DNA of 50,486 bases, filler included, from Jimgerdemannia flammicorona (taxonomy: Eukaryota): assembly GCA_003990765.1 (NCBI GenBank). It is 2 parts of 2 records of this genome, joined end to end, with 100 filler letters (N's around TTAATTAATTAA, not from the genome) between each part and the next. Parts side by side here need not be neighbours in the genome. Positions count along the whole stretch, not along the records: positions 1 to 25,196 come from RBNJ01000868.1; 1 more part is not named here. The stretch is one strand, 5' to 3'. The notes beneath the pieces were generated by a model that worked only from the letters and a program-made list of their open reading frames with translations, searched no databases and was not told where the DNA came from. This document shows, one piece after another, positions 1-50,486 of the stretch. Position numbers and translations under genes: made by a program. Every line of letters starts with the position of its first letter. Positions within the stretch are counted from its first letter, which is position 1.

Positions 1-19
1 AAAAAAAAAAAAAAAAAAA

Positions 20-1421
20 GATGATCTTCTGACAGCTCCATCAACTCTGGGCTCATATGATACTGCAGAAAGCATTAACTCTGAGAGCAATAGTCAAGAG
101 ATAGCCTTTTTTACCAATCTTGCAGGCTCTTATGATGGAGAATTATTGGTATATTCACTGCAAGCAATAAGGCATTTGGCTATTGATACTGGACCACTGC
201 ACAATATACAAGGTAATAGAATATTAGAATTTTTTATTATTATTTTTTTTAAAAAAAAAAAAAATTATATTAATACTAAATATGCATGCATTTCATTTTA
301 AATACTTTAGTACATTGTTCAACACTTTCTGAAGATTTATTTCAGTTTTATTCATCTCTAGAGTCTAGCTCAGATGTACTCTGCTTGGTCAAAGTTACAG
401 TCATAGGTGAACCTGCAGTAGACCAGAGAGGAGTTGCATGAGAAGCCTTTCAAATTATATTGGACCATTATATTGGACCACAGTCACCTTTGATAGAGGG
501 CAATGAGAAATTTCTCCTACATACAGAAAGTTATTTGAATGTTGACAAGCATGACTATTGGACCTTAGGATGGATTATTGTGGCCTTATTTCTCAACTAT
601 AGACCTGCACCTGATTGCCTATATTCTGCTTGTCTTCTTTATGCTCACCATGATTCAATTGGTCATGAAGATGTATTGTCATTTAGTGAGCAATATGGCT
701 TCCTCCTTTGAGCACTAGACCTTACTGAAACAACAAAGGAGATATAGTCTGAATCTTTAGGGTCAGTTAGATTTTATATTCTTCTTTATATTTTTTTTAA
801 TTATAAATTATTTAATTTAAAAAATTCTTTTCATCTAGATTGACATCTGCCTTTGAAGAGCTTGATATCAGTCAGAATGTAGAGAATCTAAAGTATGAAG
901 ACAAGAACGAAGTTCTCTCATTGATCATAAAAACTCTTCTAATCTGGAAATGACAACCTGCTCTTGATCAGCTTGTTTCAGGATTCAATGTTGGAAACTT
1001 CATCAATAAGTTCATTTGTCAACCATAAAGATTTCAACCAATTGTACAACTTTTTTACTCTTCAGTTCTCTACAGTGAGGAAGATATTACCAATACAATT
1101 GATTGGCCATCACACTCAGCTCCTGGAACAAGGATCAGTATTTGTGTCCAGCTTTTCAAGGAGGTTCCCCACAGATGGTCTACCAATGATCCTCAACTTC
1201 TTAGTCAGTTGGTGCAGTTCTGGAGTGGTGCACGAAACATTCCAGTTCAAAAATGATTGCAGCTTAACATTCACTGTTTTGGGGTAACCAGCTCATGTTG
1301 GCCAGTAGCTCATACCTGTGGACCAATACTGGAAATCAGAGATAACTATGAAATAGGAGAGCAGCTTGCGGACAGCTTAGTTGCTGCATTTAATGAGAGA
1401 AGTGTCATGACTCTTCTATAG
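20..1421 (+). pseudogene. HECT-domain E3 ubiquitin ligase-like pseudogene, intron-containing, 5' part outside window
   Basis: Hand translation gives VKVTVIGEPAVDQRGVA*EAF (about 388-450; HECT 'GE.A.D.GG..RE.F' motif, TGA at the Arg) and LVQFWSGARNIP...WPVAHTCGPILEI (catalytic Cys codon 1317-1319), then TAG at 1419-1421. AT-rich GT-AG introns at about 213-310 and 763-838. Several in-frame TGA stops. Confidence 0.85.
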
Positions 1422-1559
1422 TGTTTCATATAAACAACCTTTCATTTCTATATCTCTTATTCTGTATCTCTACCTTACATTTCATTATATTTCAGTTATA
1501 TTACTGTGATCTTTGCTTCTTTGCTCTATATCTATCTTGCTGTTGTACCTCTGCATTTA

Positions 1560-2340
1560 ATTATATTACTATCTAGTATTTCTTTGTAGCATTATTATAA
1601 CTCATGTTCTTCTGCTCTATGATTATTTATATATCTTAACTTTTTATATCTCTGCCTCTGTGATTCTTTAACCCTGCCTCTGAAATTCCTTATATCTCTA
1701 ATCATTTGCCTCTTTGCCCTGTGACTCTTTGCATATCTGCACATTTTTTCTTACATCTCTTCTATGTGATCATCTGCCTCTTTGCCTCTGCAATTTCTTG
1801 CATCTCAACTCTTACTTCTCTGATCCTGCAATTTTCTACTATGCTCTATGGTTCTTTACATATCTGTCCCACAATTCTTTGCCTCTCTGCCCCAACCTGT
1901 ATTCATAGACAGAATGAAACCTTGGACAAACATTACAAGGCCCTACCACAGCCTGCAAGCCATAGTAATTACTACTGTGTACTCTGTTCACTATTCAAGA
2001 AATAGGTGCTAGATTGGATCGGATTGCTACTGTGTTGAACTGGGTCAGTCTAGTAATTCTTTTCATTTCTGTTCCTTTATTCTTTGCCTCTATACCCTGC
2101 GATTTCTTGCATCTTCGGCCTGCAATTCTTTGCTTCTCTGCTTCTGCAACCCTTTGCCTCTCTGCTTCTATGATTCTTTGCATCTCTGCCATGCAGTTCT
2201 TTGCATCTCTACCCTGCAATTCTTTGTATCTCTACCCTATGATTTATTGAACTTCCACCCTATATTCACACTTTATAAACTCACACTCACTTGTGTCACT
2301 GTATTCTGCATTTCTTTGTGCATCTGTGTCCTTTTGCAGC
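1560..2340. repeat. Pyrimidine-rich low-complexity repeat region
   Basis: Recurrent degenerate tctttgcatctctgc / tctgcctctg motifs. The minus strand reads as AEMQRI-like repeats but is interrupted by stops. Confidence 0.5.
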
Positions 2341-2474
2341 TCCTAAACTATTATTTGATCTTGAACTAGCAATTATAATAAATTCATACAGAATATGCTG
2401 TTGAAATGATTGGTGAATAGTGTGGTGAATGATTTTACACCATATGGTTAAATGCTCATGTGATTTCGACTTTC

Positions 2475-3240
2475 AGACAAAATACATTCAAACTCTCACC
2501 CACATTGCTCATTGCCAAGTCCAACTTATGGTTAGTAATATAAATGTTTTTGCCACTATTGGATCCTTAGACAAAATGCACCAGCACTGCTCATTGCCAA
2601 GTCTGACTTATGGTTAGTGATATAAATGTTTTGCTACTCTTAGATTCTCGTGTCCAAACTCTCAAAATGTGTTCAAACTCTCACCCATACTGCACTGCCA
2701 GATCCTCAGACAAAACATGTTCAAACTCTCACCCACACTGCTCACTGTCAGATCCTTAGACAAAATGTGTTCAAACTCTCACCTGTACTGCTCATTGCCA
2801 AGTCTGACTTATGGTTAGTTTTTATAATCAGACAAAACACATTCAAACTCTTACCCACACTGCTCATTGCCAAGCCTGACTTACAGTTAGTTTTTATAAT
2901 CAGACAAAATACATTCAAACTCTCACCTGCACTGCTCATTACCAAGCCTGACTTATGGTTAGTTTTTATAATCAGATAAAACATGTTCAAACTCTTACCC
3001 ACACTGCTCATTGCCAAGCCTGACTTATGGTTAGTTTTTATAATCAGACAAAACACATTCAAACTCTCACCCACACTGCTCATTGCCAAGCCTAACTTAC
3101 AGTTAGTTTTTATAATCAGACAAAACATATTCAAACTCTCACCCACACTGCTCCGAATATCCAACTCAGATAAAATGTATATCCAAACTCTCAAGCCATA
3201 CTGCTCATTGCTAAGTCTGACTTTTTTTGCCATTATCAGA
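2475..3240. repeat. 72-bp tandem minisatellite with degenerate outer copies
   Basis: Unit cagacaaaacacattcaaactctcacccacactgctcattgccaagcctgacttatggttagtttttataat recurs at about 2829, 2901, 2973, 3045 and 3117. Confidence 0.92.
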
Positions 3241-3297
3241 TCCTTCCACTGACTATGAATCTCCCTCACCCTCTCAAAACCCAGCTCAAGCATCAAA

Positions 3298-5431
3298 ATG
3301 ACCTGTACAAAACAAACTGCAAAGAAGTTGACCTTTGATAATGCAGCCCGATGAAGCCTGTCTCAAAGTGCAATCATGGCACCAACCAGGCATCCAGCTC
3401 GAGTGACCAATATAACCAGACCATCTATTCAGGTATATTATATGGAGGGGGTAAAAAAAAAAAAAAAAATGAATGAAATATATATATTTTCAGGTGAATG
3501 TCTCTATGACCAAAGCCTTTATCATTTTTTATTCTTTTGGATATTTTGGGATGTCTCTGTGATGGAAGCCTTAATATCTTTTCTGGTGAATGTCTCTGTG
3601 ACTGAAGTCTCTTTTATTTTTTATTCTTTAGATATTTTGGATGAATATCTCTGTGACTGAAGCCTTAATATGTATTCTCTTTTTTATTTTTATTCTTTTG
3701 GATATTTTGGGTAAATGTCTCTGGACTGAAGCCTTAATATCTTCTTTCCTGGTGAACATCTCTGTGACTGAAGCCTTTTTTATTTTTATTCTTTGGATAT
3801 TTTGGGTGAATATCTCTGTGACTGAAGCCTTAATATCCTCTTTTTTATTTTTTATTCTTTTGGATATTTTGGGTGAATGTCTCTATGACTGAAGCCTTAA
3901 TATCTTCTTTCCTGGTGAACGTCTCTGTGACCAAAGCCTTTTTTATTTTTATTCTTTAGATATTTTGAGTGAATATCTCTGTGACTGAAGTCTTAATATC
4001 TTCTTTTTTATTCTTTTTTCTTTTGGATATTTTGGATGAATGTCTCTGTGACAGAAGCCTTAATATCTTCTTTCCTGGTGAACATCTCTGTGACTGAAGC
4101 CTTTTTTATTTTTATTCTATAGATATTTTGGGTGAATGTCTCTGTGACTGAAGCCTTAATATCCTCTTTTTTATTTTTTATTCTTTTGGATATTTTGAGT
4201 GATTGTCTCTATGACACAAGCCTTAATATCTTCTTTCCCAGTGAATGTCTCTATGACCAAAGCCTTTTTTATTTTTTATCTTTGGATATTTTGGGTTAAT
4301 ATCTCTGTGACTAAAGCCTTAATATTCTCTTTTTTATTTTTTATTCTATGGATATTCTCTGTGACTGAAGTCTTAATATTCTCTTTTTTACTTTTTATTC
4401 TTTGGATATTTTGGGTGAATATCTCTGTGACTGAAGCCTTAATATTCTCTTTTTTATTTTTTATTCTTTGGATATTTCGAGTGAATGTCTCATGTCTCTG
4501 CAACTGATGCCTCAAAAATTTTCTAATTTCTATTATCGAACTGACTTATTATTAGAATTCTTGAACCATTAATATTGGTTGCATCAAGGGTACCATGTGC
4601 TGCCTGTGTGGGACCAGATGCTGTATTTTTGAAGGATACAGTATCAGCAACTGTTCCAATGCCATCTGCATTGAGAATGATCACAGTCATCTATGTGCAC
4701 TACTATTTATTGCTGAAGGAGCCTGGCAATGTCCATCTCATGACAGTAAAGCTAATATAACTGTTTGGTACAATGAGAACTGTCTCATTGATATCCAGAC
4801 ACTTGAATTGGCATCATTTTCGGAGCAGGAGATCCTCTTTTCAGCAACTGGGTTGATATTTTCTTCATATAGTGTGTGTACTTTTATATTTATATTTATT
4901 TGCTGATATTGGTCAGATTTTAGCTAATAAGATATTTTTTATCTATACAGAAAAACCAGATCCTTTTTACAAAGCACTCTTTTTCAACTGGAAATATGCT
5001 GAAGGCTGCTGTAATAAGCACTGATCAGATGTAAGGTTTTTTTTTTTTTTTTTTTTTAATCTATTTTTTAATATTATATTCTAATTTAATGTCATACTTT
5101 TTTCATCAGATGGTGACCTGAAGCTAGCAAATGGCTGTTAATCCTGACACATACTAATGATGAGGGTGATTTATGGTTTGAGATCACTAAAGATGGACAG
5201 CCATGGGCGACCCCATTGAATGAGGTATGTTTACAGAGTGTCTTTAGGTTTTTTATTAAATAAAATACTCATTTATTTACAGTTTTTTGCCAGCATCTTC
5301 ACCAATAGCAGAACATATAATATCAACATAGTTCTTTTCATCTGTGGCTCCCTAATACACTCTACCAAGTCCAATACTAAAAAGAAGTTGCAAGAGGAGA
5401 CTGTCCGGGTAATGAATGCATTGAAGAGGTA

Positions 5432-5462
<31 letters not shown>

Positions 5463-5830
5463 CTAAGTATCTATTTAAATATAATATATTTTATATAAAG
5501 CTAATGATTAAATTTATATTTATATAGACCAAATATTGGGAAAGTTCTTCTTTTTACACAACAAGATCTTCTACCAAATCAAATTGCTGGAGATGTTCTG
5601 AAGATTATTGAGCAGTATGAGATGTGTGGTGTTCCATTTGTAGAAGCTGTATGCCAAAGAGAGAATCTGTCAAGTCCTGTCTGGGTGTTGGAAAATGGTG
5701 AGGGAATATATATTCATGGAAAATTATTACCTTGTTCTAAACATCCACATGCATACAAAAGTAGTTAGTGCTGTATGATGGTTAAATGTAGTGAGAATGA
5801 TAGATATGTTGTTGAGATTGTAGAATGTAA
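3298..5830 (+). pseudogene. Multi-exon pseudogene: histone-H3-tail-like N-terminus plus PHD-like zinc finger plus uncharacterised C-terminal region
   Basis: Exon 1 (3298-3432) reads MTCTKQTAKKLTFDNAAR*SL...PSIQ. Donor GT at 3433; branch CTGAC at 4541; acceptor AG at 4554-4555. Exon 2 continues in phase: NS*TINIGCIKGTMCCLCGTRCC...CSNAIC...HSHLC...WQCPSH. Further GT-AG-bounded exons at about 4951-5030, 5110-5224, 5283-5428 and 5529-5830 (approximate). Confidence 0.6.
3490..4500. repeat. Composite intronic minisatellite
   Basis: About 20 copies of gtgaat(a/g)tctctgtgactgaagcctt alternating with T-rich ttcttttggatattttgg or tctttcctg linkers. Confidence 0.9.
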
Positions 5831-5957
5831 GGTTTTTTGTGGATAATAAAAAATAAATGCAATTTTATTCATAATATTATTTGGTTGCAAATTTGATAGC
5901 TAATATCACTTTAATTATATATAGTATAGCTAAATAATATAGACATTTATATATATC

Positions 5958-7449
5958 TGTAAGCATACAACCTCCAAGCCACCAGAATCGCATGGCATCC
6001 TCAGAACTAATTCGGAAACCACATGTGAGACTACAAAACAAGAGATTATCTGGTTACATGAAATACGCCAGCAAGCACAAGAACCCACTGCCAAGATATA
6101 AGAATACTAGAAGAATTACTACAACCATAAGACTGACTCTGAACTACTATAGCTAGTTTAGTGTACCGTACTATTACAAAAGAAACTGAAAGTACCAAAC
6201 TCAAATCAAGACAAGAAGAACCCTATCTCACCCATCAAAAGGTTCATGAACTGCACTTATCAACTCAAGACCCAGATATACCATGACTATACAAGACCTC
6301 ATTACTTAGCAGAAGCAAAACGCATTTGAACAACTCTGTTCGCTTTATCTGTATCACCTCCGTTGGAGAGTGACGGACACTTCATCTGAACTCAAGAAAG
6401 CCAACAATGTCGAAACCAATCTCAAGCCATCTATGTGACAGATATTACTACTAGAAATTGCCTCAGATTATAGAAAATATCATTTCCGAGAGGTTCGAAC
6501 CCCCAGCCACGACATTGGGAGCCCTCACCCTAGACAAGAATGGCCAGTCCTCGCAAATGCACCAGCAGACCAAAAAAAAAGAGAACCAAGATCTGTTATC
6601 CTTGTACAACTACCACCACCAAGGACAGTCTTAATCTTACAAGAGATAGAAGTGACGACATCTTGAAAACTGATGATGTCAGAAGTCAGAAAACTGCTCA
6701 GACTTTGCCAGTGATAATGTCATCAATAGTGATGTCATCAAAGACTAACCAGACAGTGCCTAAACCTATAAATAGCTTAGCAGTCATAGTATAGTTAGAT
6801 TAGCATTGTATGACGTGACTGTGAACTGACTCAGCAGTCAGACGATCTCTTAACATGTCAGATCACACTTGTACTACGTAACTGCATTCCGACTCAGCAA
6901 GGCACTTAGTGCTATATCCATATCTAGCATAGTCCAGATAGCCCCTCACTAGTATAAATACCCCCTCCCCCAGACCTCAGAATCTTAGACTTAAACAGAC
7001 TCGAACACACAAGAACATTCCTGAATACTTCCCCACAATACTCCTTCACACAAATACTCCTAGTATAGCAATATCATGAATAGCAAATAAACCTATTCCA
7101 TAATCCACAAACCACTCTTAAGTAAATCTGCCCCCTGTTAGGTCCCATTCCTAACCCCATCACGAAATTTCCTAATTGGGTATTGTCTGCAGCAATATGC
7201 CAATTCAACTAAGCTGGTCTTAGTTTCTTGAACTTCCTGAAATACGGAAAACCCTGAATATCCAGAACTAGTCCAGAAAAGGACTTTGGTTGAGACATCA
7301 ACCCGATCTTGAAATCAATAAGCATAGAGGACGTACTCCATATGAAATTGATCTTGACCATAAGAAAACGGTCTTTCAGAATATCCAGAATATCCAGAAA
7401 ACCTTTCCAGAACTACGTAACAGTTACCCTAAAAAGTAACCCTCTTACA
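5958..7449 (+). repeat. 5' LTR (1492 bp)
   Basis: Aligns along its length with 10840-12964 once the MITE is removed. TG...CA ends; TATAAATA at about 6953; AATAAA at about 7086. Confidence 0.95.
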
Positions 7450-7452
7450 ACT

Positions 7453-7464
7453 TGGTAGCAGTGG
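7453..7464 (+). promoter_or_regulatory. Primer-binding site, probably initiator tRNA-Met
   Basis: TGGTAGCAGTGG starts 3 nt after the LTR end. A TGGTAGC start matches the 3' end of eukaryotic tRNAiMet. Confidence 0.75.
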
Positions 7465-7645
7465 TTTACAATCCAATTCCACTTCAAGACACTTCCTCAC
7501 CCCGCTACAAACCCTTCTGCGAATTCCTACAAGTTGGTATAAAGCCCAACCTCTGAACTGGAATTTACCTGAACTATCTGACAATCTGGAGAGAATTTAA
7601 TCTGACATACAAGGACAATTTGACCTCCACACCTGCAACAAGTAG

Positions 7646-9480
7646 GACAAACTTCATTCCAAGAAAGAAGTACTCCGGTTAAACCAGCAAATAGGTGAAA
7701 TCCTATTCACTGAACTCCTTGCACTACACCCAGCAAGTCAAGACGAAGAAGGTCTTATTGAAGTCTTCTTTACTCTTCTCAACAAGAGTTTTGTTAGCTC
7801 CACAAATCCGAGCGACCTAGGACAATCAGCAGCAGTCTTTCTAGCCTTAGTTCCTCACGAAGCCCAAGCCGCTGTAGCCAAGTGGCTCAACTCTACTGAT
7901 TTTCACTGCACCAGGACCAAGACCGCCTTATACTACCAATTCCAGAACAGCAAGACCTGCCATATCCTTAAAGAAGAAGCAAGAGAAACCCTTCATCAAC
8001 TATCTGACCCCGAACCTAAAGCAGGCCCTGCTACAGCCCTACCTGAATCTGAAACCAATACTGAACCTGAACTTGACTTTGAATTAAGTCCATCTGAAAT
8101 CATATATACAACTGATTCTGTCTACTTTGATACTGAGCAAACCCAATTACATGGGGACCAAACCAAAGAAGAGGAGGAGTATCTCACTGAATTCGATCCC
8201 GGATATACCACCGAAGGAGAAGTACCTCCATCAGGACAGAATATACCTACACAGCAACAAACAGTTATCTATAAAGCCCTCACTCCAGACCCACAACTAC
8301 TACTCCAGCAACTTACACAGACCCAAAGAACCCCATCACACTCTGCACCAGTACCTCAAGTAGTACCAGTAACACCACTACCAGCAGTCCAAATGCCTCC
8401 AGTAAACAACATGGCAAATCAACAGATTCTAGAGCTCACAGCCCAAGTAGCTATAATGGCAGCAACCATTACTGCCTTAGCTGAACAGATCCGACCTACC
8501 AAAAATCTGAGCCTACCTACCTTCAATGGCACTGCACAAGAAGTCCAAAGCTTCATTAGTGTAGTTGACACCAACTTTGAAGCCAATCAATGGACTAATG
8601 AGCGAGTTGCTGACTGCATCCTGATAAACAATCAAGACCACACTTGGAACAACTCTTTGCTAAAACTACAGCCTATGTCCGCTGAGTTGTTACATTCTTC
8701 CAAGGACCTGCCAAAGAATGGTGGCAAACCCTTCCTGAAAAACCCCTCATATGGGATACCCGACCTGCAGTAGTTGCCCAGAATGCAGCAAACAATGCCC
8801 CAGGATATTGAGCCCATCCTGCAGCCCCTGGACTCAAACAACTCATGATTGCTCAATACCGCAGCGAAACCATGATTGCTGAATCTCGAGTAAAACTCCG
8901 CAACCTCAAATTTGATATATATGGCAAAGAAGAATTCGAAACCTTCTGTACAAAACTCGAGTCACTCCTGAATACTGTTGGCCTAGGATATATTGCCAAC
9001 GATGAAGCACAAAATGGTACAAGAGTAGACCATTTATTTGATGCCCTGCCTGAATGGCTTACTAGAAAAATCTGAGAACAAGGCTGCCCAGTTGGTTGTG
9101 ATCACCAACAATGGTGCCTGGCAAGAATCAAGACTATGGTCAAGCGAATCCTAACAGCTGGACCAATTCTGCCCTAAAGGCAATTCAACAACAAGGAAAA
9201 GACTTGGACCAGGAAAGAAGAACCCAAGCATGAAGCATCCCGAGCTCCCTCTACATCCACCTCTTGGACACCCAGAAATCCTGAACCTACCCAGCCCAGT
9301 ACCTTCAAGAAACTTACTGAAGGCGAAAGGAATGAACTTCGAAGAAGTGGAGCATGCTTCTATTGCCGAAAGACAGGACACATGGCCAGTACCTGCCCTA
9401 ACCGAAAACCCCAAACAGCAACCTGAGCAACTGTCACCACTCTGCACCATCTCAACAACCTGACCACCAGAACACTAGAC
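7646..9480 (+). pseudogene. gag: Gag (capsid-like region and CCHC zinc knuckle), decayed
   Basis: LPTFNGTAQEVQSFI capsid-like motif in ORF 8393-8773; CFYCRKTGHMASTC (CX2CX4HX4C) at 9355-9396; one frameshift and TGA stops. Confidence 0.85.
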
Positions 9481-9885
9481 TTTGTCAAGTTAAGACAAAC
9501 TACTAAGGCCCCAACCAAAGGAAGTCAAAAAGCAGCTGGATATGACCTGTATACAGCTGAAGAAGCTACAGTTTCCAACCAAGAAGTCAAACAAGTCTAC
9601 ACAGGAATCAGTATCCAAATCCCTGAAGGACATATTGGAAGAATATGCTGTTGCAGCAGCCTAGCACTGAAAGGACTCTCAGTAGAAGGAGGAGTCATTG
9701 ATGAAGATTACACAGACGAAATTATTGTCCTCATTCGAAACCACAGTTGGACACCCTTCAAAATCCCTATTGACTTCTGCATTGCCCAGATCCTATTCGA
9801 AAAAATCGAGTCAACCCTAACAGTCAAGGAAGTCCCTGAACTACTACCCACCATCTGAGGATCCAAAGGATTTGGCTCATCAAAC
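9481..9885 (+). pseudogene. dut: Trimeric dUTPase domain, in frame with Gag
   Basis: FVKL...GSQKAAGYDLY...TGISIQIP...GRICCCSSLA...GGVIDEDYTDEI...IAQILF...I*GSKGFGSS shows dUTPase motifs I-V. Conserved Arg codons have decayed to TGY/TGA. Confidence 0.95.
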
Positions 9886-10145
9886 AAGGCCCCGGCCCAA
9901 CCTACCGCGAGCAAAGAAGAACAATTCTACAAGAAGATAGAAGATGGATATGTACCAAGTGGCCGATGCCCTCATGGTATTGGAATGTACTCTTCCCGAA
10001 TGATTGATGATTGCTTCTCTTGTGTCAATGAACTGGCTCAAAGAAGAACCAACAGAAGAAAGGCTCCTACAATGGAAATCACCACCATTGGATCAGACAA
10101 ACTGTACACCCTTAAGGCTTTTGTCATGGAGCACCTGTCAAGATT

Positions 10146-10460
10146 ATGATAGACAGTGGTGCCTCAGGCAACTTCATCAATGAAGAAACAGCCAACAGAC
10201 TCAAGGTCTTCCCCTCTCCAGTACAGCAAACTCAAGTGGTTGCCACAGCTGATGGAACCTCACATGTTATTAGCAAAGAAGTCCGCAATCTACCCTTCCG
10301 AATTGACAACTACCGAGTACATGTTACCCTCCAAATCGTACTACTCCCTGACAATGAAATCATCCTTGGGACCCCATGGTTAAAACAAGAGAACCCCATG
10401 ATTGATTGGGTAAACCATTCTCTGACCATCAAGAAAGGACGCCACAACTTCAAACTATAA
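10146..10460 (+). pseudogene. Retropepsin aspartic protease of the Gypsy element
   Basis: MIDSGASGNFI active-site motif and IILGTPWL...NPMIDW motif; one frameshift just upstream. Confidence 0.93.
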
Positions 10461-10659
10461 GGCAAAAAGGACTCACTCAACTCTAGTAACCCTGGACCAA
10501 AGATCACCCACATCAACAAGCTACAACTCAAGAAATTGGCCAAGAAATGCCCTCTCTTCGCCATCTCCATCCGACCATCCAAAGAAGAACCCGAGAACTC
10601 TGAAGAAGACTTTTCCAAAGTTGACAGCCATGTCAGACCACTACTCCAGAAGGTCCAAG

Positions 10660-10750
10660 ACACATTTCCAAACCGAACCACAGAACCACCTGCACCTGTC
10701 ATTATTAATGACCAAGAAGAATACAAGGTTGAACAAATCCTCAACAAATA
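10660..10750 (+). pseudogene. Integrase C-terminal tail and chromodomain start remnant
   Basis: FPNRTTEPPAPVIINDQEEYKVEQILN resembles the chromoviral 'PPPP...EEYEVEKIL' segment; it is truncated after ILN. Confidence 0.75.
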
Positions 10751-10825
10751 TAGCCACAAGAACCATCCAAATGGTATAACAACACCAGAACAAATTAGAA
10801 GGCCCTGACGAGGACGTCGAAAGCT

Positions 10826-10838
10826 AAGAAGGGGAGAG
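10826..10838 (+). promoter_or_regulatory. Polypurine tract
   Basis: AAGAAGGGGAGAG immediately before the 3' LTR TG. Confidence 0.85.
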
Positions 10839-10839
10839 T

Positions 10840-12964
10840 TGTAAGTGCACAACCTCCAAGCCACCAGAATCGCATGGCATCCTCAGAACTAATTCGGAAA
10901 CCACATGCGAGACTACAAAACAAGAGATCATCTGGTTACACGAAATACACCAGCAAGCATGAGAACCCACTGCCAAGATACAAGAATACTAGAAGAAGTA
11001 CTATAACCATAAGACTGACTCTGAACTACTATAGCTAGTTTAGTGTACCATACTATTACAAAAGAAACCGAAAGTACCAAACTCAAATCAAGACAAGAAG
11101 AACCCTATCTCATCCATCAAAAGGTTCACAAACTGCACTTATCAACTCAAGACCCAGTTATACCATGACTATACAAGACCTCATTACTTAGCAGAAGCAA
11201 AATGCATTTGAACAACTCTGTTCACTTTATCTGTGTCACCTCCATTAGAGAGTGATGGACACTTCATCTGAACTCAAGAAAGCCAACAATGTTGAAACCA
11301 ATCTCAAGCCATCCATGTGACAGATATTACTACTAGAAATTGTCTTGGATTACAGAAAATATCATTTCTGAGAGGTTCAAACCCCCAGCCGCGACATTGG
11401 GAGCCCTTGCCCTAGACGAGAATGGCCAGTCCTCGCAAATATGCCAGCAGACCAAAAAAAAAGAGAACCAAGACCTGTTATCCTTGTACAACTACCACCA
11501 CCAAGGACAGTCTTAATCTTACAAGAGATAGAAGTAACGACATCTTGAAAACTGATGATGTCAGAAGTCAGAAAACAGCTCAGACTTTGCCAGTGATGAT
11601 GTCATCAATAGTGATGTCATCAAAGACTAACCAGACAGTGCCTAAATCTATAAATAGCTTAGCAGTCATAGTATAGTTAGATTAGCATTGTATGACGTAA
11701 CTGTGAACTGACTCAGCAGTCAGATGATCTCTTAATATTAGTGCTCTGAACGAGTCAATCCGGATGGGATTTGGATGGATTCGAATTGGATTCGAATTGG
11801 ATTCGAATCAACCATTGTTTTGATTTCCAAATTAGACAATTAAATGTTTACATCAATAACTTGATGAATAATCATCCAAATTTGATGATCTTGGTGTCAT
11901 TTGAAAGCCCTTAATAAGGCCTTTCTAATGATACCAAGAACATTAAAATCAGATTACGTGTTGCCGAGATATTAAGGAAAACGTTCCATTTGACGAAATT
12001 TCCAAAATCGGCAAATCAAAGAATTTCCAAAATCGGCGATTCAGACATTTTCCTTCATAACTCAGCAACGCATAATCCGATTTCAATGTTCTTAGTATCA
12101 TTAGATAGGCTTTATTAAGGGCTTTCAAATGACACCAAGATCATCAAATTTGGATGATTATTCATCAAATTATTGATGTAAACATTTAATTGTCTAATTT
12201 GGAAATCAAAACAATGGTTGATTCGAATCCGATTCGAATCCGATTCGAATCCGATTCGAATCCATCCGGATGGGATTCGAATCCCATCCGAGTTGATCTG
12301 GATGGGATTCAATCCAAATCAATCCGAATCCAATCCAGATTAAATTGACTCGTTAGGAGCACTACTTAATATGTCAGATCACACTTGTACTACATGACTG
12401 CATTCTGACTCAGCAAGGCACTTAGTGCTACATCCATATCTAGCATAGTCCAGATAGCCCCTCACTAGTATAAATACCCCCTCCCCCAGACCTCAGAATC
12501 TCAGACTTAAACAGACTCGAACACACAAGAACATTTCTGAATACTTCCCCACAATACCCCTTCACACAAATACTCCTAGTATAGTAATATCATGAATAGC
12601 AAATAAACCTATTCCATAACCCACAAACCACTCTTAAGTAAATCTGCCCCCTGTTAGGTCCCATTCCTAACCCCGTCACGAAATTTCCTAATTGGGTATT
12701 GTCTGCAGCGATATGCCAATTCAACTAAGCTGGTCTTAGTTTCTTGAACTTCCTGAAATATGGAAAACCCTGAACATCCAGAACTAGTCTGGAAAAGGAC
12801 TTTGGTTGAGACATCAACCCGATCTTGAAATCAATAAGCATAGAGGACGTACTCCATATGAAATTGATCTTGACCATAAGAAATGGTCTTCCAGAACATC
12901 CAGAATATCCAGAAAACCTTTCCAGAACTACGTAATGGTTACCCTAAAAAGTAACCCTCTTACA
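10840..12964 (+). repeat. 3' LTR, interrupted by a MITE
   Basis: Copy of 5958-7449; the differences are mostly C>T and G>A transitions. Confidence 0.95.
11739..12364. mobile_element. hAT-type fold-back MITE (626 bp)
   Basis: TIRs TAGTGCTCTGAACGAGTCAAT / ATTGACTCGTTAGGAGCACTA; perfect 8-bp TSD CTTAATAT (11731-11738 and 12365-12372); absent from the 5' LTR; internal inverted arms of more than 200 bp. Confidence 0.93.
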
Positions 12965-12989
12965 ATATCTTTATCCTTAGAGAAAGAGT

Positions 12990-13199
12990 TATTCCAGAGA
13001 AAAGAGTTTTCCTTCTAAGGAGCTAGGTGAATCCAGCATAATAAATATATTAAATTTGAACTTGATTTTGTTAAGTTATTAAATTTTAAAGTTTGTCTCT
13101 AAATTTTGAATCAAATTGAACCTCAATTCAATTTGATTTAATTCCAATGACCCCCAATTCAATTCAATTGGAATTGATTCAATTTGTTTACGAGCACTA
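12990..13199 (-). mobile_element. Single end of a related hAT-type MITE
   Basis: Ends in TTTGTTTACGAGCACTA. The reverse complement resembles 25469-25590 (tagtgctc..aacaaatt...aatttgattcaaaatt...taataacttaac). No partner end found. Confidence 0.65.
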
Positions 13200-13460
13200 G
13201 GCTGGACAGTTCAGGTGATGTATATTATCAGATAGCATGATTGGGCAATTTGTGTAGAGAGTAAAGAAAATATAACAGCCAATGGCTCAGTAGAAATATG
13301 TGTGATCAGAATTCAGAAAGTCAGAATACAGGGGTCTAATACATGTATGTAAACAAGAAGTATAAACTATTTCTGAATGATCAATATGAACTTCAATATA
13401 ATCTCTGAAAATGCAAAGACTGAACTATTCTCAAGATATAAATACATATATCAGTATTAA

Positions 13461-15076
13461 TTATATATAAAGTAATTGCAATACAACCTCTATTGCCCTA
13501 ACATATATATCTATTCTCCAAAGATCAGATACTGCCAATGGATCTATCTCTGTTTGTAGCTGCATTTTTATTTCATCAGAAAGGCCAATGTCCTGAGAAG
13601 GCTCCTTTTCTTTAGATTCACCACCTATGCCAACTGGACCATCCCAATCAATTCCAAAATCCTCATGTATTCCTCCAAATATATCAAAAATATACTGGTC
13701 ATCTTCTCTTGCATCAAATCGATTCTGTTGCTCAGCATTAGATATGCCCAGAATGAACAACTGCCGTGGGGTTCTATTATTCTCCATTGTAATAGGATGT
13801 CGATTCCAACCCTCTATAAATAATTGGAGGACAGCTCAAATTTGGGGAATATATATAAAGTAAAGACACCACATATGAACTGGATTGTCAATATCTAAGA
13901 ATCCCTGATGCTCAAGTTCATAAAAAATCTTAAAATAGCAATAGATTTAAAGTTAGAAAATATATTAAATAATATTATTTAAATATATATATATAATCTT
14001 ACCTCATAAAATATTCTCAATACACAACTCCATACATCTCACCAAAGTTGTTCAATTCATTGATTATGTGTAGATTTTCCAGCAATAAAACTGCCATGGC
14101 CAATTCCTCTTATTCGCAACATAAACTTACAGACAGCATAATTTTCACCTCCCTTATCACCTTGAACTCGACTAGGACAACTCCAAGATTGGATTCCTTG
14201 TAAAAATGCTTCCATCATTGTTTCTTTCTGATTATTATTGTTTAACATAAGAAATGTTATTGCCTGAGTCATGCTATCAATACTGCCATATACAACCATC
14301 TTCCATCTATCCAATCCATGATATCCATCAATATGCCAGAGAGAGTTTGGTTGCTCAACCCAATAGACTTTTTGCTGAATACTCTCAGCCCATCGTATAG
14401 AGACAACAATAGGATCAATCACTTGTAAGGCTCTTCAAATTCGATGTCGACGAATATGTATTCCTTGGCTTCACAATACTCCAGTTAGTGTTCACTCTCC
14501 ACTATAAGCATCTGTTGTCTGCTTAAGATGCCTTATCATATTCTCCAGATCAGTATCAGAAATATCTGTCCATTGTCTACAGATTCCATAATCACGTAAT
14601 CATCTCTTGATAGTTGATTCTGAGATACCAAAGAGTCGAGCAATATCAGAATTTTTTAGACACTCTTCTACATTGGCAATAAGAATCTCCTTGCTGATAA
14701 GATAGTCTGGACGTCCACCTTGTCCAGTCCAAATAACTTGTGGTTGAATAGGTAATAATGCAACTTCATCTGCATCAACATGAGTATGGATTCTAAGAAG
14801 CAGTAAATGGGCTAAGTCAAGATTGCTCTGGATCCATAGATCAGGCAATAGAGTTGCAAGGCAATTGAGATTATTTGCAAGCTGATCCAATTGAAGAAGG
14901 TGGAGGTCAAATTCAGAATGATTGCCATTATTTCGCAAGTTCAATACATTTTGAGCATCTTGTATAATTTGGGAAGCTGTATGAAAGAAGTTCTGTATTT
15001 GATCCAGTTTGTGTGGTATGCACAGCTTACTTGGCTTATATGGTTTATATGGCTTATGTAGTTTGTGTTTGCTCAC
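13461..15076 (-). pseudogene. rve/IS3-like DDE integrase-core transposase pseudogene (IS3EU-like), one intron
   Basis: HTH IARLFGISESTIKR; core PNSLWHIDGYH...YGSID...PSRVQGDKGGEN...GKSTHNQ*IEQLW (D, D, E); intron at about 13929-14002; C-terminal GWNRHPITMENNRTPRQLF. Arg>TGA stops. Confidence 0.88.
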
Positions 15077-15179
15077 AGCTTACTCAGCTTGCACAGCTTG
15101 CACAGTTTGCATAGTTTGCACACCTTGTATGGCTTGTATGACTTGTATTGCTTGTGGATGATACAGGTTATATAGCTTA

Positions 15180-15600
15180 TGTTGACTTATGTATTTGATA
15201 GAGATTAGGTGGCATAAGCTTAAGTGAGTGGTATAAGCTTAAGTAGGTAGCATAAGTTTAAGTGGGTGGTATAAGCTTAAGTAGGTGGCATAAGCTTATG
15301 TGGGTGATGTAAGCTTAATTGCTTATAAAAAATCCACTTTTTTTGTCAATCCAATTTTTTTGGTTGTCAATGCAATTTTTTTGATCAAATTTCGTTAATC
15401 CACTTTTTTGATCAAATAATTTTTTTGGTCAAATTTCGTCAATCTAATTTTTTTGGTCAAATTTCATCAATCTAATTTTTTTGTTCAAATTTTTGTCATC
15501 AATCCAATTTTTTTGATTAAATTCATCAATCTAATTTTTTTGGTCAAATTTTTATCATCAATCCATTTTTTTTGATCAAATTTCTTGTCGATCCATGATT
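15180..15600. repeat. Short degenerate tandem repeats upstream of the transposase (subterminal-like)
   Basis: About 19-bp gcataagcttaagtaggtg copies (15205-15320), followed by about 27-bp tttttggtcaaatttcgtcaatctaatt copies. Confidence 0.7.
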
Positions 15601-15614
15601 TGATAGTTTTGACC

Positions 15615-17160
15615 CTAATGGTATGCCATATTCCAGTAGCACCTGTTATAACTCCCCAACCTCTATTTTCACCTACACTAATCTCCAATCCTCCTCCCTC
15701 TAGGGCCACCAGACCTGCTCAATCTTCCTTAAGCCTAGCCAGTCTAGCAGAAGGCCATCACACCCTCTTCCTCCTCTGTCTTCCAGCCACCTTGCCAGCC
15801 TCACTCCCATAGGCCATAGTAGTCTCTTTTATCCTCATCCACTGGACACCAACTGGGGTACCCTCCTGTATTCAACCCTCCACCCTCTGCTGAATATCCT
15901 CAGCCCACTTGTCTTGTAGTATCCTATCATCTAACAAAGAGGAATTAAGGCATCAATGTCTAGGCCCATCTACTTCCCCCAAAATGACCCTGCCCCAGCA
16001 ACCCCTAATGATCCAACCACAGATACCACTCAGCCTCCAGCAACTTTCAAACATCCAAACCCCAGCAGCTCACTGTCAGAATCCAGTTAATCCTCATCTC
16101 CAAGCTACCTGTCCAGTACATGTATATCCTCCTATTACCCCAAAACTCCCTACCAGTATCCACCAGAGTACTTAGCCTCTCCACTCCTACCCTCAGCCCC
16201 CTGCTCTCCATCAGTTCTATCTACCAGCACATCTCTGACCATATTAAAGTCTCTGCTAAGCATATCTACTTCAGCCTCTGTGAGGGCCCCACTCTCCTGG
16301 AGACTCTTCACCCAATCTACATGCTCACTCTATACAGCAGAGCAGTAGCAGGAACCCACTGTAACTGACTCCCAACCTGTTCATACCCACTCTCTCCAAA
16401 CCAGCCTATCACCCCAGCTCCTCATATCTGATTTCTCCCCTCTGCCTCTCCAGACCAGAATCCCAACCTTGTCCTTCCAAACTACCTCACCTCACCATTC
16501 CTTCATCCATTCCAGACTATTTAAGTCATTTGCACATCTGACATCCTGCAAAAGAAAGAGATCAGCCTTCAATCCCTTCAGCTAAGTAATATTGTTCTGA
16601 TACTAAAAGAACTCTATAACCTATTCACATTCAAGAAAAAAATGTTGGTTATACTGTTCATATGGAATATTGTGAGATAGCAAGTCCATCCTCTACTGCT
16701 CCATATTCATTACCTCCTGTGCCAAGTCCAGATTGTTTTCAGCAGACACCTCCTCCTCTTCAGCCCTTCTAGCCTCCAATCCAACTAGTAGCTCAGTCAT
16801 TTCCCCATCCTCCTTTTTCTCAAAATCTTCACAATACTTCAGGCAGGCCTCCTGCCAGAGTTGTAATTCATGATACTCAGCCCAACATTAGGTGGCCCAC
16901 TCATTAGCAGCAACTGCCAGCTCGGCCTCCCTCTCCTTATCAATCTCATACTCTTCCTTCTCTAGAAAAACTACAAGTATTTCTGCCTTCAGTGCCTTCA
17001 CCACTCCATTGCTATGTAGGATCTATACCCAATGCTCATTACTCATCACTCTTAGGTCCACTTCCCCCAACTCTTCAGCTGCAAAGTTATTCATCATCTG
17101 GCACACTATAGTAGGTTTCCCACCTCCTTCCCCCCTAGAGTTGCTGGCCTTAAGCTAATA
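15615..17160 (-). mobile_element. Decayed L1/Tx1-like LINE fragment (ORF1 end plus APE endonuclease)
   Basis: Reverse complement is homologous to about 22540-23990: MNSITNIFFLNVN start at 16661, and GPRH*CLNSSLLDD. Confidence 0.85.
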
Positions 17161-17169
17161 TTGCCTGCA

Positions 17170-19100
17170 AGATATATACTGGTAGGGTCTATGGCTCCTT
17201 CTTATCTCCCCACTCCCCCAACTTCCACTTATCCCCCCTTAGCACTATTGTCAAAAAGAACTCTATATCTACTTAGTACTGTATTCATGATCTTTTCTGG
17301 CCCTACCAAGGTGAGTCTGTCAATTATGACATCAATTTCAATGTCTTCCACCTCTCTTATATATGCTTCAATGAAGCTCTTGACCTCATCCATCATATTG
17401 GCAAAGGTTGTCTCTTATTGAATATGGATCTTGCCAATGCCTACTGAATAATTCAGCTGACTGAGAATTATTAGGCTTTGAATGGGCTGGCTGCTTTTAT
17501 TTCAATTGCTTTATACCTTTCAGTACTTTATCCTCTCCCTTCCTCTTCTATATCTTTACCAAACTGCTAGCTAAGATTGCCAGCCATCACAGTATTTGCT
17601 TCCTTATACACTATATGAATGACTTCCTCATTGATTCCACTCTAATGGATGTCCCTCATAATCTATGTCTGTCTCTATCTCTCTGTCAAAACCTTGGCAG
17701 ATATATCTAGGAATGTAAGATAGAAGGTCCCATCATCACCCTAGTCTTCCTGATAATTGAACAAGACTCTATTGTAATGAAAGGTCACCTCTCTCCAGCA
17801 AACTAGATGCGGTAATGTCAGTTCTATGCCAAAGGTTATCATGCAGCTCATATACTCACCCACAGTTGCAATTTCTCATTAGCTCTCTCCCTTCATATAT
17901 AAAATCATTCTACCTGGCTGCCTATTTCTATTCTGTCTCATTGACCTACTTACTGATGACTCTTCCTTCTACATTATTATAGATGAGAATGGTTATACCA
18001 ATATTTAGTAGTAGATTACCTTTCATCCACACTAGAATAGTGTCTCAGTTATTCATTCAGTCATATGGTTCTACTCTCCTAATACCCATTGTCTAGATGG
18101 ATATAAGTGACAAACTCAGCTTTTGTGCTTTCTTTGATAACCAATGGGTTTCCAAATTATGGCCTTCTATTTTTCTTTTTTTGTAATATTTAATTTAAAA
18201 AACTAAATACCATCATCACTGCCTCTATCATATGAGGCAATCACTAGTGTTTTCAATAGATTTTACTCCATACTGACAACTATATAATCATTGCAATGAT
18301 CAACTCTGGCTCATCACACAATCCTCTTACTTCAACAATTATATTTCCTAATAGCCTAGTGCTCCTTCCAGCTCTTCACCTCATTTATCCCTACCAAAGA
18401 AAATAACATTACTGATGTACTATCCTATACTAACCTCTACTGTTTTTGTCATCTCATTCCTAATATACAGATGCACCCAACAATGATTGATACAATCTCC
18501 ATTCTGAACTTTCTTACTCTTTAGTATCTAATAAGTCTTCTTTACTTATCTGAGCATACCAACTTTACTCTGACATTTGTAATATTGGTAGCATATTTAG
18601 GCTTCTTATAATCTGAAGAACTCACATGACAAGGCTTATTCAATACTTCCTCTCAGGCCTCACACTGTAGTATTGTCTTTCACTCTCACATCTTTGATCC
18701 AATCCACAACACTCTCACTCTTCCTATCTCTAAAATGGACTCCTTCTATTAAGGTACATCTCTCTCCTTATGAAGACACACTCAGATATGCCCTACACTA
18801 TCTCTCTGCTATACCTCCTCTTTCTTACTCATTCAGCTCTATCCAGTATACTCTACTTCATAATCTTTGCCTGTCATCCATTCTTCTGCCAATACCTTAT
18901 CAACTGCCTGTATTTTCTCCTCCCTTACATTAGACTGAACCTATATCTCTATACCAGACATATTTTCTATATTGATGTAATATCGGATACTGCCACTGCT
19001 GGTCTCTTCAACTATGATATCTAATTCCTTGGCCATTGGTTAAATATTATATATAAAGGCTATATTCAAATATCTGTCTCTCATTTGTTATATCTACAGA
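17170..19100 (+). mobile_element. Heavily decayed DIRS/Ngaro-like tyrosine-recombinase retrotransposon
   Basis: RT remnants IHDLFWP..ESVN, IGKGCLLLNMDLANAY and YMNDFLI (about 17612); RNaseH-like ILLHTDN; YR C-terminus HIFYID..TATAG....I*FLGHW....KGYI (about 18960-19066). Confidence 0.75.
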
Positions 19101-19495
19101 CTTCTCTCACTTGTATTTATGCTACTCATATTATCTCTCTCATCTTACTGCTAATCATTCCTCTCCTCCTCTTCCCTATATGTGATATATATTACTAGGC
19201 CTACTGACTCATGCAGTTCATATAACCAATCATCTCCACAAGACCCATGTTAACAGCCTCTCTCTTCTTTCACTCATATGATCTATATAACTAGCCTCTC
19301 TCTTTTTATTCCTTCTCCTCTCATACACCACCTATCTTTCTATTTGGACCATATCTGATCTTTATACCTTACTCTCTTAACAACTACCTCACACTCTCTA
19401 TATCTCTTTTATTTAGGACAGTTTTGTTCATTGCATCCACTCCTCTTATACCTTTTTCTCTTTCCAAATATAAGAACTTTGAACTTTTATCACAG

Positions 19496-19527
<32 letters not shown>

Positions 19528-19854
19528 ATAGTCTCACAGTTTTCTCTTTGTTGTAGTTCTGTAGTTTGCAAGTTGGGTTCAAGTTTTTCTTTATAATGTA
19601 ACTTTACTTGAGAAGAAGTGAAGGGTATAAATATTACAACTAAATATTGAATGAGGGTTTTCATACCCAATTGTAGGTCAATTATTGCAGAAATATTACA
19701 GGTACCATACTGATAGTATATGGATTTTGGTAGGATATAGGCCTCTAGAACCAACATACTCAATTTTGTATTAACTAGGAAATATCTCTCTATCATACTA
19801 TCCAAATGTATATATATCTATAGTATATCTGGTTTTACACAATTATCTTATATA

Positions 19855-19965
19855 GACACTTCATATTTATACTTCATATATATACTTTATATATATACTT
19901 TATATATATACTTTATATATATACTTCATATATATACTTTATATATATGCTTTATATACATACTT
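19855..19965. repeat. AT-rich microsatellite (atatatacttt)n
   Basis: Directly visible tandem repeats. Confidence 0.85.
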
Positions 19966-20889
19966 ATTTTTATTATCTCTCTACCTTCTGTCTTTATATA
20001 TTTCAATTTTGTTTCATGTACCATTGGTTCTAGACCAGTGTCATTCTTCACATCCACTCTTCATATATCTTTTTCTATTTTCAAATATATAAACTTTGAA
20101 CATTTCTCTACACTATAGTTCTATTATTTGCATATTGGGTTCAAGTATTTCTTCATAATATAACTTTACTCAAGAAGAAGTATAGGGGTCAAATATTATA
20201 GCTAGACATTAACAAACTTTTTCAACAGAACAAATATTTAATAATATAATTGTAAAAAAAAAAAAACATTTATATATATATCTCAAAATAACTACTGATT
20301 GATAATATTACTAATATCTCTAACAGTATTAAGTAAATATGTACTCATTTTGCAACTTTGAAACTCTAAATTATACCAAAAATATAAAATATTAAGACCT
20401 ATTTCTTATTGCTCATTAGATGACCAGAGAGGTTCTTTAGTAGTATTATTTATAAATAAAGTATATAATCCCAACCTTCTTAATAATAAAATACTTATTA
20501 TATTCCAGCACTCAATTAAAGAGTTATTTAAACTCAGCTGTGTTGCATTAGCCAAAAGCTCAATAAGAACTATGAATTAATTTGAATTAAGAGCTATGAT
20601 GATAAGATTACTATATCTATAACTATTATTATCTAAATAAAATATTATAAGATACTACTACCTAGTAATTTGAAAGCCTCATAACTTGCCAAATTAATTC
20701 ACCAGAACTTGATTAAGTTCTGTATTAAATATACTCTCAAATAAACTTTTTAATTACTAAAACCATTTACAGAAATATATATTGTCTTGAATTAGCAGTT
20801 TAATACTTAGTGAAAAATGTTTTTATTATAAAAAATAAATAGCTTCCTGTAATACTTTCGGAGTATCTATAGAGTTCACATCTCTTTCC

Positions 20890-23800
20890 AGTACCATTCA
20901 GGTTACACAACCTTTGGAAGGCACTCATAACATCGTTTTTGGAGAAAAGAGACTAACAATATGGCGACTGACAGGCAACCTGAGGTGTGCACTGGGCAGG
21001 GTGGCCCAAGTGCTTTCGACTGGCAGCAGGTGGGGAGGGGTCTGGGCCTGGGGGGGGTTAAGAGGGGGCTGCTGGTGGGTGGATGTGGAAGGGGTGAAGG
21101 TGGAGGTGGAGACTCAGGATCTGGGAGGGCGAGCTTTGTGGAGATGGTGAAGGAGAGACAGCAGGCATCAGGGCTGGAGGGCTGGTTGAGGAAGGGCAAG
21201 GAGACCGAGAAGGTGACAGTGCAGGGGGGAGCAGCCCTTGGAAGGGGGGGTAGTGGAGCTGGGGGAGTAGCAGCTGGGGGGAGTGTGACTGCTGATGGTG
21301 ATGGGACTGTCAATCTTGAAAAAAATCCAGATGTAACGGCTGATGGCGAGGCCGAGTGGTTGAGGCTTAGAAGACAAGGGGATCTGGTGGATGGTGTAAC
21401 GGGTCTGGCAGTGGCCCCATTACTCAAAAAATCGATCTTGGCATTTGCAGTTATACTGTGCTTCCAGGGCCTAGCAGTGACAGCAAAAATGGTACTGGGG
21501 CTCATCGCTAAGCAGGTGGCAGGAGCTGCATCCGTGAAGTTTTTGAAGAGACTGGAGGGAGTGGAGGTGGGTTTTGAGGAGGCGGCGCCACTGGAGGAGG
21601 TGCTGAAGGTTGGATTGGTAGTTGGAGAGGTGTGTGTTCTGATGGCATGCTGCCTGAAGTGGGATCCCAGGGTGGTCCAACTGCTGGTGAAAGGAGTGCC
21701 GATAGTGACAGTGATGGAGACAAGAAAGAGAGTTGAGGATTTCATGGCAGAATATGGAGAGGTGGTGGATATCAGATTCAGGGTCTGGGAAGGGACCACA
21801 CTCAGGACTGGTGACGTGGATGTGAGGATTCGGCTGGCTGGGAAGGAAGCTACTGGGAAGGCGAGGGACTGGCCTTCAGTGATGGTCTGGAGAGTGATCT
21901 TGTGTAAGGTGACAAGGGTGAAGGGAAGTGAGGAGGAGGAGGAGGATTTATTGGAAGTGCTAGAAGAGTTGGATGGTGCTGTAAAGAGGTGAGCGAAGGC
22001 TTGGGAGGCCTTTGTGGAATCGACACACTTGGAGGTGGCAGATTCGAGTGACTAAGGAGCAGTGGGAAAGAGCTCAGGGGTGTAAGAGACAGAAAGAGCT
22101 GCTGGCCAAGCTGGATACTGGGCCACTGGGGGATGCGAGCAAGATGAAGGGCACAGGGGGAGCTGAAGCGAGCATCTGGGCCGGCGAGGGAGAAGGGAAG
22201 AATAAGAAGGAGGCAGGGGAGGATAAGGCAAAACCTAGTAACGACTCATATGCTGATGGTATGCTGGAGGTTTGGGAGGAGGACTGGGAGGGCTCTCCTA
22301 CCCCCACCCCTCTTATCAGGTATGGCCCGGCTTCCAGAAACAGAGTGTTAGAAGATGTGCCAATGCGAGGGGCCCAGAGGGTGCAATTCGGAGTTCCAGA
22401 GACGGTATATGGGGGACAGATGGTGGCAGCTGGAGAGGAGGAACTGGTGGATGTCCCAGAGGTATGGGATGAGTCTGCAAGTGCTGGAGCTGACACCATA
22501 ATGTTGGATGGAGGGAGGCCGGTGACTCTGGGGAGGAAGGAGGTGGGGAACTTACTTTGGATGTGCTGGATGATGAATAACTTGGCAGCAGTAGAATTGG
22601 GAGAGGTGGACTTGAGAGTGATGAGTGATGAGCATTGGGTAGGGATACTGCAGAGGGATAGAGTGATGAAGGCATTGAAGGTGGAAATTCTTATGGTGTA
22701 CCTGGAGGAGGAAGGATATGAGGTGGATAAGGAGAGGGAGGCAGAGATGGTGGTAGTTGCTGGAGAGTGGGCTGAATACTGCTGGAACAAGTGTCATGGA
22801 CTGCAGCTCTGGCAGGAGGCATGCATAGAATACTGAGAGAAGTTCGAGGAGAAGGCAGATAGAGAGATGAATGAACTGCTGGCTGGATTGGAGGCTCAGA
22901 GGGCAGAAGAGGAGGAGGTGGCTGCAGAACACAATCTGGACATAGCACAGGGGGAGATGAGCATAGAGCAGTAGAGATCGATTGACAACATAACATATTT
23001 CATTATGAACAGTACAACCAATATTTTTTCTCTAAATGTGAATGAGTTATGGGGTGCTGCTCAACGTAGGAACATTTTTACTTGGATGAAGGGATTGGAG
23101 GCCAATCTCTTCCTCTTGCAGGATGTCAGGTGTGAGGAGGATTCTAATAAGATGGAATGGACGAAGGAATGGGGAGGTGTGGCGATTTGGAAGGGCAAGG
23201 TTGGGATTTTGGTTCGGAAAGGCAGAGGGGAGATATAGGATGTGAGGAGCTGGGGGGAGAGACTGGTCTGGGGTGAGTGGATTCATGCAGGCTGAGAGCC
23301 AGTTACAGTTGGCTCCTGTTACTGCCCTGTAGTATGGGGTGAGCAAGTAGATTGGGTGAAAGGTTTACAGGAGAGTGGGATCCTTGCAGATGTGCTTGGG
23401 GGAGATTTCAATATGGTTTGGGACATACTGCTAGATAGAACAGATGGAGGATAAGGTGCTGAGAGCAGGAGTGGAGGACTGGTGGCATGGAAGGAAGTAG
23501 AAAGACTAAGAGCACTGGTAGATGCTGGTAGGGAGTGCTGGGGGAATAGGAGGGTTTATACACATTGGGCAGGGGGTTTGGGGACAAGAATCGACTGGGT
23601 TTTGATGGCCAGCTGCTGGGGCTTAGATGTTTGGAAGTCACTGGAGGTGGAATGGTGTCCATTGTCAGATCACTGGGGGCTTTTGGGACAGGGGTGCTTT
23701 GGGGGAAGTGGGGATGGGCCTGGACATTGGTGCCTCAATTCCTCATTGTTAGATGACAGGAACTGGTGGGATGAGTGGGCTAAGGACATTCAGCTGAGGG

Positions 23801-23995
23801 TGGAGAACTGGTGGTGGGAAGGTGCCTCAGTTGGGGCTTAGTGGATGAGGATGAAGGAGATTGCCAAGATTTACTGGAGTGAGGCTGGCAAGGAGGCAGG
23901 GAAGCAGAGAAGGCAAAGAGTGCATTGGGCTTCTACTAGATTAACTAGGCTCCTGGAGGAGTGGGCGAGGCTGATGATGTTGGAGGATGAAGAAG
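20890..23995 (+). mobile_element. L1/Tx1-like LINE, 5' portion: ORF1 (20961 to about 22990) and ORF2 APE endonuclease (from 23005), cut by an LTR
   Basis: Purine-rich ORF1 with an RRM-like segment (YGEVVDIRF...RTGD). ORF2 has SLNVN, LLQD, LGGDFN, YTHW...TRIDWVL, SDH and GPGHWCLNSSLLD motifs. No RT is reached. Confidence 0.9.
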
Positions 23996-24793
23996 TGTAA
24001 GAGGGTTACTTTTTAGGGTGACCATTACGTAGCTCTGGAAGGGTTTTCTGGAAGTTCTGGATATTCTGGAAGACCGTTTTCTTATGGTCAAGATCAATTT
24101 CATATGGAGTACATCCTCTACGCTTATTGATTTCAAGATTGGGTTGATGTCTCAACCAAAGTCCTTTTCCGGACTAGTTCTGGATGTTCAGGATTTTCCG
24201 TATTTTAGGAAGTTTAAGAAACTAAGACCAGCTTAGTTGAATCGGTGTATCGCTGCAGACAATACCCAATTAGGAAATTTCGTGACGGGGTTAGGAGTAG
24301 GACCTAACAGAGAGCGGATTTACTTAAGAGTGGTTTGTGGGTTATGGAATAGGTTTATTTGCTATTCATGTTATTGCTATACTAGGAGTATTTGTGTGAA
24401 GGGGTATTGTGGGGAAGTATTCAGGAATGTTCTTGTCTGTTTGAGTCTGAGATTCTGAGGTCTGGGGGAGGGGGTATTTATACTAGTGAGGGGCTATCTG
24501 GGCTATGCTAAATATGGATGTAGCACTAAGTGCCTTGCTGAGTCGGAATGCAGTCACGTAGTACAAGTGTGATCTGACATGTTAAGAGATCGTCTGACTG
24601 CTGAGTCAGTTCACAGTCATGTCATACAAGGCTAATCTATCTATACTATGACTGCTAGACTATTTATAGGTTTAGGCACTATCTGGGTAGTCTTCAATGA
24701 CATCACCATCGATTGCATCATCTCTGGTGAAGTAGTCATCTAGGAAGAGTGGTTCACGGATTATTTCTCCTTGTTGGCTGAGGTAGTAATACA
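23996..24793 (-). repeat. Solo LTR, short (about 800 bp) variant of the 5958 family
   Basis: 23996 to about 24710 is the reverse complement of about 6730-7449. A different 85-nt segment follows, ending in TAATACA (TG on the minus strand). Flanks AGAAG and TTGGC do not match. Confidence 0.85.
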
Positions 24794-25196
24794 TTGGCGT
24801 ACAATTCACGTTATACAAAACTTCAAGCAACAGTTCTTGACACAACTAGGAGTAAAGGTACTAGCAATATGTCTTCAAGCAAGAGTTCCGACGGGTGTAC
24901 TGGGTCAGGGGGAGCTGGGGCTTTCGGCTGGCAGCAAGTGGGGAGGGGTTATGGCCTGGGGATGGGGGCCTTTGGAGGGTCGAATGGTGGTGAGGGCTCG
25001 CGAGGTGGACTGGCGACAGGTGGTGTTGGCGGAAAGGCTGGTCCCTCGAGCTTTGCTGACAAGGTGAAGGGGAGTGGATGGCCAGCTGGAGACAGGGCTG
25101 GTGCTACTGTGGGGAAGGGCAAGGTGAGCCTTGGGAGGGGAGGAGGTCCCCAGGCTGGGGGTGCAAGCATAGGGGCTGGAGGTGCAGTGGCTGGGG
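24794..25196 (+). mobile_element. 5' end of another copy of the LINE family, cut by the gap
   Basis: CTGSGGAGAFGWQQVGRGYGLG...SFADKVK matches CTGQGGPSAFDWQQVGRGLGLG...SFVEMVK of ORF1 at 20961. Confidence 0.85.
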
Positions 25197-25296
25197 NNNN
25201 NNNNNNNNNNNNNNNNNNNNNNNNNNNNNNNNNNNNNNNNTTAATTAATTAANNNNNNNNNNNNNNNNNNNNNNNNNNNNNNNNNNNNNNNNNNNN
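25197..25296. other. Artificial assembly spacer
   Basis: 44 N + TTAATTAATTAA (stops in all six frames) + 44 N = 100 bases. Confidence 0.97.
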
Positions 25297-25468
25297 TTTA
25301 ATAAAATTAAGTCTCTACAGATTTTTATTAAAAGAGAATCTAGACTATATAGACCAAAATCCTCTCACTAAGTACTAACCCTCTCATTGTCCTAGACTAT
25401 CAAATTATTATAGACTAGACTTATCTGTTTACTAAAACTAGATCATTATTTATATATGAGAGTATATT

Positions 25469-27285
25469 TAGTGCTCTTAACAAATTAAATCAAAGGTCTA
25501 ATTTGATTCAAAATTCATTTAAACCCTATCTTTTAAAATATAATAACTTAACCAAATTTAATAATCTTTAACTTGTTAGATTTTCCTATATAAGAGAAAT
25601 CTAATAAGCTAAAAGTCATTAAATTTAGATATATTTTTCATCAAGTTATTATATATTGTAATGGTGACTCCAGAATGATGACATCAGCATAGGAGACAGC
25701 CTTTCCTTGCAAGCCACCAGATCGGAGCATAAGAAGATCATACAGCATATGAGATGAGCAATGATGACCAACTGTAAGTCATTGTGACTACAGTATAAGC
25801 ATCTTGAAGAATATAAAAGAAGGATCAAGGAACTGCAGTAGCAGCAACCAACAAGAACCACCAATCCCAAAATAACTCAAAGACTTACCACAAATGAAAT
25901 GCCTGCTGCCTGCCAAACCTCAAGGTCAAGGAATCACCAAGATATCTCAGTCAAAGAAAGGATGTTCCAAGACATCAGAAGAGTCATGGGGACCTGCTCA
26001 AGAAGGACTCCTAATATCCACCTGGGTACTGCAGACCCTTATCACTTCATTCTTTACTGCTGTAAAATGGAAACAAGGATCACCATTGCTACTGAATGCC
26101 TCCAAATGTGGCAGAAGTACGAAATAGGAAACCTCCTCTGCCGGGAGTTCCCACAGACCAGCACCCAAGAGCTATAAGATACCACTCCCATAGATATATG
26201 CGAAATGAGGACAGCTAAGAAGATCTATCAGATCTTCAGGCATGTACCATGGTTGATCCCCAACTTGGAGTATGTTAGAGTCTCAGACTTCAGAGACTTA
26301 TCATCCTGCCATATCAATGCACTAGAAGCCAGGGTGGCTACAGAAGCTCAGTCCACTATCACCCTCAATAGTAAAGAAGTAGAAGACTTCTGGTATCCTA
26401 TTCTTCAGGACAACTCAGACCAATTCCTGCAAGGATTGATCTCAGTATTCCAAGGCCCAAGCATCCAGGTTAGACCTCTCCAAGACCCCACATTTGTTCC
26501 CTATTTTGTGGAAGAGAACCTCATAGACTGGAGAGCTCCAGATCTTGTTTCTGATTTCTCTGTGCGACATATGTGAAATGTATGACCTATATGATGAGTT
26601 CGCAGATCTCATCTCCTTCAGTAATAATGATGACAAGGATGGAGCTCTCATGGTCCTGAACTTTCTGCTCTAAGTTCTTTGTTACACTAGATAATGCCAG
26701 CACTGATATTCTCATTTAACACTGGATAATGCCAGTACTGGTATTCTGAGGTGATGCAAAATTGTTCCAGCACTGGTATTTTGATGTGATACTAAATAAT
26801 GCCAGCATCCTGAACCTGTACAACCATCAGTGCTAGCCCTGGAACTTAGTAGTTTTAGTTATTGGAATTTATATTTAGCTTTATATCTTAGCAACTATTG
26901 AATTATATTTTGTATAAATACTCCTCTTATTTTCTCTGAAATAAAGTCAGTTCCTCTCAGTGCAATATACACACTTCCTTGCAAGCAATCTAAGAGATAA
27001 CAAGACAGTTAAAGATAAGAAGTTTGAGGACTATAAGACCTTGAGAAGGCACTCCAATAAAAACTTGCTTATAACAAACTTGAGTTAGTCTAAGAGATAC
27101 ACCTTGAAGAGAATCTGGTATATTTGAAGGACTCAGCAACCACTACATGACAATATATTTCAAAAATAAGATTCAAATTAGACTCTTAATTTAATTCAAA
27201 TTCAATTTGATTTAAACTTTATTTAAATTGAAAAATCTTCAATTTGATTTGATTCAAATAACTCTTAATTCATTTGAGAGCACTA
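25469..27285. mobile_element. hAT-type MITE (about 315 bp) interrupted by a solo LTR
   Basis: TIRs TAGTGCTCT / AGAGCACTA; 8-bp TSD AGTATATT / AGTATATC (7 of 8 match). Confidence 0.8.
25657..27152 (+). mobile_element. Solo LTR of a second family (about 1.5 kb) containing a decayed reading frame
   Basis: Ends TGTAATG...CATGACA, flanked by ATATAT on both sides; TATAAATA at about 26913 and AATAAA at about 26940; inserted inside a MITE. Confidence 0.75.
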
Positions 27286-29059
27286 AGTATATCTATATAT
27301 CAAATCTAGCAGTACTAGGACTGAATCTCTAAACTCTAAGCAAAAGCTTAAGGTAAAATAAAAACCCTCCAATCAGCTAATAAGTAATAAGGACTAATAT
27401 GCAATCCCCCCTTCCCCCCCTCTAAAAAAAAAAAGGACTGATATATAGACTAGGGCTATAAAGACCCCAATATCACTCTCTGAGTCTGTGGACCTCAATT
27501 ATATTACTATATCAGCTCTTAGTTCTAGTCAGATACTATCTTAAAGATAAGGTCTCACTCTCTAAGTCTGTGGGCCTTGATCAAATTATTATATTAACTT
27601 CCAGTTTCAGTTGGATATAGTCCTACCCACTGCTAATCAATCAAAAGGTCCCACCAAATTAGCACCCACTACACCCTGATAGCTGGCATCAGTCTGATAC
27701 CACTATCTGAAAAACAGTCACTTATATCAGAACTTTATTTGCCAGAAAGCTTGCCAAAGCTTAGAGGGCCCCACTATAAGCACTGATAACCTGTAGGTTT
27801 TCTATACTGGTACTTGATGTCTATAGTCAGTCAACTCTCTATGCAGTCCATGACATACTGAGATGATAACTTATTGATGATGATAAAAGAAAGAAGATGA
27901 TAGATATATCCCAGATATAGCTGGAGGTATTAGAAACTGTGAAAAGTGAAAGAAACACTAATCTGATACTGAAAGAGAGGCAACTTATCACCATTGCCTT
28001 CCTCCCACTATCCTGCAATAGGTACAACAAACCATACTAAGGTAGAAAAGTTGTGAGTAGAGAAAAGGAGACTTGGCTGATTGCCTGCCAGACCTTGTGA
28101 CCAGTATGAAAGGAGCTGTTCAAAGATGTTCTTTATATATTATCCATATGATATAATCATTATCATTGACCTTCTCTATTGTGTGCTTAGAGCATAAATG
28201 AGTAATTCCCTCTTCAATAATACATATATAAAGCTCGCGTATATCTTGAAATTTGTGCAAGCAAAGACTAGCGATCGCAATGAGTAGATTCATGTGTGAG
28301 CCCCTTTGGAAAGTAATAACAGTTGGGAAAGCGGCCATCACGCATCCTAATTATGGACCCCACAATGCTCCCACCCCCACACTCTGACTCCTACCCACCT
28401 CATTTGAACTGACATAATCATACTATGCATCAACTCTTCGGTTCCATTGTTCATAGGTCGAAGCCCAACAGTACAGCAAGCATAATAAAAAGCACAGAAT
28501 TTTATGTTGAGTGGAATGTTATGTTCGTTATGTTCCTGCTCATTTGGTTTCGCCACAAATCCCTCCCCCCCTTCGCTGCGTGGAAGGCCAACCGATCATC
28601 GTCATTTAAATTTCCCACCCTCTTTAAGAAAGCCCTTCTCCAAAATCGCCTTCAAAGATGACCGCTGGGAGGTCCGCCTCATGACCGTGAACATGATCTC
28701 GCGCATTATAGGCTTTCACAAGCTCCCTCTGCTGGGCTTCTACCTTCCTGATGAAATACCTACAACCGCACCAGCGCGAGCCTCTGCTCAAGATAATCGC
28801 GAACAACTTTGTGAGCGAGCATTGCGTGAGCGAAGTCATTCATGGCTACTGGGGATGTTTCAGAAACGTCACATGACAGGTGGCCACATGACATCCCCTC
28901 CCTGAACACTCTCTACAATGACAAACCGCCGAAATCGCTCTGTGAATATCCCTTAGAATATTGAAGTGGTTGGGTCTTCGCATCTTGGGAAGTATTCAGG
29001 AAATATTTTGCTGTGGTTTGGTCTTGGAGTCAAAATATTTTGCGGTGACTAGAAGCCAC

Positions 29060-29870
29060 TTAGTTGTCGTTCATCGCCGTTCTGTGTCATTGATCTGCGC
29101 TTAGTCGTAGTTCATCACTCTGCGCTTAGTCGTAGTTCATAATTCTGCGCTTAGTCGTCTGTCCATCGTCCGTCGTCATCATCGTTCTGCACTCTGTCGT
29201 CCATCATCGTTCTGGGCTTGGTCGTTCTGCGCTTTGTCGTCTGTCCATCGTCCGTCGTCGTCACCACGTTCTGCACTTAGTCGTCCATCATCGTTCATCA
29301 TCGTTCTGAGCTTGGTCGTTCTGCGTTTAGTCGTCTGCCCATCGTCCGTTGTCGTCACCATCACTCATCCATTATCGTCATCTTCGTTCTGGGCTTGGTC
29401 GTTCTGGGCTTAGTCATCGTTCATTGCCGTTCTGCGCTTAGTCATCGGTGTTCACTATCTTTTTGCGCTTAGTCTTTCATCGCCGTTCGGTGCTAAGTCA
29501 TCGTTCATTGCCCTTCTGCGCTACGTCGTCGCCATTCTGCGCTGCGCTGGGCTTAGTGCTGCTCTGGGTTTAGTCGTCGTTCATCACTGCTCTGGCTTAG
29601 TTGGCGTCAACGTTCTGCGCTTAGTCGTCGTCATCGTTCTGCACTTAATCGTCATCATCGTTCTACGCTTAGTCGTCGCCATCATTCTGCGCTTAGTTGT
29701 CGTCGTTCATCATCTTTCTGGACTTAGTCGTTCATCGCCGTTTGGTGCTTAGTTGCCGTTCTGCTCTGGGCCTAGTCGTCATTCACTGCCGTTCTGCTCT
29801 GGGCCTAGTCGTCGTTCATTGCTGCTTGGTCGTCGTTCATCGCTGCTTGGTCGTCGTTCATCGCTGCTGT
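29060..29870. repeat. CpG-rich degenerate minisatellite
   Basis: Many copies of cgttctgcgcttagtcgtcg(ttcatc). Confidence 0.85.
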
Positions 29871-31772
29871 GTGGGTGGTTGCCGTAAACAAGACAGAAGA
29901 GAGTTACAGTTGTGGTCATGGGGCAGCAAGGACTGTTTTGTTTATGCTCGCTTTATTGGTAGCCATGGGGAGGTTGTCCTTTATTTTTATACCCTTTCGA
30001 AGGCTTGTTTGTGACCTATCGACGACGATATTTGTCGCTAATAAAAGGGGCGGTTTGTAGCCCGAAAAAGTCTGATCTCTTGGGACTCTTTTTCTAGTAA
30101 ATTACTTAAGTGAAGCACCGCAAGGCAACCTGTCAAGTCTGAAAAATGACCCACTATTCACGGATTCTTCTGATAGCGCACTCTTGTCTGAATGCACCGG
30201 AATTCCGATAGTTCAAATCTTCCCTTTTTTATATATATTCACAATATATTCACAAACCACCCAATTTATACAACCCACTTTAATAGTAATGTTAAGGACC
30301 ACATAGAGGCTCCGCGTAAGCCTATAGAAGGTTGTATAGAGTTGCGAGTGATTTCTAAGGACTGGAACACCTGAACACGTGCCTTACGGAGATCGTAATC
30401 ATTTATAGTAACACCCCGTCTTAGGGCCAGCCGCCCTTCTTGTACGTTTACATCGTTTACATTTGATTACCGCGTCCGAGTATTCGATTCCCTAGCCCTC
30501 CTTTTCATAGGGACAACAACGTGTCTTCGCATCTTGGGAGCTCACCCGGGAAATATTCGCTGTGGTTTGGTCTTGGGCTCATTCCGACAATATTTCGCGT
30601 AGGGGCTGTCCTTAGGGGCTGTCCTTAGGGACGCCAGTGGTGGTTGGGTGGCGGAATACTGTCTATCAATGTTAGAGATAGACGAGCAATTTGCGAAGTC
30701 GACTAAGCGACGTTTGTGTAACAACGGAGGCTGTCCGACTCAAGTCATCCGCCGCTCGCTGCTCACCACCGTAAAGACAAATCCAAGTGTGAACAGATGT
30801 TAAATAATATTATCAATAAAAGACCTTTCTCTTTTCTTTTCAATGTAGGTGTGAAGTTTATTGAACTGCTCTACAAGCCATCGATTCCCCGATTTCCTAT
30901 CTAGTACAATCAAAGACCGGAAATCAAAAATACAGCGACCTAGCACGCAGGCACCTCAAACATGAGAATTTATTTGTTCAAGGGTCCCTCAACCAAACTC
31001 GCCGAAGCCTTGGTGCACGTCAAGGTTTCGGAGCCTAATTTCTTCGACAGCCATTCGTTCAAGTTACAAGTTCCTTCGGCTAAAGACCCCGATGTTGACA
31101 AGACCTCATTTGCGCTAACAAAATTGCAGAGTCCGGTGATGTACAGGCAGTGGATGAGCTCCGTGTATTCAATCTTGAGCGATGCTTGAACAAAGAATGC
31201 AAGGCCACAGCAATAAAAAAATGCCAGGTCAAGGAGGGCAAAGATGGTCGCTAATATATTCTACACACAACCCAGTTAAAAGCCCTGTTCTCCTGTGTCG
31301 CGGAGCAGCAGCTGGAGCAAATAAATCCAGCTCACCAAATGGTCGGATTTTTCTCGAGCTCAATGACGACGCAGACCTCGACGGCATTCCGTATCTGAAT
31401 AGAGAATTCTGATTGGCTCGGGTATTTTGTGCTAATGAGACTAGCACTAAGCCTTCTCTTGTTCCAGAAAGATTTTCAGGGGGTCGATCCGAAACAGGTA
31501 ACACCAGTCATTTCCATAATTGAGCCATGTGATCGCATGCTATCCTCCTTCAGCCTGGATCCACGCACCGGAACCTCGCGTGGTTTGTGATCGTCGTGGT
31601 GATCAATGCTTCGATTATCCGAAAGCAAGGAACAACGATATATATATTAACTCCAGTTATTTCCATCACTTTATTAATATTCAATAAAAAAAAAAAAGAA
31701 TTGAGTTACATCTCATAGGGATAAACAAAAAAAGACTATATCACCGCCACGCTTGAATTTGAAGTGACTCGC

Positions 31773-32315
31773 TCACACCGCCATGAACGTTAACATTGCC
31801 CCCAATACGATCGCCACTACAACAATTCCAACACGCAAACCGCTCGCGCCGGATGCCTTAGGCGTCGTGACCGTCGTATTGGCACTGTTAGGCGCGGGTG
31901 TAATGGTCGGTGTGGCGGTTCCGGTGGCAGGCGAGGCCGACAACACAATGGGAGACGGGGTTCCAGTCGGCGTAGTGAGAGTCAAGCTTCCAGATGGCGC
32001 GATGCCAGTCGACATTGCCAGTGGCGGGGCTCCCGACACCGACGGAAACGCCGACGCCGACACCACCGTATCTGTCGAATTGACTACGGCATAAACGGGT
32101 TGATTTGAGGGGGCCCCTCCACTGATGTCACCGACCCACGCCCAGGAGCCGTAGTTAAAACTGGTGGTGACCAAGGCGTCGCTCCCCCACGAGTAGGCTA
32201 CCCGGTATTGGCAGTTGAAATCGGAGTAGTAGTAGAGGACGGCGGTCGTGGAGCTGGTTAGGATCTCAACGGTGGGAGAGAGAGGTAACTGAGCATTTAA
32301 GGCGAGGTGGCCGGT
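31773..32315 (-). CDS. Terminal exon of a Ser/Thr/Pro-rich, probably GPI-anchored surface protein
   Basis: Open frame from a probable acceptor TAG (32316-32318) to TGA at 31773. It has an aromatic/Cys N-part, an S/T/P stalk, a small-residue site (KASGASG) and a hydrophobic tail. Upstream exons were not identified. Confidence 0.7.
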   Translation of the reverse strand, partial: TGHLALNAQLPLSPTVEILTSSTTAVLYYYSDFNCQYRVAYSWGSDALVTTSFNYGSWAWVGDISGGAPSNQPVYAVVNSTDTVVSASAFPSVSGAPPLAMSTGIAPSGSLTLTTPTGTPSPIVLSASPATGTATPTITPAPNSANTTVTTPKASGASGLRVGIVVVAIVLGAMLTFMAV

Positions 32316-32431
32316 CTACCCGTTATTGAAGATAGTTTTCATATATTACTCACATTCATTGTGCAAAATAGTGTAAACGACGTGCAATTGTTCTAATAGT
32401 ATTTGAATAGAAATGGTCTTGTACTCCGTGA

Positions 32432-32465
<34 letters not shown>

Positions 32466-34029
32466 GTTTTTTTTTTTTTTTTTTTTTTTTTTATAGACCG
32501 TGACATTTTATTTAATAAGACTCATAGTAGGTAGAGGCATCCGAAAAAGGGCATCCGAAAAGGGCACCTAAAAAGGTTTTTCTGTCACACTAGCAAATCA
32601 CCCCAATGCAACACAAGATCACGTAACCGTCGCACAACCGATAGACAGAAGGCTCAGCCTGAAACCGGGAACTTACGCCAAGCGGTGCTAGAAAATCTTG
32701 TCTGGTGAATCTCCCCGTCCACCACCCCATTTCTGCCACCATCGTCTGCCGAATTCAACAAACCAATGTACTCCCAAAATGATCCGTAGAGATGTGTGTG
32801 GAGGTAAATAGATACGAGCTTGTGGATATACTGATTGCTACGCCACTTCGCCACCCATGTGAAATGTGATTCCCTGTTTTAAGGTTAGACGATCGAAGGT
32901 CTTTCAATCGAAGAGTCTTTCGAGCGAAGGGCCTTTCCTTTGAACATCTCAACCTTTCTCGCCTGATTTTCAACCAAATCATTTGACGCCCCTCCAGAAA
33001 AATGCTACATTAACGGCTTCTCTCTCAAACTGCGATGTCTATCCAAAGCCGGCAGACGTTTGTATAACAGTCAGTACGTTTTGAAGCTGGGTTATGTAAT
33101 AGGCGTTGAACGAGGTCAAAATTGATATCTATTGTAAGTTTGGTGATCAATGACGCGTCGTGAAGATCGATGGTGGCTTCGTGAAGATCAATGGTGGATC
33201 GTCACCGATATGGTAAAGAGCGGCGCTGCAGAATGAACTCGTCACACCTATGTAGTCGTCCTATAATTAGGGACTCTATAATTAGTGCATACAATCTGTA
33301 AACGTCAGTAAACTTTGAAAGCATAGAACACAACGGAAAAAAGAAAAAGAAAAAGTATTAATAGAAATGCTTATTGGTTGATTTACTACAACTCTAGGAA
33401 TTTAAATTTTTGATATATATAATTTTATTATGCAAAACCTCCAGACACAAATCCTAAAAAGAATAACTGTATAATTTTATAATACTGTGTTGAGAATTTT
33501 TGATGCGAAATAACGGCCTTGTCTAACGGCCACTAAAAACTGCGCATCAGTTTGACCGACATTTAGTTGCCTCTGACTTCGTCGATAACGGGCACAGCAC
33601 GAAATGGCGGGATTCCAAAACTCAGAACGTTAGGCACACGCAAATTAGTCTGGAACGATTTTCTCTGTTACCAAAACTAATCTGCACTGTAGCGACCTAT
33701 CCGCTCTTCTTGGTGGCCATCGTGAAGTGTTTCCAGCAGGTTATATAGTTTGGCAATCAATGGCATCGTGGTCCAGATGATGAAACCTTCGACACGCACG
33801 GACAAACACATTGAAGATATGCTATATTTCACATTGCTACGCTATAACGCTAAAAACCGGATTTAAATTATCTTAACATTATCTTCCTCCTTGGCCTACA
33901 ACCCCTATGGATTGTTGCCTTTGGTCAGTGGTATCATTCTAGGTTCAATACAAAATGAAAACATTCTCATGGAAATTTTACAACGAGGCGGAGTAAGGAA
34001 TTCAAATGCCATAGGACCGTAGGACCAAG

Positions 34030-35190
34030 GCCACGAACATCCATGCACTGTTTACATCATTCACTTTAACACCACCACGATAGGCACCCAAAATCTCGAT
34101 GTTGAAGTTTGCTAGCTCACTGCTCTTGGCATTTAAAGAAATTACGCCAATGGCCACGGTATTTTTTCCCTTGTGTTTGATAATGCCTTGAGGGACCGGG
34201 AAGACGGTCTGGGGGCCGAGCGCATTAGCTGTGGAAGGAAGGAAAATGAAAGGGTCACTTCTCTTTTTCTTTCGGGACAACTCGTATATCAAATATATTA
34301 GAGAATAACTTACCTTATTTGCCAAATTAACATAAAAGATGAGGTGAGCAACAAGAGAGAAATCATGTTTTCTCCCGATTTAACTTGTCCGTTGGAGAAA
34401 GTAAACGTGGCATTCGCAGAAGAGGACGATGCCGGAATTGGGATGCCACCAAAGTTATTCTCCGTTCAACCAAGCAAGATACCCAGATCCACTACCACCT
34501 TGACTTAGCAATTCAAGACCGGTAATTGCTGAATTTGCCACGGAACCAGATACTTCCGGTATGGTAGCCATAATCATCAGCGTAGAGAACGGGCAAAGTT
34601 GCCGGTTGCGTGGGGTTATTCGTAGTCGAATGTTTGGCAACAGTCCAGTTGCTGTCGTCAAAGTTGGGTCGGTTTCGGGAGACGCCCAGTTGAACTTCCA
34701 TTTCGCCAGGGCCAGCAAGGATTCCGACCAGTGTACCGTACAGAGTCGTTTGAACGGAGATCTTCTTGCCATTCCATGTAACGGTTTTCACAGTCTCGTG
34801 TGTCACAATCTCGATAGTCGTAGTAGCATTGGTGTCGCTACGCAAAGCCATGGAGGTTCCTTCCAATGAGGCACCACGCACCAGATAAGGACCATAAACG
34901 AGCACGGTCTGGTTGTCGTTCACCTTGAGCGCCCAGAACTGGATGGCGTCATTATAACCGGTGAGATAGAGTAAAAGATCAGGCTCCGCAGCACCAGTAA
35001 TAACCACTGGCGTGATGTTCTGATGTTTATAGTTGAGTCTCAAGTTTGTGCCATTGACGCCTGTAATCACGGGGTTGTTGCCAAAAATTTGACGGCAGGT
35101 TTGGCACCCCCTTGACTTTAAGCACGGTCTCGCCATCTTCGCCTTCAAAAACGTAGAGCAAAGCGACATTGCCATTTAGTAGGCCAGAAA
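34030..35190 (-). pseudogene. GH35 beta-galactosidase C-terminal domains, frameshifted and internally deleted
   Basis: VYGPYLVRGASL, FDDSNW...LPVLYADDYGYHTGSIWFRGKF, QGGSGSGYLAWLNG and LGPQTVFPVPQGII motifs are spread across frames. An intron (GTAAGT...CAG, about 34229-34312) is retained. The catalytic barrel is absent. Confidence 0.9.
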
Positions 35191-35218
35191 CTCGCGTTTC
35201 CCATGAGTGCGGCGCACA

Positions 35219-35345
35219 ACGTACCCTCGGCGGCGAATTCTCAAACTCATCGTCTTCCTTCAAGGCGCCTAGCTGGGGAATCGGCTGGGCATGGCAGGCT
35301 TCTTGGCCTGGTCCTGTTCCTGCTACTGCTGTTTGACGACTTTGG
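35219..35345 (-). pseudogene. SEM1: SEM1/DSS1 first-exon fragment
   Basis: Minus strand reads IPQLGALKEDDEFE, then (with a 1-nt loss) FAAE, then a GTACGT donor. This matches the Sem1/DSS1 LEEDDEFEEF motif. A Q/E/K-rich leader precedes it. Confidence 0.7.
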
Positions 35346-35397
35346 TTGGGTGTGTGGCGAGGTGTCTGGAATGGCTACGTCATCAAGTCACGCGCGA

Positions 35398-35550
35398 CTA
35401 GGTGGCTTTTTGGCCAATTGAATTTTTCCAATCCAGCAATGAACGCGACTTGGTGGCTTTTTGGCCAATTGAGATGAAATTGGCTTTTTGGCCAATTGAG
35501 ATGAAATTGGCTTTTTGGCCAATTGGAATAAAAATTTTCCAATCCAGATA
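35398..35550. repeat. Short tandem repeat cluster
   Basis: Four copies of TGGCTTTTTGGCCAATTG; the last three have a 27-bp period. Confidence 0.85.
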
Positions 35551-36706
35551 AATTTCGCCTCAATTAATAGCAAGCGTCATCAATAGGTGACGCAATCGAA
35601 CCTTTGCATCACAGTTTTTCCAATCCGCCGAATAGTCTAGCAAGTGTCACATTCCCACATGCCCGCATACCTGCATTTACATATTCCCACACATGCCCAC
35701 ATGCCCGAACAACTGCATGCCCATATGCCCATATGCCTGCATGAGCACGCCCGAGCTCTGGCGTGATGTCGTGGCCCGTCATCCCAATTTTTCATCCACG
35801 CGGGATGGATAGCAAATAAACCGAACCATATGGCTGAATGAGGTCATTCCGAATGCTTTGGTAAAACGAAAATTTATACGGACACCCATGGCTTCCTTTC
35901 TATATTCATTATATTCATGAACTCTTTTCAGATATCCGGGCTTCACCCATGGTCACCCTATAAGCACCCTACTATAATGATGAGATTCCTACCACAGAAA
36001 TATCTCCAACAAATATCCCTTCGCAGTATTTAGTAATGTTTTAACAATTTTGGCAGTATTTCTAATGTGCCAAAATTCTGGTGTTCTCGCATAGAGCATT
36101 TTGGTAGGGTTTCTGATTTCTTATCCTACATTTGGCATGTATCAATCTACGGAACGTGACATATACTGGGAGACATTCTTGAGCCCCTAGATGTGTTGTA
36201 TATCACGACTGCACAACCCCTCAACCTCGTGGAGATGTGGCGCATGATCAATATCGGCTAGCCTTAAATTTATCCAGATTGCACGTGGAACTAATTAATT
36301 ATGTTGCACCCACTCACTAGTTATTTTTTTTTTTTTTTTTTTTTTTTTTATATTCACTAGTTATTTAAAATAACGGGTCCCGTTTCAGTTGGCTTACTCT
36401 TTCGATGCTGTACTTTATGCGCAGACCGTAGTACGAAACGACGCCCAATGCCCGTTTCGTTTTATTTTCCATTTCGACATGTGTGAAGTATTTGGTATTA
36501 AATCACCAATCGTCGCCAGATCGCCGTCAGTGATCTTAAGGTTTCGGGTTACATCGGGTTCGGATTGAACCAAAAAAAAATTGAATGTTGCCTAGTTCAG
36601 TGATCAACCATGCGGTGGCTTCTACCGAAGGTCATAGGGTACACGGAACCACGTTACATATATATATATGCGAATACAAGACTCCCACAAAATTTCCATA
36701 CTCAAT

Positions 36707-38103
36707 ATGTTTAGCCGGGTGTTCGACATCGTACCCCTCCGCTTCAGAAAGGACGCAAGACTCGAACCGCAATGGTACCGCTACCTGCGTGGATCTACCG
36801 CTATTCTTGCGCTCTTATCCGTTACGATATATTCCTGCATCCTGATCCGTGATTACCAGAGAGGCGACACATACATGGTCCCGAGTCGTATAGACAGAGA
36901 GCATGACCCAACATATAATGGCTCCGTTTTAATACCAGGTATGTGGTAATGTGGCTCCATTGTTCATCATTCTTCACGACGATACTGAGACTTTCTCTTC
37001 ATTATGACAGGATTGTTCATGGTTCAGTTCAACGGATACGGTCCCATGCAGAATATCACAAGTGTTTGTGCTTTGATGTACCCACCATCCAACGAGAACT
37101 TGACGCTGAACGCTCAATACAAATATTTCTGCAACGGTGTCCTGAAGAGTACACGAGAAGATATTCTCGGAATTCCCACATTCTACTATGAAACACTTCC
37201 CTCGAACCCTCTCTATCTCTCCGATACAAGCTGCGCGTATCCGTCCTCTCAGATGCCGTGCCCAGGCCTGACTATGTTTATGGCAATGTTTTATCCCACA
37301 AACGCAACCGAGGAATCTTTCATAAACTTTGCGATTGTTGATGGGGGATACAAACCCTACACAAGCGATGACAATTCTTTAACTTATTATGCAAGCAACA
37401 ATATGCACACAGCTTGGGCGGTGCGGCCCGGCGAAGGACTTCAACTCCGATTGCAGTACACCTTATACTATCCCATACAGGGCGATCCCTATTACGAATA
37501 CACTCAGCAAACAACAACCATTCCTATTGCCACGAATGGGAGTGCAATCGCGTTCGAGGCCGACACAGTATACATTAACGTTAACGTGGAACGATATGCC
37601 CTATCGCTTGGAACTGTTATTGGTCTTATCGGTGGTCTTTACAGCGTTGTCGCGTCAGTATTTGCAAACATATTTGGAATGAAGGTCATGACACCTTGGT
37701 AATATGCAATTGCTGTCACCGCATGTTAATCTACCATTTTAATGCACTGAAGCTGTATTTTGTGTTGTTTCAACTTCTTTAAATCAGTTCTAATATTCAT
37801 ACCGCATTCTAACCATGTACATACAGGGGTATCCTTCCGAAGTATGTTCCATTCGTTCGCAGACATCTCAAACCTTTGCTGGAAGAACAATGTAACACAC
37901 CGGACGTCTTGGAGAAGACTGAGGTGCCGTTGCCTGGCGACATCGCACATATTGGCCACCACGACCACGGACAAGAGATCGAAAGCTTGAGGAGTGAGAC
38001 AAATTATCTTCGAGCGCGCCTGAGAAACCTGGAGCGGGTGCTAGAACAATTTTATCTTGACAAGGGACTTTTGGAACATCTTGCATCCGACAGGATGGCC
38101 TAA
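36707..38103 (+). CDS. Two-TM membrane protein with a large Cys-containing ectodomain (channel-like family), copy A, 398 aa
   Basis: Exons 36707-36938, 37011-37698 and 37827-38103 splice in frame. TM1 STAILALLSVTIYSCILI; TM2 region LGTVIGLIGGLYSVVASVFANIFG; PWG; tail LRARLRNLERVLEQFYLD. An alternative in-frame ATG lies at 36668. Confidence 0.88.
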
Positions 38104-39091
38104 TTTCTTAGATTAATATCATGTAGAAACTGACGGGCATAAGCTTGACGTGATCATCTTAATACTTGTAATTGTTTCCAATTAAATTTTTTATTTTAAG
38201 GCTTAATGTAAAAACCACTTACGTCCCGATTTTTTCTACTGTGCACCTAGCTTTACTAGTGGCTGCATCCGGCATATTATTCGCTTTGTAGCCATTCACT
38301 AAGTAGATAGTACTCTCTAATTAATACTACATAAGTATTTAGAAATAGTAGCTATTCTATTATTATCTTATGATACAGATTATCGACCCTGTCGCCCATT
38401 AACCCACGCCCATCCTTGCTCAGCTCAAGGGACTTGTCAGTTGACACAGATAGAGGTATGGATAAGTGATATTTTATGTGACCTTCGGGAGTGTCTGCTA
38501 GTAAGTTGAACCCCAATGCATTAAAGGGGTTACGATTTTAAATATTCACAAACGATTCGCAAAAACTGTAAAATGGACTCTAAATATATGTCCACACATC
38601 TTGGCACCGGTCTATTTATATAAACACTGCCTTGCCCACCCTTTGCGCTCAAAATGTATATATATGGAAGACGCCAATTTATCAATACCAGTTTTGACCC
38701 CCCTTGCGCGCGGTTGTGAGTTTCACGTATTTTGGGAGTGGTGGAAATTTTTTTGGGCGCCATCTACACGCTTGACTTCAAATTTAGTGCCGTAACTGAT
38801 TCAACGCAATCGGACCAGGCCGCCCTGGACAGAGAAATTTCGATTACCTCTTTACCAAAAATAATAATGTTTCTTATAAACTTTTCTGGTATCAACCATA
38901 TATATATAATAAAATAAATAATTATTAACTAATAATTCTAGAAGTCGTAACTTCTAACCAGTGACAGATGTCCACTGGCAATAACTTTGTCATCTTACCC
39001 TCCAATAAAACCATCGTTCTCGACACCGCCCTATGGTCTTGGCTGACAAACTACACTCCACCCATCTAGCCTACGTCCTCAGCCCCATAAT

Positions 39092-39180
39092 CGGCCCCGC
39101 CCTCGGCCCTGCCCTCGGACCCGCCCTCGGCCCCGCCCTCGGACCCGCCCTCGGCCCCGCCCTCAGACCCGCCCTCAACC
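39092..39180. repeat. 12-bp GC-rich tandem repeat
   Basis: About 7 copies of ggccccgccctc. Confidence 0.9.
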
Positions 39181-40461
39181 CCGAACAACTCCACACTCCT
39201 GCCCACCTCAGATTTCTATCGGAGTTATCGCCTTCACCACTTTTACAATTGCAATAATATTTTGGCAGATGCGAGACCTTCTTCGCCACTTTTACGATTG
39301 CAATTATTATTTGGTGGAGGCGAGACTTCGACAGTCGCACCTGGCTTCCTGATGGACACAATAGCAGTGACCAGGACCAACACAGGATGGAGGTACACCA
39401 GCCAAGCCCTTTTCGGTTACACCGTCAAAGCTGGTCAAGCCTTTTAATCTGATAAGCGACGACGGCGGACGATGCCCGTTGTTGAAGGCCGATGAAACGG
39501 GACCGGAAACTCCGGCCGCTGGATCCGAAGACATAGTTGAGCCAGAGATGGGGCCATCAAGCCCGCAAGATTTAGGGGTGGATTTAGGGGTAAAATAGTG
39601 ATAAACGGGTGGCCGTGGAAAATACGATTTACGACTCAAACCTGGTCTTAATTTATTACATTGTGAGTGACACCATGGTGGCAGTTTATTGAGGCTTGTA
39701 TATACATAATATTAAAGGGTCCTGAAGTTGCGCAGCCAAACGTCATTCGCCTTCCTGGTATTGACGATTAGTCTCCACTCTGCATGAAGGACATGAATTT
39801 CGAATGTCGTTAATATCACTTTGGCTAAATCTTTGGACCAAAACAAGAGACTCACGAATATCACAAAATAGTTGCCCATCCGTGTGCTTCGCCTTTGACT
39901 TGTCCTATATTTCCTAGTGATGCTATTTAGTTTTGTCTTACACATTTATCGTCACTCGATCGCCGGACCTTTGATGGTGCTCGAAAATCTTAATAGGTAA
40001 GTCTTGCTTCACTATGACCCAAACCACCTCGTATATAGTCCAAGTTCTACCGATATGGTCAGTAATCAATGGAATCATATGCCACATTTACAGCTCCTAC
40101 TAATTAAAGCTAAGGGTGTCGTCGGGGTAGAGGGCATCACCTACCCTCCCATCGGAGGCTGATTCTGTCCTAGTAATTAGGTGATGACGATCTGTAAACA
40201 TTGGGTGGAATACTCATGATCGAAAAACCTCAATCAACAGCGACGCTAATTGTGTAGTAATTGTCCTCTATTCTAGCACCTGTGAGGGAGGGAGGGATTT
40301 TTCAATTTGTCAAACGGTTTGAATCTTTTCTCCAGAAAGTCAGACTGAATATGAACACGGAACAGAGATTTAATGGGCAAGTGCAACAAAAATTAAGGTA
40401 GAGGTTATGGCTTGCATGCTAGAGCTAGATAGAGCACGACCCGTGTTTTGAACTAAACGGC

Positions 40462-40685
40462 AGAAGTGGGGTCGCAAAAACTGTGAAAAACATATCTCAG
40501 GAAGCAAAAAGAAGGAGGCCCAAAGGTCAGGCGTAGACAACAAAAGCGGGGTTGCAAAAACTGTGAAAAACATATCTCAGGAAGCAAAAAGAAGGAGGCC
40601 CAAAGGTCAGGCGTAGACAATAAAAGCGGGGTTGCAAAAACAGTGAAAAACATATCCCAGGAACTGAAAAGAAGAAGGCCCAAAA
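40462..40685. repeat. 80-bp tandem repeat, about 2.8 copies
   Basis: c(t/a)gtgaaaaacatatc recurs at 40481, 40561 and 40641. Confidence 0.92.
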
Positions 40686-40961
40686 GACCAGATTTATAAA
40701 CTTCAAAGTGCAGAAATCGTTGGAGGCCGCCACCATTGTTGGGCATCCACTTCGTTGATGATTTTGTGCGTTGCCGTTTCAAACATGTCGCCCCAATTGT
40801 ATGAGAAAGCATCAAAAGCTTCATTACCACATATGTATATATATATATACGTAAAAGGAAGCACCATCGCGGGTGGGGATAGCGATGTCTAATGATGCAA
40901 AAAAAAAAAAACACCCATGTCTATTCGCGAGTACATAAGCACTTTCATCGAGCTTCGGTAA

Positions 40962-42424
40962 TTATGCTCCTTTTTCTACAATCGACCCTGTCTCCATTTC
41001 ATGTTGTTTCTTGGCTATTTTGCCTCCAGCTATCGAATCCAACAATCCCTTATCAATCACGTAATTGGATAGAAACCTTTCGAGTTTCTCCAACCGTGTC
41101 CCAAGGATAATAAAATCCTCGGCAGGATCAGCCGCAGCGGACGTAGGAATCGGATCAGCAAGCGGAGTGCCGCTCTTATCAATGCTATTGGGCGGATTGA
41201 AGCCGTCGTTTAGCGGACCGGAGAGTATCGATTTGAAAACATTCTTCTGAAAAATACCCCTACCAAGAAGCAAAGATGTATCGAGTTAGTTCCATAATGA
41301 CAAGTAGTGTATTACAAGAATGAGGGGAGAAGAGTTACCATGGGGAAAGCCTAGTAGTGCCAAATAAAATAATGAATACAGAAGCGATGCCACCGTAGAG
41401 ACCGCCGATGAGACCAAATAATTTACCCCACGAATGGATATAATACTCATGGTTGACCTTGTAGTAATCTGTGCTGGCCGACATAGAGACAAACATTCTT
41501 AATGCATCCGCGCCAGTGTACCCCGACGGTTGGGTGATATATGTCTGAGTGGTGGTATAGTACACGCGGCCTGCGACATCGTGGTTCTCTTCATAGTCAA
41601 GTGTGATACTGAGTAGTTCTCCAGGACGTACAGTGTATTTGGTAGATAAAACGGGTTGGTCAGTCATATAACCTTTCCCATCGGGAGCAACTGGCAGATT
41701 TTCGTTGTTGACGACTACTGTAAGGGTTGTATACGATGGAAATGTGACGTTGGGTGGGAGCGAAAAATTGATTGTGAAAATGAAAAAGCCCTGGCACTGG
41801 TATGGTAGAGGGTCGGGTAGTTCGTTGCAAGTATAATAGTCCGAGAAATAGAGGGGCGTCAAGTTAAAGTAATCGTATGTGATCATTTGAGTTTCCGAGT
41901 TCACAGTTTGGCGCAGAACTCCAGTGCAATAGGGAGTTCCAGTCAAGTTTATGTTGTTGTCCCTGGTTACATGTTGGATCCCACAACCCACTCGGATGTA
42001 AGGCGATATCCATTCGGACAGATTTGCCGTATGACGCGCAGTAAAAATCTCTGTCGCATTTGAGAAAAATTAGTCTCCATAGTGCCAGCGGATACAACTA
42101 TCATAAACTCAAAAAAAAAAAAAAAAAAGACTTACGAGGAAATGGGAAATAGGGATAATAATTTGGTGAGTCGCGTCCGACCTGAGTTGATACAATGTAG
42201 GTTTCCCCCCTGAAAGCACAAGTTTCAGCCGCTGATGAAATCAGAGTTTAAAAATGCATTTTCTTGCGACGGCTTACATACCGATTTATATCCAAGATCA
42301 GAAACACCAAATAGACGAGAAGGCCAACGAAACCACAAATGGCTGTAGACATCCGCAGGAGTACAAACCAGCTCGGTTCATAGCGTTTGGTTGTGCGAAA
42401 GAAAGAGAATACCTCAGAGAACAT
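40962..42424 (-). CDS. Channel-like two-TM family, copy B (4 exons)
   Basis: ATG at 42424 (MFSEVFSFFR..RYEPSWF); three GT-AG introns at the same positions as in C and D; the reading frame is intact through WGKLFGLIGGLYGG...SPW/GIFQK...LEKLERFLSNYVID. Confidence 0.88.
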
Positions 42425-43880
42425 TATGAATAGTGATTACTATTATACAGAAGCAAAATCTACGTGCCAATGACGCGCCTTTAAATAGGAGATGCCCTCT
42501 GGAAGGAGTTGTGAGTTTAAAGGTGTCGCGAAGTCATGTCCCACGCCTATGGCGCCCATTTCGTTTCACACGTTTCTCTTTTCTTTTTTCATCCGGTGTT
42601 CTCACCTCACCCTTGGTCTAGGGCAGTGATCTGAGTACAAATTCCAAATAGGAGAGTAACACAGATTGTATATATAAAAATAGAATCATTCCGGAAAAAT
42701 ACGGGAACGAAGGGCCACACTTTGTGGTCCGTATGTCGGAAAAACGAGGGTTTATGTCCAAAATCTCGGTTACGAATCGAATTTCTTAAATTCAAATGAC
42801 ATATTTAATCTTGCTAAGCCATTTACTAAAGGTCTTTACTGCAAACAAAAACGAGATTCCGGTCTTTGATATTCTGCTTTTATTGTATGCGAAACGTTTT
42901 TAGAATGTCGCTCAACCTTTTTATTCTGACGACGGGATCTTCGTAAATTTTGTTAATAGATATTTGGTCAGTGCATGTGCAACACGCAGTGGTGTTTTGT
43001 GCATAAAGCTACCAACTAAGGGATAAAGAGCATGATGGGACTCCTTAGGAAGAGTTCCGAAGTCCTCACGATCGGTAATGGTAAACTCCTTTACTACACC
43101 GTGAAAGTCACAAAATTGGTATTATATAATTGTTTAAACAGGTGGGCATATCCGAAGAAGGCTGCAACTAAGAAAACTTGCCGATGTTGTAGATGACCCA
43201 CGAGGATAAAACATTGCCTGTGGATGACTCCTGCCATGTCGTGTGGGCCGGTTCCTCAAAATGTGTTTCCGCTTAGGTGAGCAGGCCTCCCCCGAAATGG
43301 GCTTACCCGTTGCGGTCCGTGACTGGCCGGTCCTGCTTACCTAAGCTTAAACCATTTTGACACATCCACAGGCACAGGCGATGTTTTATCCACGTGCATC
43401 GGTACGTTCTCTTAGTCGGCAGCTTTGTGTGGTCACGTAATTATCTATTCTAAAGAAACGTGACAAACTTTACTGCGATTTCCACAAAACTGAACGTAAC
43501 GCAAACGCCACCAAACACCATCTTGTACCACAAACAAATTTATCTTTTGAAGAGAGGCAGAAAGTGTGGTCTAGATATCGTTTCTGGAATCAATCTGTTT
43601 TTCGTACACTCTGTGTTACTCTCCTATCTGGAATGTATACTCAGATCACTGATATGATAGGTCAGACTGCGAAAGACCAAGAGTATGGTGAGAACACCAG
43701 ATGAAAAGAGAAATGAGAAACGTGTGAAACGAGATGAGGCCCCGTGGGCGTGGGACGCGACTTCGCAAGGTCGTTTTGACACCTTTAAACGCGTAACTCA
43801 TTCCAGAGGGCATCTCCTATTAAAGCCGCGTCATTGACACGTAGATTTTTGCTTCTGTATACCCCTAATCACTATTCATA

Positions 43881-45318
43881 ATGTTCTCTGAGGTATTCTC
43901 TTTCTTTCGCAAAACCACACGCTATGAACCAAGCTGGTTTGTACTCCTGCGGAGGGCTACAGTCATTTGTGGTTTCGTTGGCATTCTCGTCTATTTGGTG
44001 TTTCTGATCTTAGATGTGACAAGGTATGAGAATCGTCGCATGAAAATGCATTTTTGAACTATGATTTCATCAACATTTAATAATTGCGGCTGACACTTGT
44101 GCCTTCAGGGGGGAAACCTACATTGTATCAACTCGGATCCAACGCAACACAACAGATTACTTTCCCATTTTCTCTTTCCCTCGTAAGTCGTTTTTTGGGT
44201 TAATGATACGTTGTATCCGCTGGCACCATGGAGGCTAATATTTCCTCAAATTTGACAGAGCTTTTCACTGCGTGGTATTCGAAAAGTCTGTCCGAATGGC
44301 GACCGCCTTACATCGAAACGGATTGTGAGATCCAACATTTAACCAGGGACAAGAACATAAACATAACCAAAGTTCCCCATTGCACTGGAGTTCTGGATGG
44401 AAGTGTGGACCTGGAAACTCAAATAATAGTCTACAATTATTATACCCTACCGCCCCTCTATTTTTCAGACTATATTACCTGCAACGAACTACCTGACCCT
44501 TTACCATTTTATTGCACCGGATTCAGTGTTTTCACAATCGACTTTTCGCCCCCACCAAACGTCACAATGCAACCATATACAATCCTTAGATTAGTAGTCG
44601 ACAATGAAAACCCGCGATATAAATCCGGTGAGGTTTATTTTCCCAACAAAACCAGTCCCAGCACCGGTTACGCCGTACGTCCTGGAGAGATACTCTATAT
44701 CACGATTGAATATGCAGTTAACGTGGATATCGCAGGCCGCGCGTACTATACCAACACTCAGACATATATCACCCAACCGTTGGGGTTGAACGAATCAAGA
44801 ATTCTTGTCTCTTTTTCTGCTCGAACCGATTCCTATATGGTAAATCAGGAGCACTATATCCACTCGTGGATTGAATTATTTGGTCTCATCGGCGGTCTCT
44901 ACGGTGGCGTCGCCTCTGTATTCATTATTTTATTTGGTTCTGCTAGGCTTTCACCATGGTAATCCTTCTTTCTTCTCCATTCTTGTAATACACTACCTTG
45001 TCATTACCTATCTAACTCGATACATCTTTGCTTCTTTGTAGGGGTATTATCCGGAAGTATGTTTTCAAATCGAAGCTCTCCGGCCCGCTAAACGACGGCT
45101 TCAATCCACCCAATAGTAACCATAAGAGCGGCACTCCGCTTGCTGATCCGATTCTTATGTCCGCTGAGGCTGATCCTGCTGAGAATGCTATTATCCTTAG
45201 GACGCGGTTGGAGAAACTCGAAAGGTTTCTATCCAATTATGTGATTGATAGGGGATTGTTAGATTCGATAGTCAAGGGCAACGTAGCCAAGAAACATGAA
45301 CATGAAATGGAGGCTTGA
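43881..45318 (+). CDS. Channel-like two-TM family, copy C (4 exons)
   Basis: MFSEVFSFFRKTTRYEPSWFVLLRRATVICGFVGILVYLVFLILDVTR / GETYIVST...FP / QLFTAWY...SPW / GIIRK...MEA. The splice phases are consistent. Confidence 0.9.
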
Positions 45319-46692
45319 TTGTAGAAAAAGCAGTCTAAATTACCGAGGCTCGCCGTATAGCACTTATGTACTTGCAAACATTTTATTTATTTGTTTGTTT
45401 TATTAATTAATAGCTAAGGGGTCGTATATATATGTGTCGTGGTTATATTTTGCGTCATTGGACATGCACACTCGCTGCGAAGGTGCTTCAATATATAACT
45501 TCTTCTAAATTATTCAAACTGACTTATCCATTGCACGCGGGTCAGAAAACTCACCGAAAAACCGAAGGTAAACGAATAGATGAATTTTAAACGATATCTA
45601 CTGTATATCAGAAATCAGTGTGCGGCTATTTGTCCTGCGACTCTGGGCGTTCATACATATAACCGTCACGACAGAATGTGACTTCCAGACGTCCCGTGTA
45701 AATTAATTTATATACAAAAAGTGATCCAGTCGTTGGAGAGAGGCCTGCCTGCTCACCTAAGCGAACACATTTTGAGGAACCGGCCCACCCGACATGGCAG
45801 GAGTCATCCACAGGTGATGTTGTATCGGTACGTTCTCTTAATTGCCTTCTTCGGATATGCCTCTCTTTTAAACGAGTGTTGAATTGCCCAAAAGAAGCGC
45901 AGTTAACATGAGTTTAATGCCACCGATCGTGAGGACTTCCTAGAGTTTCATCATGCCTTTTACCCCTTAGTCAGCAGCTTTGTGCACAAAACACGGCTGC
46001 ATGCTACGTATGCGCTGATTACATAATTATCTATTAAACAAACGAAGATCCCAAGATATCCAATTATATTCCGTCATCAGAATGAAAAAGGAGATCAAAA
46101 AGAAACGTGGCGAAAACTGAACGTAACGCAACACCATCTTGTCCGACAAGAAAATTTCCCTTTTGAAATGAAACATCTCTGGTTCGTTCGCATACCATCA
46201 AACAAAGCAGGATGTCAAAAACCGGAATTCTCGTTTTGTATGCTTTTTTTTTTTTTGTAATACATTATTACAGCATACCTGAGGTAAAGACCTTATTAAA
46301 TGTCTTAGCAAAATTAAATATGTCACTCAGATTTAAGGAATTCGTTTTGTAGCTGAGATTTTCTCGTTTTGCCGACGTACTGACCAGAATGTGTGGCCTA
46401 GACTTTGATCTTCGTTCCGCGTATCCTTTCTGAAACCATTCCGTTTTTTGTGCACTGTGTTACTCTTTTATCTGGAATTTAAACTCGGATCACTGATATG
46501 GTAGGGCAGACTGCAGAAGACCAAGACGAGGATGAGAACAACGGATGAAAAGATAAAAGAAAAACGTGTGAAACGAGATGAGGCCCCGTGGGCGTGGGAC
46601 ACGACTTCACGTGATGGCTTCGACACCTTTAAATCCGCAAAATTGGCACGTAATTAGATTTTGCTTCCGTATACCCCTAATCACTATTCATA

Positions 46693-48111
46693 ATGTTCTC
46701 TAAGGTATTCTCTTTCTTTGGCAAAACCACACGCTATGAACCGAGATGGTTTGTACTCCTGCGGAGGGCTACAGTCATTTGTGGTTTCGTTGGCATTCTC
46801 GTCTATTTGGTGTTTCTGATCTTAGATGTGACTAGGTATGAGAATCGTCGCATGAAAATGCATTTTTGAACTATGATTTCATCAGCATTTAATAATTGTG
46901 GCTGACACTTGTGCCTTCAGGGGGGAAACCTACATTGTATCAACTCGAGTCCGACGCAACACAACAGATTACCATCCCTCTTTCCCTTTCCCTAGTAAGT
47001 CTGTTTTGGGTTAATGATACATTGTATCTGCTGGCACTATGGAGGCTAATATTTTCTCAAATGTGACAGAGAGTATTGGTGCGTGGTATTCGCCAGATCT
47101 GTCCGCATGGGAGCCGCCTTACATCCAAGCGGGTTGTGAGATCCAACATGTAACCAGGGACAACAAAGTAAACTCAACCAGCTTTCCCTATTGCGAAGGA
47201 GTTCTGGCGGGAAACGTAGACCTGGAAGAATCAATGATGCGCTACAGTTATTATATCCTGCCGTCCCTCTTTTTCTCGGACTCTATTACCTGCAACGAAC
47301 TACCCGACCCTCTACCAATCTATTGCACCGGATTCAGTGTTTTCACAATCGACTTTTCGCCCCCACCAAACGTCACTATGCAACCACAAACAAGCCTTAG
47401 ATTATTAGTCGACAATAAATCCCCGCGATATAAAACCGATAAGATTTATTTTCCTATAAAAACCGACCCATTACCCGGTTACGCCGTAAGTCCTGGAGAG
47501 ATACTCGATATCACGATTGATTATGCATTGAACATGGATGTCGCAGGCGGCGCGTACTATACCAACACTCAGACATATATCACCCGACCGTCGGAGTTCA
47601 ACGATTCAAGAGCTTTTGTCATGTTTTCAGCCCGCACAGATTACTATATGGTAAACCAGGAGCGCTATATCCACTCGTGGGGTGAATTATTTGGTCTCAT
47701 CGGCGGTCTCTACGGTGGTGTCGCCTCTGTATTCATTATTTTATTTGGTACCGCTAAGCTTTCACCATGGTAACTCTTCTCTCTTCTCCATGTTTGTAAT
47801 ATAATACCTTGGCATTACTTATCTAACTCGATACATCTTTGCTTCTTGGCAGGGGTATTTTCCAGAAGAATATTTTCAAATCGATGCTCTCCGGCCCGCT
47901 AAACGACGGGTTCAATCCGCCCAATAGCATTGATACGAGCGGCACTCCGCTTGCTGATCCAATTCCTATATCCCCTGAGGCTGATCCTGCCGAGGATGTT
48001 ATTATCCTTAGGGCACGTTTGGAGAAACTCGAAAGGTTTCTATCCAATTACGTGATTGATAGAGGGTTATTAAATTCGATAGTCGTGGGGCAAAGTAGCC
48101 AAGAAACATGA
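46693..48111 (+). CDS. Channel-like two-TM family, copy D (4 exons)
   Basis: Same exon structure as C. The frame is intact apart from a +1 shift in the last few codons that changes the tail. Confidence 0.88.
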
Positions 48112-48953
48112 TCACGAAATGGAGACGGGGTCGATTGCAGAAAAAGGTTTCTAAATTACCGAAGCTCGACGTATATCACCTATGTAGACATAAGCTTTTT
48201 TTTTTTGTTAATTACTGACTGGGGCTAGTCTATATAATTATGTATGTGGGATATTTTCGTTTAATTAGACGTGCACACTCCCTGTCCGGGTGCTTCAATA
48301 TATTTAATTTCCTCAATCGACTTATCCAAATCCACGTGGGTAAGCAAACTCTAACAAAATCAAATAAAACCTAAGGTAAGCGAATAATAATGATAATTTC
48401 TGTACATCGGAATTCAGTGTGCGGCTATTTGTCCGGCACGGCTTAGGAGTCCTATAATGCACTCTGCTCGGCGTTCGCAAGTGGCTCTTGGATATTGCAA
48501 TGGATGCCAAAATCACAAAAAAATGTTGCACTTATTTTTTCATTCCTCTATTCTCCACTTGCATTATATTTTCCGTTAGCCGTACCTCATTTCAGGGCAG
48601 AGAGGGGCCCCATCCAACCTATCGCATCCTCGTCTCCTCCCACCAAATGCTCGCCATCCTCTCTGTCGCCACCATCCAAGGTACACCCTACTCTTCCGCG
48701 CACATGCTTGCCCGTCGTCTGTCTGCAAACCATTTCCATATTACGATCGCCGGAACTCGTGCTCCCATGCACTATTGTGTTTGGTTATCCATCATGACCA
48801 AGTTGCGATTACATCGTTCACTCATCTCTAAAGTGTATATTAATTTATTTTCGAAACATGGGCTCAGCGATAAATATTAGGTACTAGCGAATATGCAGTT
48901 ACAGTTCTAGGCGTACACTTTAACACACTTCAGTTATCATATTTAGACGTATC

Positions 48954-50330
48954 TCAAAGTACGCAAAGGACATATTGGTACACATTGTTAATTATTGCAT
49001 TTCCTCCGAAGATACAAAAAAAAAAAAAAACAAAAAACAAAAAACAAAATAGCGAATAACCTCTCGCCTGGATACTCAAATAACATGAACTGATCAAACC
49101 TACACAATGGTAAAGGACATAACTAATGAGTGTTCGCCAGTGAATCAAGGCAGGAAATAAACAGGCACGAATGACGGCACCGCGAGAAAAACAAAACAAC
49201 AAAAAAACATTGCGAATGACGGCAGAAAGAATGTTGGAAAGTCCGATTCGGATAAGGGAGGAAACTTCCGGCAACGTTAGAGACGTCGAGGCATAAGCCG
49301 AGTCGTCTAACAGGGACCGAAGTCCAACCAGGTAAAGGTCCTTAGGGATGAGGGCGAAACCTTGGTTCTTGTCAGTGACTGTGAGCAGATGCCAAGGCAA
49401 ATAGATGCCGAGGCAAAAGCTTAACCGATTTAAGCGCGGTACGCACAGCACGGTTCGACGCACGTTCACGGCGGGGACTCTCGACCCGAAGGGGGAGTAC
49501 CACCGACATGTCGGCGCATACGCAGTATGACGAAGCATTGCAGGGAGGATCCCAAGAAGGAACGAAAGTCGGGCGAGCCGGACTCGGAAAAGAAGAGAGT
49601 AATGTCGAGGGGGGGGCCGAAAGCGAAAAAGGCGATCGGGGGCAAAAGACCGAAGCAGGAAATAACAAGAGAGTAATGTCGATGGGGGAGCCGAAAGCGA
49701 AAAAGGCGATCGGGGGCAAAGACCGAACCAGCACCGCGCACAAATACCAGCACAAACTGACACCACGATGAAGGAAGGAAGATGAATGACCCAAAGACGA
49801 ACCTCATTGGTTGTGCTCCAATCGCGAATGGTTTCCTCGACAAACCGAGCAGTACAAGGCAACGCCAGGCAGGGATAGGCTGAGCAGGTCGCCATTCGCT
49901 TTAATGGCGTTCCAGGCCCAGCAGACCCCGAGGATGTCGGGGAAGCGGTAGGAGCTACCAACGTGGTGGAAGTCGGTGTCGATGTTGACGGTGGCGTGGT
50001 GGAAGCCGATGTTGACGGCGTGGTAGAACTCGAATGTCGACGGAGGGGGCAGAAGGGTAAGTAGATGATCTACCCTGCGGTTTGATGCCTCCCTGTGATC
50101 TCAAGATCTTGGGTTATTTCCTTGAGGAAATTTTCGATGGCCTCCGTGTTCATCTGTAAATGGTAAAATGCATTGCGTTGTGTTGGAATGAGGGCAAAGC
50201 CTAGAACACGAAAAGAACGCGAAGGGAACACAAAAAGAACACGAAAGGGACGTGAAAAGAATGTGAAAAGAACGTGAAAAGAACGTGAAAAAGGAAGTGC
50301 AAAAAGATTGGGCGGCGTAAGGTGTGGCAT
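48954..50330 (-). mobile_element. Penelope-like retroelement fragment (probable)
   Basis: VTDKNQGFALIPKDLYLVGLRSLLDDSAY (about 49295-49380) fits the PLE RT N-terminal 'DK.G...Y...LL.D..Y' motif. There is an internal duplication of about 70 bp at 49595-49725. No RT core is seen. Confidence 0.5.
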
Positions 50331-50364
50331 TACGTTGTGTTGGAATGGGAAGCTTACCGTTAGC

Positions 50365-50460
50365 GAAGCAGAGGTAGCAGAACGGAGGTAGCAGAGCGGA
50401 GGTAGCAGAGCGGAGCAGAGCGGAGGTAGCAGAGCGGAGGTAGCAAGGCAGAGCGGAGGA
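50365..50460. repeat. Short tandem repeat (gcggaggtagcaga)n
   Basis: Directly visible. Confidence 0.85.
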
Positions 50461-50486
50461 GAGAAGGCTCTGATTTTTTTTTTTTT

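Follow-up and report, generated by a model that had tools for sequence, protein, structure and literature searches.

The first 15,630 positions of a 50,486-nt stretch of Jimgerdemannia flammicorona DNA (GCA_003990765.1; two parts of the genome joined end to end, filler included; hereafter the window), once a nested LTR retroelement is taken out, probably make up the right-hand part of a single IS3EU/GingerRoot DNA transposon that carries a HECT ubiquitin ligase gene. The transposon is old, inactivated and mutated, of the "cut-and-paste" type, and its HECT and transposase genes are pseudogenes. A single IS3EU-like element with a HECT gene is supported because the same gene pair recurs in relatives, inside copies bounded by TIRs and target-site duplications (TSDs). 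The HECT gene would be a second gene of the element itself, rather than a host gene that chanced to adjoin.

Layout of the probable element

At least 8.6 kb of the element would lie inside the window with the LTR element removed, close to the original prediction, which had placed a HECT gene, a Cys-rich gene and a transposase within about 8.5 kb (about 8.6 kb as measured here). Reading from the right end (Table 1), the order would be TIR arm (15630), subterminal repeats, transposase, Cys-rich gene and HECT gene; since the HECT and Cys-rich genes are both on the plus strand, both converge on the minus-strand transposase. Once the LTR element is removed, about 680 nt separate the 3' end of the Cys-rich gene from that of the transposase.

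Table 1. Features of the probable decayed transposon and of the repeats nested within and flanking it
Feature	Position	Strand	Basis and remarks
HECT-type E3 ligase pseudogene	1..1418	+	C-terminal ~two thirds, the rest lying left of the window; upstream exon ~2-213, N-lobe ~310-708, C-lobe 816-1418, end ...WPVAHTCGPILEIRDNY...
Internal minisatellites, between HECT and Cys-rich genes	2079..4491	.	Tandem Repeats Finder; direct-repeat families D1-D3
18-codon ORF MTCTKQTAKKLTFDNAAR*, earlier "H3 tail"	3298..3354	+	Motif scan; status doubtful
Multi-exon Cys-rich gene, earlier "PHD"	4556..5765	+	Small family without assigned function; homologues P0007, P0009, P0012, P0013
Nested LTR retroelement	5958..12965	+	Later insertion, outside the transposon's own content; LTRs 5958-7450, 10840-12965
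MITE-like insertion in 3' LTR	11739..12364	.	208-nt inverted arms; inverted repeats I1 + I16
IS3EU-type (Pfam rva_4) DDE transposase pseudogene	13461..15079	-	Pfam; tblastn to P0001-P0006
Subterminal tandem repeats, right arm	15180..15600	.	Tandem Repeats Finder
Right terminus, putative TIR arm	15606..15630	-	Inward reading TATGGCATACCATTAGGGTCAAAAC; aligned with TSD-confirmed elements
Flanking decayed LINE fragment, endonuclease region	15631..17150	-	15732-17150 has 73.7% identity to inverted 22516-23951

The DDE transposase predicted for the minus strand was confirmed by its match to Pfam rva_4 (PF24764, E=1.1e-42); the match to rve was weak, as were the Pfam matches to an N-terminal HTH. 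The DDE context reads WHIDGYHG / VQGDKGGEN / STHNQ*IEQLW, with the surroundings of D, D and E conserved relative to its relatives. Similarity to these relatives covers 14764-13494 by tblastn, identity to P0001 being 46.5% and 31% over the two parts of the transposase, and the 25 best-matching loci are 37-42% identical to it. Seven in-frame TGA codons (14602, 14494, 14473, 14437, 14059, 14041 and 13838) interrupt the gene, and at most one candidate intron was found, a 74-nt GT..AG segment at 14002-13929. The genes had been described as intron-containing, but with these seven TGA codons and four stops in the HECT gene, the gaps are mostly in-frame stops. The copy may have been methylated and have decayed through CGA-to-TGA changes, with the LTR element inserting later.

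Neither terminus had been thought visible, but this holds for the left end only, which falls beyond the window; the right terminus was seen at 15630 (...GGTATGCCATA) and fits the TATGG...CCATA ends of IS3EU elements. Aligned with the ends of TSD-confirmed relatives, it has the invariant TATGG and the common consensus TATGGAATGCCATT..GGACAAAA, and a predicted 6-bp TSD (15631-15636) directly follows it. According to the available text of PMC12730594, fungal IS3EU elements have TAYGG..CCRTA ends, TIRs of more than 30 bp and a 6-bp TSD; the window's right end agrees with the ends, and its predicted TSD with the TSD length, given there and in the accessible part of PMC10045372. The sequence of this arm is unique in the window, where no partner arm was found. 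The left end would lie beyond the window as an inverted copy of TATGGCATACC..., preceded by 6 nt matching 15631-15636.

The repeats of the region were largely as originally predicted. The subterminal repeats comprise units of 19/38 nt (15206-15318) and 14/28/59 nt (15374-15584), and repeated subterminal sequence is also present in TSD-confirmed relatives, while the minisatellites between the HECT and Cys-rich genes have units of 23, 50/72 and 163/67 nt. The nested retroelement has LTRs 94.9-96.3% identical to each other and a 5-bp TSD, ATATC, on either side; it codes for gag, zinc knuckle, dUTPase and protease only (the dUTPase and aspartyl protease by Pfam), and its LTRs differ in length because of the MITE-like insertion in the 3' LTR. 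A LINE endonuclease fragment does abut the right end: 15732-17150 resembles an inverted stretch that carries Exo_endo_phos (E=3.9e-6), and the transposon appears to have inserted into this fragment.

The HECT ligase gene

A HECT gene on the plus strand had been predicted, and the domain was recovered at about nt 888-1406 above the Pfam cut-off (PF00632, E=1.2e-7, 32.2 bits versus 23.9). The reading frame is not intact, with TGA at 439, 951 and 1254 and TAA at 1026; the N-lobe motif GEPAVDQRGVA*EAF is found at about 400-450 and the catalytic Cys is retained in an HTC motif at about nt 1310-1320. The surrounding motif, PVAHTCGP.LE, is the same as in the HECT genes linked to related transposases (see below), and nt 310-633 matches positions 279-379 of 513 in a profile built from 12 such transposon-linked ORFs. 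Similarity to these HECTs is weak, the best match being 30% over 112 residues with E of about 9e-6 in a small set. A profile of 95 transposon-linked HECTs gave the window 15.5 + 5.7 bits, which is lower than the generic Pfam HECT score, so that sequence alone does not place the gene in the linked group. In the PDB, the closest sequence match of the window HECT is the E6AP C-lobe (E=0.024), and that of the transposon HECT family profile is TOM1/HUWE1 (E=0.0012).

As in cellular HECT E3 ligases (E6AP/UBE3A, HUWE1/TOM1 and the NEDD4 family), the catalytic Cys of the C-lobe stands in a P-x-A-H-T-C context. The transposon type differs from these enzymes in being very divergent, in having no known substrate-binding domain, in lying inside a mobile element and in having G-x-x-L-E after the Cys, where cellular HECT enzymes have F-N.

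Recurrence of HECT beside related transposases

We compared the window with 80 metagenome loci coding for related transposases, 48 of which could be tested for HECT, having at least 1500 nt downstream of the transposase; families were formed by collapsing at 80% nucleotide identity. With the HECTs of L066 and L067 as queries, a HECT-like match on the opposed strand was found 150-3162 nt downstream of the transposase in 34 of the 48 loci, and the window's own decayed HECT finds matches in both of these loci, again opposed to the transposase and downstream of it. By family, an opposed HECT is present in 21 of 29, whereas eight families are without HECT despite enough flank. Loci with shorter flanks gave a match in 4 of 32 cases, and the upstream control gave one in 3 of 24. 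Pfam verified the HECT domain in ORFs from L066, L016 and L048, with a weak match in L067. In copies about 99% identical to one another, the relatives' HECT still has its catalytic Cys and long open reading frames. The core of the original prediction, an IS3EU-like transposon with HECT cargo convergent on the transposase, is supported by this recurrence; the predicted recurrence of the Cys-rich gene is not, as it is absent from all 80 loci.

Four loci (L016, L025, L030 and L031) are about 98-99.5% identical over a common unit of about 7.4-10.5 kb, which has inverted ends of about 140 nt (TATGGAACGCC...) and the 6-bp TSDs GATAGA, TCATAG and CCTTAG. In a scan of the 40 loci that were 4 kb or longer, eight complete copies from four families had both genes inside the inverted ends, with perfect 6-bp TSDs. 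Order and orientation in the window are the same as in the relatives (HECT plus, transposase minus). We infer, by analogy with these copies and by parsimony, that the HECT gene and transposase of the window probably come from one copy.

It is unlikely, though still the strongest of the alternatives, that the genes are chance neighbors in a repeat graveyard, a truncated IS3EU remnant, with everything past the transposase's 3' end lost, having come to lie beside host genes in decay or pieces of unrelated mobile elements. The surroundings suit such an origin: all of 1-24500 is CpG-depleted repeat debris (the LTR element, a solo LTR and LINE fragments), with a CpG o/e of 0.04-0.26 outside the nested LTR element and 0.32-0.43 inside it. 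The similar CpG decay of the three genes, which had been offered as a link between them, is not discriminating, since CpG o/e is equally low in the neighboring repeats. Nor does the window HECT resemble transposon-linked HECTs more closely than it does generic HECT, and its distance from the transposase, about 5 kb, is larger than the 0.15-3.2 kb of the relatives; the gap holds the Cys-rich gene and 2.4 kb of minisatellite. Against chance stands the opposed HECT beside such a transposase in most related families. Fungal genomes have few HECT genes each, so a chance neighbor within 5 kb and in the right orientation is improbable. Nor was any terminus or other element boundary found between the genes. 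No Pfam domain was detected in any frame of 1501-4402 (plus) or 1-5957 (minus), and neither a reverse transcriptase nor a further Pfam domain was detected left of the element's end in the scanned stretches of the window.

A history in which two IS3EU-type copies, or an IS3EU copy and another composite element, were joined by deletion or nested insertion is quite improbable. The HECT gene would then come from a different copy than the transposase, with the junction lying at the Cys-rich gene and the minisatellites. Nested or rearranged relatives do exist, L062 having HECT-like matches in both orientations within one element and L027 having mismatched TSDs, and the absence of the Cys-rich gene from the related loci also fits a junction. 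However, no second terminus-like sequence was found between the HECT gene and the transposase and no inverted subterminal repeats were found between 1420 and 13460, more events would be needed than for a single element, and the available text of PMC12730594 records fungal IS3EU elements whose two opposed genes flank a third. A single element remains the preferred reading. It counts against this reading that the linked HECTs are very heterogeneous, six long L048-type proteins matching nothing in L016, L006, L044, L071 or L062, and that a crude co-divergence test (15 families, 53 pairs) was null, its Spearman coefficient of 0.003 being attained in 985 of 2000 permutations.

The Cys-rich gene and the putative H3 tail

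An exhaustive search retrieved P0007 (53% identity, E=3.5e-26), P0009, P0012 and P0013 as homologues of the Cys-rich gene, with exons 4598-4885 and 5538-5759 colinear with P0012 residues 5-96 and 190-265. In the family alignment, one conserved Cys is Tyr in the window copy. The gene had been labeled a PHD protein, but neither the window ORF nor any of the four homologues was assigned a Pfam family, and no PHD or zinc finger was found in a PDB profile search or in the Atlas. The His of the supposed C4HC3 ligands is missing in two of the four homologues (P0007 and P0013), and we therefore do not retain the label.

The short ORF at 3298, interpreted originally as an H3 mimic, has the pentapeptide TKQTA in common with H3 and begins M-T-C-TKQTA-KK. 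It agrees with the N-terminus of H3 at 10 of 18 positions, and a single CpG-to-TpG step would separate Cys3, and likewise Leu11, from the corresponding H3 residue. The ORF extends as far as a GT donor (3433), from which splicing to an AG (4555) would keep it in frame with the Cys-rich exon. However, phmmer against the PDB returned nothing at E<=10, and the three homologues with N-termini (P0007, P0012 and P0013) begin just ahead of the Cys motif without an H3-like extension; the H3 interpretation is not supported. The full original prediction, in which an H3-tail mimic fused to a PHD reader would form, with the HECT ligase, an anti-silencing module acting on chromatin so that the element stays active, has a precedent for chromatin- or DNA-modification cargo in the TET/JBP genes of fungal transposons (available text of PMC12730594), but it is very improbable given these results, the absence of the Cys-rich gene from the 80 related loci and the state of the window copy, which seems to have been silenced itself and to have decayed through CpG deamination.

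Comparison with known systems

IS3EU/GingerRoot elements (PMC6839031) have an IS3/integrase-like DDE transposase (rva_4) with an N-terminal HTH, as in the window, and TA..TA ends, a motif that the window's right end has as well; in the related loci, the TSDs measure 6 bp and the TIRs are long. Internal or subterminal tandem repeats like those of the window are described for an IS3EU-like repeat of Hydractinia in the accessible part of PMC11934779. These papers, as far as their available text goes, present the transposase only, whereas in the related families with an opposed HECT, and probably here, the ligase is a second resident gene. The word "HECT" is absent from PMC6839031, PMC10045372 and PMC11934779, as are "ubiquitin" from the first two and "ligase" from the third.

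The TET/JBP-carrying IS3EU elements of rust fungi and Tuber are large and multi-gene, with an alpha-kinase and a TET/JBP dioxygenase as cargo (Kojima 2025, PMC12730594, available text). The window resembles them in that an accessory enzyme gene faces the transposase across a third gene; unlike them, it has a HECT ligase and a Cys-rich protein, and the scanned stretches of 1-15700 yielded neither a TET nor a kinase domain. Neither "HECT" nor "ubiquitin" occurs in the text and supplement of PMC12730594 as available. Our literature search found no paper pairing IS3EU with HECT, and no printed description of the pairing or of a class of transposon-encoded ubiquitin ligases.

Proposed role and significance

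DNA transposons are commonly thought to require a transposase alone. Some nonetheless carry accessory enzymes, such as the ULP1-type proteases of MULE, Ginger2 and KDZ elements and the OTU proteases of Helitrons; these are likewise second genes of the ubiquitin/SUMO system, but they are deconjugating proteases, whereas the gene described here is for a conjugating E3. In active relatives, the ligase would presumably work for the element, and it may ubiquitinate either some host factor or the transposition complex itself. A host-directed counter-defense is somewhat less likely than not. It is also conceivable, at somewhat less than even chances, that a large branch of IS3EU/GingerRoot, in marine invertebrates and at least one fungus, has a catalytically competent HECT as its second core gene and rewires host ubiquitination for mobility, for instance through degradation of silencing or repair factors or through disassembly of the transposition complex. 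Fungal members would have gained more cargo, such as the Cys-rich gene.

For J. flammicorona, the region is better annotated as a single inactivated composite transposon, interrupted by a nested LTR element, than as three intron-rich host genes. Extra genes found earlier, among them those for TET/JBP dioxygenases and ULP1 proteases, have shed light on the contest between transposons and host silencing. Most of the IS3EU families sampled retain HECT, with its Cys conserved and its frames open, and this suggests that host ubiquitination is manipulated in a virus-like way. This offers a testable entry into the workings of a poorly studied superfamily, whose structure and function are called "largely unexplored" in the accessible part of PMC11934779. 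In corals, hydroids, molluscs and urchins, many of the entries labeled "uncharacterized HECT domain proteins" may be transposon genes.

HECT genes recur beside related transposases and inside complete elements

With its nested LTR retroelement taken out, the region from the left end of the window to position 15630 is probably a dead transposon of the IS3EU type, here in its right part, with a HECT ligase gene of its own, and that IS3EU-type elements with a HECT gene exist is, from the relatives described here, close to certain. The original prediction was of one IS3EU-like element carrying a HECT gene and a "PHD" gene. We searched metagenome contigs for relatives with a transposase alignment (A1) and took the best 80 of 490, referred to here by L numbers. 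The decayed HECT gene of the window matches two of these loci, L066 and L067, in both on the opposed strand downstream of the transposase, where the intact HECT ORFs end ...RRPVAHTCGPVLEMPSTY.... When these two ORFs were used as queries together with other ORFs, an opposed HECT-like match was found 150-3162 nt from the transposase in 34 of the 48 loci whose downstream flank measures 1500 nt or more, and in 4 of the 32 loci with a shorter one. HECT-like matches were found in other positions in 5 loci, and the upstream flanks, searched as a control, held one in 3 of 24 loci. Pfam confirmed the HECT domain on ORFs of L066, L016, and L048, and weakly on L067. Recurrence with the transposase is borne out for the HECT gene, which remains in 21/29 families after near-identical copies are collapsed. 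In contrast, the gene called "PHD", referred to here as the Cys-rich gene, was found in none of the 80 loci by tblastn or HMM.

Four of the loci (L016, L025, L030, and L031) are approximately 98-99.5% identical over a unit of 7.4-10.5 kb, which starts TATGGAACGCCGTCATGG, closes with its inverse, is flanked by 6-bp TSDs (GATAGA, TCATAG, CCTTAG), and encloses a transposase ORF (Pfam E=1.8e-85) and an opposed HECT. Among the 40 loci, each 4 kb or longer, that were scanned for TSDs, eight copies of 4.6-10.1 kb from four families have perfect 6-bp TSDs (L016, L025, L030, L044, L062, L071, L072, and L073), and all eight hold both genes. Both genes are also present in L006 and L028, where the TSDs are imperfect; L074 has no HECT. 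The TSD-bounded IS3EU copy L062:9034-17088 carries HECT-like matches in either orientation, together with long inverted repeats in its interior (10154-10500 vs 15540-15842); it looks like a palindromic internal duplication.

The right terminus of the element

Neither terminus had been thought visible. The subterminal repeats stop at approximately 15600, and the sequence then runs ...GGTATGCCATA up to 15630. Kojima (PMC10045372) gives IS3EU elements TA..TA ends and 6-bp TSDs, and a further paper (Kojima, PMC12730594) ascribes to fungal IS3EU elements ends of the form TAYGG..CCRTA and TIRs of more than 30 bp. In the inward direction, the terminus in the window aligns with those of seven related elements, with TATGG invariant, and follows their consensus, TATGGAATGCCATT..GGACAAAA. 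A right end is therefore visible at 15630, and the claim stands for the left end only: no left TIR, i.e., no partner arm of the right terminus, was found anywhere in the window. The ends of the element would be inverted TATGGCATACC... with 6-bp TSDs, and to the left of the window one would expect the remaining HECT and then an inward-facing TATGGCATACCATTAGGG... directly after a copy of the 6 nt that follow 15630, with the reverse-transcriptase part of the interrupted LINE (- strand) expected farther out.

Decay of the transposase and HECT genes

Pfam assigned the transposase to rva_4 (PF24764; E=1.1e-42) and gave weak HTH matches upstream of it. Its named relatives come only from a Tremellales species, and across the 25 loci that match it best its identity is just 37-42%. 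tblastn with six relatives (P0001-P0006) aligned 14764-14000 and 13937-13494 in different frames. Seven stops, all TGA, are located inside the frame (13838-14602), and the sole frame change coincides with a 74-nt GT..AG stretch (14002-13929); the introns first proposed for this gene are therefore mostly CGA-to-TGA decay, and the gene is a pseudogene. CGA-to-TGA decay explains the TGA codons because at least three of the seven align with Arg in relatives and CpG is depleted, which also rules out an alternative genetic code with TGA as a sense codon. On both sides of the candidate intron (13929-14015) stands a coding motif in duplicate (...IFYE / ...IFYE...); the region looks like the product of an insertion or tandem duplication by which GT..AG borders arose, and would be a possible intron gain.

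The HECT gene of the window was detected by Pfam at nt ~888-1406 (E=1.2e-7; score 32.2 bits, cut-off 23.9), with N-lobe motifs at nt ~400-700 and four in-frame stops. In a profile of transposon-linked HECT ORFs, window nt 310-633 correspond to profile positions 279-379 of 513, and thus about 280 N-terminal positions must be to the left of the window. A profile of 95 such proteins scores the window HECT at 15.5 + 5.7 bits, below Pfam's generic model, and a search for longer homologous proteins with the window HECT as query gave none at E<=0.001. Three of its four stops (439-1254) are TGA, as are all seven in the transposase, and several of these are at Arg positions of relatives. Judged on the sequence, the TGA stops of both genes would be a clean methyl-CpG deamination signature and not a RIP-like CpA bias.

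The Cys-rich gene

When 1.84 billion representatives were searched exhaustively with the ORF at 4565-4903, four true relatives emerged, P0007 (53% identity, E=3.5e-26), P0009, P0012, and P0013; the remaining three matches are repetitive bacterial proteins. Two window exons are colinear with P0012 (292 aa). Searches of Pfam, PDB profiles, and Atlas gave no support for a "PHD" in this family; two homologues lack the supposed C4HC3 His, and in the window copy a Tyr stands at the position of a conserved Cys. What was read as an "H3 tail" is a short ORF of 18 codons (3298-3354) with TKQTA in common with H3. It retrieved nothing from the PDB by phmmer at E<=10, and an N-terminus resembling it is absent from the homologues. 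Its resemblance to the H3 sequence extends somewhat beyond TKQTA, a doubtful curiosity. The PHD, H3-mimic, and anti-silencing readings of the original prediction are unsupported.

Atlas gave only leads for P0012, all scoring below 0.9: two Basidiomycota clusters (0.87 and 0.83) and, nearest, a cluster with bacterial DUF6642/CHAT-like proteins (0.88), the last of which hints at a possible caspase-like (CHAT) fold in the C-terminal part of the family. Nothing was found in Atlas for residues 1-62. The Cys-rich gene is physically inside the element, its 3' end about 680 nt from that of the transposase once the LTR element is subtracted; as regular cargo it is no more than a candidate, and the three-gene form of the window (HECT, Cys-rich, transposase) is so far unique.

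Nested elements and the wider window

The nested LTR retroelement codes for gag, a zinc knuckle, a dUTPase, and a protease; it has no RT, RNase H, or integrase and is thus a non-autonomous derivative. The first 24.5 kb of the window is AT-rich, with a CpG o/e of 0.04-0.26, but 0.32-0.43 in the nested LTR element, and beyond the N gaps (25197-25296) the ratio is 0.94. Of these gaps there are two, at 25197-25240 and 25253-25296, each 44 nt long; they separate the values of at most 0.26 from 0.94, and the jump at 24500-25300 could be either a sharp border between methylated and unmethylated compartments or a scaffold join. The copy in the window would have undergone silencing and decay through CpG deamination, and the LTR element would have inserted into it. 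The host would probably be a basidiomycete, to judge from the GH35-type beta-galactosidase fragment at 34513-35175, the Tremellales relatives of the transposase, and the two Basidiomycota clusters, which are leads only.

Features of the window and their positions
Feature	Position	Strand	Remarks
HECT gene	1-1418	+	
Cys-rich gene	4556-5765	+	
Nested LTR retroelement	5958-12965		LTRs 94.9-96.3% identical; 5-bp TSD ATATC on both sides
MITE			Inside 3' LTR of the nested retroelement
Transposase pseudogene	13461-15079	-	
Decayed LINE endonuclease region	right of 15630		
Inverted copies of LINE endonuclease region	15732-17150; 22516-23951		73.7% identical; ~5 kb apart
Region between inverted LINE copies	~17.2-22.5 kb		Extreme GC skew; sign switch near 21 kb
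Inverted partial/solo LTR	23996-24733		Cuts second LINE copy at ~23996; same family as the nested retroelement's LTRs (~92% identical)
GH35-type beta-galactosidase fragment	34513-35175		
Three tandem 80-nt units	40454-40693		76-93% identical to reference copy; within 155-aa minus-strand ORF region
Tandem duplication, ~2.8 kb	43611-44492; 46455-47303		81-96% identical
251-aa ORFs	44207-44962; 47018-47773		One per copy of the duplication; no Pfam family for either

The transposon-linked ligases

The papers searched yielded no link of IS3EU or GingerRoot to HECT or ubiquitin ligases. In the ligase family, 82 of 95 sequences match a catalytic-Cys regex and 3 further ones carry the motif by eye; each of the others is a fragment or has no C-lobe in the part that was inspected. 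The L048-type ligase has 83 homologues, and the named ones, labelled "uncharacterized", come from corals, Hydractinia, Exaiptasia, abalone, oysters, mussels, and sea urchins. The family is very divergent from solved HECTs (best match of a 20-member profile TOM1, E=0.0012), with Pfam HECT matching 16 of the 20 members. No known N-terminal domain was found in the 20 long transposon-type HECT proteins (A3; P0037 and 19 others). Ahead of the HECT domain, they have in common a conserved block (...VRQKNGGGNRF...) and a Cys cluster (VC..C.CS...G..CLRC), neither of which matched a Pfam family and which may be the substrate- or DNA-binding part.

The linked HECTs form groups that do not detect one another, and the long L048-type proteins gave no match to L016, L006, L044, L071, or L062. 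Over 53 pairs from 15 families, the pairwise identity of the transposase does not correlate with that of the HECT C-lobe (Spearman 0.003). Exchange is described for TET/JBP genes by Kojima (PMC12730594). Given the low HECT and transposase similarity, the lack of co-divergence, and the absence of the Cys-rich gene from relatives, either the association of transposase and HECT is an ancient one in which the ligases evolve fast, or exchange has renewed it.

Follow-up and report, generated by a model that had tools for sequence, protein, structure and literature searches.

Can a fungal gene carry the N-terminal tail of histone H3 without the histone itself, and hold it in the same chain as a zinc finger that could read such a tail? 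This question is raised by a locus of Jimgerdemannia flammicorona (Endogonales, Mucoromycota), contained in a stretch of DNA of 50,486 nucleotides that was analysed at its full length and is referred to here as the window. A sequence-only reading of this DNA had proposed that an H3-like peptide opening at position 3298 is spliced in frame to a PHD-like finger, and that the product is a chromatin protein of a selfish element, serving as a decoy for silencing enzymes or as a reader that inhibits itself. We hereby reconsider the structure of the gene, its state of decay, its relatives and the explanations that may account for it.

The tail exon (exon 1, 3298..3432, plus strand) has an H3-tail-like N-terminus (MTCTKQTAKKLTF...). 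Its start codon is the first ATG downstream of an in-frame stop at 3256-3258, and the translation of 3298-3432, in agreement with the peptide read earlier from this ATG, is MTCTKQTAKKLTFDNAAR, a stop (the in-frame TGA at 3352-3354) and then SLSQSAIMAPTRHPARVTNITRPSIQ, followed by GTATAT at 3433. As it stands, the copy starts with M-T-C-T-K and has lost R2, the TGT codon at this place being one CpG>TpG step from CGT. It had been claimed that the K4, K9 and S10 positions are all retained; K4 and K9 are, but the S10 position (residue 11) is a Leu in the window copy. When exon 1, with X at the stop, was compared with the Protein Data Bank, the sole match at E<=10 was histone H3, in register from the H3 N-terminus and with an E-value of 1.4, which is not significant alone. 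TKQT occurs once in the six-frame translation of the window against 0.51 occurrences expected, and the pattern M..TKQTA.K.T, which was picked after the sequence was seen, has a chance expectation of about 1e-6 per window.

The tail exon is followed by a putative intron 1 (3433..4555, plus strand; 1123 nt, GTATAT...TTATTAG, with the AG at 4554-4555). As far as sequence can tell, the phase-0 join proposed here stands, the interval being a GT..AG one that would keep the frame to 4556. This putative intron owes most of its length to a 163-bp minisatellite at 3517-4356, with related 66-67-bp units up to 4491, and its 1123 nt compare with 58-99 nt for the remaining introns of the gene. Further tandem repeats (2663..3153, unstranded; 50-bp and 72-bp units, 2.8 and 5.3 copies) end about 145 bp before the start codon. 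Exon 2 (4556..4873, plus strand) encodes the end of the linker, a conserved Met at 4595, and then the Cys/His finger, at about 4595-4750. The exon opens with NS, a stop (TGA at 4562-4564) and TINIGCIKGT; its reading continues after NS and the stop as TINIGCIKGTMCCLCG... up to AEGAWQCPSHD, which has the W-x-C-P-x-H ending attributed to it, and the part after the TGA is TINIGCIKGTMCCLCGTRCCIFEGYSISNCSNAICIENDHSHLCALLFIAEGAWQCPSHD.... Two in-frame TGAs, at 3352 and 4562, are therefore present in the two-exon frame proposed earlier; TGA>CGA had been given there as one of the repairs, with mention of the first stop only.

The predicted gene extends past this interval by four more exons, up to position 5768. 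In the gene model of this analysis these are, all on the plus strand, exon 3 (4951..5030), with canonical GT-AG sites and colinear with a relative named P0006; exon 4 (5110..5224), in which the codon at 5114-5116 is an in-frame TGA that stands opposite Arg118 of P0006; exon 5 (5283..5428), again colinear with P0006; and exon 6 (5528..5768), which encodes the C-terminal part of the last domain, matches residues 190-265 of P0006 (E 0.001) and closes with a TAG stop at 5766-5768. Exons 2-6 have canonical GT-AG sites and consistent phases. The five exons from 4595 to 5768 amount to 286 codons with one TGA, are colinear with the 292 residues of P0006 and align with it at a score of 179, compared with 31.9 +/- 4.5 (maximum 48) in 200 shuffles.

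With three in-frame TGAs, the window copy is a methylation-eroded pseudogene. The ratio of observed to expected CpG is 0.09-0.11 over positions 1-5000, 0.03-0.49 up to about 27500 and 0.91-1.15 beyond, and the CpG decay described as pervasive holds in the first ~27.5 kb of the window but not in the rest. Over 79 codons aligned to P0007, a second relative, 36 differ; 15 of these differ by a single C>T or G>A change towards the window (6 of them in a CpG context), 5 by reverse transitions, 6 by transversions and 10 by two or more changes. Neither the four further exons nor the pseudogene state had been recognized by the sequence-only reading. Since the copy is dead and lies in silenced DNA, it is uninformative on present function, and its being a pseudogene places the value of the finding in the gene family and not in the locus.

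The relatives of exon 2 are few. A search with its 102 residues against 1.84 billion representatives gave 6 matches at E<=0.001, among which P0001 (125 aa, E 7e-25), P0003 (82 aa) and P0006 (292 aa) are true relatives; P0002, P0004 and P0005, which are bacterial repeat proteins (Ig, RCC1 and cadherin) whose similarity is split over 7-10 short segments, were rejected as compositional. A profile of the true relatives against 5.8 billion proteins, with 8000 candidates scored, found 4 proteins at E<=0.01 and added P0007 (197 aa; BC936DRAFT_142116). P0003 and P0007 are hypothetical proteins of J. flammicorona, which has at least two paralogues of the gene family, and the family is so far known only from Endogonales-type fungi. 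Relatives' DNA was also looked for in metagenomes, where 117 and 258 pattern matches (from the alignment and from P0001, respectively) were obtained and 0 were confirmed by tblastn.

P0007 is the only one of the four relatives with an N-terminal extension, and it carries MARTKQTTKKSTF ahead of the finger. Its sequence is MPRPSTITEHL-MARTKQTTKKSTFGLAGRGSLKTALNPASTKTRPMPP...QGPRTIDIGHVRSTMCCLCGTGGC..., so that MARTKQTTKKSTFGLAGRGSL stands about 70 residues ahead of the finger in one annotated protein; the annotated start lies 11 residues upstream of MARTK, and the gene model of P0007, automatic and unreviewed, continues beyond the boundary of exon 2. In a tblastn search of the window with P0007, the finger (residues 77-179 of P0007) was placed at 4565-4876 with E 1e-36 and 57.7% identity, and the tail (residues 12-61) at 3298-3435 with E 0.028 and 36% identity over 50; the two matches are colinear on one strand and 1.1 kb apart. 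Taken by itself, the match of the tail is not a strong one. A low-complexity match at 22822-22742 (E 0.007) ranks slightly above that of the tail and lies on the opposite strand, 18 kb off. No sharer of tail and linker besides P0007 was found among 12 candidates. The tail-then-finger order predicted for the window gene recurs, in P0007, at an independent locus.

This relative also bears on the repairs by which the sequence-only reading had undone the decay of the tail. The motif RTKQTAxKST, whose presence in other copies had been set as a test, is found in P0007 as RTKQTTKKST, and the changes TGT>CGT and TTG>TCG are borne out by an R and an S at exactly those residues. The repair of TGA to CGA finds an aligned Arg at exon 2 (in P0007) and exon 4 (in P0006), but at exon 1 P0007 has a Gly.

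The likeness to histone H3 is seen in P0007 as well. Its comparison with the Protein Data Bank gave 51 distinct sequences at E<=10, of which 49 are histone H3, each matched from residue 1 with E 0.8-4.2; the remaining matches are the PHD finger of ATXR5 (E 0.87, on the finger) and one phospholipase homologue. Owing to the shortness of the matched stretch, none of the E-values for H3 reaches significance by itself, and the weight of the apparent likeness is in the agreement of two independent loci, the window and P0007. Relative to H3, the differences R8K, G12F and Q19S are common to both tails, which are therefore copies of one ancestral tail and not two separate H3 fragments; since R8 is replaced by K in both copies, neither of them retains A-R-K-S at K9. 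Identity between the window and P0007 is 0/11 before the Met, 9/13 in the H3(1-12)-like stretch (11/13 with two CpG changes undone) and 6/18 in the next 18 residues. In these two sequences (n=2), the onset of conservation favours the Met of MARTK as the probable real start, and its distribution suggests constraint on the H3(1-12)-like mimic itself. No histone fold follows the tail, as had been stated: Pfam gave no Histone match in P0007 at E<=10 nor in the window ORFs downstream of the tail at E<=1, and a zinc finger comes next. An H3-like N-terminus that is a feature of the family, and not a chance ORF, is thus supported by the comparison of the two loci.

Whether this finger is a PHD is a separate matter. 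Its predicted ligands are arranged as C-x2-C-x9-C-x4-C-x4-C-x8-C-x10-C-x2-H, with a Trp two residues ahead of ligand 7 that is invariant (5/5 sequences). The PHD signature is C4HC3, with H-x2-C in the middle and a conserved Trp two residues before ligand 7. With the canonical PHD (PF00628; ATXR5, PDB 5vab) the finger shares eight Cys/His ligands over about 50 residues and the Trp before ligand 7, and the spacing of ligands 1-5 and 7-8, together with the Trp, falls within PHD ranges. The finger is not C4HC3, however, and differs from the canonical domain in having Cys for His at ligand 5, His for Cys at ligand 8 and a spacing of eight residues, not two, between ligands 5 and 6. Pfam returned no family at E<=10 for P0007, P0006 and P0001; window exon 2 had no match at E<=1 but DUF6860 at E 0.044, and PF00628 was not matched. 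A single-sequence search reached the ATXR5 PHD at E 0.87, and in the Atlas the ten best named feature matches were all PHD clusters (0.80-0.86, under the bar of 0.9), as were ten structure rows (TM 0.50-0.55, from a low-confidence model with pLDDT 0.47, also under the bar).

A profile of 5 sequences compared with solved structures found no PHD, its sole match being a Rieske protein at E 0.076. The ligand boxes of Rieske 2Fe-2S proteins are C-x-H ... C-x2-H, and a Rieske finger was rejected, the first box, C-x-H, being absent from P0001, P0003, P0006 and the window. AlphaFold2 models had a mean pLDDT of 38.7 for P0007 (5-row alignment) and 39.9 for P0006 (4-row), both too poor for fold assignment; a predicted complex of the P0007 tail (residues 13-62) and finger (residues 77-150, with two Zn) scored 0.00, where the mark is 0.34, and carries no weight for or against binding. 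The PHD-like label given earlier thus agrees with the ligand spacing and the W-x-C-x2-H ending but is not borne out by the Pfam and profile searches: the finger is PHD-like in predicted layout, and its membership in the PHD family is weakly supported.

The C-terminal domain of ~190 residues had no Pfam match in P0007, P0006 and P0001, scanned at E<=10. A caspase-like CHAT/DUF6642 domain was considered and is retained as no more than an unsupported lead, the Atlas leads to DUF6642/CHAT (0.88 and 0.77) being under the bar and a conserved His...Cys dyad being absent; a His and a Cys in window exons 4-5 have no His or Cys opposite them in P0006. A G2E3-like PHD+HECT family with an upstream HECT-like remnant was likewise discarded, since the gene ends at 5768 in colinearity with P0006 and the HECT match is marginal.

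The order of parts predicted for the family protein is tail, linker, finger and then the C-terminal domain, an architecture that we regard as very probable. An intact protein would have about 330 residues in four parts: (i) an extreme N-terminus copying H3 residues 1-12 (M-A/T-R-T-K-Q-T-A/T-K-K-S-T-F), with scattered H3 identities to about residue 20; (ii) a linker rich in Ser, Thr, Pro and Lys; (iii) a finger, presumably binding two zinc ions, of the type Cys7His and with PHD-like spacing; (iv) the C-terminal domain.

As for the origin of the tail, its most likely source is the initial coding exon of an H3 gene: positions such as G13 (in P0007 only), A15, R17 and L20 are kept, and a short reader-binding motif would not need them. 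Descent of this kind could have been neutral: the family would have acquired an H3 promoter together with the coding exon next to it, and with them a start codon and signals for expression, and the H3 residues that are left would be a fading relic that takes no part in mimicry. H3 identity does extend to residues for which no reader role is known, and it weakens with distance, as expected of descent and drift; moreover, P0003 and P0006 are modelled as tail-less proteins that open at the finger, and a Met stands directly ahead of the finger in 4/5 sequences. Against a purely neutral capture, the finger is 58% identical between the two copies and the first 13 residues of the tail match in 9, which, with n=2, suggests constraint, and we consider this explanation rather unlikely.

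The surroundings of the locus speak at first for a mobile gene, whose H3-like tail would be cargo of a selfish element and an anti-silencing decoy for enzymes or readers. The locus shares the CpG-depleted, repeat-rich half of the window with an LTR retrotransposon and an integrase-like gene; minisatellites flank and interrupt it, its decay is the same as that of the repeats, and J. flammicorona has more than one paralogue. The LTR retrotransposon (5958..11738, plus strand) is inserted about 190 bp after the gene and is not part of it; its LTRs (5958-6856 and 10840-11738) are 94.8% identical and enclose the coding sequences of a dUTPase and an aspartyl protease. The window also contains, besides the integrase-like gene, a fungal-type beta-galactosidase gene. 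Nothing of this, however, attaches the gene to an element. A search for terminal inverted repeats around the gene gave 19 pairs, all of them A/T runs or short arms at most 88% complementary, and no transposase or LTR tied to the gene was found in the window. No second copy of the gene was detected by tblastn with P0007 within the 50-kb window, the search of 5.8 billion proteins yielded four proteins only, and longer fused forms were absent from the 7999 candidates scored, which is weak evidence. The proposed membership in a selfish element thus comes down to neighbourhood, and it is somewhat less probable still than neutral capture. Chance resemblance, or an annotation artefact merging unrelated pieces, would agree with weak H3 matches over a short stretch (E 0.8-4.2 for P0007, E 1.4 for the window) and with the automatic nature of the P0007 model, but is very improbable given the tail-then-finger order at two independent loci of different sequence, the derived differences from H3 that the tails share, the low chance expectation of the motif and the appearance of the predicted pattern in the only relative with an N-terminal extension.

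The explanation that we favour, at slightly better than even confidence, is that the window holds a decayed copy of a small gene family in which an H3 tail is combined with a PHD-like finger and used as a pseudo-ligand. Removal of the initiator Met would leave a free A/T-R-T-K end, a ligand of PHD-type readers. The tail could then fold back on the finger of its own chain, in a self-inhibition that competing chromatin or a modified K4 would relieve; alternatively, it could occupy other proteins that read or write the H3 N-terminus. With R8K, the tail would be a poor substrate for K9 modification. Such a pseudo-ligand mechanism is itself a tentative proposal, appreciably less secure than the architecture. 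The tail is present in two sequences only, the window and P0007 (n=2). If the annotated start of P0007 were used, the mimic would be internal, without a free N-terminus; in addition, the models that begin at the finger and the Met that precedes it in most sequences suggest that a tail-less protein may be the main or only product.

A bolder form of the pseudo-ligand proposal, which we judge unlikely, is that a captured H3 exon and a PHD-like reader make a bait and a reader in one chain, that is a switchable chromatin decoy, possibly with a part in the conflict of repeats with silencing. The free ARTKQT end would compete with real H3 tails for their readers and writers, and the partners competed for would include the link from H3 to the DNA methylation that eroded this region. 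In the decoy, R8K would shield the bait from K9 marking.

Several known systems are comparable to this family. In the available text of Chen et al. 2021 (PMC8166343), human mimics of the H3 N-terminus (H3TMs) are marked by the motif iM-Z-R-X-K, where Z is A, G, S, C, T, P or V, and include VRK1, PCLAF/PAF15, BCL11 and SALL; their PHD readers require that the initiator Met be removed, and they take up R2 in a groove and K4 in a pocket. The M-A-R-T-K start of P0007 fits this motif, although it lies 11 codons inside the annotated model; if translation starts at this Met, P0007, like the ancestor deduced for the window copy, would resemble H3TMs in having an initiator Met, a small residue and R-x-K at the extreme N-terminus. 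Human H3TMs share about 4 residues with H3, according to the same text (PMC8166343), whereas P0007 shares 10 of its first 12 mature residues and is similar up to about residue 20. Also unlike the H3TMs, the putative mimic of this family is joined to a PHD-like finger within one polypeptide.

A closer parallel to a self-inhibited reader may be offered by BAZ2B, in which, as described in the accessible part of the source (PMC5663869), a histone-mimicking linker between domains modulates the PHD and bromodomain readers of the same protein. By analogy, BAZ2B could serve as a model of a histone-like segment acting on its own PHD; its mimic is an internal linker of loose similarity (PMC5663869, same part), whereas the tail of the family is N-terminal and a near-exact copy of H3(1-12). 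With histone H3 itself the family shares the N-terminal 12-20 residues, and it has no histone fold, the remaining protein being unrelated. Viral histone mimics are alike in placing a short histone-tail-like motif on a non-histone protein to engage host chromatin factors. For example, influenza NS1 is said to carry a histone-tail mimic, ARSK. The available portion of a further source (PMC6972770) includes the hepatitis delta antigen among viral mimics. These viral motifs are 4-6 residues long, usually internal or C-terminal, and convergent, whereas the tail of the family is a long N-terminal one, encoded by the cellular genome of a fungus.

The literature searched, with subscription journals outside its scope, gave no account of an H3-tail-plus-PHD fusion or of this gene family. 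The comparisons above support the view that a Cys/His finger preceded in its chain by an H3-tail mimic (as a peptide, ARTKQTTKKSTF) is a real case of H3 N-terminal mimicry. Known mimics are convergent motifs of 4-6 residues, whereas this family appears to carry an inherited H3 N-terminus of at least 12 residues, covalently linked to a likely reader of the same ligand. If confirmed, the family would be a natural example of histone-tail exon shuffling and would provide a built-in system to study reader self-inhibition; it would also open a lead into the chromatin biology of the Endogonales, fungi that are barely studied and whose genomes are large, methylated and rich in repeats.

Besides the decayed gene predicted to join a histone H3-like tail to a PHD-like finger, another CpG-decayed pseudogene is probably represented by the remnant of a multi-exon gene at positions 1-1421 on the plus strand. 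Its last ORF (1257-1421) has a marginal Pfam match to the C-terminal end of the HECT model, with E 0.044 and a score of 13.8 bits where the cut-off is 23.9. The piece upstream of this ORF, at 280-711, gave no Pfam match; by eye it resembles the HECT N-lobe motif, with a TGA at the position of an expected Arg.

An LTR retrotransposon is located at 5958-11738, and its 899-bp LTRs are 94.8% identical to each other; it encodes a dUTPase (E 2.5e-27) adjoining its aspartyl protease, and fragments related to it are found at 12365-12977 and 23984-24733. The gene at 13461-15079 on the minus strand, also in the CpG-depleted half of the window, is a DNA-element or integrase-derived gene: it matches the integrase core (rva_4, E 2.5e-35), carries a helix-turn-helix in its N-terminal part and is broken across several ORFs. 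A GC-rich repeat is present as inverted copies at 15732-17150 and 22516-23951 (73.7% identity), and long ORFs overlap on both strands at 20903-22836, where GC skew is strong; no Pfam match was obtained for the repeat copies or the overlapping ORFs.

Three paralogous genes are clustered within 40924-48437, with ORFs at 41335-42069 (minus strand), 44207-44962 and 47018-47773 (both plus strand). They share 77-83% DNA identity and all end in the C-terminal sequence ...LFGLIGGLYGG.ASVFIILFG...LSPW; the one tested against Pfam had no match. The ORF at 36989-37702 is a fourth, more distant relative.

Two runs of 44 Ns, at 25197-25240 and 25253-25296, both lie inside the filler joining the two records. 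The CpG observed/expected ratio shifts sharply near position 27500, from 0.03-0.49 before it to 0.91-1.15 after it, and this point is the border where repeats that are eroded and presumably methylated give way to ordinary genes.

Follow-up and report, generated by a model that had tools for sequence, protein, structure and literature searches.

A cluster of four paralogous genes

The window, i.e., the whole 50,486-nucleotide stretch that was analysed, comes from Jimgerdemannia flammicorona, an early-diverging soil fungus of the Endogonales, and contains a cluster of four paralogous, intact spliced genes (g1 to g4) at 36707..48111, from the g1 ATG to the end of the g4 stop codon. These are exactly the bounds proposed in an earlier sequence-only reading, and the local expansion that it described is real. 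All introns are of the GT..AG type, and the encoded proteins are 391-408 aa long. The genes and the motifs referred to below are as follows:

36707..38103, plus strand: g1, 398 aa, 3 exons (36707-36938, 37011-37698, 37827-38103)
40962..42424, minus strand: g2, 408 aa, 4 exons (42282-42424, 42136-42209, 41339-42050, 40962-41259)
43881..45318, plus strand: g3, 397 aa, 4 exons (43881-44023, 44109-44182, 44259-44958, 45042-45318)
46693..48111, plus strand: g4, 391 aa, 4 exons (46693-46835, 46921-46994, 47070-47769, 47853-48111)
36758-36775 (g1), 42385-42368 (g2), 43920-43937 (g3), 46732-46749 (g4): R-x-E-P-x-W motif, before TM1
37622-37642 (g1), 41415-41395 (g2), 44882-44902 (g3), 47693-47713 (g4): GLIGGLY, in TM2
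38017-38043 (g1): tail motif RLRNLERVL
41096-41070 (g2), 45205-45231 (g3), 48016-48042 (g4): tail motif RLEKLERFL

The genes g2 and g3 lie head-to-head, g3 and g4 in tandem, and the four are best explained as members of a single gene family, duplicated in tandem and in inverted orientation; a tblastn search of the whole window with the g1-g4 proteins found no locus beyond these. The most divergent paralogue is g1, with 32-34% identity to g2-4, which are 65-75% identical among themselves. The database protein P0008 is the same as the g1 model (398/398 residues identical), residues 128-408 of g2 are 98.9% identical (278/281) to J. flammicorona P0005, and residues 176-397 of g3 are 98.6% identical to P0004. 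The public gene models for three of the four genes are without TM1. Exons 1-2 of g3 encode an N-terminus of 75 aa that can be aligned gap-free with Endogone P0007, a full-length protein (37/75 identical), within an alignment that covers the full length of g3 at 45% identity. A frame change leaves g4 with a shorter extreme C-terminus than its paralogues: residues 385-396 of the g3 tail match 48089-48124 in another frame when searched by tblastn against the window. Transposon remnants (an integrase and a dUTPase) are seen upstream in the window.

Two hydropathy peaks per protein, at about residues 26-29 and 279-283, agree with the two-TM topology that had been proposed. The ectodomain between them is large, as described, although it measures ~225 aa and not ~240 aa; it holds four conserved cysteines (97/118/152/161 in g1, 95/114/147/158 in g2-4) and all of the five N-x-S/T sites of each protein, and the aromatic richness that had been remarked upon corresponds to an aromatic content of 13-14%. 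Ahead of TM1 all four proteins carry the expected basic motif (RLEPQW, RYEPSW, RYEPSW and RYEPRW). The long pre-TM2 motif is exact in g3 and g4 and nearly so in g2, but g1 matches it only from GLIGGLY on. Both GLIGGLY and PWG are found in all four, the latter followed by a helical tail in each; the last intron interrupts the Trp codon of PWG, and in g1 the motif spans 37694..37830.

Structure models and profile matches

The AF2 model of g1 (pLDDT 77.9, pTM 0.69) consists of a helix (22-52), a strand (55-63), a strand-rich ectodomain, a strand (254-273) and a helix (277-299), with low confidence in the ectodomain stretches ~81-130 and 191-210 (pLDDT 53-69). The layout is the same in the model of P0007 (pLDDT 80.4), which is the relative of g2-4 in Endogone. 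Both models show the PAC fold, i.e., two TMs and a compact beta-sandwich ectodomain, as well as helix-strand and strand-helix junctions that make ectodomain strands continuous with TM1 and TM2, with the caveat that AF2 may lean towards folds already known. The g1-g4 products are described, partly from direct evidence and partly from prediction, as two-pass membrane proteins whose beta-sandwich ectodomain bears the four conserved cysteines and five N-x-S/T sites; in the models the first ectodomain strand runs straight on from TM1 and the last, long strand leads straight into TM2, which is the “palm” arrangement of PAC and DEG/ENaC channels.

Foldseek was used to compare both models with the PDB. 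The g1 model gave 94 matches at E <= 0.001, ranks 1-19 all being PAC/ASOR/TMEM206 (E 1.8e-11 to 5e-9, TM by target 0.39-0.53), followed from rank 20 by ASIC (E 1e-8). The P0007 model gave 95 matches at the same threshold, with PAC/ASOR/TMEM206 again at ranks 1-19 (E 8e-10 to 1.4e-7) and with BRTNaC1 and ASIC after them (E 2e-7 or weaker). For the PAC/ASOR/TMEM206 chains, the TM-score by target was 0.38-0.54 over both models, and to ASIC the TM-scores were 0.32-0.45; overall the structural likeness is moderate, at TM-scores of 0.29-0.54, rmsd of 7-16 A and identities of 6-13%. In the ESM Atlas, the models provided for P0008 and P0013 likewise match a TMEM206 cluster (TM 0.43-0.50). The palm-like sheet implied by the sequence-only reading was thus recovered, both models matching PAC/ASOR and then ASIC/DEG-ENaC rather than an unrelated fold.

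A profile of 141 family members was searched against 177,635 PDB sequences and returned nine matches at E <= 10. The six best are BRTNaC1 (three, E 9e-4 to 4e-3), ASIC5 (two, 4e-3 and 7e-3) and PDPNaC1 (0.038), and the seventh is PAC (E 0.2, profile positions 24-245). In the BRTNaC1 alignments listed, the family's “llgliGGlyGl” lies over the channel's “LLSDIGGVLGL” (E 9e-4), and the profile is also aligned to the matching ASIC5 segment. The pre-TM2/TM2 segment that had been singled out by eye is therefore the exact site of the DEG/ENaC sequence matches, and a conserved TM2 entry of the LLxDxGGxxGL type is present, at marginal significance. Narrower queries of the PDB gave five matches for the Glomeromycotina-type sub-profile A5, of which three, at TM1 and the following strand, are PAC (E 0.26-0.9), one unrelated match for the Endogonales-only profile A1, nine for the Mortierellaceae profile A4, all unrelated, and none for the single protein P0108. 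Taken together, the PDB matches of the two AF2 models and of the family profile make the likeness to PAC and DEG/ENaC a real one that goes beyond topology.

Pfam searches of the 141 members at E <= 10 gave ASC (PF00858) as the commonest weak match, in seven members (best E 7.8e-4), with scores of 11.2-19.0 bits that lie below the cut-off of 23.6. Six of the seven fall at ASC profile positions 368-448 of 455, which comprise the last palm strand and pre-TM2/TM2, and the other is collinear at positions 22-124. None of g1-g4 matches ASC or TMEM206: ASC had no match at E <= 1 in the window's main exons and none at E <= 0.01 in P0008, and P0007 matched no family at all at E <= 10. For TMEM206 (PF15122), no match was obtained at E <= 0.01 in 40 family members, and it is absent from the 25 commonest families listed (of 81) for the 141 members at E <= 10. 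No member reaches any curated Pfam cut-off, and because the family is unannotated there and TM1 is missing from three of the four public gene models, it is invisible to routine annotation.

DEG/ENaC channels carry a G/S-x-S (“GAS”) selectivity filter in TM2 and a His-Gly motif before TM1. At +7 to +9 from the aligned GG, which we take to be the ASIC-type G-A-S position, g1-g4 have S-V-F, and V-A-S occurs two residues earlier (+5 to +7); the observation that the filter is not exactly matched was right. The family consensus has no conserved small-x-Ser at this position, and the V-A-S of g1-g4 is not family-wide. There is no HG in the 25-30 residues before TM1 of g1-g4, where R-x-E-P-x-W is found instead. 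Judged by sequence, the fungal family has hallmarks of its own: the GAS filter is not found in register, HG is absent, and there is a cytosolic tail that is conserved.

The family and its possible function

The family comprises at least 212 cluster representatives at E <= 1e-3, with named members in Endogonales, Gigaspora and Mortierellaceae, and as far as sampled it is confined to Mucoromycota (Endogonales, Glomeromycotina, Mortierellomycotina). Over 148 sequences the invariant or nearly invariant columns are the GG at the TM2 start, the FG at the TM2 end, PWG, and L/E/L in the tail. On alignment, conservation in the wider family is strongest in TM2 together with the cytosolic PWG-helix tail, which shifts the emphasis of the sequence-only reading. 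The ectodomains are barely alignable across the family, and most of the 150 matches listed cover only profile positions ~160-315. Some relatives have an extracellular Kelch propeller and an extra (third) TM ahead of the module (an Atlas cluster of 193 members). Among g2-4, at dS of 0.18-0.33, the crude dN/dS is 0.62-0.86 overall, 0.67-1.15 in the ectodomain and 0.41-0.45 in the tail; in TM2 and tail it is 0.20-0.45 in five of six comparisons, with 1.14 for the 40-codon TM2 block of g3/g4.

We favor, at a probability of roughly 55%, the explanation that these proteins belong to the PAC-DEG/ENaC palm-fold superfamily as a fungal branch and probably act as trimeric gated channels; the earlier DEG/ENaC/PAC-like interpretation is, accordingly, partly supported. 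The family would be a distant homologue of both channel types, with the N- and C-terminus presumably cytosolic. Three subunits would assemble about a central axis, and TM2, which is rich in Gly and highly conserved (GxxGGxxG...LFG), would line a putative pore. The fast-evolving ectodomain may respond to a cue from outside or from the lumen (pH, a small ligand or membrane tension, for example), and its pull on the strand-TM2 connection would gate ion flow, while the family-specific PWG turn and the helical LxxRxxxLExxLxEYxxD tail could aid oligomerisation or coupling to cytosolic partners.

The same conserved tail, which is foreign to PAC and ASIC, together with the Kelch propeller and third TM of some relatives, fits a receptor or scaffold equally with a channel. 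The palm-type fold, whether by descent or convergence, might then belong to a non-channel membrane protein whose variable ectodomain recognises soil, host-plant or hyphal molecules and whose TM2-PWG-helical tail signals or recruits cytosolic partners. The concentration of conservation in TM2 and tail, the poor alignability of the ectodomains, the higher dN/dS in the ectodomain than in the tail of g2-4, and the missing GAS and HG channel motifs would all be in keeping with such a role. However, every solved protein of the same fold returned by the searches is an ion channel, the near-invariant Gly-rich TM2 resembles the pore-lining helices of DEG/ENaC and is precisely where the DEG/ENaC sequence match lies, and variable ectodomains are typical of DEG/ENaC too, so that we regard a sensor or scaffold without channel activity as rather unlikely.

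High dN/dS among g2-4 could also mean relaxed constraint and, with the frame change near the g4 3′ end and the upstream transposon remnants, could suggest that the genes are decaying or no longer functional copies in transposon-rich surroundings. This is highly improbable, as ORFs of ~400 codons and every GT..AG site are kept in all four genes despite their dS, TM2 and tail are mostly constrained (the g3/g4 TM2 block excepted), and Endogone, Gigaspora and Mortierellaceae all have conserved orthologues and paralogues. A cargo receptor of the early secretory pathway of the Erv41/Erv46 (ERGIC-type), with two TMs and a luminal beta-sandwich, shares the topology and beta-rich middle and was brought up by ERGIC_N/COPIIcoated_ERV clusters in the ESM Atlas structure search (P0008 and P0013, TM 0.38-0.48), but has very little in its favor, since all of these TM scores were below 0.5, no ERGIC_N or COPIIcoated_ERV match was obtained in 40 members at E <= 0.01 or among the 25 commonest weak families for 141 members, and the PDB Foldseek matches listed were all PAC or DEG/ENaC.

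Beyond the favored channel reading lies a bolder, tentative proposal that we consider possible: the family may be an unrecognised, Mucoromycota-wide lineage, sister to DEG/ENaC plus PAC, that expanded as ionotropic sensors in symbiotic and soil fungi. If true, trimeric palm-fold two-TM channels would predate the animal-fungus split or would have crossed between both groups, and expansion with ectodomain diversification would have occurred in the plant-symbiotic Endogonales/Glomeromycotina and the soil-dwelling Mortierellaceae, the sensed cues being pH or host/soil signals; the cytosolic coiled-coil tail, specific to fungi, would be a new regulatory module, as would the extracellular Kelch additions of some members. 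A fungal family of this size that has the fold and a DEG/ENaC-like TM2 entry would make the origin of the superfamily earlier or more complicated, offer a minimal PAC-sized scaffold with a DEG/ENaC-like TM2 for structure-function work, and supply candidate ionotropic sensors in fungi of mycorrhizae and soil, about whose ion signalling little is known.

Comparison with known systems

P2X receptors are two-TM, trimeric channels; their fold is absent among the matches listed (top 50 ranks, Foldseek versus PDB) for either model, and by sequence they are absent from all PDB searches (profiles A1, A4, A5 and the 141-member family, and P0108). The Pfam family PF27811, Y80K_N (“uncharacterised 80 kDa protein N-terminal domain”), was encountered in structural/feature neighbour clusters of the ESM Atlas (TM 0.47-0.57), where it is carried by 19-53% of the members and the clusters come from Streptophyta and Ciliophora; a literature search for Y80K_N found nothing, and the likeness is taken as a lead only.

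DEG/ENaC and PAC channels are homo- or heterotrimers with TM2 set about a central pore. DEG/ENaC channels, among them ASIC1/2/5, BRTNaC1 and PDPNaC1, conduct Na+ in an amiloride-sensitive manner and are regarded as animal proteins, apart from a few outliers in protists. Fungi were covered by a published BLAST survey, which reported no DEG/ENaC candidates in them (PMC10507113). In the structural searches with the fungal models, DEG/ENaC chains come next after PAC (E 1e-8 to 1e-5), and both groups enter TM2 through L-x-x-I-G-G-x-x-G-L. They differ in the ectodomain, which in DEG/ENaC is of ~370 aa with Cys-rich thumb and finger subdomains, whereas that of the fungal family (~225 aa in g1-g4) is ~150 aa smaller, with four conserved cysteines and without thumb or finger domains; the conserved cytosolic tail has no counterpart in ASIC/DEG/ENaC.

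Both models have PAC/ASOR/TMEM206, an acid-activated chloride channel, as their top structural match (E 1.8e-11 and 8e-10). To our knowledge, no channel of the PAC/acid-sensing type has been described in fungi before; PAC is known from animals (its Atlas cluster is commonest in Chordata), whereas the fungal family is found in Mucoromycota. PAC and the fungal proteins are alike in their similar size, two TMs and compact beta-rich ectodomain of ~220 aa devoid of thumb/finger elaborations. The sequence likeness is weak and collinear, at TM1 and the first strand (A5) or over nearly the whole length (family profile, E 0.2), with 6-13% identity to PAC and without a TMEM206 Pfam match. The fungal proteins further possess features that PAC lacks, namely R-x-E-P-x-W before TM1, the GxxGGxxG start of TM2, and PWG with a helical cytosolic tail of ~90 aa. 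By size and ectodomain simplicity the fungal family would stand nearest to PAC, and by the pre-TM2/TM2 sequence nearest to DEG/ENaC.

The four-gene cluster and its surroundings

The region 36707-48111 holds four intron-containing paralogues (g1-g4), whose exons were derived from stop-to-stop frames and the DNA, with translation as a check. Every intron is bounded by GT..AG, and in all four genes the final intron falls within the Trp codon of the conserved PWG motif.

Exons of the four genes, in coding order
36707-36938, 37011-37698, 37827-38103, plus strand: g1, 398 aa
42282-42424, 42136-42209, 41339-42050, 40962-41259, minus strand: g2, 408 aa
43881-44023, 44109-44182, 44259-44958, 45042-45318, plus strand: g3, 397 aa
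46693-46835, 46921-46994, 47070-47769, 47853-48111, plus strand: g4, 391 aa

The g1 model is identical at 398/398 residues to a database protein, P0008, and for g2-g4 the two small 5′ exons find support in P0007, a full-length relative from Endogone whose N-terminus aligns with them without gaps (37/75 identical). The g2/g3 pair is arranged head to head and the g3/g4 pair in tandem; tblastn with all four proteins found no fifth copy in the window. Pairwise identity is 65-75% among g2-g4 and 32-34% between these and g1. Three public J. flammicorona models, P0003-P0005, all on one 7.9-kb contig, are 98-99% identical to g2-g4 but begin at internal Met codons (compared with 41339-42424, 43881-44958 and 46693-47769 here); the two small 5′ exons were missed in them, and TM1 and the R-x-E-P-x-W motif are therefore absent from the database proteins.

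Near the 3′ end of g4 (48089-48124) the frame is shifted relative to the paralogues, and residues 385-396 of the g3 tail match there with 83% identity in another frame; owing to this change, g4 stops early (…GQSSQET), without the final residues of g2, g3 and the relative P0002. The regions upstream of g2, g3 and g4 (42425-43880, 45400-46692) have duplicated non-coding sequence in common, so that the duplications took in the promoters, and similar spurious frames, for instance …SRFTRFSF.FSSGVL…, appear at 42489-42634, 43624-43816 and again at 46468-46653.

No functional link between the remainder of the window and the cluster is evident.

Other features of the window
7646-15079: transposon remnants (dUTPase and integrase core)
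9427-9858, plus strand: dUTPase domain of a transposon remnant
13461-13835 and 14057-14434, minus strand: integrase core fragments of a transposon remnant
28489-28905: SDA1-like fragment
34002-35175, minus strand: beta-galactosidase domain 3 and the second all-beta domain, from the C-terminal region of a glycoside hydrolase gene that lies upstream of the cluster

A short tandem repeat between g1 and g2 (39050-39215), which reads as GPAL, PRPR or PPSA peptides depending on the frame, looks like a simple-sequence repeat, and downstream of g2 (40453-40920) the repeated unit …FLQPRFCCLRLTFGPPSFCFLRYVFHSFC… in overlapping frames suggests a tandem DNA repeat of ~90-100 bases. A run of N at ~25205-25250 (15 X in frame 24782-25252), taken as an assembly gap, falls within the filler joining the two records; on both strands, its flanks at 20.9-25.2 kb carry open frames that are G+C-skewed, rich in Gly, Ser and Pro and unmatched in Pfam.

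Protein features and range of the family

The sequence-only reading had described two-TM proteins with R-x-E-P-x-W ahead of TM1, an aromatic ectodomain bearing N-x-S/T sites and four conserved Cys, and a characteristic TM2 followed by PWG and a coiled-coil-like tail, and this was borne out in all four proteins. Each has the N-terminal motif, two hydropathy peaks (about residues 26-48 and 279-300), the four ectodomain Cys, five N-x-S/T sites, every one inside the ectodomain, an aromatic content of 13-14%, and a GLIGGLY that opens TM2 and precedes PWG and a helical tail with RLxxLExxL. The ectodomain itself, put at about 240 aa, measured ~225 aa and is thus slightly smaller.

A Pfam scan returned no family for the exons of g1-g4, nor for the core module of 40 family members. 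Of 237 candidates from a word-indexed protein search, 6 stood at E ≤ 0.001, each a “hypothetical protein” from Jimgerdemannia flammicorona or Endogone sp. When 1.84 billion cluster representatives were searched exhaustively with an HMMER profile, 212 proteins came out at E ≤ 1e-3, of them 12 at ≤ 1e-10 and 7 at ≤ 1e-30. Among the 150 matches listed, most cover only profile positions ~160-315, a stretch that runs from the final ectodomain strands through TM2 and PWG to the tail helix. In a 148-sequence alignment, full or nearly full invariance is seen at G285, G286, F299, G300, P306, W307, G308, L375, E376 and L379 (g1 numbering); the loose pattern PWG|PFG|PWY was found in 143 of 153 family proteins, and many full-length members have [RK]-x-E-P near residue 12. 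The taxonomic range, as drawn from the protein searches, takes in Endogonales, Gigaspora and many genera of Mortierellaceae (32 matches), and the neighbour clusters in the ESM Atlas are all commonest in Mucoromycota and have no Pfam family in common.

Kelch propellers are present in two relatives from outside the window, P0110 and P0114, the order in P0110 being signal peptide, Kelch, extra TM, R-x-G-E-P-x-W, TM1, ectodomain, TM2, PWG and tail. Ahead of the complete two-TM module, some members carry an extra TM and, at the N-terminus, an extracellular Kelch beta-propeller. “Galactose oxidase” proteins of this Kelch-bearing type (~1000 aa) form an Atlas cluster of 193 that is likewise commonest in Mucoromycota.

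Predicted fold and sequence matches

AlphaFold2 was run with the family alignment on two proteins, g1/P0008 (pLDDT 77.9, pTM 0.69) and P0007 (pLDDT 80.4), the latter being 44-48% identical to g2-g4. In both models a long TM1 helix passes straight into a strand, the ectodomain is rich in strands, and a long last strand runs straight into TM2, beyond which the chain turns briefly at PWG and forms two or three cytosolic helices. When the models were compared with the PDB using Foldseek, ranks 1-19 were occupied for both by chains of PAC (ASOR, TMEM206), a chloride channel activated by protons, with E-values of 1.8e-11 to 5e-9 for g1 and 8e-10 to 1.4e-7 for P0007 and target-based TM-scores of 0.38-0.54 across the two. 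The next tier consisted of ASIC1/2/5 and BRTNaC1 (E 1e-8 to 1e-5), and all matches listed were of the PAC or ASIC/BRTNaC1 kinds, one being described just as “a membrane protein”. The TMEM206 cluster is also listed (TM 0.43-0.50) for the models that the Atlas itself has of P0008 and of the relative P0013. Clusters partly carrying the PF27811 Y80K_N domain, from Streptophyta and Ciliophora, lie near these Atlas models as well (TM 0.47-0.57) and may represent a wider eukaryotic family of the same fold.

Sequence comparison was extended to weak matches. At E ≤ 10, the Pfam family matched by most of 141 members was ASC (PF00858, DEG/ENaC), with 7 of 141 and a best E of 7.8e-4 (19.0 bits, below the 23.6 cut-off), followed by Gal4_dimer with 4; six of the seven ASC matches fall at positions 368-448 of that 455-position profile and one at 22-124, and every one of them is collinear with the TM2 or TM1 region of the member concerned. 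The 141-member profile searched against 177,635 PDB sequences gave 9 matches at E ≤ 10: three of BRTNaC1 (E 9e-4, 1.8e-3 and 4.1e-3), two of ASIC5 (4.1e-3 and 6.6e-3), PDPNaC1 (0.038), PAC (0.2, over profile positions 24-245) and two unrelated coiled-coil-like sequences. The BRTNaC1 alignments shown place “LLSDIGGVLGL” opposite the family's “llgliGGlyGl”. In the same database, the Glomeromycotina-type sub-profile had 5 matches, of which 3 were to PAC (E 0.26-0.9) and lay at TM1 and the next strand; the Endogonales-only profile yielded no relevant match (1 unrelated, E 1.9), the Mortierellaceae profile 9 matches, all unrelated and driven by Q-rich tails, and the single protein P0108 none. The sub-profiles were thus less informative than the 141-member profile, and the sequence evidence is marginal by itself, yet it singles out the two families that the structure search had brought up.

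Candidate function and comparison with known channels

We consider it somewhat probable (roughly 0.55) that g1-g4 belong to a Mucoromycota branch, not described before, of the PAC-DEG/ENaC palm-fold superfamily and most likely act as trimeric gated channels. The fold, the topology elements and the family with its conservation enter this reading as observed or predicted; beyond them we infer homology to PAC-DEG/ENaC, whereby three subunits would join into a trimer, TM2 would line the pore and the ectodomain would gate it. A three-copy complex prediction for g1 residues 16-335, run with neither the alignment nor controls, gave a score of 0.24 where the mark is 0.32, a value that counts neither for nor against a trimer. 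The main rival shares the predicted fold and makes of it a sensor or scaffold that conducts no ions and signals via the conserved tail, a possible but distinctly less probable reading. ERGIC/Erv-type clusters are also neighbours of the P0008 and P0013 Atlas models (TM 0.38-0.48), and an Erv41/46-like cargo receptor seems very unlikely.

Crude Nei-Gojobori estimates, made for the g2-g4 pairs only, gave dS of 0.18-0.33 and dN/dS of 0.62-0.86 overall, 0.67-1.15 in the ectodomain and 0.41-0.45 in the tail; the TM2 block stood at 1.14 in g3/g4 (40 codons only) and at 0.20-0.44 in the other two pairs. This pattern fits a fast-evolving sensor surface over a constrained membrane and cytosolic core. 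Relaxed constraint may be an alternative source of it, and that the genes are simply decaying duplicates is likewise very unlikely.

According to one survey (PMC10507113), DEG/ENaC channels outside animals occur only in a filasterean-related species and heterokonts; Fungi were among the BLAST targets in its methods, and the candidates given there came from holozoans, one alveolate and one stramenopile only. A search of the openly accessible literature at abstract level brought up no paper that describes a fungal PAC/ASIC-like family or the Y80K_N domain.

The fungal proteins differ from the known families in several respects. That the canonical GAS filter is not exactly matched had been noticed from the sequence, and this holds: at what we take to be the DEG/ENaC G-A-S place, counted from the aligned GG, g1-g4 have S-V-F, with V-A-S two residues earlier, and the family consensus has no conserved filter. 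A His-Gly (HG) ahead of TM1 is a DEG/ENaC motif and is absent from the fungal proteins, whose ectodomain has no equivalent either of the Cys-rich thumb and finger elaborations of DEG/ENaC. The best-conserved elements of the fungal family are PWG and the LxxRxxxLExxLxEYxxD helix, both on the cytosolic side, and neither PAC nor ASIC has a counterpart to them.
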